From: Schmidtea polychroa | Lineage: Eukaryota | Length of the DNA stretch: 64,000 nucleotides | Reading direction: 5' to 3' | Assembly: GCA_044892525.1 (NCBI GenBank) | Contig: CM097886.1 | Location: 82,584,001-82,648,000, forward strand | In this document: positions 1-64,000 of the stretch, in pieces | Layout: each line of letters opens with the position of its first letter | Numbering within the stretch: position 1 is the first letter of the stretch | Position numbers and translations under genes: made by a program | The notes under the pieces: model-generated | What the model was told of the DNA's origin: nothing | Database searches by the model: none | What the model saw: the letters and a program-made list of their open reading frames with translations, nothing else

Positions 1-3000
1 GTCCACGTCATCAGAAATCATAAAAGCCGGTTTAAGTCGGCACAAATTTATATTTTGGGTAACACCGTTAATAACGATGTGAGCATTGTTATCCTTAATG
101 TCGATCAATTTGTAAGGCCCCGAATATCTCGGTTTGAGACCTGAATCCGTAATATTACGAAGATAAACGTGAGTTGCGTCCTTGAAGGACTTTGGGACGT
201 ACGGTGTATATGAGGAAGCATAAGAAAACTGTGGGTTGCTATCGATCGAAAGAAAATGATCTCTAGCCATATCTAATTCCTCAAAGGTAGGAGCGTTATC
301 GAAATCAACTAATTCGTTAGGTAACGATGTTGAAGAACCAAAAAGTAACTGTGCCGGTGTAGTTCCGGTAGTCCTGGAGGGTGTGTTACGCCAACCAAGA
401 AGGACAAAAGGTAAAGCTTTAGTCCAATTAAGTCTCGATGAAAGTATTCCAAGAGAGGTCTTCAAAGTACGGTGAAATCTTTCGATCATGCCGTTTGTCT
501 GAGGATGGTAAGCAGTTGAACGGAGGTGTTGTATACCGAGCTTTTCAGTTAGCTGTTGAAATAACTGGGATTCAAACTGAGATCCCCTGTCTGTGATTAT
601 TGATTTCGGAACACCGTATCTAGAAATCCAATGTTGCAAAATTGAATTTGCTACAATTTCAGCAGAAATGTTTTTCAGAGGAATAACTTCAAACCAACGC
701 GTTTTCCGGTCAATCATAGTTAATAAGTAAGAAAAACCGCGATCAGAAGGCAAGGGGCCGACCAGGTCGATGTGAAGAATTTCGAACCTATTTCCGGTCG
801 GATAGTGAATCATCTGTGGCTTAGTGTGTCTAGTGATCTTGTGTTGTTGACAACCGATGCACTGACTCACCCACAATTTAATATCGTGCCTCATTGCTGG
901 CCAAACCACATGTGAATGCAATAGGTTGAAAGTAGCCGACGAACCTGGATGATGTAAGTCGTGAATGGAGTGGAAAGCTAATTTCCGTAAGGAATCGTGC
1001 AAAATCGGTCTTAAAACACCTGATAAAGACGAGTCAAAGTGTACTCCGTCCACGATTTCAAGCTTATCGCCAAAAGCAGCTAGATCTTTTGCCGAAGGTG
1101 GATTGTCGCGGAGGCACTGTACTGGAAAAATCGGATCGTGCAATATAGCGTTGGTACTGCGGGAAAGACAGTCTGCAATAACGTTTTCTTTGCCGGCAAT
1201 GTGGCGTTTTTCGCAAGAAAATTCTGAAATATAACTGATTTGCCTCTGTTGTCGTGGAGATGGGTCTTTCATTCCAAAAAGATAAGTTAGCGGTTTGTGG
1301 TCAGTGTAGATGACAAAAGGACGACCTTCAAGCAAGTGCTTGAAATGTTTGATTGAAAGATATATGCCTAAGAGTTCTCGGTCGAAAGCCGAATATTTCC
1401 GTTGAGCGGAAGAAAGTTTCTTTGAGAAAAACTCTAAGGGTTCAGAAATGTCATTATGTAATTGGTGTAATACTGCACCAATAGCAACGTTTGATGCATC
1501 AGTGGTCAGACTCCAAGGTAAATCAGCATTGGGAAAATGGAGTGTTTGGATTTTCGAAAGTGCCGACTTAGCGTTTTCAAATGCACTGAGTGTGGTATCG
1601 CTCCATGACACTAAAGACTTTTTTGGTTTTGAGACGAGACCTGAAAGAGGTGACAAAATGTCAGAAACCCCTGGAATAAAACGATGACAATAGTTTATCG
1701 TTCCCAAAAAACTTCTCAGTTGTGAAACTGTTTTTGGAAGTGGGAATTTGGCTATGGTATCTAGTCTATCCGGAGGAGGTCGGATTCCATCTGCGGAAAT
1801 TAAATGTCCCAGGAAACGAGTCTCGTGTTGGAAGAAAGTACACTTATCGACGTTTACCTTAAGGTTGTATTGCCGAAGTGCTGTTAAAGTTCTTGTTAGA
1901 TGGGTTTTATGCGTCTCTAAGTCAGGTGATCCGACTAAAATGTCGTCTATGTAAGGAACTGCGAAAGGTAGGTCCATTAAGACTTGATCAATATACCTTT
2001 GAAAGGTCTGTGCAGAATTCCGAAGGCCAAATGGCATATGCACGTACTCGAAAAGTCCGATCGGAGTTATTACGGCTGTTTTTTCTATGTCAGACTCTCG
2101 CACGGGTATCTGATGGTACGCCTTCACGAGGTCGATTGTGGAGAAAGTCTTTGCCTTTGAAAGACGGTGAAGGATATCACTAACAAGCGGCATGCTATAG
2201 GAATCATGTACCGTAATAGCATTAAGGTTTCGATAGTCGCCACACGGACGGAAAGTGCCATCTTTTTTTGGGACCAGGTGCAATGGCGATGACCATGGAG
2301 ATTTAGATCTCCGAATGGTACCCTCATGTAAGAGGTTAGTAAACTCGGAACGTACAAATTCGAGTTTTTCATTCGACAGTGGTCTAATTTTGCATCTAAC
2401 TGGTAAAGATGAAGTTGTGTCGATCGTGTGGCAGTAAAGCGGCTTCGAAACGTCACTTATTGGCGTGTTAAAACACCTATTAATAATATCTAAGGCTATT
2501 TTTGGGTGTTCGATTGTTATAACCGTTTTCGACGGAGTAGTATTTATATCGTCCGTTCCTATCCGTTGTGGATCTTCAAAGATGTTTGAGGGAATAGTGC
2601 TGCAGTTTAATTGATTATTTATCCTTAAAGTGCGTCCGCGGCAATCTACGAGTAGTTCGTTAGTGCTTAAAAAATCAGATCCTAATATGGGGATAATAAC
2701 CTCTGCTATATAAAATTTCCACTCAAATAATTGGTCGGACAGAAATGGCAACGAGAAAGCAATTGTCTTTGAACCTAAAGTCTCAACAACACTACCGTTT
2801 GCGGCCTTCAAAGAAATATCGACAGTGTTGAGGTCTGGAAGGTACTCTTTAGGTAAGATCGACAAGCTGGAACCAGTGTCGACAAGGAATTTTAGTCTGT
2901 TGGAAGGAGACGACAATATATTAAAAGCGTTTGACTCTGCTTCTATTAAAAATAAATCTGATTTCGATGAAATTTTGCCTCCCACCTCTGCCGCTAGAAG

Positions 3001-3015
3001 TGGTGGCATTATAAG
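1..3015 (-). CDS. pol: Pol polyprotein (protease, RT, RNase H, integrase) in the -1 frame relative to ORF1, open to the window edge
   Basis: Hand-translated motifs, all in one frame: FLVDTGSS (DTG 2872-2880), YIDD (1942-1953), TDAS RNase H (~1492-1503), HHCC zinc finger (~850-960), STAYHPQTNGMIERFHRTLK (~430-520), GPYKLI...RLKPAF (~25-120). First in-frame ATG at 3009. Absence from the ORF track is consistent with no stop before the edge. Confidence 0.93.
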
Positions 3016-3021
3016 TTTTTT
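2977..3021 (-). promoter_or_regulatory. -1 programmed ribosomal frameshift signal (A AAA AAC, 7-nt spacer, hairpin)
   Basis: Heptamer 3021-3015 is in the ORF1 frame, and a -1 slip enters the pol frame. GCCACCACTTCT-AGCGGC-AGAGGTGGGAGGC (3007-2977) can form a stem-loop 7 nt downstream. Confidence 0.8.
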
Positions 3022-3053
3022 TGATTGCTTGCTTTAGGTTTTGTGTAATTGGA

Positions 3054-5858
3054 TCAGCCTTCGAAGCATTTTAAGGCTTTATCTCCAAACCTGTCGTGGT
3101 ATATGCACTTGTCAAGTATCTGACAGGATGGTGCTTTATCTCGCCAATTGCAACCTAGATGGCAGAACCGTGCCTTGTTACGAAACTTAAAATGGAAACG
3201 GCACAGGTTCCTGGTTGCAGGGGAAGGTGAACGTTGACGAGTATTTTGCACAAAGTGTGATTTTTGGGCATATTGCCTGTCGTCATTTGTCCGCCTGGTG
3301 GACATGCTATTCTCAAGCTCGCTGATGCGTTTAGTGAGGCCTGTAATAGCGCAAAGTAAGGCTTCTTCGGTCGAAGGTTTTAAAGAAGAAGAAGAAGGTA
3401 AAATTTCGGGGTTAGTGCTGCTACTTAACTGCACAGAGCAAGTTGGTTGCGGACCAAGTGGCACGACTTCGTTAATCTTGTCGGCCATCTTTGCTAGCTC
3501 TACCACGTCTGCTGTTGACGAAAGCGCTAAAATTTGTTGTGCGTGTGGCGGTAAAGCAGACAGAAAAAATTGCCTCAAGAGTTTTTGATCCGCCGCAGCC
3601 TCCGGGTGTATTTGCGTTAGTTCCGCCATAGCGTGTTGCAAGAACTGTGATGGTTTTCTGCTGCCCAAAGTTTGCGTCTTGAAGTATTTAGTGAAGACGG
3701 CAGCTGTAGGTTCCTTAAAAATATCGAGGATTGCCGTACGCAATTCTTCATATGGGTTTTTTACGCTAGTAGGCGAAGTGCGAAGGATCACGGACGAAAG
3801 TTTACTTAATTTCGTCGGCGGAATCAACGGCAAGATGCGACAGTATTTGTCTCGTGAACTGGTTACCTCGATTCCCTCGAGTGCTAGTTCGGTAGCTATC
3901 AGCCAAGTAAGTGGAGAGTTATTCTCATCCAAAAAATATTGACATAAGTACGTTGATCGCTGGTTGTTGGACCTACGCTTATGTTTTGCCTGTTTGGGGT
4001 TGCTGCATGAGTCATTCTCCGAATCGGAGGAACCGCCAGAAAGTGGCAACAAACAATGAATGACGCTGTATGGTGTCACTCCATAGTCGCCCAAGGTACG
4101 ACTGTCGGAAAGGATGTTGCCGTTATACGACAAGAGAAAATGGCATTTGTGATTAGTCAATGTCCTGTAATTTTTAGAAAGACCTTTAATTGTAGTGTCT
4201 GTGTCAACTGAAACGGTTTGTGTCTTATTTGTTCCAGGGTTTTCTATTAATATTTGGAACTTTTTGGGCCCCGGTGCGGCGCTACCCTCTCGTGTGGGCT
4301 GATGCTTATTTATATAATTTTTTATAATTTTATATATGATATCAATAATAATATAAATCAATAATAATATAGTATAATTTAATAATAATATAATAATATA
4401 ATTTAGAGGTAATCGATCTAAGGTACCTGGCGGTGCTGACACGGGCATTGCTCTATTGAGTCTCGATTCGCTGGGAGACGGTTTATTATCGTGAATAAAT
4501 GGCTGTCCCGGTGCACGAGAGTTTAATGTGAAAAAATCATTATTCTGTTGCATTAAGAATTCCTTTGGATTTGGTCGAAGCATGATGCGTTGTGGGGCTG
4601 TGTGTAAGACATCACTCGTTAGCGATTTGTTATTTGGTATATAATTATTGATCGGAGTCATTTTTTGACGATTTTCAACGGCAATCATCTCAGCCAATGC
4701 TTGCCGGGAAACATTAATCGAATCAAAATCTATATCGGCTGTATCTTTATATTTCTGATCGTAATGTGAATTCGGTTTCTCCGAGCCAAATATGCGATTT
4801 ATATCCATTTCGTTTCGATCCTGATACTGACCGTAGTTAAGTACACCGTTGTTGTTTGCCTGTTGATTGATGTTGTGATCGTATGACTGATTATTATTGT
4901 TGTTATTGTTGATTGCGGCGTGGTTTTGAGAATTTAAATGGTAGAAACTTTCCAGCAGAGAATTCGACGAACCAACTGAATTCAAACTGTTCATAAATGA
5001 TTTCTGATCTGAAACTCCTGGCAGGGGAGGTGTGGAATTCAGTGTACTGTGGAATTCAGTAATATCATTAACAGCTGAGCTATTGAAAGCACTGAATAGG
5101 GGATATTCGGATTTAATATCCGATGATTCAGATTGTAATTGAATACTTTTATTGATAAATTTGAAAGACGATTTATTTATCGGGTCAGCAATTTGAAATT
5201 GACCATTTGGGATATGATTATTATCTGTGATATTTGCAGGGGTTGAAATGGAATTACTTGATGATGTAGACTGCTGTAATTCTTTATAATACATATTTAA
5301 ATCCTTACATAGAACGACTACAGGATCCACAGAATCACGATCTGGAATTGTCTGAATTAATTTGATATACTCTTCTCGATTCGATGACAAACAACAGGAA
5401 TGAGCAATTATCAAATGATCTATCAGCCTATCAATATCATGGGATATAAGATTAAATTTTGATGAAAGTTTTAATTCAGAAAATATTTTGGAAAGCATAT
5501 GGAACATATTTTGACGTAATTCCGCTGTTCGTTTATGAGAAACTAACATAGATTGTATTTCCTGTAATCTGGATTTAACAATGATATTAGATAAATAAGT
5601 TTCTAATTGTTCAAATCTTGAACATTGTTCTGGCACTTCTGACACCAATGTTGTACCCGGTAATTTAGCGGCTTTTGACATTCGATTAGAAACAGGAACA
5701 CTTTCATTAAAATATGTCATTGAACCCGCAAACTTTTCTTGCATATCACACAAATATAATAGTGAATTTTCCAACGCAATTAATATCACAAATTTCAATA
5801 TATTTAAAGACAGTTCAATTTTTATACACAAATTAGAAATTTTATGGAAAAAGTTCAT
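3054..5858 (-). CDS. gag: ORF1 polyprotein: N-terminal extension + TM-like segment + ubiquitin-like domain + Gag (934 aa)
   Basis: Aa 610-934 contain Gypsy capsid-like motifs (LGSRKPSQFL, LLRQFFLSALP, LAKMADKI) and C-x2-H-x9-C-x3-C at aa 886-903. Aa 534-609 match ubiquitin by position. Aa 487-511 are hydrophobic. Confidence 0.9.
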   Translation of the reverse strand: MNFFHKISNLCIKIELSLNILKFVILIALENSLLYLCDMQEKFAGSMTYFNESVPVSNRMSKAAKLPGTTLVSEVPEQCSRFEQLETYLSNIIVKSRLQEIQSMLVSHKRTAELRQNMFHMLSKIFSELKLSSKFNLISHDIDRLIDHLIIAHSCCLSSNREEYIKLIQTIPDRDSVDPVVVLCKDLNMYYKELQQSTSSSNSISTPANITDNNHIPNGQFQIADPINKSSFKFINKSIQLQSESSDIKSEYPLFSAFNSSAVNDITEFHSTLNSTPPLPGVSDQKSFMNSLNSVGSSNSLLESFYHLNSQNHAAINNNNNNNQSYDHNINQQANNNGVLNYGQYQDRNEMDINRIFGSEKPNSHYDQKYKDTADIDFDSINVSRQALAEMIAVENRQKMTPINNYIPNNKSLTSDVLHTAPQRIMLRPNPKEFLMQQNNDFFTLNSRAPGQPFIHDNKPSPSESRLNRAMPVSAPPGTLDRLPLNYIIILLLNYTILLLIYIIIDIIYKIIKNYINKHQPTREGSAAPGPKKFQILIENPGTNKTQTVSVDTDTTIKGLSKNYRTLTNHKCHFLLSYNGNILSDSRTLGDYGVTPYSVIHCLLPLSGGSSDSENDSCSNPKQAKHKRRSNNQRSTYLCQYFLDENNSPLTWLIATELALEGIEVTSSRDKYCRILPLIPPTKLSKLSSVILRTSPTSVKNPYEELRTAILDIFKEPTAAVFTKYFKTQTLGSRKPSQFLQHAMAELTQIHPEAAADQKLLRQFFLSALPPHAQQILALSSTADVVELAKMADKINEVVPLGPQPTCSVQLSSSTNPEILPSSSSLKPSTEEALLCAITGLTKRISELENSMSTRRTNDDRQYAQKSHFVQNTRQRSPSPATRNLCRFHFKFRNKARFCHLGCNWRDKAPSCQILDKCIYHDRFGDKALKCFEG

Positions 5859-6115
5859 TTTTTTTGGAATATATAAACAAGCCAGGAAATCTTTTACAAA
5901 ATTTCTACATATAAGTAAACAAAATTACAAAGAATACAAAATTATGTCATTCGATAAAAAATAAACAGATTTTTAAAAATATGTGATTTAAAAAGCTTAA
6001 CGATTTTATAACGTTCGCGTAAGAATTTCAAATAGTCAATTTCTAATAATTAAATGCAGAATAAACAAATTTAGGTTTTATATTATTGTTAGGATTTGTT
6101 CCGTATTTCGCGAAT

Positions 6116-6426
6116 TGTAATGGATGAGGGTGTTGGTCTATGAGAGCCAACACTAAAACTATTGGGAGCCGAATACAGTTTATCTTGATAATGATAACAT
6201 GGCATCGAATTTGCTTTACTCTTCTGAGATTGATTAATAGAGCCTGATTGATAAGTAGAAGTATTAGCTGATCGCACGAATTTTGATTGACTGTTATTGT
6301 GTTCTGTTTGGTCCTTAGTCGCTGGTGACCGCGCATTTATATATATAATATAATATCGTATAATATAATATAATATAGTATAATAGGTATATAGATATTG
6401 TTAAGGCCGTGTAACGGCTCACTACA
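6116..6426 (-). repeat. Putative 5' LTR of the Gypsy element (inner boundary tentative)
   Basis: Starts TGTAG at 6426. TATA-like TATATAAAT at ~6335-6343. Candidate end ...CCATTACA at 6116. The 3' LTR is not in the window and no canonical PBS was found, so the inner edge is unverified. Confidence 0.5.
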
Positions 6427-7036
6427 CATAGCTTTACGGCAACAGGTCGCATGCGTCATGCCACCTTTGCGGAAGTGGCCAAATGGGTGGTCGAGGCATG
6501 GGATAAATTGAATCCGGCGATTATCACCAGTGGATTCAAGAAAGCGGAAATCTTACTGGCAGACAATTATGACAACGACGACTCTGATAGCGATGATGAT
6601 GATGACAACTATGAACTGACTGTACCAGATGAAATTGGTCAATTATTTGAAAGCGATACTGAAGGCTTTAATGGATTTAATGGATTTACAGACTCTGATT
6701 TTTATTGATAAATTTAACTTCATTAATCGACATTTATAACTTAGGCATTTCGTTTTATTGATATAAAGAATTTCTCTATAAATTAAAAAGAAATATTCCA
6801 CGTTATTAAATACTTGCGCTAAATGATTTTTGTTCTCACCTCTTCTCTTTAGTGTCTTTAATTAAACTTGGTGACCACCACCGAACAAAGTAAACATTTC
6901 CGCAGAGGCATGCTTATTACTGTATAAGTGCGACTTAAATAACGGAGCGACTTATATATTAATTTTTCCAAAATTTTAGCAATTTTTTACAATTGCGACT
7001 TATACACAGGAGCGACTTATTACCCGGAAATTACGG
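6427..7036 (+). mobile_element. 3' part of a pogo-type DNA transposon, truncated by the Gypsy insertion
   Basis: HSFTATGRMRHATFAEVAKWVVEAW...GFKKA (6427-6708) parallels the C-terminus of the transposase at 59366-60724. Ends in a TIR ...CTTATTACCCGGAAATTACGG followed by TA (7037-7038). Confidence 0.85.
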
Positions 7037-7038
7037 TA

Positions 7039-7742
7039 ATTAAAAATCAAAATTTTAAAAAATGAATATTTTCTGGGGGAAACTGGTATGGGCGGATGCT
7101 AAATAATGAGACGAGTTCAGCTATAATAAAATAAAATCAATGGGGGGTCCCTAAAAAGAATAAATTACAAAAAACAAACATTAATTAAAAATTAATTAAC
7201 TAATGAAAAACCCGAGCTAATGGGAAACCCGAGCTAATGGAGAACCCGAGCTAATGGGAAACCCGAGACAATGGGAAACCCGAGCGAATTGAGAAATCCA
7301 ATTTTGGGAAGGCAATTAATTTAGCCGGATAAAATAAAAGTAAGAAGAGCCGTCAAAGAAAATGAGCCAATTCCCTTAAATTGAATTAGACCTCCAAGAG
7401 GAAGCCCGGGGGGAAGTAAGACCAAAACTAATTGGCAAAAATAAAGTCAATTACCAAGTGGGTATAAAAGCAACTGGCAAGAAAACAAAACTGCCAGTTG
7501 GTCGAAGAAAAGAAAGTCGAAGTTTAACGAGAGCGAAAAAGGAAATATTAAAGTTGAGATTTGTTGGCAAATTGAAAAGTGCAGACAAAACCTGATTGTA
7601 TCAAGTGTGAGTAAACTAATAAAAAGTGTAAAAGTGTAACTGCATCAGTGTTAATAAAGATTTTGTGTTGGGTCATTTATTTATTTTGAAAAGAACTTAA
7701 AGGAGTCAGACCGTGGTACCGACTTACATTAAAAGCCCAACA
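7039..7742 (+). mobile_element. Solo-LTR-like element, 5' end displaced by the pogo insertion
   Basis: Closely similar to the reverse complement of 39274-40100 apart from its first ~90 bp. Ends GGAGTCAGA...CCCAACA. Contains a 17-18 bp tandem repeat CCCGAG(C/A)(T/C)AATGG (~7200-7275). Confidence 0.8.
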
Positions 7743-7749
7743 AATTTAT

Positions 7750-8890
7750 AGTTTATATATATAATTAGACTATAATTTATACATATATACAAAAATTGAC
7801 GGTTTATACTTTGTATATCTGATTAATTTATAATTTATACTTTACGAGCTTATAATTTATATATAACTAATTGTAATTTACAACTCTTGGGATTCACCAT
7901 CTATATTTATGAATACTGAAATTATAGTTTGCAACCAAATTTACACTATATCATTAATAATTTATATTTTACGAATAATTCAGATTTTATAATTCAAAAT
8001 TATAGCCTGTAACCAATGTTCCCTCTAAGCCATAAGCAGCAGTGCGCGCAAAGTCAGCTGCACTGAGCAGCCTTTAAATACAAATGAGCGGTTGAATTAA
8101 ATATACTGCGCTGAAAATAATTTTGCTGCGCTGGGGAGTTGGAGGTGCTGCGCGCGCGTACGCGCGCAGCTTAGAGGGAACGTTGCCTGTAACCAAAATT
8201 ATACTCCATAATCCACATTTTACACTTTATAAATAAGTTATATATTGAAATTACAGTTTGTAACCAAAATCATACTTTATAAGTTACAATTTATATTTTA
8301 TAAATAAGTTATCTTGAAATTACAGTTTATAACCAAAATAATAGTTTATAATCTATAATTTATATTTTTCGAATAAGTTATATTTGACATTTTGAAATTA
8401 TAGCTGATAACTAAAATTATACTTGGTAATTTATAATTTATATTTTACACATAAGTTATATTTTGAAATTACAGTTTATAACCAAAATTATGGTTTATAA
8501 TTTATGATTTATATTTGTCGAATAAGTTATATTTGATATTTTGAAATTATAATTGATAATTAAAATTATATTTTGTAATTTATTATTTACATTTTATAAA
8601 TAGGTTACATTCGAAATTACAGTTTATAACCAAAATTATGGTTTATAATTTATGATTTATATTTGTCGAATAAGTTATATTTGATATTTTGAAATTATAG
8701 TTGATAACTAAAATTATACTTTGTAATTTATAATTTATATTTTATAAATAAGTTATATTTCATAAATTGCGAACTTATAATTTATATTTTCACAGAAAGT
8801 GCTAAAATATAATGTATAATTTATGAGTGTTATAAATTCATAATTTATAATTTGTAGGTAATATGAACTTATAGTTTTTGGTTTCATAGG
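7750..8890. repeat. AT-rich degenerate minisatellite
   Basis: Recurring units of the type AAATTACAGTTTATAACCAAAATTATA...AATAAGTTATATTTG. Confidence 0.75.
8014..8185. mobile_element. hAT MITE
   Basis: TIRs CAATGTTCCCTCTAAG / CTTAGAGGGAACGTTG. 8-bp TSD CCTGTAAC at 8006-8013 and 8186-8193. Confidence 0.9.
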
Positions 8891-10399
8891 TAATTTTAAG
8901 ATACTGGTTGTAATAAGATTGCAGTTTATTCATGAAAATATTAAGAATTTACACTTTAGGGTCTTTAATTTTTTGATATTCCCAATTGGTAAGTAAGTTC
9001 CAGCGATACGTATGTCGAATTATGTTATCACATTACTAAATCAAAAATGTTCTTTGGGTTACTTAATTATGAGAAAGGTTATTCATGAAGCTAACTTCGA
9101 CAGCCGTATCGGTAGAATTCACTTCTATGAAACTTAACCGTCTAAATTGAGTGTAGCTTGTAAAATTGTGGTTATATTAGGTCTGAGATTTACTTCGATT
9201 ATTGTCCTAATGTAATGTATTATAGTGATTTTTAATGTCGATTTTGATTGTGTTATTGCATTGAAAGTCGGGAAGAGTGCTTGCTTACGCGGCCCCACTG
9301 TACCCACTACGACAAGCCTTACTGTTGTGTTAAGTCAACATTTTTACTGCTGACCTGTAATAGATAGGTAGAGTCAGACGGAGGCGTCTTATCGACTCAA
9401 CTCCATGGCAAAACCATGAAGTGGTGCGACCTCCGAATGACCTGAACAAAAAAAATTTTATAATAGGGATAATGCGTGTCTACATGTAAAACAACTAAAT
9501 TTGATTTTAGATAAGGTTGAATGCATGACTGAACAGAGAGGCAGATAAATCAATGTGTCTCTGAACACTCTTACATTCACCGAAAAAATAAAAAAAAATA
9601 TAAAAAAGACATAAATGTTGGTATAAAATATAATGCAATGTTATACATACAACCATAAGCTTACTGTTAAAATTCGGATTTTCTTCAAAAAGACAAAACA
9701 AATTTGGGATAAAGAGTGTTTTGTGATTGAAATGCGTTGGTAAATATACCTATTTTTGTGTGCAATTACACGTGTATGTATTGATCCATTAAAACAAACT
9801 CGAATTCTTTTTATTCTAGAATTTTCTATTTTTGATGATTTTAATGGAAATTTTAGTGCCATTATTTTTATTTTTAAATTTTTATTCTTTAATTATTTTT
9901 TGTTAAATTCACCTCCATGATGGATTTGGCGCAATTCCAGAACATTCCATATTAAATTAAAGTTAACTTTTATTTTAATAATGATTTTCCTAATTTCTTT
10001 TTTTATTAATATTATTACTACTACTATTACATGGGAAAATGAGTACTCCATTAGGAACCAAAATGTTATTTTTCATTATTAATCGATATCCCTGTAATTA
10101 CCCTCAATAAAAATATCATCACTATTAGTGTTAATGGCATCAGCATTATTATTCCAACCCTGATCGGTAGTATTACAATCCTTATTATCATTAATATTAA
10201 AATTACCATTGGCATTATGAAAATCATTATGATTCTTAGCAGTAAGGATTATTATTATTTACGACGTCATTATTGTTATTATGTGGGATTAGCTTTAGAG
10301 CGGAATTCGGATTTTCTTTATTTCTATCAATAAAATTAGGTTCACTGTCAATGTAAGGGCAGATACACTTAATACATTAGGATTACCTCTACTACTATC

Positions 10400-11770
10400 A
10401 GACTTATTATTGAGAATTAATATAATGACGAATAAGTTTTTATGGAGTCCTCTATGATCATCACCGGGTCGGATCAATCAGTCGTTCATGCCTACTAACC
10501 CAGACTCTCTCAAGCTGGGAATTCGAATTCTCTCATTTTCTACTTTTTTGTCTTTGAATGCGTTTTGGGTCATCTCATTACTTGGTATATGTATATTTCT
10601 TATAGAATATGACTACCCAATCAACTCCAACAATTCCCCTTTGTCCTTGCTTCTCGTGTTTGAATAAGAATGCCATCATCCGAACACATCAGAAGGAAAT
10701 TAGGCAGCTGAGGAAAAAGATTGATCATCTTAATAAGACCTGGTTCACACCGTCCAGATGAAGGAAGCCACCAAGAAGCATCTGAGGCTAGAGCACTGTA
10801 GGAAAAACCTACTTGAGGAAAGCCATGCTAATCGGACCCTGGTTAGTGAGCAGGCCCAACCACTCTACCAGCTATATACAGAGCGCGAACTCATAAACCA
10901 TATTTCAAGGACTCGCGTTAGACGAAAAATGAATTTTGTTTCCGCCAATCATCTGGCGGAGAGCCTTGCTATTTCTTCCAGCTCAGCCTGTGCATGGCAC
11001 TAGAATCACCCCGATCCCAATTCAGCCACTGATGGAGTGACCTATTGCGCAGTTGGTCCATGTTAAGCCAAAAAGACGACAACTCTCACAGGCTGAGAGG
11101 ATGAAGCGAAGAAAGATCCGAAGAAAGATACCTTAGATGGGACAATCGGAAGCCGGATTGGTCCCACCCCAAACCAATCTACCTTGGAGCACCAAGGAGA
11201 TTGCCCAGTTCAATCTCGATGAATTGCTGGAAGAAGCCAAGGCAGCCAGTTTTTGTAGACAACCCCTTGCGTGATTAGTGACCATAACTACATTTTTAGT
11301 TGATTTGTTTTGATCGCAATAAAATACTCATTCGTGTACTCAGTGTAATTGTTTGCCTGAAATTCCTTAGCTAAGTTAATTCAAATTTTCTTGGATAGTG
11401 TATAAGAAACCTTATTACTTCCTCTTCATCTTTGATAGAAACTAGGCTTGGACAAAGCAATGAACCCCTTATAGGAAAGAGATTGCTAGAACGTAAGACC
11501 TTCCAACGGCTGTCAAGAACCCGTATAGAAAGGCTACAGAAGAGTAGTCCTAACACAGGGGCTCACCTGCTCTGTAGGTTTCGCCGACTTTGCACATTAC
11601 CAACATGATGCCTATCATGGGTGCTCAGTCGAATGAAATAGTTGTGTGGCGGTTTTCGCTAAAATTCGGTCATCTTTGATTCCATGAGTAATAATAGTTC
11701 CATCTTATAACCTTTTCAGAAAGTAATACTCGTCCAACCTTGATGACTGTCACCTTAATTTTTTCCGACT
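10400..11770 (+). pseudogene. Possible decayed non-LTR retrotransposon fragments
   Basis: GC-richer, coding-like stretch broken by stops. Only weak cues (GFADF resembling the RT FADD motif near 11580). No intact domain. Confidence 0.3.
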
Positions 11771-12052
11771 TGGGAAACGCCAACAAAATTATTATTTACG
11801 TCCTATCGAAGAATTATTTATATTATATTTATTTATATATAAAAATCTAATTTTTTTGCGTTATAATATAAATAGTTATAATAATATTTAGTAATTCATT
11901 AGTAATTTTAATGATAATACGTTATAAATAATAATATTTTGAAATATACATTTTGTAATGCTAAAAATCCTTTCTAGTTTTCCAAGAATAATTCCCCTGG
12001 CGGTATTTCATTTAATCTTTATTGTTTAAAGACAAAACAGCGAAGATAAAAT

Positions 12053-12940
12053 TGTTGGGGTTTTATGATATCAAAATCAACCGTTGGTTCTCTGACTCCC
12101 CATGTTCTAAAATCAATAAACACAAACTCCCAACGTATATTTGTTTTATAAAAAATCACAACTCTCAACAATTAATTACACTGTTGGTGAGTCACAATTC
12201 TCACACAATTTCAGATCGGACTCCGCCCTGGATAGTCTCAACCTTGTACGACTAAAAATTTAAGTTTCACCTTTTGATTTAGTTCCTCTCTCTGATCCAG
12301 ACTCTTTTGACACTCCTTGTCTAACTCTTCGATTTTTCCTATAATTCTTTTTCTTCTTTTATTCTATTTCTTTAACTCCTAGTGTCGTTTTCTTCTTCCC
12401 TACCTAAGCCTATCGCCCATTATGTGAATTTGGAGTTTCCTAATCGTTATAATTGCCCTATTTTTAACCTAATTAGCTATTTCTGTTGACCATCTTCCTG
12501 ATTCCACTTCTTTTGTTTATCCTCGTTTATCCGGCAGTTTGGATAATTGCTCTCTGACTTCCCCATTTGTTTATCCTCCCAAATTGCCGCGCTCGGGTTT
12601 TTCATTAGCCAATTAATTAATTAATTAATATTTTGTGGTTTTTATTTGCCTGTTTTACGACCCTTTCTAAACATTTTCTAACAACTTCTTGCTCACTGTC
12701 TTCTTCACCATCCCCTAATATACCTAATCTACCTCCAGCTTCAATTTCGATAACTTTCACTTTATTCCACTTCCTCAGGTTTGTGCATTTTTTCATTTCA
12801 TGTCTGATAGTACCCTTTTATAGTTCTGTTTTTATCATATCTTTCTTTGCCATTGCTTCTCTGCTTGACCGCCATTCAATTTCGGTTTTCCTTTTAATCT
12901 GAACTATATAATTTAATAATTTACTTTTTAAACCTCAACA
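12053..12940 (-). mobile_element. Solo-LTR-like element
   Basis: TGTTG...CAACA ends; 4-bp TSD AAAT (12049-12052, 12941-12944); CTCTGACTCC motif near 12090. Confidence 0.85.
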
Positions 12941-13757
12941 AAATATATTAACATTATTCAAATAAAATATTATACTAAAAAAATGCATATTCCTGATTAT
13001 CACTACAACATGGAATATAAAAATATAATAATTAAAATGTAAAAATATAATGTAAGTAAATAGAATATACATTGATAAAGAGGAAATTCAATAAATAATT
13101 AGAATATTATCCGATTACATATGAAATACATTATACATCAATAGAACATTGCCAGAAATATACACAATTGCTATCGCATATTGATTTGGTACCTGAGATC
13201 TGGATCTTACTTCATCTTTTTTTCTGCATAGATTCTCATCCGGTATTTATTCGGGCTTGTTTAATAATATTTAATCAACACAAAGTAAGTCAACATCTGT
13301 AATCCAATAATATCAAAAATTCAGTTTTTGCCCAATAGTACAGATAACTGGTCAAGTTAAGTATTCATTGTAAACCTATTACATTTTATTAATAAAAATA
13401 GCTTATAAAATGATTAATTTATTGTTAACATACGAATTATAATCAATTGAACGAATAAGTCAACTACTAACACTTCAGTTTCTTTTTAAAAAAGTAATAA
13501 TTTACGTCATATATATAGCAATGTAGTTGAAAAATTAAAATAAAGTAATCTTATATTTTATTTAATAACAAATAATAATTTAGTGTCATAATGTAATTTA
13601 TAGATTTGTTTTATTTTAATTGAAACTAATTCTCTGATTTATAAATTTGAAATTTCAGATTGTGCTGATACAAGGTTTGTTTAAATTGTGTAACCTTTTA
13701 ACTTAAACTTACTTTCACTTTGAACTAATGATATTTACATTGATCCTATTCTCTTAG

Positions 13758-16700
13758 ATGCCTAACTCACCACCAGCTAAAAAGCAAAGATTAGAAACCT
13801 ACGAAACTAAGAAAATGAACAAAGATTTTGGTATCACTAATACTGCTAATAATTCAAATGTAATTTTCAAATGTAATTAATTTATGAATTAATTTTAAAT
13901 TTAGGGAACTATTATAAATGGAATAGAAATTGATGAAAATTTATATAGTAGACAACTATATGTAATGGGAAAAGAAGCCATGAAGAATATGACCAAATCA
14001 AATATTTTAATTTCTGGAATGGGTGGTCTTGGAGTAGAAATTGCGAAAAATGTGATTCTTGCTGGAGTGAAATCAGTGACTGTACATGATGAATTAAATG
14101 CAACCGAAGGCTCTCTATCATCACAATATTACTTAAATGAAAACAACATTGGACAAAACAGAGCAACAGCTTGTTTCAAGCAATTAGCAGAATTAAACAA
14201 TTATGTTAACGTCAACGTTAATACAAATCCATTGACAAAAGAAATGTTATTAAATTTTAATATTGTAGTTCTTACAAATATTAAGCAAGATGAAATTAAT
14301 AATATTTCTGGCTTTTGTCATTCGAATAATATAAAGTTAATTATAGCTCGAACATTTGGACTTTTTGGCCAAATTTTCTGTGATTTTGGACCAAATCATT
14401 TAGTGACAGATTCCACTGGAGAAGAACCTTTAACAGTCATGGTTCAAAATATTCAAAATGACGAAGAAGGTTTAGTTGTCTGTTTAGAAGAAACTAGACA
14501 TGGATTTGAAACAGGGGATTACGTAACTTTTTCGGAAGTGAGAGGGATGACAGAATTAAATCAATGCTCACCAAGGAAAATTAAAGTTGAAGGTCCAAAT
14601 TCATTTAAAATTGGCGATACATCAAAATTGTCTCCATATATTGCCGGTGGAATTTGTTCTCAAGTAAAAGTCCCTGAGTATATAAAATTCAAATCGTACG
14701 AAGAAGCATATAAAAATCCAGAATTCGTTTTGAGTGACTTTGCTAAAGTTGATCGATGTAAACAATTGCACATATTTTTTTATGCTATTGAAGAATATCA
14801 AAAATTTCTACAAAATTCCGATGAAAGTTCTAGAAAATTCGATGACTTTATTCAAATTGTGAAATTAGCTTGTGAATTAATCGATTCAAGTATAGAATTA
14901 GATGAGAAATTAGCTCTAAAATTTTACAGCATTTATAACGGAAATGTTATTCCCATGCAGGCTGTTATTGGAGGAATTGCCGCACAAGAAGTTTTGAAAG
15001 CATGTTCATCTAAATTTTTCCCAATTAAGCAATTTTTCTATTTTGATGCTCTTGAATGTTTACCAGATGAACTAATCGATCAGGGTAATGTAATAAATGG
15101 TAATACAGATGCAATTTTAAAAAATGGCAATGCACCACATTTGAATTATAAACTGAATCGTTATAAGAGCCAAATCGAAGTGTTTGGTGTAAAATTCCAG
15201 GAGAAATTATCCAGAATGAAAATTTTTCTTGTTGGAGCTGGAGCTATTGGTTGTGAATTATTAAAAAATTTTGTTATGATGGGCGTTGGAGCATCTATTA
15301 ACGATTCTGATGATGATTCCGGTAAAATTGTTGTCACAGACATGGATTCAATAGAAAAGTCAAATTTAAATCGTCAGTTTTTGTTTCGATCGAAAGATAT
15401 AGGAAAGATGAAATCTCTCACTGCCGCAGAGGCCGCTAAATGTATGAATCCGTATGTTAGAATTGAAGCTTTGGAACTCAAAGTTGGAAAAGAAACCGAA
15501 TCATATTTTAACGACGCGTTTTTTAACGATATTAGTGTAGTAGCAAATGCCTTGGATAATGTCGAGGCTCGCCAATACATGGATAGACGATGCGTTTTCT
15601 ATCTGAAGCCTTTACTCGAATCTGGCACACTTGGAACTAAATGTAATGTACAAGTCGTTCTTCCACATCTCACAGAATCATACAGTTCATCCCAAGATCC
15701 ACCAGAGAAATCCATACCAGTTTGTACAATTAAAAACTTCCCCTATTTAATTGAACATACAATTCAATGGGCCAGAGATTTATTTGAAGGACTTTTCTCT
15801 CAACCAGCTGCTGCTGCAAATCAATTTCTTACAGTAATTATATTTGAGTTTTTATTTATTGCTATATTATTAAAGACCGACCTAGGAATTCTTTTGAACT
15901 AGTTAATAAGTGGTTTTCGTTAAAACTTTGTATAATGTTAATTTACAATTATTTTTTGTAAATAATTTTCTTCTATTATTTGTGTTCAGAAATTGTCTTA
16001 ATGATAATTCTGACGGTAATTTGTTACAGTGCACTATATGTTTTAAAAATGAAATAAAATTTGAGCTATAGATTAAACATGTCAATTTATAAGAACAATA
16101 TTGATTATTCTAATAAGAATAATAAAAATTCGAATTAATCCCCCCCTCGAAATAATTCTCCAACAGCAATTATCATTATTTGAATAAATATATAGTAATC
16201 GCGACAATTGTAGTATTTTGACAGCGGCTTCCTAATCGGTATAGATTATGTAATTTAAATATTAAACTATTATTATTAATTACCTGTAGTAACATGTTGA
16301 GTGTGAACAATACCCTTGTGACCATTTCCGATAAGGGGACAAAATATCTTGTCGGATAAACTTGGACTATATTCGCGCGTAAATACTCACATTTGATATA
16401 TAGTTTTTAAAAGTTGAAGGTTGAAGACACACCATACACCTTCGAGAGTATGACCATTGGATAGAGCTCTTCAGGACCTTTCGAATGATACCCATGACAT
16501 CATTTGACTGTTTATAATTTGAATTGTTTTGATTTTTTTTAATATTTCCTAATTTGGCACTGTCAAGATTCTACAATTGATCCTAATATTGTTTTTATCT
16601 CTCGAATTCGACTTTATATAAATTACTTATTACTTCGAATATAAGCCGCACCCTAATTTTGCACATTAAAAATGTAAGTAAAAAATGTGGCTTATATTCG

Positions 16701-19700
16701 AAGTAATACGGTATTTTTTAAATTACAAAACTATACCATTTTTTTGCTTTTGACCAACGGGATGGAACAGGATAGGAACTTTTCTTGAAAAATGAAAACC
16801 CAGCTTTCTATAAAAATGTCTTTTTGGAACTTGTGCAGTGCTTGGAACTTGTGCAGGAAGTATGTGGATCACAATGAGTCTTATATTGAAAAATAAACCC
16901 TTATATTAAAATATACCGTTCCTGCTGGTTTCGTTTAACCCTTAGTCCGGGTAGAATAAATTTACTCTCGTTTCCGGCAATTCACATAGTTCAATTTCAT
17001 ATTTAATATCGGTTTCTTCAACGTCGACAGTGAACGGATATAATTTTAAATCGGGTTTAATTACGTCAAAATCAGAAAATCGGACATTAAAATCATTATT
17101 CAATTTGTCCAACATCGGTACACAATTTTTGACGTTTAATTGATGACCGATTTCTTGTGTTTCGTGATCAAGTTTTTGTTCAACATATTCAAATATTCAG
17201 TAATGTCTACTAAAAATGCTAATTAAATTAAAAATGTATTTTCATTAAAACTGGCAATAAATGACGAATCCAATTCCGTTTCCATAAGGAAAGTTGAAAA
17301 AAGCTTTTAAGGCATTTCCCTGGGCTTAACCAGCAAACTTGACTATGCAAGTAAATCGCCATATTCGGTATCAACTTATAGAAATTCTTTATATTAACGA
17401 TGGCTTAGTGAATGGTTTCTGCCTCATTTTGTATTTGTTATTTTCATAATAGTACTCATCGTGCAACTTAATCTCCTAATGTTTTCACATAAAGCTTGCT
17501 GATAAATAATGCAGTGCAACATTCTTTTCGTTTAAAGAACATAATCAATTTCTCATCATTCTTTAAATTCCCGATTTTCATTCGTATTTTTTTGCATTCA
17601 TTTTATGACGGTAACTTTTGGTAATATCTATAAATTTTAAATAATGATGCAATTATAATAAATGTTTTTTCCAAAATAGTTGAATAATAAGTACACTAGA
17701 AATAATTAAAGTCGAAAACATCAAAAATTAAAATTTATATACATAATTTTCTATATGCACTTACCTGACTTGACGTGTACGCTAAGCATAAATAACTACA
17801 CAAATAAAAATTAAAAAGCAAAACGCGTTTAGAAATTCTAAATGTGATAAAAGATAAACTATAACATTTATGTGTAAAGTTTCACGGCATACTAGACTTG
17901 AAAAAATACTACAAAACAGTTTTGATATTAATTTCCTTTGTGTATGTATCAATTAAACGTCAAAAATTGTGTACCGATGTTGGACAAATTGAATAAAGAT
18001 TTTAATGTCCGATTTTCTGATTTTGACGTAATTAAACCCGATCTAAACTTATATCCGTTCACTGTCGACGTTGAAGAAACCGATATAAAATATGAAATTG
18101 AACTATGTGAATTGCCGGAAACCAGCGTAAATTTATTCTACCCGGACTAAGGGTTAAACGAAACCAGCAGGAACGGTATATTTTAATATAAGGCTTTATT
18201 TTTCAATATAAGACTCATTGTGATCCACATGCTTCCTGCACAAGTTCCAAAAAGACATTTTTGAAGAAAACTGGGCTATAACTGCTATAACTGCGGAATA
18301 AAATATCGGACAGTCAAGTTTCATGGCAAACTAGATTAGAAAATAAATAAACATTGATATTTGCCGATCATATTTTAAAGGTTTAAAGGCAAACAAAGAA
18401 GGTTTTTGTAATTTTCCAGCATAGAAATTTTTGAATTGTTAATGGGTCACAGAGTATGATTTGATGGGCCGCATGTGGTCCGCGGAACACTAGTTGGACA
18501 GGACTCCTCTAAATGAAATATTTTTTTACATGTTTATGGATTTTTTTACTCATTATATTTATTATTTAATATTTAAGAAATTTTCACTTGATTTTGATTG
18601 AAGAAAATAATTTAAAATTTAAACTGAGATAATTGCAGGATGTGTCATTTGATACAAACTATATAAAACCGTTTATAGCATCATTATAAGAATACATTTT
18701 TTAGCAGAATATATAATGAGAAGAATGTATTTATTAAAAATCATAAACTAGGTTACATTAAATTTAGAGAATTTATGAGAGAATCTATTGATGGTTCAAT
18801 TTTACCAACTGTGTTAATTAAATTCAGTATTTATAGGAATAGTATGGGGATATTTATCTCAAAGCTAAGTTCTCATTTGGCTTTTTCGTCTTATAAAAAT
18901 TGATATTTAAGGTTTTTCAACACAATCCTTTACCGATTCAAGATAATGATTTTTACCTACAGAACAATTTTCTTTTCCCTTATGCTGAAAATTAGTAGTA
19001 AAATAACGTAAACATTAGCGTTAGTTTAAATTAAGTGACACTAATAATTAGTAAAAAAATTATTTACGGTGAAATTTATTTTTAGTTATTTTTGAAACAT
19101 TCTATACACATCCCAGGATCATTTATACAAGGAAGATAACAGTAATTAATCACCTTTCCTACATTATTACTGTAGGATTGTTTGTAATTCTTTCTCTGAA
19201 TTATACTATTTCTATCTTTAGGCAACATTTGAGGTAAATGTTCTAATATTTTTGAGAATTTTCAAATGTCTATAATATTCAGGTGATATTTATAAAAATT
19301 GAATTTAGTTATTCAAAGTAAATATATTGTATCTAGGTAGAATAAATTTAATAGCAATGTTTCAACTAAACGAATTCATAGTTTGGCGTATCACTTGAAT
19401 ATTATTCTAGAGCTTTTTCTCAAACTTTCGAAATCTGTGTACTTTAACTTTTAATCCTTAAATCCTCAAAATAATCAATTGGTTTTTCTTTGTACTAATT
19501 TAGCTTGTCTCAAAATAGCGCTTTATGTTTGATGATTTCATGCTTTCATTTGTTAGATTTTCAGAACAAATGAAGCAAAGTGGAATAAGCTCTTTTTCAT
19601 CTCAAGTTCACGATAATCCAAATTTAAGATATTCTTTGTCGTACTTGTGAGTTTTCCTTGCTTTTTTCTTAACAAGGTCTTCCAGAACTGAAAGTGGTTT

Positions 19701-22700
19701 AGCCTTGTTGATTTCATTATTTTCTGTTTATTGATTGCCATTGTTTTTTTAGTTTAAAAGTATCCATAATCTTGAATGTTAGGGATAGAAATTATATTTA
19801 GTATGCATTATCTATTATTATCAAAATCAATAGGACGTACTAATAAAGTAATAACATTGTCGTGACGCTCATCATTGAAAAATGACTTCATCAAAGGAGT
19901 GTTCAACTAAATAATATACAAATCGTCTGTTTTGTGTGACATTAAATCAAAAAATATCATGAACAAGAATAAGTCAACTTTTGTTCTACTCCCAATGTGA
20001 CATAATTTTAAATCAGATACTGTATTTATTTCTGTTCTTTTGAGGGTATTAATACTTTCATCATTAATAGAATCTAAATTTGGCGTCAACGAATGACATA
20101 TTGACCTGATTAGCGTAGATATAAGTAAATTAACATTCTCTTTTATTCTTGGAACGATCCACACTAAATACGAGCCAGGAAATCGGTCTATTGCTTCATC
20201 AATGCTGGAAAATATATTTTTGCATCTGCAATTCATTATTATTTTCTTTTCTAAGTGGCCATTTACCCATTGACCGCCTTAACACTCCAAATGAACTCTT
20301 AACATGTTAATACTCATAGAAATCTTCAGCTCTATCTAGAGCAGTGTTTCTCAACCCAAAATATTTACTTTTTTACGCAGACTGGTAATAATGTTATCTT
20401 TTTAAAAAAATTCCTTGTTGTATAAAAACTGCAAACTGGATTTATTTATTTATTCTCTGCCAATCTCATGCGCATATACAGTTTCTCTTTCTCCCGATTT
20501 ATATTTTCGCAAAATACTAATCTAGAAGATGAATAACGTTTTAACGTTAGTTGTAAACTATCACAAAACACAACTTGAAGACAACATAAACGCAATTGTA
20601 AACAGTTTTTTTTGTCATGTTTGTTTTCTAAAACAAATAAATTATATTGTCTTTTATTCTCTACCGAAAAGAAACTGTTGGAGAAATGGACGTTGTTCGC
20701 ATTTAGCTAAAAATGATTTCAGTTAAAATATTTGGTTAAATTCTCATGGACATGGAATTGATTTTAGTTCCTTATCATTACAAATATTCAAAAATCGAGA
20801 TAATTAAATGTCTTATTGATAGACATCTTAGTCAAGAATTACATTACATAAGTGAAATAAATCCAAAATTTCCTATATAGAAAATATTATTTAGAAACAA
20901 TTATATTGATTAAAAATAAATCAGTGGTGAAATTTGAAAAAGGTTCTTATAATATAGAAACAATTAATTTATTTTAAGAAATTACTTATATAATTCATTC
21001 CTATAGTATTGATTTATATATTTTATGTATTTATATTTTATCGGTTCATAGTAGGTGAAATGGTAGAGCATGGAGTATAAATTTATATTAAGTATTCTGA
21101 ATAAATTACATATTTATCGTATTAATTAGAATTTCATAATTTAATCGTCTTATAAAAACTTCATTGATTGGTCGCAATTTTAGGATAAACAACACTTTCT
21201 TGATTCTGTGGCAAAAATGTGTCAATCGTTTGATACAACTGAACAAGTATCGAGCATTGTTCACAACATGCCAACGTCTTTCAATGACTGTATAGTTTGG
21301 GCAAGGAAATTATGGCAAGAGCATTTCCATAACAATATCAAACAGCTTTTACATAATTTTCCTGCCGATGCGGTAACTTCTCGTGAATTACCATTCTGGT
21401 CAGGAACAAAACGCTGCCCTAAACCTCTTATATTCGATATTGAAAATGTAAGTTTAAATATGTTATTTAAGAGACAGTAGTTTAGAAAACTTTTATTAAA
21501 TATAGTCTACACACTACAACTTTGTTGTTACTGCTGCTACAATACGAGCATTTATTTATAATATTGATTTGACTACTGATCATCAGTTGATTAAACAAAT
21601 TATTAATTCTTGCGTTATTCCCGAGTTCTTACCGAGATCTGATGTAAGGATTGCTACAACTGAAAATGAAGCCACTAAGTTAATAGAATCTTCTAATGAT
21701 TCAAGAAAAGTAGAATCATTGATTAAAAAACTAGAAATTTTTGGTAATAAATAATTCAACAAAATGATTTTTAATTTTCCTTGAACAATCTTTTTCAGAT
21801 ACAAATAATGTGTCTGTAAACGTTGTCGAATTCGAGAAAGATGATGATAGAAATCGCCATATTGATTTTATTACTGCTGCTAGTAATTTGAGAGCAGAGA
21901 ATTATTCCATTGAACCCACGGATAGACTAAAAACTAAATTAATAGCCGGAAAAATTATACCCGCAATCGCTACTACAACTGGACTTGTAGCAGGTCTCGT
22001 TTCTTTGGAATTATACAAAGTAATCTAGTGTTACTAAACACTCCAAATTTACATCTGGTTATTATTCAGATAGCACAAAATCAAAAAAATTTGGAAAAGT
22101 ATAAAAATGGATTTGTTAATTTAGCTTTACCATTTTTCGGATTTTCTGAACCTATTCCACCACAAATTAAAAAGTATGATGACAATCCTTGGTCTCTTTG
22201 GGACAGATTTGAGCTCAATCATCCTATGACACTTCAAGAATTCATAAATTACTTTAAGGTTGGGTTTTAGTTTCATTTCCATAAAATATATTAAAATATT
22301 ATTAATTATTATTATAATATATTAATTTTGATATTTTCTCTGAAAATGTCCCATGTTCCCTTCTGAGAACTGTTTTGATTTTCCCCCGCAAACAAAAGGG
22401 TCCAATTAAATTAAATCTCTAATTAAGATTGAACGAATGAATGAATAATTAATGATGAAATTATCCGATCATGTGATGAATTTAAAAAGAAGACAGTTTG
22501 AAATTGTATTTCGTAAATATTTCTATTTTATTTTGTCTATTTCAAAGTGTTTTTTATGTAATAATAGCCAAGCGGAACTGAGTGATTATAATGACTCCAG
22601 AAATAAGTAATATCGTAAGTAATACCAGAATTGGAAATATTAAGATTTTATAAAAAGTTCTATTATAATATTTCTACGACAGAAAATTTAATTTCTATAA

Positions 22701-25700
22701 TATAATACCTTCATCGCGAATGAATTATTGAGATATTCACGTGGGACTGACGAATTTTAAAAATGTGTTTTTTATTTGTCAAAACAAAACTTTCATAAAA
22801 TAATCTAAAAATGAAATTATTATTATTATTGAACTGAAACTTTTAGTCTCGAGATTCTTGGGTTTTAAAACACTTATAAATCAGTAGTAAATGCATTTTA
22901 TATAGGGAAAAATTCTAAAATATCCCTTTCAGATTTAGAAATTCCAAAAACAATTGCAGAAATTTCCATGCAAAAAGTGGAAGATTTTTTACAATAATGC
23001 ATAATATTGAATTTAACGAGGAAATGTACCATAAAGTTATTCATATAATATCTATAAAGCTGTTACATAATTAAATTTAGCACAAGGACTGCACAGTTGT
23101 GTTTGAGAAACTCCGTAATGTATATACAGAGGAAAAATATAAAATTGTACATGTATATTTATTAGGTGTTCATTTTTTATAATTATAATATTAAAATTTA
23201 ATTGCTACAATATTATTATAGATTTATCTAAATGATGTTACCAATTTGACATAAAAAATAATTAACAGAATTGCTCTGTTTCAATATTATTAAAAAATTA
23301 TAACAAAACGATAAGGCTCCAAAACCAAGATTGTTTTATTTTATTAATACATTTTCCTATGGCATCCGGACAATGACACCTGTTTTTGTATTGACCATGA
23401 TTAATCGCGGAAATTGTCACCATATAGTTCCGATTTATCTTCTATTGAGAATAGGGTATGTAAAATACAGATTAAAACGGGTAATTTTTTAAACTTAAAT
23501 TTTCTTATATTAACATAAAATATTATCAATGGCAGCAAGCATAGTTATTTAAAATGGAAATGTAAGTAGAAATGATTTGATAATATCTTGTTAATTTAAA
23601 GTAAAAGTTAAATTCAATAATAAACAAAAAGTACGCATTCATTAATAAAACAAAAAACGTTTAATTTTTTTATACATTGGGCATTGAAATATGTACTCAT
23701 TAGAAAATTTGAATCGATTTGTTGAATCTCTTGAAATTGTCCTAATTTTAGTATACATGACCTTGCTATTAAAAACGTTTTTTCAAACCCAATACTTATC
23801 GGTTTTTTTATTTTCGAAGTAGTCGAACGTTAGCGTTAAATATTTTCGCACATGTTCTTCTACGACAGTGATTTATTATTTAACACGTTTAGTTAGAATT
23901 GCGGTATTGATAGTTATTTATACGCTTTTAATTTCATTTTTCTCATTAATGGCCAATTTCAACCAATCTTACATTGTTAATGGAGGTGCTAGTTAAATAA
24001 CTTTAGATTCACCACCATCACTGAATCAACATTATTATCTAGCATAAAATTGTTCAACCATATATACTAGACAAGTGTTACTCAACCCAAAACATACTGC
24101 GTACCAAAAATCTCTATTCTTTGTACGCGGACCAATTTTATTTTTTCGCTGCTCAATATTGGGTCGCGGACAAGCGGTTGAGAAACGCTTTACTAGACTG
24201 TTTCATCTCGTCATACTTTTTGAAATCAATAAAATTTCTTTCGTAAATTAATTTTTAATTCGATGCTGAATTTCATTTTTTTGTGGGTATATGACAAAAT
24301 ATATTTACCACTATAAACATAGAAATTTATAGTCTTTAATAATTCCTTCTGTCGAAATGTATCGATCGAAATTTCCCATAATAAGAAGCCAATTCACGGC
24401 TACTGAATAGAGTACGCAGCTAATGATAATCAAATGCAATTAAGTATGTCACCGAATCCTTTTTTAATTCCGGAAGCGTTTCAACAATATCATCTATTTC
24501 TTCAGCAATTATTTTATTAATCATATCTTTGGATTTCTTTGTGTTTCTTCAGAATTTCACCGATTGATTTATCTAATTCGTCTGTAAGTACATTTCGATA
24601 AATGAAATAAATATTTATTTCATCGGATAGTTTTAAATTTGATCAAATTCACACTTATAGATGCAATTAATCCCCTTAATGTATTTGTAATATCATCAAT
24701 AATTACTGAAGTATTCATTTCACAATATGTGCAAATAAAGAAAGTAACAAATTTTATTTTTGAATATTAGAAATCACAAAAGAAAAATTAATAATAATTA
24801 ATAACAAATCAACACACACACCAACATAAAAAATACACATCGATTCACAAACAACGGTGAAACATCACTTTCAAGTCATGTGTCGAATTCTACGAGAGCC
24901 CTTCACCCAGGGCATCTTCGTCATTTTGCTATAAGGTTGATACACAAAATATTAAAGTATGGCGTATATTATTATTTTTATACAATAACTCAATTACGAC
25001 AAGCAGAATGCAGTGTACTAAACATAACTAATGGTGTGTCTCTCAGCTTAATCCTACATTTCTCATAACTGCTCCTTCTAATTTACTTTCAACTAGTTGA
25101 ATACAATTTTTAGCGTTCATGGACTCACGTGCCCGAGTAAGATCTAAGTTCCAAAACTTGTTACCCACCGATTGCACATTATTTTAACTCTTAGAATGTA
25201 AGTCTAATTTTGGTGCCTTTTTTCATATGATTTGAAATATTTATACGAATTTCATTGCTAATTATAATCCCCATATTCCATTACAGTGTTTTTTAATAGA
25301 TTTTACAGATTTCGACACAATATCGTTTAGCTGTATGACGAATGTCTCGTCACCTCTACTATTCATTTTCAATAGGTTATAATGTTGCGTCGTGTATTGG
25401 AATAAAACGTGGAATATTGTAACAATTTTAAATATAAAAAATTATTAAGCGCTAGAAATATTTTTTAAATTATGGCGAGTGACATAAAACGGATAAAATG
25501 CAGGAAGTGATTTGTCAACAGTCTTTTTGAAATAATGTATTCAAGTATCATGTGATGAACTTGTTTTTGGTGTTTTCTTTTCTTGATGAAGAAGCGAGTA
25601 TAGATGCATCTGGTTTAATCCGTTTTAAAAGATTGACTTGGTTGGTGACTTTTCAAATGAGCATGCAATCTAATAGTTAAACTCCAACAGCTTTCATTAT

Positions 25701-27457
25701 CTTTTTACAACTGTTGAATTTGGTCGAATCTTTGCCATTCCTTATTTTAGTGGATATTATAAACAAAATAAAATAGCTACTTTTTATCTAAAATAGGATA
25801 GGAAATTAAAAAAAAAATCAATTGATTGTGTACCAGATAAAATTTTTTAAAAATTTACCGTTATTCCAATTATTGACTTGTCGAAATTTGATTTGTGCTT
25901 TCATTCGGTCTAAAGTTTACACCCTCGGTACCATTTGGACTTCAGCAATGAACCTTGTACGTTCCAAATAATAAATAATTCGAGTTCTTTACAACAGCGC
26001 TTGTGCTAATTCGAAAACTTGTGATTTTAATATTATTTTTTGACCTGTCTTGAGATTGTTAACTCGTCTATCCACAGAGAAGTAGTCGATAATTGGATCG
26101 ATAAACATTTTATAGGCAAATTCAGTTTACTTGTTACCTCCTGTTCCTTCAGCGTGCTACATCAAAATGTCAATTTATTAGAAGGTGCAAAATTAGAAAG
26201 AAGCTATCATAATATTTCAATAGATTTAAGCCGTTAAATGAGTAAAGTAACCGTAATATCTCCAGAAGTCGGGTGTATAACAGGTATTTTTGTAGGGGCC
26301 ACAAAATCCATAAGTCATTTTTGCGGTCAGAGTATTGATTCGAACTCGAACTTCGGCATAAACGTCACTTATACAGGCCCATAATGCAAATCCCTAATTG
26401 AGAACATGTGGTAAGGGATATAAGGATTCCAATTATCTAACAAAAATAGCTTGTGGAATCGTTTTTGCGAAGAGTTCTAAATAATTTCCAAAATCAATAT
26501 TCAAAGACTTACAACAGTTTTCTTTAATACACATGTAACAATTTATGCTTTAAAGGAAGCTTGTGGAATCGATTGTGTAAGTATCGCTTTTAGGATTCTT
26601 TAAAATGAATAGTGCATGAAACAAGATATAAAGAAGATATATAAAAAATATAACAAAAATCAATAGTTTCCGATAATAAAGATTTTTCACCAAATAATAA
26701 TTATATTCTGTAAGAATTTACCAAAAGAAAAGATTGTAACCAGAACAAAGTTAAATAATTCCATTTTCTTTCTCCTCATATCTTTTCATAGAAGGTCATT
26801 GTCTAAAAATAGCCAGCAGTAAAAGAAATTGAAAATAGAAATATATTAATTATGAAAAGATGATAATGATCATATATCACAACGTCATATTTACTATTAG
26901 CATCGAATTAAAAGGAATTGTTTTATATCGATTTTCTGTTTTGGCTAAGTAAAATAATTTATTCTATTCATAATCGAGTTTATGATGCTATTGATCTTAT
27001 CAAATATTGCCCAGTTCTAAGCAGGCTTCCTCATATTATTAATGTAAAGAAAAATCCAAATAATCAAATGAGAAAATGTTAATCGATTAAAACAGTCATG
27101 AATTTCTGAAATTCTAGAATAATTAAATTTAGCATTTTTCTGTTGGTCAATAGATAATATTTTCATTTAAGGAGCGACACAATCTTGTGGTGTCGATGCT
27201 AACTCAAGATGTGTCAATGGTTTATGCTTTCTTTCAACCGGAAAAAATTAAACAGCAACGTTTAAAAATGACGTAAGCTTGAATTATAGGCGTAATATCA
27301 ACTTTATTGGTAATTCTATCTTAGCTTGACGGAATTGGTCGAAAATGTTAGCAAGCAGCCAATTTCTCCACATGCAAAATCCCTTGTAATGGAAATGACT
27401 TGTTCGGATGAAAACGGGGAGGATGTTGATGTTCCCTATGTCAAATACAATATTTGA
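13758..27457 (+). CDS. UBA1: Ubiquitin-activating enzyme E1, 8 coding exons
   Basis: Exons 13758-13859, 13905-15833, 21184-21447, 21506-21743, 21799-22019, 22070-22258, 27172-27272, 27325-27457. All junctions are GT-AG and phase-compatible. Motifs: [37 protein letters not shown], catalytic [25 protein letters not shown]-terminal [11 protein letters not shown]. Confidence 0.96.
16630..16713. mobile_element. pogo/Tigger-type MITE end
   Basis: Inverted repeat TTACTTCGAATATAAGCC...GGCTTATATTCGAAGTAA ending TACGGTA. Confidence 0.6.
16799..18510. mobile_element. Decayed hAT transposon with inverted duplication of its 3' region
   Basis: Minus strand reads [11 protein letters not shown] (~17485-17520) and CWLSPG (RWLSxG-like). 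16799-17144 is repeated in inverted orientation at 17948-18275. A hAT-type terminus GGGCCGCATGTGG...GTTGGACAG lies near 18470-18505. Confidence 0.75.
24073..24190. mobile_element. hAT MITE
   Basis: TIRs AAGTGTTACTCAACC / GGTTGAGAAACGCTT; 8-bp TSD TACTAGAC (24065-24072, 24191-24198). Confidence 0.85.
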
Positions 27458-27658
27458 AACGTAATTTCTAAAAAAAAATGATTATTTGTCCGAGTTTCTG
27501 TTAGTGTTTACTGTAAATTTTCATTAAGTTTATTGACCAAATAAATCATTTCAATTGTTGAATTTTTTTATTATCTTTTAACTTTTGTAAAATGAATTTT
27601 TCTCATTCTAAAAATGTGTTCATATTTATTTTATTATTTGGAATAGGAACGTGAGTGA

Positions 27659-28500
27659 TGTTGGAATTTATTAATTTGAGTCGATACTCTGACTCCTAGT
27701 ATCCCTTTAATTGAAAATCACAAATAACAAACGTATATTACATCACAAAATATTTCTCTCTACAGAAAATAATCAAAGTTTTATGAATGTGACCGATCCT
27801 CCCTCAGTGTTGATACTTTTTCAAAATCTTTATTAATATTCACTTCGTTATTGTTGCTCCTTCCAATACGTTTCACTGCACTTTGAATACCTTCTAGTCT
27901 CGAATTTCTTCTTAAAATCCTTACCTAGAGCAAAAATGCCCGCTTGTTTTGATTTCCTCCTTCCTTTTGAACTTCCAAATCGAGATGACGAATGGTTTTT
28001 TCCTAGCCAATCTCCTGATATTCGCTCCACATCCCTGCTTCGGCTATCACTAGGAATGGTCCAACAAACAAAAAAATAATTAATAATCCGCCCGGGCTTC
28101 ACTGCATGCATTATCTTCTTTTGGTATTCTACCACTAATCATAGTGACAAGATAATGGGCCTTAAATTTCCTTCTGTTTGTTTTTCTCCTTTTTTACCCA
28201 ATTTCGGTTTTCTTTCTTGTTAACATCAATCTTTTCGTTTTCTTGGTTTTCGGGCTCTTCCTCACACTTTCTGAAAATTCCATTATCACCATTTCACACT
28301 CGCTACTTACTCCATCTATCACCAATTTTCCAAATTTTAATTCGAATATTTGAATCTTTTATCGATTTTTCACAATTCACATTTTTGTGCTTTTCACATA
28401 TAATGATACACCTTATCGAACATTTGTTCTCTTTATTTCTTTAAACTATCGACTTCCTTAAAGTATAATTAATTTTAATTTTGATTATTTTATTACAACA
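27659..28500 (-). mobile_element. Solo-LTR-like element (no TSD found)
   Basis: TGTTGG at 27659, ACTCTGACTCC motif, pyrimidine-rich body, candidate end TTACAACA at 28500. Flanks GTGA and CTTA do not match. Confidence 0.55.
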
Positions 28501-28873
28501 CTTAGATGATATTATTTTTTCATAAAATGTTTTAAAAAACACAATCAACTTAAGCATCCTTCAATCATGATCCTTTCTTTGATACAATGTAACCTGATAC
28601 TGAAAAGTTTCTTTCATCTTGATGTGGGTTTTATTGTTATCAGTGCATTTTTAAAATTTTCAAGATTAGGTGTCAATTTTGTAGTGACTTCAAGTAAATT
28701 AAATTCTTTGGTTAATGTTGTAATATTATTTGCTATTGCTAGTCACTAGGGGTTAGTGGTTTCTATGCTTTTTTTGCTGCTTTTATATAGTCTTCTAACT
28801 CTTATCCTAAACATGTTTTATTATTTTCATTGCTTTCAGTTAGGAGAGCATCATCAATTTTTTTCCATTAAAT

Positions 28874-28936
28874 TTATTAAAAAGAGCTTGAAGACTATAA
28901 ATTACTGATTAATGGTCCTCAAGCTCTTTTTAATAA
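28874..28936. repeat. Palindromic (foldback) MITE, short copy
   Basis: TTATTAAAAAGAGCTTGA...TCAAGCTCTTTTTAATAA; same arms as 32939-33072. Confidence 0.7.
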
Positions 28937-29809
28937 AATTTTACAATAAGTTTTCATGTTTTTTTTCTTAAATTCTACACTTTTTTTCTTAGTTCCTTCG
29001 TAATATTTTATATTATTAAATATTTAGTTTATTTATTATTCAGATGACAGATTTTTCAAATGCGTTGTTTCTCTCTTAACTATGTTGGTGATCGCAATAG
29101 TTAAATCGCAATAGACGAATCACTTCCTGCATTTTATCCGTTTTATGTCACTCGCCATAATTTTAAAAACTAAAACTTCTTGCGTTTATCAATTTTATTA
29201 TCAATTTTATTGTACGTATTCTCAATGTGTTATATACTTTACTTTGTATTATTTGATGTATAATCATAGATTTATTCAACTTGGTGCGGTTTACAGGGTA
29301 TGCATTTCCGGCTCATTTAAACAAGCTCGCAATTTTTTGGCTTTAGCCCAATCTTTTGATGACAACCACTGGCTTATATCACCCTACCATTCTCTAACTA
29401 TGGATGTGAACTTGTCAAACAAAGATTATATACTGTTTCGAAGGGAATTAATTGAATTATTTTAGTCACAAAATATATCACTATAATGACAGCATTTAAT
29501 TTGTTGTTATTTAGCCTGGTGAAATTAAATTGTTGCTTCTTGGTTCTAATAATATTTGAAATTTGCAAATTGACGATATAAATTGTTTTTGTTGATTATT
29601 AATGCAATTTTAAATAATTTATAAATCAAAATTTTACCTCTTGTAATGTTTTTGTTAAATATAAGAATAAATCAAAATTTGAATAAGTTTTACAAAATAT
29701 TATTTAAATTTCTAACCTTTGTTTCAATCAGGTTATTTAATCAGTATTAGTTTAATACAGTTTTAATTTAAACGAGCGTTTCATCACTTTGTTATAACTA
29801 TAATTTTAA

Positions 29810-32800
29810 ATGCCATTTTGTAAAAAAAAACTTAAAGTTGATGAAAAAGCGGTTCTTAAAAAAGAAATTGGCGTTTTACAAGGTGTAAGTATAATCATTG
29901 GTGTCATTATTGGATCTGGTATTTTTGTATCTCCGGTTGGGGTTCTTAAACATACTCATTCTGTTGGCCTTTCATTTGTTATGTGGCTCTTAACAGGAGT
30001 ATTTAGTTTAATTGGTGCTTTAGTTTATGCCGAACTTGGTGTCACTATTCCTTTATCTGGTGGTGAATATATATACATTCTCAAAACCTTTGGGGGACTA
30101 TTGGCATTTTGCTGTTTATGGATAACATTTCTTTTAATTGGCGCAGCTAGTACTGCAGCAAACGCTTTCATATTTGCGCAATATTTATTAAAGCCATTAT
30201 TTTTGGAGTGTGAAATACCATCTAGTGCACAAATTTGCCTTGGTTTATTTGGAGTGTGTAAGTTTTTTTATTGGATTTTTTTGCGGTTATTAAAATTATT
30301 TAAGTCACCTTATTGGCAATCAATTGCTACAATGTCAAATGGGCTGCCAAGTTAGCAATTGTTTTTACTATTGGAAAAATATCAGCACTACTATTGATTG
30401 TTGGTTTAGGACTTTTTAATATTTTTATGGGTGAGATTTTGTTTTGATGCATTCCAAATTTTTCACTTTTGGTGAACCTTCATCCGTATCAGAAAATATA
30501 ACTCTAAAATCCATTTGGTCCAAATGTACCTATATATATATATATATATTTAAAATTATAAATTGTAATTTCACAATATTTTATATGATAATAAGTTAAA
30601 CAAGGATTTCCCAAACGGCGCCAGGTAATATTTCAGTTTTTTGTTTATATTAAGTATATATTCAAGAAAACAGTATCCAGTTTTTAAAATACAAATTAAA
30701 GATGAGAATGTTATCCTTTTTCTTTACTCAATATGAATGAGCGTATTTGTGGATTTTGCGCACTATCGTCCTGTTTGCTTTAAAATGGGATCGCCTTGTA
30801 ACTTTTTTAATCGAGACATTTAAAATAAGAGTCAAAATGTTGTTTCGTGTTTTGTAGCGAATTACGTAGTTCGTTCAATAATGCATCGGATTAACTAAGA
30901 AAGAAACACAACACAAAAACTGAAATAACTTTTATTGAACTACATCAAATACTAGTTCGAAAAACACATCTAATTATTTCTCTATATAACTACCATTGGC
31001 AACAACCAGCTTATTCCATCGAATAACCAAATGTTGAAATGTATCAGCAAAAAAACGTCCAGCAAGCTGTGCGAACCACTGTTCAACATATTGCTGGAGT
31101 GCATCTGATGTCTTTCTTCAAGTGTTTGAACAAAAAAAGTCGCTCGGAGAAAGGTCCGGGATGTAAGGTGGTTGTCGGAGAAGTCTAAAACCATTCTTTT
31201 CTGTTGAACATCGTGCAACATGACTTGCATAGACAGGAGCATTATCAACAAGGAGTCAAAGCGGAATATTTCCTGATTTCCGTTCCTCAACTAATTTGGC
31301 ATAGTATTGACCATTTATTGTTTGTCAATTAGGCAAGAAATCTAGGTGAATGAATGAACTTTTGTCCCTGTAGTGGATTGTTGTAAATAATTGTTGTAAA
31401 CAATATCCTAACTAGGTTCTGTGTTTTTTATTTATTATTGTCTCCGCAACGTCTGGGAAAGAAAACTTTAAAAAACTTTATAGCGATAATTTACTACAGT
31501 AAATTAAAAGAAACGAAAAATCAAAAAATAAAATCAACAGAATAAAGGTTGATTTAACAAAACCCAGCCGTTATCGTTGGAAAAAAACTGCTTCAAACTG
31601 CGAAAAAAGCCACAATTTTATGATGGAATGTGATTATGATTTACATCGTGGGTTTTTAACTTTTACCACATGGTAAATTTTTTGAAGGCAGGCGGGCCGC
31701 ATAAAAAGTCAACCACATTTAAAAGTATAGTTTCATTATGAAAATGAAAAATAGATTGTATATAATATATATGCAAAATGCAAAAAGTTGAGCATAAGAA
31801 AAAAATATTCGCTAAAAAATATATTTATAAATGGACTTATGTAAATGTAAATGTATATATATATATATATATACAAGTAGTACTTATGTAAAATAAAAAA
31901 ATTAAATTTTAAAATTGCATATAAACTTTATGAACTGTTTTAGTATTTTATATTTTATTAGTTATATACAATTTTTTTTTGTAAAATTCAAATCATTTGG
32001 TAGGCCACATTTTCAAACATCTTGGGTCGCGGGTTGGCCACTGCTAATCTACATGGAGTAATGGAATCACAAGAATCCAACTAAATGCCAGTGAATGTAT
32101 GATCTGAGTGTATCTTTTCAAGTTAAAAATGTAAACAAATTGAAATTTTGGGAAAAGTTAAATGCTTTCAAAGAAAAGTTACATCTTTGGTGTCGACCAA
32201 TTTTCCAATTTTCCATCACTCGTAGAAATGATTTACGACGAGTCGCTAATTTCAAGTGTGTATGAAGAAATTGAAAATTATTGGACATATTTTGGGGGGA
32301 ATAGAACTGGAAACTTCTGAAAACCGGTTTAAATACACAATGCTTCAATTTGGATAAAATCGAATGAGAATGAGCTGAAGGAATATCTTCTTGAATTGCG
32401 CACAAATCGTGTTTTTAAGATGAAGTTTAAAAGCAAAACTTTTGAACGATATTAAAGTTCGACAATGGACATGTATTCAAAACACCATTAAAAGACACTA
32501 ACTGTGATCATCCCATTCGCTACGATATACTTATACGAGTCAAGATTTAGTGCCTTTTCATTATTCAAGATAAAAACTAGAAATCGCTTAGATACTGACA
32601 GATCTGCAGATTTTGCTATCAGCAACAAGGTGCCACGTTTTAAAAAACTCTAAGCAAAAAGCAAAAACATGAGTCAATAAATTTAATTTGGTTTATGAAC
32701 ATATAAATCGTTTTGATCACGTATGTTTGTGAAAATTTAAATATTAACGTTGCATCGTAAAAATTATTATTATTATTATATTGCTGTTGTCATTTTCAAA

Positions 32801-35800
32801 AATTTAATTTGCGAAATTAATTGTAGCAGTATAGGGCACATGGAAATAAACTTTAACAAAGAAGATTTCATTGATTGTAATATAAGAACCTTTTTTTTCC
32901 AATTTCACCACTGATTATATTTGCCATTGGATTTTTTGAAAAGAGAGCTTGAAGACTATAAATCAGTAATATATCGATGTTCTTTGATACTCACAAAAAG
33001 ACAGTGCCGAAAATTCGTGAGTATCAAAAAATATCGATATATTACTGATTTATAGTCTTCAAGCTCTCTTTTTAATAAATATAAATATAATTATGTTTAA
33101 TTCCCCAAAAGAAGCTTCTCCATGTTAAATAAAAGAGATTATTGAGAGCTTCAGAATAATCGAAAGACCATTGCAGAATGGTATGACGATCCCAAAATCT
33201 ATTAAGGACTGTGAATTTGTGTACATGAGAAAAGATGCACGGAAATCATTAGAAGCTCCATATACAGGTCCGTTTCGTGTATTAGAAAAGCAGCCAAAAT
33301 ATTTCAAGCTATCGAATGGGGAGAATGTATTATTGTGATTAGAAATACATTAATCACGCGAAACCATTTTATCAAGATATTAATTTTGTTGAAATAATTA
33401 AAAATTCTCATTAAATAGATTTTTGAATTTTTTTATATCATTATGTCAAATCATAATATTTATAATATTATTATTTTTACGTTTAAATTGTTAATAAATA
33501 AATAACATATAATACTTATTAACTGCTAAATTAATTAATATATAATTTTTAAATTAAATAATTAATTTAGTAAAATTACACGCCTAATTTAACCTGAACC
33601 TTACACCATGAATGACATATATCAGGATTTATTTTGGCCAAATATGGTGCTTTAAGATTAAATTATATGAACTTTAGAATAAATATAAAATGCTATATTT
33701 CAAACAATTTTCTAATTCAAACCAATTATTTTTCCTATGTAACAAAAATTTTCGGTACTCCTTTTATCAAGTGTTATTTTCGATTTAAAAAAAATTAAGA
33801 ATTAACATAAATTCATTTTCGGTTTGTTTGTTCAAAATTTATGTGAGTTCATTATAGGACGATCAGATAGTTTCAGTGAACCATTTGTCGGCTCAAATTT
33901 CAATGCAGGATCATTATCTTTAGCTTTTTATCATGGTTTTTGGGCTTTCGCAGGCTGGTGAGTTTATAACTTGTGTTCATTGATAGCATATGTTGATAAA
34001 TTAGGAATTATTTAAATTTTCTCACTGAAGAAATGAAAAATCCTTCAAGGTATTTTAATTTATTTGCTATTGTAAATTTCTAATTGACGATATTAGATTT
34101 TAATTCGACTTAAAGTACTTCTTTTATTATATGTTTTAAATCCGAATCAACAGTTAAATCAAAATGCTTTAGATGCTTGTTCATTGATTATTCACCCTGC
34201 TTTTGATTAATCCATTTTCATTATGAAAGAGTGTAACGGAAAATATTAAAATTAATTTTAGTTTTTAAAATACATTTCGCCTGCACAAAAAATAGCGGAT
34301 TCCATTGTGCTTTGTCTCGAATATACCATTTCATAGAAGAACACAAACATTTCCCCTGTAATTTTAATTTCATGGGGCTGCATTTGAACTATTTTTGCAA
34401 ATTTTTAATCTGGAAAATCAAACCACCGAAGATATATAAAAATTATGTTTTATGAGTTATCCAAATTTTTTGATAATTAAGAAAAATTGATTGCTTAAAT
34501 TTACAATGGTACAAATATTAAAAGGCAAACAAGGAGACATACGATTTAGAATACCAATTTATGAAACTTGGCGATAAAAAAATACTGCATTAGCAATTAA
34601 ACCTATTTGAATATTTTTTGCAAACTTCTCGGATACACAGAATCCTTTTTCAAAATCTTAGCACTTAGAGGTATAATAAAAACATTCTAATTCACATTCC
34701 CAAATGTTTTAATAAACGATGGAATTTTATTATACTCACAGTAAAATCAGTTTACAAAAATAAAAACAACCAAATGAAATTTTTGAAGAAATGCAACCGA
34801 CCAAGTCAGCTACAAGCTTTTTGTAATTGTTAAAGAATGAGAACACATTTAGATTGTTTAATTCCTTCAAAATAACGTCACATGTGGAAGTTTTATATAT
34901 TTCAATAAAATCAACATATATTAAAGTTAGTAAAATACACAGGGAATTGAATGGATTTTACAATTTATTTGGGCGTTTTATTTAAATTGTATTTATTAAA
35001 AAGCTTAGCTATGAATCAGTGAATATATCAAAAAACATCGATACATTTACTGATTCATAATCAAGCTTTTTAATAAATACAATGTCAATGGAAAAAAAAC
35101 CAGTCGTGAAATTTGAAAAAAAGTTCTTATAATATTTTTATTTAAAGAGTGTATAAAATTTACTGTAAATTTATTTTTAATAAAAAATATATGAATATAT
35201 TCATAAAATTTATATTATCGTTGTTAGAACTAACGAAACGATGTCTTATTAAAATCATTTATGCATAATAATTATGCATAGTAAATTTAATTTAATTAAA
35301 GTTTTTGGGAAATATGCGCTTAAAATGTTGCGTGCCTGTAAAAAATTCAAATTGATTGCATCATAAAAAATGTTAAATACAAAATTCCAACGGTGCTGAT
35401 ATAAATTTGGTTGTAAATGCAAAATGTAAATGATTTAAATTTGCTTATATCGCTTTTATTTGACAGTGTTTTAAATGACTATAAATAACACCATCCCATT
35501 TCCAATCTAAATGTATCTTAAAATGTGCTTTATCGCTGAAAATTGCAGAAAATTTATTCAATCTTGATTGGGTAACTCACTGTTTATAATTTTTAACATT
35601 CATTATATTAATAAAAATAATAAATAAATAATAATAATAATTTTGCAATTACCAGAGTAATATTTTGTGAAATTTCTTATTCAAAATTGAAAAAATTTAT
35701 ATTAAATAATGTTAACACAAATTTTGAATAAAATTCGCACATCTTTCAATTTTTTCTAAAAATGAAATAAATTCTACTGTTATATTTATATTTTTTAAAA

Positions 35801-38800
35801 CCAAGTTTTTTCATTATGACATTGAAATTCACAAATAAAATTAAAAATGTACACTGAATAATTATTTTTAATTATGAATAAAAATTTTTTTCTTAAATAT
35901 TTCTACTGTTGTCGTCCTGAAGAAATCATGTTCATTACAAAATCATGTGCATTACAAAGTTTTATTTATTCATCTTTTTAAAAAATAAGGAAAACCTAAA
36001 CTTGGATCGTAGGAATGGATTATATATTTTTCAAAATTTTTTAGCCGACCATCTGAAATAGTCCAAAAAATTCGACTAAGTATTTTGGCTAGTGTACAAA
36101 TGCTACTGCAAAAATTTTTTCAAAAAAAATTCTTCTAATATTTTCCGACTACTGATGTGAAAAAAAATTCTTGACCCACATTGAAAAACTTACTTTAAAT
36201 TTAAAAAAAAATTTTAATTTCATAATTTAAAAAAATAATTGCTGACAAATTATGACTCATATATTGGTTTGTACAGCGACCTGTATTATAGAAGGTTTTA
36301 ATCATAGAAACTAGTGTAATAAGATTCTGAGTCTGACTAACAAAAGTATTTGCCACGTGATTATTTGCATTGTAAAACAACCAATCAAAACGCAATTTTA
36401 CCAATACAATACTATATATTTGAATAAGTAATAAAAATTAAAAATTTCATGGAAAACATTCTCCGGATGAAACTCCATTCAACATTATTAGTAGATTTCT
36501 AAGTTTTATATATTTACTTCAGTTTTTTATGGGTATCTACAAAAACCAATACATTAGAATAAAATGACTTAAAACTTAATGGGTGCATAATGTATTTGTG
36601 TAAAAACTAAACTTAATAATTGGCCAAATACTAAAGTGAACTGAAGACTATAATCAGGTGGCAGTGGCGTCACTAGGGTTGTTGTAACCACTGGTGTAAC
36701 TCATGGTGTCACCCACCCCTCACCACATCTCATAGACCTCCGAATCTGCCAGTGCCAAATAACGGTAACATACAGAATCCTTAGTAACATTTATAAATAT
36801 AAGTCCTATATTTACAAAAGCATAAGAAGAAAAAATTAATTCAAGGTCGGTTGTAAAAGATTGTAAGAAGTTAAGAACTAAAAACTACATAGAAATATGT
36901 TACTTTTTTAAATTGTTAAATTTTATGTCATATTAAATCTTGACTAAATCAGAACTTTCCTTTCCAGGACTTTAAAGCTGCAAACTTTTTAATTACTTCA
37001 TCTAAATTAACTACTTTCGCCAAATCACTTTCAATTGATAATATTACAAGATCAGAAAACCTTGAAAACCGTGGTAGATTGCAAATAGTTCTTTATAAAC
37101 TTTAGCTTTGTAAAACTCCTCTCGCATGAAACCACAGACACAGATCATAAGCAATAATTGCAGGCTCACTGAGAGATATGGGACAGATTCTAAGAAGTTC
37201 CGTTCAGCTTAAAATTTCAAAAGTCAAGTACTGACCAGTCTTTGGCTTCTTCTAAATCATTATCTGCTGCCTTCTCAGCCTTGGAATTTCTAATAAAAGC
37301 TCTTCCTCTGATAACTCATCATTAAAAGTGGTCAATTTTGGAATGGACACCAGTAACTCTTACTCAGTGGCAGATATTAAAACTCTTGGCTTGAACAGCC
37401 TCATACATGGCTGCTACTTCTTTGAAGGCTCTTGATCTGATCTGGAGTTCCGAATAAAAACGATAAATACACTCAAGTATCGTTTTTTGTTTTCTTCTCG
37501 CAGAGTTAGTCCAGGATCTCCTGTATTCTCACCTGTCATTCTCTTCTTGAACCTGGGTCTGATCTCTACTGAAACTCCATATTGGTCTAATTTTAAAAGC
37601 GCCTTTTCAATTGCCTGCTTCACAAGATGATTGCGCTGCTCGTACATAAAAAGTCTTAGTGTCTTTAGCTTTATCACCACCTTATCAAAATTTACGCCCT
37701 AAGTACATCACACCAAAGGAAGGCATAGCACAGAAACGAGAAATTGCAGACAGCCGGTAAGAGACCTCAGGCTCTACCTCTTGTGTTTAAATTTTCATCT
37801 GGATTACATAGATCTTCAATTACCGCCACACATTCATCGGATTTTTCTTTCACTGTCTTTACTACAGGACGATGAGAACTCCAGTTTCACAATCATTATT
37901 TCTTAAGCTAAAAATAATTAAACCGTTTGCGGACGGAATTAATTTAAATAAGTAAGGGTTTTTAGCATCAAAAGTTTTAGTATACGAATAGCCGATATCG
38001 TGGTATGATTTTTTAAAGTTATTATACATTGTTGAACGTCTGAAGCAAAATTCGTGGTCAGCATTGCTGGTCTACCGTCCGCAAACATATAAGCAATTTA
38101 ATGACAGCACTGTTTGCCTACCGTCCGCAAATGGTTAACTCATTAAATCTAGTAACATTTCCATGCACAAATACAAAGTTCATTAAATAAATTTTATAAT
38201 AAAAATGTATAGACTGTTTATACCTGCTGTGAAAACCAGTAGATACACTGCTCACATAATTACTACCAACATTTCGGACTCCTTTGAAATTAAAGTGTTA
38301 ATAAAAATTGTAAAAATTTAAATTTAATATATTTCCTTGTTTTTAATTTATTATCTGAATTCGCATTATCAAAAGAATGCTAAAAACACTATAAATGTTT
38401 CGTTCTAAAAACCTTACTTCACTTGATTCATATGTCGTATTAAATTTCAAATTGTTCATTTTGTAAAGTTCATTGAAACAATTAATTTTAACATTTAATC
38501 AATATAATAAAATAAGTTAATAATTTTGCGTTTAGAAATTTGCCAATTGCAATCTTGCTATCATTGCTCATTGTTACGTCAGTTTATATAATGGTAAATG
38601 TTGCATATTTGGGCGTACTTACTCCTCGGGAAATGTTAATTGCAGGAGAAACTTCATCGGCAATTGCTGTGGTTTGTGAATTTATTTTAAAAATTTCATA
38701 TTTTAATTTTTTATTGAACAAACATTATATTTTTTAATACCTCTATTCTAAAATTAAAGAATAATCATAAATAATTATTTTTGTAAATAAATTTAACCTT

Positions 38801-41800
38801 TAAAACAATATTTTAAAATAATTATATTTAGTTTTACTGTGATAGATTTCTTATTTTAGTGCTCCGAATCTGTTACTAAATTTTTATAGATAGTATTTAA
38901 TTCAATATTAAAATTTACCAAAGTACTAATTAAGCAAGTGAAGATTTTTTCTCCGTTTCACATCTTTTGAATATTGGAACAGCAGAAACATAATTTTTGA
39001 ATATATATTTAAACAAACATGGAAACAATTTAATTATAAGAAGTCGCCACTCAAACATTCGTGTTACAATATATTTCAACAGTTTTAATAACTAGTATAT
39101 AATAGCTAGAAATTATAGATTTCTGAACAAATTTATTGAATTAACCAGCAATATTTTTATTTTAACAATGTTTTCATACATCTATTCAATTTTTTCTTTT
39201 TAAAAATAATATTTAACTTTTATAATATTTTAATTTAAGTGTTAATCCAAAATTCACTAACTGTGGTTAACGGTGTTGGGTTTTTAATGTAAGTCGGTAC
39301 TACGATCTGACTCCTTTGTGTTCTTTTCAAAATAAATAAACGACCCAACACAAAATCTTTATTTAACACTGATGGAGTTACAGTTTTCACTCACACTTGA
39401 TACAATAAGGTTTTGTTTGCACTTTTTAATTTGCTAACAAATCTCACGCAGGGATAGATCTTCCAACGGGAGATGTCCCTTTCTGGTACGTTCAATTTTT
39501 AAATTATTTATTTTCTACTAACTTTAATGTTTCCTTTTTCGCTCTCGCCAAACTTCTATTTTCTTTTTTTCGACCAACTGGCAGTTTTGTTTTCTTGCCA
39601 GTTGCTTTTATACCCACTTGGTAATTGACTTTATTTTTGCAAATTAGTTTGGGTCTAACTTCTCCCCGGCCTTCCTCTTGTAGCTCTAATTCAATTTAAG
39701 GAAATTGCCCCTTTTTCTTTGACGGCTCGCGTCACTTTTATTTTATTCAGCTAATTTAATTGCCTTTCCAAAATTGGATTGCTAATTCAGGTTTTCTCAA
39801 ATCGCTCGGGTTTTCCATTGTCTCGGGTTTCCCATTAGCTCGGGTTCTCCATTAGTTAATTAATTTTTGTTTTTTGTAATTTATTTCTTTTAGGGACCCC
39901 CCCACCCATTGATTTTATTTTATTATAGTTGAACTCGTCTCATTATTTAGCATCCGCCCATACCAGTTTCCCCCGGAAATTATTCATTTTTAAAAAATTT
40001 TGATTTTTAATTAATATTTTGTATTTTAAATTTTATTTTGAATTTGGTGTTTTTATCGATTTTCACCTCATTTTTGTGCCTCTCCTGTTGAACCCCAACA
40101 ACGGGCTTAAATAATTAACTGTTTTGGTAGAGTTAGTCCAGTTACCATACAATTCAAGACAATTAAAATTTCATTTCATTTATTTTCTTATCAAAATTAT
40201 ACATTTTATAAAATTTTATCAACAATCAATGTGAGAGCAACCTAAATTTATATTGTTGACATTGATTTTTGCGACCATTAATTTTTGGTTTAATCAATTG
40301 TAAACCATTTAAATATTTGAAAGTTAAATTTTAACTTGTCGAAACATTCATATCGGTGTTTAAAAATAAATCTTGCATATTGTGACAACAAAAATCTGAA
40401 ACCTAAAAATTGAAGGGTCCAAAAGAATTGTGATAACCTATTGCAGTGGTTCCCAAATGTTTTCTGCGAAAAGAGTAATAAATTTTACTATTTTCAAAAG
40501 TAAAATTTTTAATTCGATTCCGATTTCTAATTAAATTGTTGGGTTATATTTGTTAAAGTCGGTTCTGACTCTGACTCCTCGTGGTCTTTGTTTCAATTAT
40601 TAAAATAAGACCAACACAGAATACTTTATTAAACGTTAATAAATTTCTATAAAAATTCAATAAGGAAAGTTACCCAACGGAAACTGCATTTTTATTAGAT
40701 TTTGAATATTTGAATATTTTCTTTCTCTTTGTTCAATCTGTGGCTGATTTCTCTTCGATCAAACTGGAGTTTATCTATCAGTGTCATTTCTTTTTATACT
40801 GGTTTTACTCCTAAAATTTTTACAATCAAATAATTTAATTAACCAGTAACCAAAACTACTCAAAATAAAACAATTAAGCAGGCGTCATCTCGCCGTTGCT
40901 CAAAAATCTCCTGTCACTAATTCAATACTATTCCATCTTTATTGATTTTTTGAGTGAGACCTAATCTCATTATCATTTTGATTACCACTTTGATTTTCTA
41001 CATAGCTAATAAACAATTTATATATTTTTTAATTAATTTACCGTATTAGCTTGAAAAAATTACTCATAAAAAATTGAAAATTAAGTGAAATTCAGTCAGA
41101 TAAGCGTTTGGTTAGGTATTTAAAAGTAATACATAGGTTATATTTGTTGGATTATGAAGTTGGTCATAAAATTAAAATTCTTACTCTGATTCCAAGCGTT
41201 TCTTTGATTGACCCACAAATAACAATTAACACTGAAAACTTTATTGAATATCACAAATATTTTCACACTGATACAATTGACTCAACAAGCTAACTATTAT
41301 ACCGTGTTTATTACAACACTATGGTGAGGAATAGCATATTCGTATAACTTTGATTTGAAAAATCTCTCACAACTGAGGAGTTTACTAATTGATAATTTTA
41401 ACTGGTTGTTCTCTGATTTTGACTTGGTTTTACTCGCCTAACTTTATTCTATTATCAACTGAATAAACGATTGCTGATTCTCTTTAATTCTGTTTTCTTT
41501 TTAGTTTCTCTGTTTCAATTTTATTCAAATATTTCTTCTAAATTGTTCTCTCAATGGCTTCTCCAAACTGTTCACTAATACAATTCTCCCACGTCTTTTT
41601 AATTTTTTAACTCGTCATCTATATAGTTTTTTTGCTTCTGCTGTGCCACATCCTTTTATACCTCGTCAATTTGTGACACTTCTGTTTATCTTCAATTCCA
41701 CCATTTTTTTCCAACATGATTTTCCAGTTTTCCCTGCAGCCGAGTTATCTTTGACAGCTGTCGCAATATTTATTATTTTTTCCTTTTGCGGCTCCGGCCT

Positions 41801-44800
41801 GCTTTTGTTTTGTTTCCCTTATCCCTGACAAGCTGTCGAAAAAAGAATATTGTTGTTTTTCTGTATTCCAGATTTAGAAATTCTTTTTCCTTTTTGTATT
41901 AATTTGCCCTTGGTTTTTATTTTCATGTTTGATTTCTTTTGTTTCCTTCATCTTCCTCATTTCTCATTTATTTTTGCTTCCCCTTTCTTTTCTGAGTTCC
42001 CACCGATTGTCCCGTTTGTCATGACGATCTTCCCCCAGGTAATCTTATCTATTTATTTCTAAATTGTGATTTAGCTATCCTCAACATATTCATGATAATA
42101 AATTTAATTAATTTAAACCAAAATTAATATTACGTAAGTGGAGACATATTCGAACTGCAACAGCGCTGCATAAACAAAGGCGCTGGCCTAGACCACATGG
42201 TTGTTCTGACGTGTTTGGTCAAGGTATGAGTTGTTCAGAAGCTTATTAGCATTTTAATCTCCGTAGGAGAATGTCGTTATTTAAATTACATTACTTAAAC
42301 CCCGAATTTAGCGCGAGTCGATTATTTAATAAAAACAAAATGTTAAAAAATATCGCGTTATATTCGGGCTAATACGATATATTTTTTGAATTTAATTTTA
42401 TTATGCTTGCATTCGTCTCAACATTTGTTTTCCGTATATATATATATAGACATTTCCATCGGAATACATCATTTTTATTAATTTAAATTCCTTTTCTGCT
42501 TTTTAGACAACCCCAACAAAATTAAATTTTTGAATATTCTAAAAATCTTCCTTGATATATAAAAATTTCAATCTAAAATATTAATCTGATGAAAATTGTG
42601 CAATTAAAATCTTGTAATTGAAAACTGCATCGAATGCTACAAAGGTTTTTGAAATTAGAAATATATATGATGGTAATTATGTAATCACGTCATCATAAGA
42701 ATTATTAATTTTAGTTATTAAAATCAATGAATTTATAAAATTTTGAGATATTCAGTACCTAATTTTTAATAATCTTGCAAATGATTGTCTGACAATATGA
42801 ATAAAATCTAAATGAATTCTTAAATTGTGAATGTTGAAAATAGTTTATTTAAAATTCTAATTACTTTTTAACACTTGCCGATTTGTTTATTTAAATAGGC
42901 AATATTGTTTATTTGGCCAATTACGTATTATTTATTTTTATTTGTAGAATTTGTTATCTGTATTTGTATGATGTCCCGAATATCGATCATATTGTTTTAT
43001 TAAAATCTATCATTAATTCGATCAAATATTCCATTATAACTATTTTTGTTTTAATTTTAAATTTAAAGTCTTAATAAATGTAAAAATCATTAGTAAATAT
43101 AACGCTACAATTTAAATGCACACTATTTTAATGTATTTGCACACTATAAATGCTAACTATAAATAATAAATGCTAACTATAAATAACTATAAATAATAAA
43201 TACTAACTATAAATAACTATAAATAATAAATGCTAACTATAAATAATAAATGCTAACTATAAATAATAAATGCAAACTATAATAAATAAAAGCTAACTAT
43301 AAATAAATTATTTTCTAACTATGTTTGTTTTATTCATAATAAATCTTTGTCGTTATAGCAATGATGGAATTTAAAAAAAATTCAGAGTTTGACTTTGTTC
43401 CAGAATACTGTTCTTCAGGAAATGAAGATGAAGAACACGTTTTAAAACTTGAAACTCGAAGGAAAAAAATTTGCAAAGACTGGAAAAGAGCAAATGCATT
43501 TGCAAGTTCAAATGAAGCTGAGGATTTTGTAAAAAACGAAAAAGTGTGGTCTTGTTTTCGGACAAATAAATCTGAAGAGGGGAAAAAGAGGTTTTCCCGC
43601 TGTAATCGTGTTAAATTTCGTGGAGAACAATGTTCAGTCTCAGTTTACTTGTGGTACGAGTCCAGCACTAGTGATGTTGTTCTATACAGATCAGGACATG
43701 CACATGATTGTGACAACATCAAAACAAGAACAACAATGACAGATACAGTCAAAGCTGAAATTGACAAATTATTTTGTTTAAAATTGAAACCAAAAGCAAT
43801 GTTAGAACATTTGTCTAACGAAAAATTACCCCTTCCGAGTCAAACACAACTGAATAATCATCTGGCATCCTTGAGAAAGTCCAAATATGGTGCCAACATC
43901 ATTAGCCTTGGAGAATTAAATCAGTGGTTGCAAATTCATTCAGCTGTTCCAGAAGCAGATAACAAAGCATTTGTTGTTGCATATGAAATTAAATATGAGG
44001 ACACTGGATATTTCCGGTACTTCATTTCATCCAAAACAATGTTGAAAATGGCTTTAAACGCTGACAACATTCATGCAGATGTTACATACAAACTTGTATG
44101 GCAAGGCTTCCCTGTTCTTGTTATTGGTACAACAGATCGCAATCGCCAGTTTCATTGTTTTGGTATTGAAGTATGCACCGATGAAAAAACTGAGGACTTC
44201 AAATTTTTGTTTACTGCATTGAAGAATGAAGTTCCTAAAATCTTCAATGCTCCCTTCAATCCAAGCACATTAATTTCTGATGCATCAAAAAGCATCCAAA
44301 ACTCTTTCATAGCAGTGTTTGGCAAAGACGTATTGGTGATTATGTGCTGGGCTCATATGAAAAAAAATGTTCAGAAAAAAGTGGATTCTTTGATTCCAAA
44401 AGATGCAAGACAGGAAATTTTGTCTGACATTGATTCTTTGCAACTCAGTCAATCCAGAGAAGTTTTTGAAAAAGCATCAATTTTATTCTTGAAAAAGTGG
44501 AAGGCAAACTAGGAGTTTGTCGAATACTTCACAGCTGAATGGCTGAAATCAAATAAAAATTGGTTTGAAGGTGCCAAAAAACTAACACCTAGCACAAACA
44601 ATGCCCTTGAGGCATACAACCGAGTCATGAAAGATGAAGATTCTATGAGAGAGCGAGTCTCACTATCAATATTTACTGTTGGATTGGTTGATTGGATTGA
44701 AAGGTGGTCCAACAATTACGAATCTGGAATTAAAGTCATCAAAACCGAACCAGAAATTGATTTGGAACTTTGGACTAGCTCATACCAGTGGGCAAAGTTG

Positions 44801-47800
44801 AAGAAAACCATTTCTCCAGAATCAACAGAGAGTGGTGTTGTTTACAAAATTGCTGCAAACCTACGATGGAATTGACAACTGGGAAACGTTTGATGAGTTT
44901 AAAATTAATGCATTTCTTTCATGGACTACTATTTTACCAAAAGATCAAAATGACTGGATTAACGGAGACTGTAACTGCCCTTCTTTTTTTAAAAAAATGC
45001 TTTGCAAACACATTCTTGGATTAGCTATTCGACTAAAGCTTGTAGCCCCTCCAACCGAAGCGAAAAATGTTCCAATTGGAACCAAAAGAAAGAGAGGTCG
45101 CCCTGCAAAAGCAAGAAAAGCATTGCTGTTGCAGTAGAACTAAAAATTTATTATAACTAGTGCAAATAAAATGCAGCCATCATACAAAACATTTTGTTAA
45201 ACCATTTTTTAAATGTCTATAAATTGTTGTATTTAAGCATTCACAATAAATTGTAATCTCTATGCTTTTTTATTCATTGAAATATACCTGAAATTTTTAT
45301 TTTATAATGTATAAATATTTTTGAAAATAGTGTGCAAATATTTATTTTTTAGTTTGCAGAACATAGTTAGCAAATATCGATTTTATAGTGTGCAAAGATC
45401 ATTTTTTTAGTTTGCAAAATATAGTTAGCAAATATCGATTTTATAGTGTGCAAAAATCATTTTTTTAGTTTTCAAAAAATAGTTAGCAAATATCGATTTT
45501 ATAGTGTGCAAAAATTATTTTTTAGTTTGCAAAAATAGTTTTTAGTTTGCATTTAATAAGGAGCCTAAATATAATATGACACAAAAGAACCCCCAACCTG
45601 TGCTTAGGCATTTAAATTGACATTTATGTAATAAAAAGTTAATTGTTCCAAGATATTTTGTCGTGTGTTATTTTGCTAAACAGCATACTCACAGATTCAA
45701 TATTTCCTTCTTGATGAACATAAGTAAGGCATAACCTGATAGCTTATTAAATTTAAATAATAAACATCTTTAATCCGTGTTTAGATTTCATAATATTATA
45801 TTCTAATTCAAACCTTTGAAAATTTATACCATTTTCTACTCGAATATCAAAACAATACACGATTTTTAAGGAACAAAATTTTAACTAGTCTTTATTATCC
45901 GAATCGTGCTACTTCAAATATCGTACCTCGCTGCTACTAAGATTAGACTTCCTAAATTTTTAAATTAGATATAAAAAACTACGTTTTTCATAAGTTTATA
46001 AGATAACTTTATTCTTGTTTCCTCAACCTAAAGATTCATCAGCAAAAACTATGGAAAAGCATATGTTCCTAATGAGAATATGAGTATTGGTGATCATGTT
46101 ATTGTTCATGCATATTATAGATAGGATATGGGTCAAAGTATTTTTTGTTTACGTTATCTAAAAATATACCCGAAGAGTCTTATTTCATCAGCAGGCATCA
46201 ATAAGAATCATTTCACACTATTAATACATTTCTTGATATAACTTTTAATAATTCTTCCTTCATTGGAAATGGTAAAGGGTTGTCTAAAAATGTCAGTGCT
46301 TTGGACATGAAACAAAATGTTTATCATGAAAAATGACAGTATATTTCACACTTGTAATATAAATAGAAAATACTTTTTGCATTATGATGAATTCAATAAG
46401 AAGAAAATTAAAATATCACCCATAGTTTAAAAATTGAAAACTTTATATTAGGGATTTGCCGAAAGAACCATGGGCTCATTTTCGTGGATCATGTCTATAT
46501 GTGTTGCGGCATCAGTATTTGGCAGCATGAATGGAGAAATATTATCAATGTCCAGGTTTGATTATAATTTTTTCCACAAGCATTTTTGTAAAATGTCCTT
46601 TTTCCTTTTCAATATGTTTTAGAAAACAATATTTAATTTTTATTTAAATTTTATAAATTTTTACATAATATAATTAATAATAAATTACGAAGCAATATTA
46701 CTAGGATTATATTAGTCGTTGTAAACCGCAAAGAATATTTTTATTTTTGAAATAAAAATCTGAAAAGTAATAAATATGGCAAATAAAGCTTCTATATTTT
46801 GAAATTGAATGTTCTTAAAAATTTAAGATATTTACGATTAATTGGTAGCGATTCTAAGCATTGGTATTCAGTGCTCTTAGGACATATGAAAATTGAGGAA
46901 GACATGAATCCGTATTTATCTATTACTTTTGCGTTAAATCCATAAAATTGTTTTCAGTGCCAAATAATATTTTTAGTATAATCTTTATGTAAAGGATTTA
47001 GTAAAATTATTTAACTAGATTAACATATGCTGGAGCTAATGAAAAACACTTGCCAACAGTAATCAGTATGATTAGTAGAAGACATTTGACCCCAATGCCG
47101 TCAATAATTATTATGGTATGTTAGTAATTATTTTTTAACCATTTTTTAAAACTTCTTCATTTTTATACTAATGTTCCTGCTATAACACGATTTGCCTATT
47201 AAAAATTCGTTATATAAAAATTGAATTGTATTTTTTTCTATCAGGGTAGATCATGCGCATTTAATTGAGTATATGTCAATATATTGTATTATAAGTAACC
47301 CGGTTAGAAAAGCGTCAAGAAATATTTAATAGAAAATTCCTATCTTTAATATATCAATTTAAAATCGCCATGCAAAAGGTGAAAAAACATCTCACATTGC
47401 AAATTTAAACGAAGCAACAGTCCCAACTATAAAAAAATGAAGAAAAAGTTCGGGTAGTGAAGACGACTTTGTTCGACCGAAAAATGCGTTTAACTGTACT
47501 AAGCAGTACCGATTAAAAAAGAAAAGTATTTAAAATTTTTTTTTTGTGCTACCATATAAATATTTTTGTGAAAAACAATCTAATAAATTTATTGGAGTTA
47601 AATTTTTTAAAACTTTTTCTGAATATAACCCTTTTTTTATACTGACTTCTAGTTTCGTTTAACACGGTTTTTTTAGGAACTTAACTATCATGTTATAAGA
47701 AGGAAACCTGTATTTAGAAAAGTAATTGGAAATTGGAATAAAATTTATTATAAATTGGAAAAATTTATAATATATTTTATAATATATTTTTTAAATATTT

Positions 47801-50800
47801 TTTACATGTTAAATTTAAAATTTAAGTACTAATTAATATTATTATTATTACTATTACCAAGAGAGGATCCGGTAAAAATGATGGATAGCTGGAAATTTGA
47901 TAAAATTCTCGCCCAAGTAATCACTAAATTTTTCACAATACCTATTTAAAATGACATGACTTAAATAATTTTAAATATTTAATAAAAATATTAAAACCAT
48001 TTATCTGTTTTTCTCTAATTCAATTATTCGATAGGAATAATTGAAAAATGCTGTACCTATCACAGTTAAATGTGAATCTGAAACACGCTGGAGTGTTAGA
48101 ATTGAAGCTATTAATCTCATTAAAATTAAGAACTTAATGAATTGAAAAAAGTTTACTTGAAAAACTATGAGATGATGTAAATGCGACACACGAAACAAGA
48201 AGCGATGCAGAAGTTAATTTACAAATGTTCTAAATTTTATTTTTCTAACTCTATTGTATTTCTGGCACACCATTTTTGGGTAAAAACGACTATATTCAGG
48301 AACGGTTTTAGGATCCAACTGTGAACTTCAAAGAAGCAACATCTGATTAGGAATCAATGGAAATAAATCTTACAGAAATTCGTTAAGACTTCAGCGTAAA
48401 TTCTGGAAAAGTCAAAACCAGATGCATAGCATGGAAAGTGAAGTTGAAAGGCGAACCATACGAAGACGTCAGATGCCTGGGCAATTGTCACGCGATTTTG
48501 GTCTTTTGGTAGATGATTAAACAATCCGTGTTATGCAGAGCGTTCTAGATAGACTTCGACAGGAAATGTCGACACAAAACTTGAAATTTGAATTTTTACC
48601 AGATCTAAAGACTATATTTAAAATTGAAGATCAATATTTTAATTCACTGAGACAATAATGTAGGAATTTTGGGAATTTTTACGACACTGATATCCATGGG
48701 GACAAAATTTGATTAGAAATTTGTGACTGTCAAATGTTACTTCATAAAAGATGATGCTTTACCAGCAACTCCATTGGATATTCTGTCTTTTTTAATTCTC
48801 TTGGTGACGATGTCTTTCCAAATTTGTGAATTTCATTGTAAACCCCCCGCCCTAAAGATTTCAGTATCCATCGTTACCTCTAAAAGTTCTTTCAAAAAGT
48901 TGAAGCTGATTTTGTCGCAGTTGCGCGCTCTGATGATATAAAATCGTCTTATTCAGCTTACACTGCTCAGTATTGAACTGTTGGGCAAAGAAATTTGTAT
49001 ATAAAAGAAAGGCATAACAAATATTGGTAAAATCAATAAATATACTGTTGAGGATACCTAAATAACAATTTATAAATAAATAAATAAAATTACCTGGGGA
49101 AGATCGCCATGACAAACGGGACGATCTATTGGAACTCAGAAAAGAAAACGGAAGTAAAAATAAATTAAAAAATGAGAAAGATAAAGAAAATAAAATGAAT
49201 CAAACAGGAAAATAAAAATCAAGGTCAGTACTAATTAATTAGTACAAAAAGGAAAAGGAATTTTGAAATCGGGGAAAAAGGAAAACAACAATATCCTTAT
49301 CTCGCCAGCTTGCCAGTGATAACAGAATTGATGGTAGAAAGCGGTCAAACAAAAAAGGGAAAATAACTTGACAGCTGTCAGAGATAAAAATAGGACAGTC
49401 GGGGAAAGCAGGAGAAAGAAAATGGGAAAACACTTGATTATCTGGAGTGCCACAAGAGAAGCGAACTATATAAGGGAAAACTGGTGGACATGAAAGGAAG
49501 AAGAAAAATTAGAGACAGAAGTGACGCGAAATTAAGACAATTTGAGAGATAAAATAATTGGAGAAAATTAGACGTTGGACGAAACGTTGTTGGACAAACG
49601 ATTGTCAAAAATAATTGTAAAGGAAATAATTGTGGAAAGTAATTATTGGAGAAGAGTTGAAGAAAAGAATTAGTTGAATAATAAAACGAAAAGAAGTTAT
49701 TTGATTATTTGAATAAAGTTGTGAAGAAAGTCAAAGAAAACAACCAGTTCAAAATCCCAGTTTAGAAACCAATCAGTAATTTGTGATCTTTTAATCCGGT
49801 GTTATACACAAGTTTATTATCAGTGTAAAGAGAAAGATTATTTGTGATTATCAATAAAGATTTCTGTCAAGTGTTATTTGTGAATCGTATAAAGACACGC
49901 TTGGAGTCAGAGTAACATTTAAAATTATCACCAACTCAATAACCCAACAATACAAAATTAATTAAAACTTAGTAAAAATCAATATTGAACGGGGGTATCG
50001 GGTATGGTTGAACGCTAAATTGATAGACAAATTCATAAATTATAATGAAAATTTAATTAGGGGTTCACAGAGAAAGTTAATGCGAAAAAACAAATTAATT
50101 AAAATTATTTAATCTATAATGGAATGCCCGAGCCCATAGAAAACACGAGCGCTGAATGAAACCGGAAGCACAGTGAGACCCGATCGACCAGATAAGAGAG
50201 GGAATTTTCCGATCGCCTATGTAGAACAAACAAATTAAAATAATTTAGAAACCCTCAAATGTTTACCTAGGATTTCCGGGAGATCATTAATTGCAATTCT
50301 GTAGATAATTGTCCTTTCACAAACAGTATAAAAAAAGAGCTCAGAAACAGGCCGCCAGTTGTTCGAAGAAACAAAAAAAAATTCAAAGAATCAGGCGATT
50401 AGTGATAGCAGAACGAAATATAGTAATAGAAAAAAAGATTTAATTCAAGTACTGATTACCCTTGGGTTATCTACACATTTTAATATTTATATTGAGCGAA
50501 TGGTGCAAATATAGTGACAAATTGTAATCTAATTGAAATTGAATAAATTTATTCTGTGTTGTGGTTCGATTAGTTTAAATAAGAACACGAGGATTCAGAG
50601 GGAACCGACTTTAAAAATAAAACCCAACAGAACGAAACGAAATGGAAATTGTGGTTTTGATGAAGTTATTAACAAGTTTGCCACAGTTGAATCTAGGAAA
50701 ATAAAACTATTATGAACATTTACACATACGGGCAGAACAATGTACGAGTTTATAGTTATTTAGTAATTAAATGTAATTAAATATAATATTTTAGCTTCCA

Positions 50801-53503
50801 ACACTTGTTGGATGAATACTATCAATTATCTTATCTTCATCAGTTTCTTCTTCACTTTAGTGTTTAACCATTACTCGATTGTGCACTTTTTAATTTTTGG
50901 CGTAGGAGAGCATAAAATAGAAACTTTGCCCCTGGGGGCCAATTTCATTACATCGATGACTTATGCGATCAATTTTATACAGCTAGAGACAATAAGAAAT
51001 TTAGCAGTATATAAAACCTGAGGCGATAGTTATTTAATTAATCTTTACATATTCAAATGATATTAGAAAATAATCTATAGAAGAAAGAATGTCAGGAAAA
51101 GTCATGTTAATTTAAAAAGTGTATTGAAATACGGTACATTGCGACAAATTACAAACAAAGCAAATGTTCAATCTCAAAACGAAAACTTTGAAATATTCAG
51201 AAATCTTGCTAATGAAGGAGATTCAGAAATGAAAGATAAAATTAATAAATTAGACTGGGAAACAGAAATATCAATTTTTGATATAGAATTAGATCAGGTG
51301 AGAACACATCAGCTATTCCGATAAGCCGATTTTAAGTATTTATAATTATTAAAAAAATAATCTAATTGATAATTAAGAATGCAATAAATTCTTTAATCTA
51401 AGAGTTCTCATCTAAATAAAATGAAAAATTAAGAACAAACCAATTTTTATATATTATCTCCTTGATTGTCAGTCTCGTCAATACATTTAGGAGCATCTCG
51501 AGTCTCAGCAATTTTCTCTAGGATGACTTCAAGTCAAATTTTGATAGTCATTGTAATTTGCGTTGACTTTTATAGTAAAATAATTCACGCACATCAACTT
51601 TCTTCAATAACATAATGATATCAAATAATTTAATTTTAGAGTTAAAAGTGTTAGAATTTGCAGGTTTGATTTTGTATCCCAGATCTATTTTATCCCAATA
51701 ATTCAAAAATAGGAAGAATTTATCGTCACCGAATCAATCAAAATTTGAAAGGTTCCATAATCGAGTTTATGAACTTATTTTTCATTTATAAACCAGTACC
51801 AACAATCTGAATCGTTGTATTGGCTGAGGATCTTTGAGATTGCTTAAATTTTTTCATATACCGTATTTTTAGGACCATAAGGCGCACTTAAAATCCTTTC
51901 ATATTCTCAAAAATCGTCAGTGCGCCTAATGTATGGTTGTGCTTTCTGGCTTTCTGACCTAGAACCGATTTTACACCTATATCCGAAATAAAAAAGTTTC
52001 TATAATCTAAAAAAAGATGAAGAATTTGATGGACGTTTGGTAAAGGAATAGAATAAACCAAAAAAGTCTATTGTTTTGTATTTTATGTGTGTAACACTGA
52101 ACAATGTTGAGAGTTATTGTGAATGAGTTGAATAAAGTTTGACTTATTTTTTCTTTAAAATAATTATTTTAATATTTATTATATAAAATCTTTTTATCTA
52201 ATTTGATATTTAGTTTGATTATTTATTTTAATGCTCGTTGATAATTATGACCAAATATCCTCATAGTGCCAATGTATTTGATATCATGCAAGTGAATTTT
52301 AAAGCATTTTCCCCTAGATAAAATTTTTCCTATGCTAATAGGCATGCTATAAAATAACTAGTAAATTATTGCAGTTATTTTTGTATTAGCTTCATTTTAC
52401 TGAATTTATATTTAAATTTGACAATAAATATTTCTAAATTTTATTTAATTCATAGGGTGTTGTTGTGATTTGTTTCCAGCTTTCTCTTGATGTTTTTTAT
52501 TTAATTGAATTAGCTGGATTTGCATTTACAGTTATTTTTGCAATGGCTACTTGTTCTTTGCTTTATATTCGTCACGTAACTCCTGATGCAAAATCAAAAT
52601 TTCGGGTATTATTATGTTTTATATTTTTTTGGTTGTTAATTTCGATTTTAGTTAAACATAATAATTCCGATCACATTTTTAATTGTTGACGTTTTTATTG
52701 CTGCCTTAGCACTATACCAACAACCCAAAGAATCACTTATTGGTATAGGAATTATGATTTTAGGAGTTCCAATATACCTCCTAGGAGTTTCTTGGAAAGA
52801 TAAACCGAAATCGTTCAATACTTTTACAGGTTATTTATTTTTTAACTATTTTTCAAACTATATATTTAAAATTATTTTATCGAAATTTCGATTTTTAATC
52901 AGAAAAATTCAATTATTTTTTTGTCATTCATTTTGAAAAAAATTATTTAATTAAGTTTTATTGAACAACGTTTCTTAAACAACTTCAATTATATGCTTTA
53001 TTTTTTCAATTATATACCTAATTAGATTACAATTTTTGGTGATGCGGGTGACTTATTTATATGCGGGTAAGCATATTTTGTAAGATATTCAATCAATTAA
53101 TATAAATTTGACAATAAAGTGCAAAAATTGGGTTACAGAGTCACATGGGTCGATCCCGATTAGAGTCATATAAGCTCGAAATTAATATGGTATAAAGAAT
53201 CACATAGCATGCCACATTTTCATTTCAAACTGCCCCTGTCTCTTTAACTAAAAAAATTTATTTATTTATCTACTTATAATAATAGATAAGTATAAAAATT
53301 ATTTATAAATTTAATTTTTTAATAGCGCTAAATAAATACAGACAAACTGACAACGGAAATTTTATTATTTAATTTCGACTTCATAAGCATATGTATTTTG
53401 AAAAAATCTAAAACTCTATGATCACTCAATTAAATTAAAAATCAATATCGGTATTGAAAAATTCAATATAATCTAAAATTATGCAGCGGTTCACATGGTT
53501 TAA

Positions 53504-53561
<58 letters not shown>

Positions 53562-56500
53562 AATGTAAAATACTCCATTTTTTTATTGTTAAATTCTAGG
53601 CAATACTACATTGCGCCTCATTACAACGTGCGTGAATTCGCGATGTAACGGCCAAATACAAACTTTCAATTTTATAGTGTATGTAATATAATATTAGAAT
53701 TATTTTTTATGCTTAATGCATTATTATTAGTTTCAAATTTTTGTAGTTTCAAAATTCGAATCGACTGAATGAAAAAATTGAGAATCACAGAATAAACAAT
53801 AAAATCTAAACACGAAATTTATTTTGCAGTTTGATTAAATAAGTTATTATTGAAAATATTTAGCAAATTTTCTTTTACTCATCAAATTAATTTATGAATG
53901 TCAGTAACAACAAAATAAGAACCTGAACTATTGTTAAGGATACCTAAATAGTAAATAATATTATAAACAATTAGAATAACTTGGCGCAAAACCGATAGGG
54001 TGATCGAAATAGCATTCTGAAACTTGGAGAAATGAGGAAGGAATAACAAAACAAAAGAAATTCAACAATAAAGCTTAGAAAGGTCACTTATAATTAATAA
54101 GTGCAAGAAATCAAAGAGGAATTCCAAAATTGGAAAACAAAATCGGCATTTTCGAAATTTCAGATATAACATGGGAAATAGAAAAAAGTATAGAAAATGC
54201 AAAAAGCAGAAATGGAAAAAAATGACAAATTATCATGAGTGTCGAACTGTCAGTGACAATACAGGAGTTGTACAAATTATGGAGAGACTGGAATAAAAAA
54301 TGAATTATCACAAGTGTCGGGCAAGTGCGGAATATAAAAGCAAAAGTCTTCTTAATAGAATCAGAAGTAGTGGTCGAGGGAAAATTAAAAGATAGTCGAG
54401 AAATAATTTGGAATTAAACAATAGAGAAATTTGATAATTGATAAGAAGATAAAATATTGGAAATAAACGGTGCGCTAAAATTGAGTTCAATAAGAAAGGT
54501 TTAAAGTATACTAAATAAATTCAAGTCAAAGCAAAGGAAATTCAATTCAATTTACACTCAGTCAGATCAGCGGCTGGTGATTGCTCAGTAATTGGGAATC
54601 ATACGAGTATAGCTATTCCTCACGTTGTGTTCGTAATAAGCTCTGTGTAATTACCTATTAGAGTATTGAATCGACCGTGTTGTTATAATTCATATAATCA
54701 ATTGTGATAATCAATAAAGGTTTATATTGTCTCAGAATTGTTATTGTGTGGATCAAATAAAGCACGCTTTGGAGTCAGAGGTTTGATTGGTAACTTTTAA
54801 ATATTACCACTAACCCAATAACCCAACACTATTATTAATATTGGATAATATTTTTGTCATTACAAATTTTTACATCCAAAGCCAATTAAAAAAAGTTGAA
54901 AGATGATGTTATAATAAGATATAATTCCGTAATCTGCAACATTCATTTGTGACTTTTGATGATTTACTTTGATCGATTTGTTCAGTTTCTTCAACTTCAG
55001 CAACTGTTTCTAATGATTCAACTTCTTAAGTGATTTCATTAGACACGTTTGAATTGAATTTTAAATTTCGGAAAGTAAATTAATGTGTGAGGAAAATTTG
55101 CGTGTGAATTAACATTTTGATAAGATAGTAGCAGATAATATATAATTTATCTAATAGATATCTAATAGATAACTATCAAAAATCAATTAAAAAATGTCAG
55201 AATTATAAATAATTAAAATAAGTTCTTAATATCCTAATGCAGCATGAAATTGTACAAGCGTTTACATTAGTTGAAAACGCGATAAGTTTTTGGGAAGCGA
55301 AGGGAGTTATTTCTAGGCTCAAGAATTGTGATAAGTGTGAGATAGCTTTAAAACGCGTACCCTACACTCGTAACTCCGATAAAATAGCGTGGAGATGCAT
55401 GCACAAACTATGTGCGAATTACAAAAAATATTTTTCTATAAGAATTGGAAAATCTTTTGATAGTTTTAAAAATCAACTTAACGAGCTACAAAAAATCTGT
55501 TCAACCTTATTTTTTATTTTGTTCTATTATTCTTTAATTATCTTTTAATTATATCAGGGGGAAAATTTGCGTTTTGACTCAACAAATATACTTTATTTAC
55601 TTTTTATGTAATTTTTAAAATTTAATATCAATTTAATAATAATAAATTTTGTATGATAATTATGATATTGTGACCGGCACAGACGCCGGTATTCTATTGA
55701 AGAGTAGCATATGATAATCCTATATAGAAAAACTTCAATGTCAGATGGAAATCATTCTATAGAAACCTGAGATAGCACGCAAAATTGACATTAATAATAA
55801 CGATCACAGATCTTCAAAATAGCAATCAATAACACTTTTAAATTGAATAAAATGTAATCAAGACTGGCAAAATATTAAACCCATATTAAAATTGTATGGA
55901 AAATGATCAATATACAAGGCGATTATTCCAACTATATAAAGGAGCTCAAATTCAGAAACAATCGGCGTTTCGCCTCAAGTAGGAAAGAAGAAATCGACAG
56001 TAGGACTAAAAAAAGAAAGTTGAAGATAAAATTTGCGGAAAAGGGAATAAAAAAACCAAGTTAGGTCAAAGGAGTAAAGAAAAGATGTTATTTTTGTTGC
56101 AGAACGTGTAGAACCAACACGGTTAGATTGAGACATTGAATAGTCAGAATAAGCATTTTATTGCGACATTAAGAGTTTTGTAAATTGTAGATTATACAAA
56201 TTCGATTAAAAATATACGCTGAGTGTTGTTTAGCTAATTGCTTTTACAGAACACGTGGAGTTAGAAACACAGACGTTAATATTTATTTTATTAAAAACTC
56301 AACAATTTTCATCATCTTTATTTTTCTCGTTTATATAAAACTATAATGATCAATATTGAAAGTCTTTCGATTTGAATTGTAGTTTAATAAATGACTACTT
56401 ACCAGAAACCATTTCGAAGAATAATTAAAAAGTTAAATTTATAATATATAACTTTAATTTCATCATAGAAGTACAAATTATTTAATGAAATAATTTATTT

Positions 56501-56624
56501 TTAATGTTTTTTGGATTTTTTTTTAGAAAATTTGACTGTATGGGCTCAAAAGTTATTGTTAGTTGTTCCAGCAGATGTTGAAGATGATAAAAATCCAGGA
56601 AATATCAAAACAAATGGATTTTAA
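29810..56624 (+). CDS. SLC7-family (LAT/y+LAT-like) heterodimeric amino-acid transporter light chain, 10 exons
   Basis: Exons 29810-30257, 30305-30430, 33858-33957, 34005-34049, 38536-38671, 46452-46555, 47019-47115, 52456-52605, 52652-52829, 56527-56624. All junctions are GT-AG and phase-compatible. Motifs: IIGSGIFVSP, YAELG, SGGEYIYI, KPLFLEC (Cys at the position that bonds to the SLC3 heavy chain), FAGWNYLNFLTEEMKNP, FGSMNG, QKLLLVVP. The paralog is not resolved. Confidence 0.93.
32090..32650 (+). pseudogene. hAT (Buster-like) transposase C-terminal remnant
   Basis: LSFQ...KLNAFKEKLHLW and TIYLYESRFS...KTRNRLD-like motifs, broken by stops and frameshifts. Confidence 0.6.
32939..33072. repeat. 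Palindromic (foldback) MITE
   Basis: ~40-bp perfect arms (32939-32978, 33033-33072) plus inner arms TTTGATACTCAC / GTGAGTATCAAA. Confidence 0.85.
33130..33330 (+). pseudogene. Gypsy integrase C-terminal fragment
   Basis: IPKSIKDCEFVYMRKDARKSLEAPYTGPFRVLEKQPKYFKL (GPY/F module), followed by a short purine tract. Confidence 0.7.
34989..35080. repeat. Palindromic MITE, diverged copy
   Basis: GTATTTATTAAAAAGCTT...AAGCTTTTTAATAAATAC with inner ATGAATCAGT / ACTGATTCAT. Confidence 0.65.
36662..37900 (-). mobile_element. Decayed hAT element (ZMYM1-like transposase remnant)
   Basis: Terminus CAGTGGCGTCACTAGG at 36662. Minus strand reads VVSCERSFTKLKFIKNYLQST (~37080-37140) and RPRFKKRMTGE. The other end is not defined. 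Confidence 0.65.
37923..38134. mobile_element. Possible piggyBac-type MITE
   Basis: CCGTTTGCGGACGG / CCGTCCGCAAATGG inverted ends with TTAA-like flanks. Confidence 0.5.
39274..40100 (-). mobile_element. Solo-LTR-like element
   Basis: TGTTGGG...CCCCAACA; 4-bp TSD ACGG (39270-39273, 40101-40104). Confidence 0.88.
40537..40920 (-). mobile_element. Partial solo-LTR-like element
   Basis: TGTTGGG at 40537 and CTCTGACTCC motif; the other end was not found. Confidence 0.55.
41145..42086 (-). mobile_element. Solo-LTR-like element
   Basis: TGTTGG...CCTCAACA; 4-bp TSD TATT (41141-41144, 42087-42090). Visibly homologous to 49046-49949. Confidence 0.88.
43103..45565 (+). mobile_element. Mutator/MULE DNA transposon in an SLC7 intron
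   Basis: 9-bp TSD TAAATATAA (43094-43102, 45566-45574). Subterminal arrays of TGC(T/A)AACTAT / TGCACACTAT motifs in opposite orientation at the two ends. Confidence 0.88.
43361..45137 (+). pseudogene. MULE transposase with SWIM finger; one nonsense codon and one frameshift
   Basis: HADVTYK, LISDAS, CWAH, TNNALEAYN, CNC...CKH, KRKRGRP. TAG at 44510-44512 with the frame continuing EFVEYF; frameshift near 44865. Confidence 0.88.
46020..46330 (+). pseudogene. Possible piggyBac transposase remnant
   Basis: KAYVPNENMSIGD resembles the YxPxExxSIDE motif; nothing else is intact. Confidence 0.35.
48000..48950 (+). pseudogene. hAT transposase remnant
   Basis: SETRWSVRIEA (~48080-48110) and SKSSFKKLKLI (dimerisation-domain-like, ~48880-48915). 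Confidence 0.6.
49046..49949 (+). mobile_element. Solo-LTR-like element
   Basis: TGTTGAGG...CCCAACA; 4-bp TSD ATAC (49042-49045, 49950-49953); AATAAA at ~49853; TTGGAGTCAGAG at ~49901. Confidence 0.88.
49991..50629 (+). mobile_element. Probable solo-LTR-like element (left boundary uncertain)
   Basis: 3' end GGATTCAGAG...AACCCAACA at 50629. GAAC flanks both sides, but the 5' TG is absent. Confidence 0.5.
53509..53558. repeat. (AT)n microsatellite
   Basis: About 25 AT units. Confidence 0.95.
53932..54828 (+). mobile_element. Solo-LTR-like element
   Basis: TGTTAAGG...CCCAACA; 4-bp TSD CTAT (53928-53931, 54829-54832); AATAAA at ~54713; TTTGGAGTCAGAG motif. Confidence 0.88.
55237..56050 (+). 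pseudogene. Merlin/IS1016-like transposase remnant
   Basis: CDKC...AWRC...C...SIRIG N-terminal zinc ribbon in ORF 55237-55548; downstream ELKFRNN-like tail; disrupted. Confidence 0.55.
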
Positions 56625-57129
56625 TAATTATTGTATAAATCATTTTTAAATTTGGTAAATGTTTAGTTTTAATAGCATGAAAATGAAATAAAATTTTATA
56701 CATTTTTCTCTTTTGTATTTGATGTCAACTAATTGATTACTGCTAAACACTGCAAATTGCAAATCACCATATAAAAGGTATCAGACAAGGAGTATTTTTT
56801 TTATAATTTTGATAATCCAATCTTGATCCCCATTGGCGATCAGCAGATTTTTCCAACAAAGGAATTCCACTGGCTTTAATTAATAACATAGTGATAAAAA
56901 TTGGACTAATTAAAGCAATTGATCTTTCTTGAAATGATGTTAGGTGAGACCAAGAGCTTAAATACATTCCAGACCATAGTAATATTTCTCCAAAATAATT
57001 TGGATGACGACAATATTTCCATAATCCTGTATGTATATATTCGCCCTAAAGATAAATTTGCTATCAAATTTTGTAAATTTCACAATTTTTAAGATTTTAT
57101 AATTTATAAAAAAATATTAAAAATCAATA

Positions 57130-57530
57130 AATTTTGTTGATAGGGTAGACAGAAGGATATTCAACCCCGCTTTCCGAAGAAAGAAGACCATGTTCGGAAG
57201 AACATACGTATGTGAACAGCATTTTTGTAATAAACAAAAACAAAACTCGCCTTCACTAGAAACTTTCTAGTAAGCACCTTAATTCAATACTGAAGGTTGC
57301 TAGAGCACAGTCATTGGTGCAAAACTTTGATTAACTTGTTAATAGCAAGAGGTACCAAGCGTCTGGAGGCAACAGTAGTAGGCATTTGTGAAATAATAAA
57401 TAAAAATATATACATCCGATAACCTGAGTAAATTAACTTTCTTTATCAATATGTGTATCAGAAAATTATACTATGCGGCCCACACTTATAGTAAATGGGG
57501 CCCTCTGTATCAACTGAGTTTGACACCCCT
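57130..57530 (+). mobile_element. 3' end of a hAT (SPIN/GTF2IRD2-like) element
   Basis: MFGRTYVCEQ motif (~57190-57220) and terminus ...GTTTGACACCCCT at ~57530. Confidence 0.55.
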
Positions 57531-59365
57531 TTTAATCTCCATTCAAATTAATAAGAATTTTTTAATAAAATCTAGTAAATAATTTATTTAGATTGAATAA
57601 ATAAATTTTAATAATTACTTAAAGGTTAACTTATCACACATAAACTCAATTTGAATGACTGATTGCTCATATTATTCAGAAACTTCAGTATAAATTCATT
57701 TAAAAATTATCAAAATCGTCAATCTACGTTAGAAATACCTAAATAAAATTCCCTAATGATAACATCGAATAAACCAGTTCTCTGAATAAATTACTCTAAG
57801 TGACAATACAGATCGAATGATTACGTACCACTAAAATGATCTAAAAAGCATCAAATTTCTCTAAAATATTTATCCGTTTTGAAAGATTGGTATTTTAGAG
57901 ATTATTCTCCTCTTAATATCAAACCAATAAGATTCATTAAAATCCCATTAAATTACAACATCTCTCCCTTTAACTTTGATCTATTATCTAAATATCACAA
58001 ATATTTCACTATAAAACATCTAAAATCAAGAAAATTATATATTGATCATTAACCCGAAATAATTTATAAAATCTATTGAAACCCATTCAAGTTCAATAAA
58101 ATCAGTTATAATTAAAAATAATTAAATCTTTGTTCTAACGCCAAATCAGTCTCATAGATTCAAAACACGTTAAATCAATTGGTCCTTAATATTTTAGTAC
58201 ATCTCATTGATTCTATTTTTAACTGTGTCGTTTGAAAGCGGGATTAAGTTAAGGTCTTGGGCAGCTTTGCTTCCTATCATTGTTGAGACTATTGCTTTAG
58301 CAGCTGGAAGAATTTAATTTTCAGCGATAATGTGGGGTTTTCCAGATTTGGCTACTAGGAGAGACAATTGAAATGACGCATGTATCGCTTATTCATCATT
58401 ACTTCCTGTGACGGTTTTTTAATCAATTTTTGGCTTGTTTGTAGTTCATGTAATTTCATTTTAAAATATTCAATCGGTTTGTTTACATAATCCTTATGTT
58501 TCGATTCTAAATGTCGGCGAAGTTTTGCTGGTTTCATCGATTCGTTGGACAAATGGCAGTGACAAAGAACACAAAGAGGTTGCTCCACATTTTCAAATAA
58601 TGTAAATCCCAATGATAAGTATTCGGCAGAATATTTTCGAGTTTTGCACATCAGTGTCTTCTTCGCCTTGGAACATGATGGGATATCATGTTCATCAGAA
58701 TCAGAATCGTCTCGTTTGCCGTTTTTGCGCTTTGGTAACTTACCGAATTTCAACCATTGATCCATAATTATTAGGAAAACATAAAATTATAATTAACTAA
58801 TAACTACCGTATTTTCGCGCATATAACCCGCATACGCGCATAACTCGCACATGCGTATACCCTGCACAAATTACAAAATAAGTAAAAACAAAATTTTACG
58901 ACCCGCACCCTTATATACCCCGCATGTGCAAAGTGATACTTGCCGTAAACTACCAGTACATAAGGTTGTTGCTGATCAGACGTCTGTCCCTCGAGACGCA
59001 ATCGTGCTGCAGTTGTTGTTCCAACAAGCGATACATGGAGTGCAACACGCGTGTGAAATACGATACGAGCCTACGTCGTATCTGTAGTATATTGTTTTGA
59101 CAGAAAGTCGTTGACCTAGTTATCTGGTGATGGTAGGAGAAAGATTTGCTGCAGCAGCTGAGCTGGGCCCTACGATTGGCCTGATTGTGCATTGGCTGGT
59201 GCTCGGCCTTATTGTGTAGGCTATTAATTCCTGGGGTAATCAGCAGCACGGGTATTCTTGTAGTTTGAACTTCGTAGCGTATAGTGTGCAGCACGTGCAA
59301 TTAAAGTGTATAACAAAAGTGTATAAATTCTAATCAGTACTCAGTAAAGTCTTTTAAGCCTAAAA

Positions 59366-60724
59366 ATGCCAAAGCGTAATTCATATACAGCCGATTTTAA
59401 GCTGCAAGTTTGTGCAGTTGCTGCTACAAAGGGCAATAGAGCTGCTGGAAGACAGTATGACGTTGATGAAAAGTCAGTTCGCGAATGGCGAAAAGACATT
59501 GAAAGTCTACAGCAAATTAATCCCCGCAAAAGAGCTCGTCGAGGGGGAAAGGTTAGAAGGCCACAGCTGGAGACAAACCTCGCAGCATGGGTTCGCTCTC
59601 AGCGTGAAAACAACAGGGCAGTGTCAACTGTTGGTATCAAACTGAAGGCGAAAATAATGGCTGCTGAAATGAAGATGGATAATTTCACTGGTAGCAACAA
59701 CTGGGTTTTTAAATTCATGACACGTAATCAGCTGTCGGTTCGTGCACGGACAACTGTTGGCCAGAAACTACCAGAGAATTGGGAAGTGAAAGTTAACGAC
59801 TTTCAGGAATTTGTTAGAAAGGATATCGTTGAACAGAATTTAAATCCTTCTGCTGTCTATAATATGGATGAGGTACCCATGTCTTTTCATATTCCGGCAA
59901 CTCGCACTGTAGCGGAAAGTGGTTGTAAAACGGTTGCTATTACCACAACTGGACATGAACGCACCTGCTTCACGGTTGTCCTGGCGTGCTCAGCTGCCGG
60001 TGAGAAGTTGAAACCATTGATTATATTCAAAAGAGTGACAATGCCACGTGAGAAACTGCCTCAGGGAGCAATCGTACTGTGCAACAAAAAAGGATGGATG
60101 AGCACGGACGTGATGAAAGAGTGGACTGAACGATGCTTTCGTGCTAGACAGGGTGGATTCTTTCTGCCAAAGTCGTTGTTGATTTTTGATGCAATGGCTG
60201 CACACAAAGAGCCGTCTGTTCACAAACAGATCAATAAGACCGGTGCGCACATTGCTGTCATTCCGGGTGGATTAACATGTAAGCTTCAGCCACTTGACAT
60301 CGCTGTTAATCATCCATTCAAGTGTTTTGTCCGCAACGAATGGGAGAAATGGATGAGTGAAGGAGAACACATTTTCACACCATCAGGAAAGCAGAGACGT
60401 GCTACGTACATTGAAGTATGCAAATGGGTTCTGGCAGCGTGGCAGCAAATCAGCACTGAAACTATTCGCAATGGTTTCAAGAAGGCTGGCCTGCTAACAG
60501 TTAGTGAAGCTAATTCAGAGCCAGCAGTAGAGGGCAGCTTCATTTCGGCCGACAATGTGAACGCTGATACTGACGATGATGATAGTGATGAAGAGTCGAT
60601 TTATGACCCAACTACTGTTGCCAACATGCTTCGCTTATTTGAAGAAGACAGTGAATATGATACGAGTTTCGATGGCTTCACTAACTATAGCGAGGACAGT
60701 GACATTAGTGAGACTGGCGATTGA
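59366..60724 (+). CDS. Intact pogo transposase (HTH, CENP-B-type HTH, DD35D)
   Basis: 452 aa. NMDE, LIFDAMAAH and QPLD with 35 residues between the second and third Asp; acidic tail. Confidence 0.92.
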   Translation: MPKRNSYTADFKLQVCAVAATKGNRAAGRQYDVDEKSVREWRKDIESLQQINPRKRARRGGKVRRPQLETNLAAWVRSQRENNRAVSTVGIKLKAKIMAAEMKMDNFTGSNNWVFKFMTRNQLSVRARTTVGQKLPENWEVKVNDFQEFVRKDIVEQNLNPSAVYNMDEVPMSFHIPATRTVAESGCKTVAITTTGHERTCFTVVLACSAAGEKLKPLIIFKRVTMPREKLPQGAIVLCNKKGWMSTDVMKEWTERCFRARQGGFFLPKSLLIFDAMAAHKEPSVHKQINKTGAHIAVIPGGLTCKLQPLDIAVNHPFKCFVRNEWEKWMSEGEHIFTPSGKQRRATYIEVCKWVLAAWQQISTETIRNGFKKAGLLTVSEANSEPAVEGSFISADNVNADTDDDDSDEESIYDPTTVANMLRLFEEDSEYDTSFDGFTNYSEDSDISETGD

Positions 60725-61089
60725 TTGCGGCTGTATTGCATGCATTGTAGTCTATACGTTTCGACACTACTGGTATCGTCAAATTAGTTTAGTTGCTTAC
60801 CTACTTGTTACATTTGATTACTAGTATATTAAAGATTCTCTGCCGCATCGGTACTATTTGTTTTCTTCAGGTTTATAATGAGATGTTCATATAGCTTTCC
60901 AATGTACATTTCACAACCACACAGCGAACTATAGGAGGTATAAAGACCCACCGGTATGTCCATAGTTTCCGTTATGCTATGTTTATGAGTAAAATAAATT
61001 TTGTAAACCCCGCACCTTTGTATACCCCGCACAGCTGCCATTCGTTTGGAAAAACTTGTATAACCCGCGGGTTATATGCGCGAAAATAC

Positions 61090-63017
61090 TAGGGTGGAGC
61101 TTAAAAAATAAAAAAAAATAATTTTTGAAAGTCTTACCCCCCTAATCTGTTTCTTATGGTATAGAAACACTGTATAAAAAGTTTATGCAATAAATTTTTA
61201 TGTTTAGAGGTAGCTCAAGTGCCTGAAATATGATAAAATTTTTGTAAATTCAACAAATTCTGATTCTATTTTATTTTTTTGCAAACTTCAGTGTTACACA
61301 CATAGACATTAATAGTGAAATGTTTCTTTAGCTTCTGACACAAACAATCTGTAAATGTCCAGCAAACTTGAAATTAACTGTTATTATGTAAACCCAGAGA
61401 TGGCGGACAGAGTCTTTTTCCTGCTGTCGGGATACATTTTGCGATGGTCCTGGACAACTTGCAGCAAGAATTGAAGTTGTGTTTCATCACGGGTGATTAA
61501 TCCACTGTATTCCTGAATGAGGGCCACTCCACGCTCAGCATGGTCATTTACAATGTTCTGTCCCAGGCTTTTAGCAGTTTCTACAATAACGAAAACAGCC
61601 TTGCGATCTGACACTTTAGTTCTATCTAAAGCTACTGCAAGTTCTGGAGTAATAACAGTTTTTCGCCCCCTCTTTCTTTTTGGCGTCCGAAATGTGCTGC
61701 CTCCTGCAGCATCATCACTCAGATTTTCTCCACTTTTCATGTTTCCACCATCTAAGCTGGTTTCAGAAGATGACGATATCAGTTCAGCGGTAGAAGCTGC
61801 TAACTGCTTCACTTGCTCCATTCGCTGTCGCCTCGCAAGCATTTGCTCATCTCGTTCAAATGATCTTCTCTCCTTAGCAGCAAGTTTTTCATCTGCACCA
61901 GTCATCGACCCCCTTCTTCCTTTTTCTCTCTGGGCTAACAAGAAATTTTTATCTTCCTGTAGTACCGAGGGGCTGGTCAGTGCATCAGCATGAGCAAGAT
62001 CAAAGAGATCTTCGAGATTGGAACTAAAAGCTGATTCTCTCGCTAGTTGAGTTGTTGATAATCGTGCCTTGTTCTTTTTCAGAAGACGCCATTCTTCAAA
62101 TGCATGCTCAACCTTGGTTTGGCAGTTTTGATGATCTCTCATCGGGATCCTCGCCTTCTGCCAAAACTTCGATACTTCTGTAATGGTAACATCCGATGAT
62201 TGTCTTATTGTCTCTTTCAGTTCCAGATGGTGATGTAGGAAGAGTCCAAGAGCCATACGTAAAGATGGCAGCTTGCTGCCACGTAACTGAGTCACGGAAT
62301 CGCCAAGAAGATACAACTCAGTTTGAGATCGTGTTGCTTTTGCAACTGATGACATTTTCTTACAGAAATGAATCTGAAATGAATATTATAAAAATAGCAT
62401 TGACTTTGGAATCATGGATTGATATGTTAATTTATTACAAAATTCACATTTACTTATCTAACTAATCTATATCTTCATTTAATTACTATTCACACTTAAA
62501 CATTGAAAATAATATTCAATATTCAAATAACATTCAACTAACTTACCAGCAGCTATAGATTCAGGAAGGCTTGCTTCACTTCAGTGGCCTACCAGCAATT
62601 TAATGCTCACTTTAATAGTAGTGTTATCAACTGTTTACAATTTAAATTTATAAACACATTTGTCAAACTCCTGCAATAGCCAGTCCACACAGTAAACATA
62701 CTAAACAAGTCTGATCATGCCTGGACTATGAAGAATTTGTGTTAATTGTATATTGTAAAAATAGGATTGAAATGTTGTATGATTATCAGAGTCTGAGAAA
62801 GTCTCAATTTACTTAGTTCTCAGTTACTATAGTAAAGTACCGTAAATAAATGGGCGGCCGCTGCTTAAGAGTATCAGAAACTTCTCTGTCCTTGAGCTAC
62901 CCCTAAATATTGTTCAATTGTGTTCATATTTTGCCTGAATTTTTCTTTCATATATAGGAACAGAATGGGAGGGTAAGAAGGTAATATTTTGAAAGTTCAA
63001 AAATAAGCTCCACCCTA
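61090..63017 (-). mobile_element. hATm-like element, internally deleted
   Basis: 14-bp TIRs TAGGGTGGAGCTTA; 8-bp TSD GAAAATAC (61082-61089, 63018-63025). Confidence 0.9.
61384..62355 (-). CDS. Internally deleted hATm-like transposase (N-terminus fused in frame to the C-terminal motif)
   Basis: 323 aa. FWQKARIP and LFDLAH, then ALDRTKVSDRKA...SLGQNI joined directly to VNDHAERGVALIQEY near 61552. No catalytic core in between. Confidence 0.75.
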   Translation of the reverse strand: MSSVAKATRSQTELYLLGDSVTQLRGSKLPSLRMALGLFLHHHLELKETIRQSSDVTITEVSKFWQKARIPMRDHQNCQTKVEHAFEEWRLLKKNKARLSTTQLARESAFSSNLEDLFDLAHADALTSPSVLQEDKNFLLAQREKGRRGSMTGADEKLAAKERRSFERDEQMLARRQRMEQVKQLAASTAELISSSSETSLDGGNMKSGENLSDDAAGGSTFRTPKRKRGRKTVITPELAVALDRTKVSDRKAVFVIVETAKSLGQNIVNDHAERGVALIQEYSGLITRDETQLQFLLQVVQDHRKMYPDSRKKTLSAISGFT

Positions 63018-64000
63018 GAAAATACGGTAATAAAAGTGATTATATTTATAAATTTCTTACCCTTTATTTAAAACAATTACTTGTCGTCACTTTTATTATA
63101 GTTGGTAAACTGATTTTACTGGAAAATTTACGTAAAGAAAAATCAATTTAAAGAAAAACTAGTTTTTAACACAGATGGCTGTTCTTTTTAAAGAATTTAT
63201 TTTCAAATTTAAATTGAAAATCAACGATTTTATTTCGATTTCATTTATGCCAATTTGCAAATCTATTAGAATTTAGAAAAAATAAAACCAAAAACTTGAA
63301 AAAATTTCCGTATTTTTAAATATAAATGTGAGTCATATGCTCGTGGACCCTCTGCCAGCAGCCGGCAGACCCCCAGGGGTCCACGGACCACAGTTCAAGA
63401 ACCGCTGTCCTAGAATTTTGATATTAAAATATTTATATTTCTTCAAATATGATCATATTTTACCCTTAACTAATGTTTAATCGATTTAATCTCTAGAAAT
63501 CAACTTAAATTTTGGAGAATTCTTTTTCTTTTAACCTTTATTAATAAATTATAAATAATAAATTAAAAATTTGCAATTAAAGAAATTAAAATTATTATTT
63601 AATGAGAAAAATTATACAAATTTCTTTTATGACTTTTGAATCTTGACTCAATATTAGAAAGCGACTCTTAAATTTCTTTCGATTTTAATTTACCGCTATA
63701 TTTTGTTTTTATCGTATAACAAAGTAATTTTAACCAACATATTTAAACAATATTTTACACCAATATTTTACACCTCTTAATGATATTTCTGCAAACCCTT
63801 TAAAGAGTGTATCACCCATTTTTGGATCTTCTGACTTATCAACATGCAGATATAAATATATAATGAATAGTTTTTATAAAATTTGTTTACGGCCTTAGTA
63901 TCAGTATTATTTCAATTCTCACAAAAATGTTAGGATTTATTTCTAGAATAATAAATTTGGCACAGGCAGACATTATAGACATGATCTTTTGAAAGTTAAA

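Follow-up and report, generated by a model that had tools for sequence, protein, structure and literature searches.

The TGA codon at the fourth zinc-ligand position of the second Gag zinc knuckle in a Ty3/gypsy LTR retrotransposon of Schmidtea polychroa is very probably a nonsense substitution private to one copy, which likely arose after insertion. The UGA is not a trait of the family. Double recoding, i.e., UGA readthrough combined with a -1 frameshift, fails because 96 of the 97 copies with the exact pattern around the codon have TGC, and only this copy has TGA. The copy likely represents ordinary neutral decay and not an unusual double recoding.

Neutral decay is expected to yield nonsense changes of this kind in single copies of an expanding family, and the finding as such matters little. 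A UGA common to the whole family would have been striking, as it would imply obligatory readthrough plus frameshift; the copies rule this out. What is of use is a well-supported predicted -1 frameshift cassette, together with a Gag that carries an unexplained ubiquitin-like domain. Positions below refer to the window, which is the whole analysed stretch of 64,000 nucleotides (contig CM097886.1, 82,584,001 to 82,648,000).

The TGA codon in this copy, its sisters and its relatives

Both knuckles are read on the minus strand where the original prediction had placed them, with TGA as the fourth ligand of the second (Table 1). The frame was said to stay open past the TGA through the heptamer, and re-reading bore this out: 14 further sense codons (SNYTKPKASNQKNL) precede the normal gag terminator. 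The stop in the -1 frame and the opening of pol in that frame from 3033 were likewise found as described. The hairpin after the heptamer is present too; its spacer, given earlier as 7 nt, is 6 nt from the heptamer to the first pair and becomes 7 nt if the terminal U-A pair is discounted. The residue numbers 886 and 918 have to be abandoned, as they were counted from an ATG near 5858, within the 5' LTR, the first ATG after the PBS being at 5549.

Table 1. Features of the element and its surroundings (window positions)
Feature	Position	Strand	Remarks
Pogo/Tc5-type transposase piece, insertion target of the element	6427..6555	+	Other piece in locus L131
TSD CTATG, 5 bp	6427..6431	-	Second copy beyond the 3' LTR (locus L131)
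5' LTR, 778 nt, TG...CA	6426-5649	-	Bounds set by sister-copy comparison
PBS, 14-nt complement of the host tRNA-Leu(CAG) 3' end	5647-5634	-	
ORF1/gag, counted from the first post-PBS ATG	5549-3009	-	Ends at the normal TAA
Ubiquitin-like domain in ORF1	4047..4232	-	PF00240, E 2.6e-08, above cut-off
DUF7041 match	3711..3920	-	Below Pfam cut-off
Knuckle 1, complete C-x2-H-x9-C-x3-C	3203-3150	-	CRFHFKFRNKARFCHLGC
Knuckle 2, C-x2-H-x9-C-x3-stop, CHCC type, truncated	3107-3054	-	CIYHDRFGDKALKCFEG (3107-3057), then TGA
TGA	3056-3054	-	Takes the place of the last zinc ligand of knuckle 2; absent from all sisters
TAA closing the pol (-1) frame upstream	3036-3034	-	Missing in 9/95 sisters
Slippery heptamer A AAA AAC, gag phase	3021-3015	-	Same site in the sister family
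Normal gag terminator TAA	3011-3009	-	12 sisters terminate one codon earlier
Pol-frame ATG	3009-3007	-	Overlaps the gag TAA (TAATG)
Stem-loop 3' of the heptamer, likely frameshift stimulator	3008-2976	-	By folding; sister-family copies fold alike
pol (PR, RT, RNase H, integrase, GPY), open	1..3033	-	Extends past the window start to about -353

A 26-nt pattern spanning the codon, searched without mismatches in the whole genome, occurs once in the TGA form, which is this copy, 96 times in the TGC form and never in the TGT or TGG form. The pattern takes exact matches only, and mismatched copies are partly covered (132 candidates); two further copies outside it also have TGC. At position 3054, all 96 aligned sisters differ from this copy (29/29 in an earlier alignment). 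In a diverged sister family, with a Gag identity of about 36-42%, this Cys is encoded by TGT in the three copies whose second knuckle is readable (L164, L167 and L179), and it likewise lies 14 codons ahead of TAA; 5 of the 20 extra loci gave no knuckle match. Among outside Gag relatives, the sole one with two knuckles (P0001) carries Cys at this position. The original prediction had preferred a single Cys-codon lesion as the simpler reading and had named TGC or TGT in most siblings as the outcome speaking against recoding; alignment of the codon across genomic copies gave exactly this outcome. Just one knuckle occurs in a more distant CHCC family (L176, L177), of which L177 has its gag and protease in the same frame.

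A programmed route to Pol that combined a -1 frameshift with prior decoding of the UGA as Cys, Trp, Arg or Sec would agree with the local anatomy, where the frame is open beyond the UGA up to an intact cassette. Separation of gag and pol by a stop codon is described for Tca2 in the accessible part of PMC2194720. However, the stop is present in 1/97 copies, the sister family has a Cys codon too, and the open tail after the UGA is the normal Gag end of the family; the probability of such a route is therefore close to nil. UGA-UCC-A is not known as a strong readthrough context.

Several variants of recoding were rejected separately. Selenocysteine recoding was discarded, the UGA not being conserved: the SECIS search proposed originally gave 0 matches with a crude pattern versus about 2 in shuffles, and an Rfam scan of window 1-7000 with E up to 1 gave no match. 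The code is not reassigned to Cys or Trp, because the two ORFs, with their 30 Cys and 12 Trp codons, contain no other TGA. A slippery site bypassing the UGA was sought in the last 300 nt of ORF1, where one heptamer-like match lies in the wrong phase; upstream bypass is also blocked by closure of the -1 frame at 3036-3034.

Probable private substitution versus assembly error

Relative to its sisters, this copy has seven private substitutions in the 6,172-nt internal region (five missense, one silent and one stop). The resulting rate of 0.11% per site is about the divergence of the LTR pair (0.13% per LTR), in which the 5' LTR and the split 3' LTR differ at 2 of 778 positions. A random substitution creates a stop in 4.6% of cases, and at least one stop is expected among seven changes with a frequency of 28%. 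The lesion at a zinc ligand is unremarkable, because Cys codons are one step from TGA in the genetic code. The copy had been called otherwise pristine; it is not, because a nested element of about 37 kb splits its 3' LTR, and the six other private substitutions add to this.

Decay of the same kind is widespread in the family. Singletons behave like neutral variants (N/S 2.3-2.6; 39 stops among 1,297), and pol variants common to at least five copies are mostly silent (N/S 0.34; 0 stops among 98). An in-frame stop is found in 39/96 sisters at 41 different sites, ten of which are TGA; this count omits the AT-rich positions 4270-4400 as well as the variant of the terminator. ORF1, pol or both are broken in 64/96 sisters. 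The knuckle region is under purifying selection (pN/pS 0.16 in 71 near-complete sisters), and the Cys therefore matters to replicating copies.

Base-calling or polishing errors could occur in a high-copy repeat, in which case the true codon would be Cys. The TGA site is unique among 97 copies, and the letter of the window is found in no contig of eight public runs, the entire contig depth at position 3054 showing the letter of the sisters. However, contigs drop alleles held by one copy in 100, so that such a variant is expected to be lost from them, and other private sites that were covered (3811, 5021 and 5104) are likewise missing from those contigs. In addition, polishing with sister reads would presumably pull toward the common letter, not away from it. 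Direct-repeat pairs of sisters are 100% identical in 21 of 79 cases, which shows that repeats of this kind can be assembled without error. A real change is favoured because the internal private rate matches the LTR divergence and because of these identical pairs; an error is unlikely, and keeps a small share of the probability because rare variants are lost from contigs and other individuals may be the source of the runs.

The nonsense substitution would end Gag before the last zinc ligand, 33 nt ahead of the heptamer. This copy would yield just a Gag shortened by 15 residues at its C-terminus and hardly any Pol.

Element structure and the predicted route to Pol

The element is a Ty3/gypsy LTR retrotransposon of about 7.7 kb without env, and its family is young and comprises about 100 copies in the genome. 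The PR-RT-RH-IN order, paired TG...CA LTRs, a PBS and a TSD are all present. The pol ORF counted from the ATG at 3009 has 1,121 codons. The 3' LTR lies outside the window; it is interrupted after 550 nt by the nested element, and the remaining 233 nt are in L131.

The nested Burro-type giant gypsy element occupies 82545923-82582925, just upstream of the window start. It is about 37 kb long, has LTRs of about 5.6 kb that are 99.8% identical and its own 5-bp duplication, and encodes MATH, CCHC, fusion glycoprotein, PR/RT/RH/IN, ankyrin, BIR and RING domains.

LTR lengths of the sisters range from about 750 to more than 1,300 nt, and in many of them no stop closes the ORF1 frame across the PBS and the adjoining 150-500 nt of the 5' LTR (window 5649-5924). 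Tandem arrays of elements with common LTRs occur at L125-L127 (C309) and L085-L086. Five tandem tRNA-Leu(CAG) genes with a period of 597 nt are found at L183.

Other features of the window include a long ubiquitin-activating enzyme E1 exon (13905-15902, plus strand; ThiF, E1_FCCH, E1_4HB and SCCH) and an exon of an amino-acid permease gene (29810-30355, plus strand). A MULE transposase (43343-44512) and a pogo/Tc5 transposase with BrkDBD (59348-60724) lie on the plus strand; transposase-like ORFs without a Pfam match lie on the minus strand (58355-58786 and 61384-62385). A 17-nt tandem repeat (7183-7295) forms part of a repeat that has an inverted copy near 39274-40013. An AT-rich array of 70/78-nt tandem repeats spans 7917-8790.

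Judged from sequence, the family likely produces Pol by a canonical -1 frameshift, because the heptamer and its footprint are kept, Met is not kept further out, and there is precedent among animal LTR elements. An X XXY YYZ heptamer stands in the zero frame, pol is open in the -1 frame, and a stable conserved structure follows downstream, within the 5-9 nt expected of such sites. Nearly all sisters retain the heptamer A AAA AAC, and so does the sister family, whose hairpin stands at the same distance from it with a different sequence. The hairpin of this copy has a free energy of -17.2 kcal/mol (z -3.2; 1/200 shuffles equally good). Covariation within it amounts to one pair changed on both sides in two lineages only, which is not significant (110/500 shuffles). 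In the accessible part of PMC5009743, A_AAA_AAC is listed among the most shift-prone heptamers, and the -1 overlap is given as the commonest gag-pol arrangement in animal LTR elements.

The pol-frame footprint of X XXA AAC, [KG]K[LPHQR], was found in 40 of the 52 Pol relatives that show the region before the protease, versus 42 of 1,277 control windows. These 52 come from a total of 120 relatives; the other 68 were set aside since their called start hides the region, they are without a protease motif, or they are gag-fused. In sister copies, ribosomes would read Gag to its TAA, and a minority would slip by -1 on the heptamer before the hairpin to give Gag-Pol.

Pol could alternatively be started by a stop-restart at TAATG instead of frameshifting, and this copy might then keep some Pol. 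The ATG is unchanged in 95/95 aligned sisters and present in 2/3 sister-family copies with a readable junction, as well as in L166, and the closest Pol relatives (P0012, P0013 and P0015) are called from a Met in a like position. However, Met is found in 0/16 KK[LP]-type relatives further out, whereas 40/52 relatives retain the heptamer footprint, and the ATG sits within the base of the hairpin. Moreover, one extra A in the slippery run fuses gag and pol in frame in four sisters (L074, L078, L092 and L102), as expected of such a run. The restart is thus a very improbable source of Pol. The in-frame ATG that had been offered as a third way to Pol does exist; as the route used by the family it is unlikely. 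In this copy, translation would terminate at the TGA 45 nt upstream of TAATG.

Ubiquitin-like domain of ORF1 and comparison with known systems

ORF1 comprises, in this order, a long N-terminal extension, a hydrophobic stretch, the ubiquitin-like domain, a DUF7041 capsid-type region and two knuckles. It measures about 815-845 codons from the first post-PBS ATG in 49/96 sisters, and its indels common to at least five copies preserve the frame in 5/5 cases. PF23055 is found in 11/11 Gag relatives. The ubiquitin-like domain, which the sister family shares, has a pN/pS of 0.45. Constraint on the N-terminal extension is weak (pN/pS 0.77). The hydrophobic stretch (window 4335-4400, minus strand) consists of 20 very hydrophobic, membrane-like residues and gives no purifying signal (pN/pS 2.8); its DNA is AT-rich and about 83% like part of the LTR.

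A literature search for a Gag of an LTR/gypsy retrotransposon with a ubiquitin-like domain found no description. The family may already be named in repeat catalogues. We suggest tentatively, at somewhat less than an even chance, that it belongs to an undescribed CHCC-type Ty3/gypsy lineage whose Gag carries, ahead of the capsid, a ubiquitin-like domain under selection together with a hydrophobic, membrane-like segment, and which also has two CHCC knuckles, priming by tRNA-Leu and TSDs of 5 bp. The ubiquitin-like domain could steer Gag processing, turnover or particle assembly.

Gypsy elements of planarians are named in PMC8532177, and in its accessible part none could be tied to the family of the element with the TGA; the accessible part of PMC2774666 yielded no CsRN1 or CHCC passage. 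According to the part of PMC6431247 that was available, the giant planarian gypsy element Burro/GYPSM1 is matched by the nested element in size, LTRs and domains, and Burro has a Ubi2/SUMO-like motif. The element with the TGA is not Burro, being about 7.7 kb long, with CHCC knuckles and no env.

The CsRn1 clade (CsRn1, PwRn1 and AgCR-1 to -14), as presented in the accessible part of PMC2582038, resembles the element in its CHCC knuckle, PR-RT-RH-IN order, GPY/F motif and lack of env. According to the same text, the clade is recognised by its CX2HX9CX3C knuckle at the C-terminal end of Gag, pol overlaps in the -1 frame in nine AgCR elements, and stop-corrupted copies are common. However, the TSD of the clade is 4 bp and its PBS corresponds to tRNA-Trp, whereas here, of the 48 sisters for which both ends are available, 45 have a TSD of 5 bp and none has one of 4 bp, and the PBS corresponds to tRNA-Leu(CAG). 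The element further differs from the clade, so far as described there, in its two knuckles, LTR ends TG...ACA and an ORF1 of about 845 aa with a ubiquitin-like domain. On its TSD and primer, the family is therefore not placed in the CsRn1 clade.

Tca2 of Candida albicans, the nearest precedent, is similar in having a UGA between gag and pol sequence; as far as the available part of PMC2194720 goes, that UGA is the element's own gag-pol boundary, whereas here the UGA lies within a zinc knuckle in 1/97 copies. Compared with -1 frameshifting in animal LTR elements, nothing is different at the level of the family, and in this copy the predicted frameshift site stands behind a premature stop.

What the first reader, a model, noticed from the sequence alone, without database searches (positions are those of the whole stretch)
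3054..4259. Retrotransposon Gag made as a ubiquitin-like fusion, apparently needing cleavage after GG
Seen: ORF1 aa 534-609 (4259-4032) are exactly 76 residues, FQILIE...SYNGNILSDSRTLGDYGVTPYSVIHCLLPLSGG. They match ubiquitin at the same positions at Q2, I3, G47, L50, D52, R54, T55, L56, D58, Y59, S65, H68, L71, L73, G75 and G76. A CsRn1-type capsid follows in frame, and there is no Met between aa 472 and 743, so Gag has no AUG start of its own. Known: ubiquitin-ribosomal protein precursors and ubiquitin/Ubl inserts in cytopathic pestivirus (BVDV) polyproteins are cut after the di-Gly by host proteases. Inference: the element may use a Ubl-GG cassette as a host-processed release site giving a Ser-N-terminal Gag. 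R72P, R74S, I44S and K48N argue against conjugation and receptor binding, and may point to a non-standard protease. Accessory domains are reported in giant planarian Gypsy elements, so novelty must be tested.
Basis: partly seen in the sequence, partly recalled or inferred. Interest (0 to 1): 0.92.

Follow-up and report, generated by a model that had tools for sequence, protein, structure and literature searches.

The report
Ubiquitin-like module fused before retrotransposon Gag
A Ty3/Gypsy-type retrotransposon in this window encodes its capsid protein (Gag) directly behind an in-frame, diverged copy of ubiquitin that ends in Gly-Gly; 36 related elements have the same layout with the Gly-Gly never changed, which suggests that host ubiquitin-specific proteases cut Gag free from a very variable leader protein.

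Summary
ORF1 residues 534-609 (4259-4032, minus strand) are a ubiquitin-family domain: Pfam PF00240 scores 40.3 bits against a cut-off of 25.4. With an alignment, the predicted fold is a beta-grasp (pLDDT 84-90) that matches ubiquitin and ISG15 structures (TM 0.86-0.91). A Gag with the CsRn1-type CHCC knuckle follows in frame, then pol (PR-RT-RH-IN) in the -1 frame.

The fusion is not peculiar to this copy. A Gag-only search found 36 cluster representatives on metagenome contigs with a ubiquitin-like domain directly upstream of Gag. Gly-Gly is invariant in 37 of 37. Only four columns of the whole alignment are invariant, and these are two of them. The residue after Gly-Gly is never Pro, P4 is Leu/Ile/Val in 36 of 37, and the Ile44 position is not kept hydrophobic. 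One relative's domain is still about 80% identical to ubiquitin. Between two related elements the domain has dN/dS 0.29.

Upstream leaders are unrelated between elements. Several carry fragments of host genes (isochorismatase-like here; H2A, 5'-nucleotidase, CNOT1 and Rrp44 in relatives).

Best reading: a captured ubiquitin serves as a host-cleaved release site for Gag. Cleavage itself is inferred, not shown. I found no published description. This copy has one premature stop in gag.

The parts
1..6426 (-). Ty3/Gypsy-type LTR retrotransposon. It is cut by the window start, so the 3' part of pol and the 3' LTR are missing. The 5' end at about 6426 is inferred.
   Evidence: gag and pol domains. 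A pogo-like transposase fragment on the + strand stops at about 6427, where the element should begin. There is only one copy in the window.
5859..6426 (-). Putative 5' LTR plus primer-binding region and short leader, 568 nt. The boundaries were not verified because there is no second LTR in the window.
   Evidence: In relatives with an LTR pair, ORF1 starts 27-67 nt after the 5' LTR (L011 LTRs 8-384 and 6500-6873 at 91.3% identity; L010). In permuted contigs the end of pol lies 240-520 nt before the ORF1 start.
3009..5858 (-). ORF1/gag as one gene: variable leader, ubiquitin-like domain, linker, Gag. Compared with relatives it has one premature in-frame stop (count only).
   Evidence: The C-terminal end resembles that of relatives.
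4260..5858 (-). Leader, residues 1-533. It is open, has no relative in any search, and is partly low-complexity (N/S-rich).
   Evidence: 0 stops in frame against 35 and 53 in the other frames. No hits.
5637..5792 (-). Fragment (residues 23-74) homologous to the N-terminal quarter of isochorismatase-like (ISOC) proteins. It is a host-gene fragment inside the leader.
   Evidence: PDB 2b34 at E 1.7e-6, also 8rl0 and 8rkz.
4302..4427 (-). AT-rich stretch that encodes a very hydrophobic segment 28 residues before the ubiquitin-like domain. It has GT...AG ends but stays in frame. Its nature is unresolved.
   Evidence: Kyte-Doolittle 2.67 over 19 residues.
4032..4259 (-). Ubiquitin-like domain, residues 534-609, with a beta-grasp fold.
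   Evidence: Pfam PF00240 at 40.3 bits. PDB sequence hits. AF2 with an alignment gives pLDDT 84-90. Foldseek gives TM 0.86-0.91 and rmsd 1.2-1.6 A to ubiquitin and ISG15.
4032..4037 (-). Gly608-Gly609, the proposed cleavage site. Ser610 would become the N-terminus of Gag.
   Evidence: Invariant in 37 of 37. The next residue is never Pro.
3939..4031 (-). Acidic, Ser-rich linker, residues 610-640, predicted disordered.
   Evidence: pLDDT about 35. In the family D+E is 20% in the first 15 residues against 9% in the rest of Gag; linker length is 12-49 residues, median 21.
3204..3938 (-). Gag core, residues 641-885: helical capsid-like domains that include the DUF7041 region.
   Evidence: Pfam DUF7041 at residues 647-716. 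Helical model with pLDDT 80-90. 2475 homologues at E<=1e-3.
3009..3203 (-). C-terminal zinc-knuckle region of Gag with CsRn1-type CHCC spacing, and the end of gag.
   Evidence: C886-X2-H889-X9-C899-X3-C903, followed by a second knuckle with the same spacing as in relatives.
1..3033 (-). pol, an open frame of 1011 codons in the -1 frame relative to gag. It runs off the window start, with about 110 residues missing judging by relatives. No stops within the window.
   Evidence: RVT_1, RNase H, Integrase_H2C2 and rve. Weak RVP at residues 20-124. 60% identical to the pol of L001 and L004.
6427..6708 (+). Neighbour: C-terminal fragment of a pogo/Tc5-like transposase that the retroelement appears to interrupt.
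   Evidence: 33-49% identity to residues 335-446 of the intact pogo-like ORF at 59366-60724.

Best explanation
The element is a CsRn1-like Ty3/Gypsy LTR retrotransposon. Its first gene is a three-part polyprotein: a variable leader, a ubiquitin-derived domain ending in Gly-Gly, and Gag.

Shown:
- The domain is a diverged ubiquitin with a beta-grasp fold.
- It sits in frame directly before Gag in this element and in 36 related cluster representatives.
- Gly-Gly is invariant.
- The tail keeps Leu/Ile/Val at P4 (36 of 37) and Arg/Lys at P5 (29 of 37).
- Pro never follows Gly-Gly.
- The surface used by ubiquitin receptors (position 44) and Lys48 are not kept.
- The domain is under purifying selection (dN/dS 0.29 in one pair).
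- The leader is open but unrelated between elements, and it lies inside the LTR-bounded element.
- In this copy Gag has no AUG of its own.

Inferred:
- Translation starts at an AUG in the leader.
- Host ubiquitin-specific proteases (deubiquitinases of the kind that process polyubiquitin and ubiquitin-ribosomal protein precursors) cut after Gly609.
- This releases Gag with Ser610 at its N-terminus, and a leader-Ubl product.
- The ubiquitin module therefore insulates Gag from whatever is translated upstream. That would explain why leaders can vary freely and can carry captured host-gene fragments.
For: Domain identity: Pfam 40.3 bits; PDB sequence hits; family profile against ubiquitin at 70-75 bits; AF2 pLDDT 84-90 and Foldseek TM 0.86-0.91. 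Origin from ubiquitin: the domain of P0120 is about 80% identical to ubiquitin, with position 1 no longer Met. Clade-wide architecture: 33 relatives by iterated HMM plus 3 by eye. 20 of the 25 best Gag hits carry the domain by HMM, 1 more does by eye, and 4 are too short to tell. Each contig examined has pol next to ORF1. Junction: Gly-Gly is 2 of only 4 invariant columns in 37 sequences. P4 is L31/I4/V1/A1; P5 is R24/K5; P1' is S15, N4, M4, A4, T3, G3 and four others, with Pro 0. Position 44 is hydrophobic in 12 of 34. The tail is not part of the folded core, so its invariance points to recognition by an enzyme. The linker after GG is predicted disordered. Selection: Ubl omega 0.29 (p 0.002) against Gag core 0.11 for P0016 and P0019. 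Leader: nucleotide homology between those two elements (91.6%) starts within 5 nt of the Ubl start, with none upstream. The leader is internal to an LTR pair in L011. No Met between residues 471 and 744 here, and none in the linker of 22 of 33 relatives. Precedent: ubiquitin inserts in cytopathogenic pestiviruses are cut by cellular ubiquitin C-terminal hydrolases to free NS3 (PMC8310069). BVDV polyprotein fragments come back as structural hits.
Against: No protein or transcript data, so cleavage is inferred from conservation alone. The residues before GG vary widely (for example LRLR, FQLL, TKIY and, here, LPLS). Canonical deubiquitinases are known, from general knowledge, to be sensitive to this tail, so the protease may be unusual, or some copies may be poor substrates. 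The window copy has Pro at position 72 (2 of 37) and one premature stop in gag, so it may be decaying. 11 of 33 relatives have a Met in the linker (4 of 37 right after GG), so internal initiation is possible in some. An AT-rich stretch with GT...AG ends lies just upstream of the domain, so a spliced mRNA cannot be excluded. The relatives are anonymous metagenome contigs, and some may be copies of one family.
Confidence: 0.68

Rival explanations
1. The ubiquitin-like domain stays attached to Gag. It works as a cis-acting adaptor, for example for sorting or budding machinery, the proteasome or a chaperone, or it simply aids folding and yield.
For: Uncleaved ubiquitin-like domains are common in cellular proteins (general knowledge). 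The domain fold is conserved under purifying selection.
Against: Such domains do not need a C-terminal Gly-Gly, yet GG is invariant in 37 of 37 while the receptor-binding position 44 is not conserved. Unrelated leaders of 17 to about 870 residues would then remain attached to the capsid protein.
Confidence: 0.12
2. After release, the leader-Ubl product is itself conjugated through its Gly-Gly to Gag or to host proteins. In this reading the module is an element-encoded modifier, and cleavage only exposes it.
For: GG invariance is also what conjugation needs. Two relatives keep the full canonical tail and about 80% identity to ubiquitin.
Against: Position 72 is not Arg in 13 of 37, and it is Pro here. 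Positions 44 and 48 are not kept. From general knowledge, Arg72 matters for E1 activation. Bulky unrelated leaders would be conjugated along with the domain. This rival is not exclusive of the main explanation.
Confidence: 0.08
3. Gag is made without the domain, from a spliced or internally initiated mRNA. The open frame through the leader and Ubl would then be incidental or serve another product.
For: GT...AG-bounded AT-rich stretch just upstream of the domain. Met right after GG in 4 of 37 and somewhere in the linker in 11 of 33.
Against: No Met for 272 residues around the junction here and none in the linker of 22 of 33 relatives. The candidate intron lengths (122 and 128 nt) would shift the frame. 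An incidental domain would not keep GG and a dN/dS of 0.29.
Confidence: 0.07
4. The element's own aspartic protease, not a host enzyme, cuts at the junction.
For: pol encodes a weak retropepsin match, and retroelement proteases process Gag (general knowledge).
Against: An invariant Gly-Gly at P2-P1 after a ubiquitin fold is the signature of ubiquitin-specific proteases, not of retropepsin sites. The protease is made only after a frameshift.
Confidence: 0.03
5. Artefact: a chance read-through fusion of a host ubiquitin gene with a retrotransposon, or an assembly chimera.
For: The leaders contain host-gene fragments, and the relatives come from metagenome assemblies.
Against: The same junction recurs in 36 cluster representatives from at least five samples, always directly before Gag. 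It lies inside an LTR pair in L011. The domain has lost its own Met.
Confidence: 0.02

Closest known systems
Ubiquitin inserts in cytopathogenic pestiviruses (BVDV strains such as Osloss, CP1, CP Rit)
   Same: A host ubiquitin sequence is captured in frame directly upstream of a protein whose N-terminus must be freed. Cellular ubiquitin C-terminal hydrolases cut after Gly-Gly (PMC8310069). BVDV polyprotein fragments are structural hits of the model.
   Different: The pestivirus inserts are sporadic recombinants of an RNA virus with near-native ubiquitin. Here the module is a heritable, diverged (about 30% identity) trait of a clade of LTR retrotransposons, placed before Gag.
Cellular ubiquitin-fusion precursors: polyubiquitin, ubiquitin-eL40 and ubiquitin-eS31
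   Same: Ubiquitin-GG-X precursors processed by host deubiquitinases. The family profile matches these chains at 70-75 bits.
   Different: The cellular fusions start with ubiquitin's own Met and keep an almost invariant sequence. Here the domain is internal, has lost Met1, and keeps mainly the fold core and the tail.
CsRn1 clade of Ty3/Gypsy elements (CsRn1, PwRn1, AgCR)
   Same: Gag with the CX2HX9CX3C (CHCC) signature, pol ordered PR-RT-RH-IN, and gag/pol overlap with a -1 frame (PMC2582038).
   Different: The paper read here on those elements does not mention a ubiquitin-like domain or a long coding leader. [quoted passage not shown]
Giant planarian Gypsy elements (Burro) with accessory domains
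   Same: LTR retrotransposons that carry host-like accessory domains inside a polyprotein (PMC6431247).
   Different: Burro has a retrotrans_gag Gag with CCHC knuckles at the N-terminus of a polyprotein of about 4,900 residues, and no ubiquitin module is described. Here Gag is CHCC/DUF7041-type and the extras lie upstream of Gag, behind a Gly-Gly junction.
Virus-encoded ubiquitins (baculovirus v-ubi, giant-virus ubiquitins)
   Same: Ubiquitin genes captured by mobile genomes. They are structural hits of the model.
   Different: These are free-standing or differently fused genes and are not placed as a junction before a capsid protein.

Membership tests
Ubiquitin family domain (Pfam PF00240) | Score at or above the curated Pfam cut-off | tested here: met
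   40.3 bits against 25.4 for residues 534-609; 34 bits in the whole ORF.
Ubiquitin family domain (Pfam PF00240) | Beta-grasp fold | tested here: met
   Prediction only. AF2 with alignment A1 gives pLDDT 84-90 and the order strand, strand, helix, strand, strand, short helix, strand. Foldseek gives TM 0.86-0.91 to ubiquitin and ISG15. The single-sequence model was uninformative.
Ubiquitin family domain (Pfam PF00240) | Descent from ubiquitin proper rather than from another modifier | tested here: met
   The domain of relative P0120 is about 80% identical to ubiquitin. The family profile hits ubiquitin best.
Conjugation-competent ubiquitin | Arg72, the Ile44 patch and Lys48 retained | tested here: not met
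   The window has P72, S44 and N48. In the family, position 44 is hydrophobic in 12 of 34 and position 48 is Lys in 11 of 34.
Ubiquitin-fusion precursors cut by host deubiquitinases | Ubiquitin(-like) domain fused in frame upstream of another protein, with Gly-Gly at the junction | tested here: met
   GG in 37 of 37.
Ubiquitin-fusion precursors cut by host deubiquitinases | Residue after Gly-Gly is not Pro | tested here: met
   Pro in 0 of 37; Ser in 15, including the window. That Pro blocks cleavage is general knowledge.
Ubiquitin-fusion precursors cut by host deubiquitinases | Canonical tail before Gly-Gly | tested here: not met
   The window has L-P-L-S. P4 Leu is kept (31 of 37), P5 is Arg/Lys in 29 of 37, and P3 is variable. 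The full canonical tail appears in only a few relatives.
Ubiquitin-fusion precursors cut by host deubiquitinases | Cleavage actually occurs | not testable with these tools
   No proteomic or expression data are available here.
CsRn1 clade of Ty3/Gypsy LTR retrotransposons | Gag with the CHCC signature CX2HX9CX3C | tested here: met
   C886-H889-C899-C903. Definition from PMC2582038. Relatives have two such knuckles.
CsRn1 clade of Ty3/Gypsy LTR retrotransposons | pol ordered PR-RT-RH-IN; gag and pol fused, separate, or overlapping by -1 | tested here: met
   Domain order. The pol frame is -1 relative to gag (coordinates).
CsRn1 clade of Ty3/Gypsy LTR retrotransposons | tRNA-Trp primer-binding site | not tested
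   No tRNA gene in the window and no reference sequence from a tool. No shared motif was found after the LTR.
CsRn1 clade of Ty3/Gypsy LTR retrotransposons | RT groups with CsRn1 in a phylogeny | not tested
   No named CsRn1-clade sequences could be obtained with the tools.
CsRn1 clade of Ty3/Gypsy LTR retrotransposons | Flanking LTRs | not testable with these tools
   The 3' end lies beyond the window. LTR pairs were found in relatives L011 and L010.
DUF7041 (Pfam PF23055) Gag-like proteins | Score at or above the curated cut-off | tested here: inconclusive
   The window scores 23.9 against 28. Relatives P0014 and P0017 score 40.8 and 42.5. 20 of 37 match at E<=1e-3.
Burro-type giant planarian Gypsy elements | retrotrans_gag Gag with CCHC knuckles inside a multi-thousand-residue polyprotein | tested here: not met
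   There is no retrotrans_gag hit, the knuckles are CHCC, and ORF1 has 934 residues. Description from PMC6431247.

The most novel reading that the evidence does not exclude
The ubiquitin module may make this clade a natural carrier of genes. Because Gag is cut free after Gly-Gly, any sequence that lands in frame between the 5' LTR and the module is tolerated and is expressed as a leader-Ubl fusion in the same amount as Gag. The elements therefore pick up, shuffle and spread fragments of host genes. Fragments seen are isochorismatase-like here; histone H2A; 5'-nucleotidase; cohesin SCC3; and CNOT1 together with Rrp44 in one leader. Several of these recur on second contigs. Some of these products may act on the host or on the element's own cycle.
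Probability: 0.3. Interest if true: 0.85.

Novelty: new variant of a known kind. Interest (0 to 1): 0.78.

Why it matters
LTR retrotransposons and retroviruses are normally thought to free their structural proteins with their own protease, and to start Gag at its own AUG. A whole clade that instead places a captured ubiquitin before Gag would be a stable, inherited use of the host's ubiquitin-processing enzymes by a retroelement. Until now that trick is known from sporadic pestivirus recombinants and from cellular ubiquitin-fusion genes. The divergence of the module is also informative: the fold, Leu73 and Gly-Gly are kept, while the receptor surface is lost. That is a natural record of what a ubiquitin needs in order to be recognised by the processing enzymes and nothing else. 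The variable leaders with host-gene fragments point to a possible route of exon capture and shuffling by retroelements. The arrangement is easy to recognise by sequence (ubiquitin domain, Gly-Gly, acidic linker, DUF7041/CHCC Gag), so it can be added to transposon annotation.

Tried and rejected
- Word-indexed protein searches. Ubl+Gag gave only 11 Gag-only hits. Full ORF1 gave nothing. The Ubl alone had no candidates. The exhaustive Gag-only search found the relatives.
- The exact look-up of ORF1 and of the pogo ORF found nothing on record, so the host organism stays unknown. Cluster look-ups gave no organism names.
- Single-sequence AF2 was uninformative (pLDDT 38).
- Retracted: I first read P0001 as a Ubl-less relative whose Met sits exactly where the post-GG residue lies in P0035. 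Its locus L006 shows the Ubl is present upstream but interrupted by two in-frame stops, so this argument is withdrawn.
- LTR and primer-binding site of the window copy. There is no second LTR in the window, no tRNA gene, and no shared motif after the LTR. A short TTGTTTA-type motif upstream of ORF1 starts lies in the LTR of L010 and is too AT-rich to weigh.
- L004 has no LTR pair.
- Intron hypothesis for 4302-4427. GT...AG ends exist, but the lengths 122 and 128 nt break the frame, and there are no transcript data.
- A transmembrane anchor as a general feature. A strongly hydrophobic segment occurs upstream of the Ubl in only 10 of 25 leaders.
- Rfam found nothing in the window.
- Literature searches for a ubiquitin-Gag fusion in retrotransposons found no description. 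The library does not hold most subscription journals, so this is not proof of novelty.


Full report
**1. What is in the window**

The minus strand of 1-6426 holds one copy of a Ty3/Gypsy-type LTR retrotransposon. It is cut by the window start.
- ORF1 is a 934-codon open frame that starts at 5858.
- Downstream, in the -1 frame, a second frame is open for 1011 codons to the window edge. It carries a weak retropepsin match, RVT_1, RNase H, the integrase zinc-binding domain and the integrase core.
- No other copy is in the window.
- On the plus strand at 6427-6708 lies the C-terminal end of a pogo-like transposase. Its homology stops at about 6427. The retroelement therefore probably inserted into that transposon, and its 5' end is near 6426, 568 nt before the ORF1 start.

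**2. The observation**

Residues 534-609 of ORF1 (4259-4032) are 76 residues ending in Gly-Gly.
- They pass the curated Pfam threshold for the ubiquitin family (40.3 against 25.4 bits).
- They align with ubiquitin, polyubiquitin and ISG15 chains of the PDB, with the final Gly-Gly on ubiquitin's Gly75-Gly76.
- Folded alone, the sequence gave a useless model.
- With an alignment of 18 relatives, AlphaFold2 gave pLDDT 84-90 over the domain with the secondary-structure order of a beta-grasp.
- Foldseek matched ubiquitin and ISG15 structures at TM 0.86-0.91 and rmsd 1.2-1.6 A over 77-78 columns.
- The 30 residues after Gly-Gly are predicted disordered, and a helical Gag follows.
- Gag has the CX2HX9CX3C knuckle that defines CsRn1-like elements (PMC2582038), and a DUF7041 match just under threshold.
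- ORF1 has no Met between residues 471 and 744.

**3. The fusion is a property of a clade**

I searched 1.84 billion representative proteins with Gag alone (residues 610-934), so that any ubiquitin domain in the hits would be an independent observation. The search gave 2475 hits, 23 of them below E 1e-30.
- Many of the best hits have N-terminal extensions.
- Pfam found a ubiquitin domain directly before Gag in several of them.
- An HMM iterated in the sandbox found it in 33 representatives, and all 33 end in Gly-Gly.
- Three more are visible by eye.
- Of the 25 best Gag hits, 20 carry the domain by HMM, one more by eye, and 4 are too short at the N-terminus to tell. The share falls among more distant hits.
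- In the 37-sequence alignment only four columns are invariant: the two glycines and two Gag residues.

The relatives are plain ORFs on metagenome contigs from ENA, JGI and Logan, with no organism names. Every contig examined has pol next to ORF1.

**4. What is and is not conserved in the domain**

| Position | Residues among 37 sequences |
|---|---|
| P2, P1 | Gly-Gly, 37 |
| P4 | Leu 31, Ile 4, Val 1, Ala 1 |
| P5 | Arg 24, Lys 5 (Pro in the window; Pro is 2 of 37) |
| P3 | variable |
| P1' | Ser 15, Asn 4, Met 4, Ala 4, Thr 3, Gly 3, and one each of Val, Asp, Lys, Gln; never Pro |

- The core hydrophobic positions are kept.
- Position 44 is hydrophobic in only 12 of 34, and position 48 is Lys in 11 of 34.
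- The linker after Gly-Gly is acidic (D+E 20% against 9% in the rest of Gag) and 12-49 residues long.
- One relative (P0120) is still about 80% identical to ubiquitin, with position 1 changed from Met. The module therefore descends from ubiquitin itself.
- The family profile matches single ubiquitin chains at 70-75 bits.
- Between two related elements (P0016 and P0019), the Nei-Gojobori estimate gives omega 0.29 for the domain (p 0.002 against neutrality), 0.35 for the linker and 0.11 for the Gag core.

The flexible tail is not needed for the fold. An invariant Gly-Gly with a conserved P4 Leu and no Pro at P1' is what a ubiquitin-specific protease would require. The loss of the receptor surface argues against ordinary ubiquitin signalling.

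**5. The leader**

Upstream of the domain the sequences are unrelated.
- P0016 and P0019 share 91.6% nucleotide identity from within 5 nt of the domain start to the end of gag, and nothing upstream. At protein level the leader shows no similarity, the domain is 80% identical and Gag is 92% identical.
- Leaders range from 17 to about 870 residues.
- They are nevertheless coding. The window leader has 0 stops in frame against 35 and 53 in the other frames.
- They lie inside the element. In L011 a true LTR pair (8-384 and 6500-6873, 91.3% identical) encloses a leader ORF that starts 27 nt after the 5' LTR, then the Ubl-Gag ORF, then pol. This old copy has a frame change between leader and Ubl-Gag.
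- In four permuted or tandem contigs, the end of pol lies 240-520 nt before the ORF1 start.

Several leaders contain fragments of host genes:
- the N-terminal quarter of an isochorismatase-like protein in the window, residues 23-74 (PDB 2b34, E 1.7e-6);
- histone H2A (P0023, and again in P0185);
- 5'-nucleotidase (P0022, P0184);
- cohesin SCC3 HEAT repeats (P0019);
- Rrp44 CSD1 together with the CNOT1 CAF1-binding domain in one leader (P0072, P0188).

**6. Mechanism proposed**

Translation begins in the leader. Host ubiquitin-specific proteases cut after Gly609. Gag is released with Ser610 at its N-terminus, and a leader-Ubl product is left. The steps shown are the architecture, the fold, the conservation pattern, the selection and the position of the leader inside the element. 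Cleavage, the enzyme and the start codon used are inferred.

The closest precedent is the ubiquitin insert of cytopathogenic pestiviruses, where cellular ubiquitin C-terminal hydrolases generate the N-terminus of NS3 (PMC8310069). BVDV polyprotein fragments and viral ubiquitins are structural hits of the model. The cellular precedents are polyubiquitin and the ubiquitin-ribosomal protein fusions.

The rivals are scored in their own section:
- an uncleaved adaptor domain;
- conjugation of the released module;
- a Gag-only mRNA;
- cleavage by the element's own protease;
- an artefact.

The main weakness of the proposal is the diversity of the four residues before Gly-Gly, including Pro72 in this copy.

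**7. State of this copy**

Counts only. gag has one premature in-frame stop relative to its relatives. The leader and the ubiquitin-like domain have none. pol has none in the 1011 codons present, and its 3' end lies beyond the window. Among relatives, L006 has two in-frame stops in the leader/Ubl part of ORF1.

**8. Novelty**

Five full-text searches found no description of a ubiquitin or ubiquitin-like domain fused to a retrotransposon Gag. The review of giant planarian Gypsy elements lists other accessory domains and a different Gag (PMC6431247). The CsRn1-clade paper does not mention such a domain. I file the finding as a new variant of a known kind: a CsRn1-like Ty3/Gypsy lineage that uses the known ubiquitin-fusion processing principle. 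Membership in the CsRn1 clade rests on the CHCC signature, the pol order and the -1 frame. [quoted passage not shown]

- It should have been a count only.
- One search printed shares by column for the domain, with the two commonest residues per column.
- The profile HMMs built in the sandbox were used only for searching.

Noticed in passing
window 13965-15902 (+): A long exon of a ubiquitin-activating enzyme E1 (UBA1-like: ThiF, E1_FCCH, E1_4HB, start of SCCH) lies about 8 kb from the ubiquitin-Gag element. This is probably coincidence.
   Followed up: no
window 6427-6708 (+): C-terminal fragment of a pogo/Tc5-like transposase. Its homology ends where the retroelement should begin, which suggests a nested insertion and places the element's 5' end near 6426.
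   Followed up: yes
window 5637-5792 (-): The first part of ORF1 (residues 23-74) is homologous to the N-terminus of isochorismatase-like proteins (PDB 2b34, 8rl0, 8rkz). It is a host-gene fragment inside the element's leader.
   Followed up: partly
window 4302-4427 (-): AT-rich stretch inside ORF1 with GT...AG ends. It stays in frame and encodes the most hydrophobic 19-mer of the protein, 28 residues before the ubiquitin-like domain. Similar hydrophobic stretches occur in 10 of 25 relatives' leaders. It could be a membrane anchor, a retained intron or translated filler; this is unresolved.
   Followed up: partly
window 43361-44512 (+) and 59366-60724 (+): A MULE transposase ORF (383 aa) and an intact pogo/Tc5-like DDE_1 transposase ORF (452 aa, with Brinker and HTH_Tnp_Tc5 domains).
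   Followed up: no
window 7917-8789; 7037-7742 and 39274-40013: Very AT-rich tandem repeats (GC about 15%) just beyond the element. There is also a dispersed repeat present twice in inverted orientation at 84-85% identity.
   Followed up: no
window 61384-62355 (-): A 323-residue ORF with no Pfam match, in a GC-richer patch next to the pogo-like ORF.
   Followed up: no
L005 987-3092; P0185: A related element whose leader begins with most of a histone H2A fold, followed by about 190 residues, the ubiquitin-like domain with Gly-Gly, and Gag. A second contig carries the same arrangement.
   Followed up: partly
P0072 and P0188: One leader carries fragments of two unrelated host genes: Rrp44 cold-shock domain at residues 289-333 and the CNOT1 CAF1-binding domain at 437-548. 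Both proteins of the RNA-decay machinery are represented, and the arrangement is seen on two contigs.
   Followed up: no
L008 2797 / L009 2693: Two elements with 91.6% identical gag lose all nucleotide similarity within 5 nt of the start of the ubiquitin-like domain. This suggests a recombination or capture boundary exactly there.
   Followed up: partly
L001 1-10324: The contig is two head-to-tail units of 5076 bp of one element (gag, pol, about 270 nt, gag, pol). It is either a tandem array or an assembly of a circular or LTR-collapsed form.
   Followed up: no
L010 9871-12567 (-): A protein-primed type B DNA polymerase (DNA_pol_B_2) ORF lies near a related element. It may belong to a Polinton/Maverick-like element in the same unknown host.
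   Followed up: no
L011 411-1724: The leader ORF of an LTR-bounded relative has a marginal WWE-domain match (21.9 against 21.1 bits). WWE is a domain of ubiquitin-ligase and PARP proteins.
   Followed up: no
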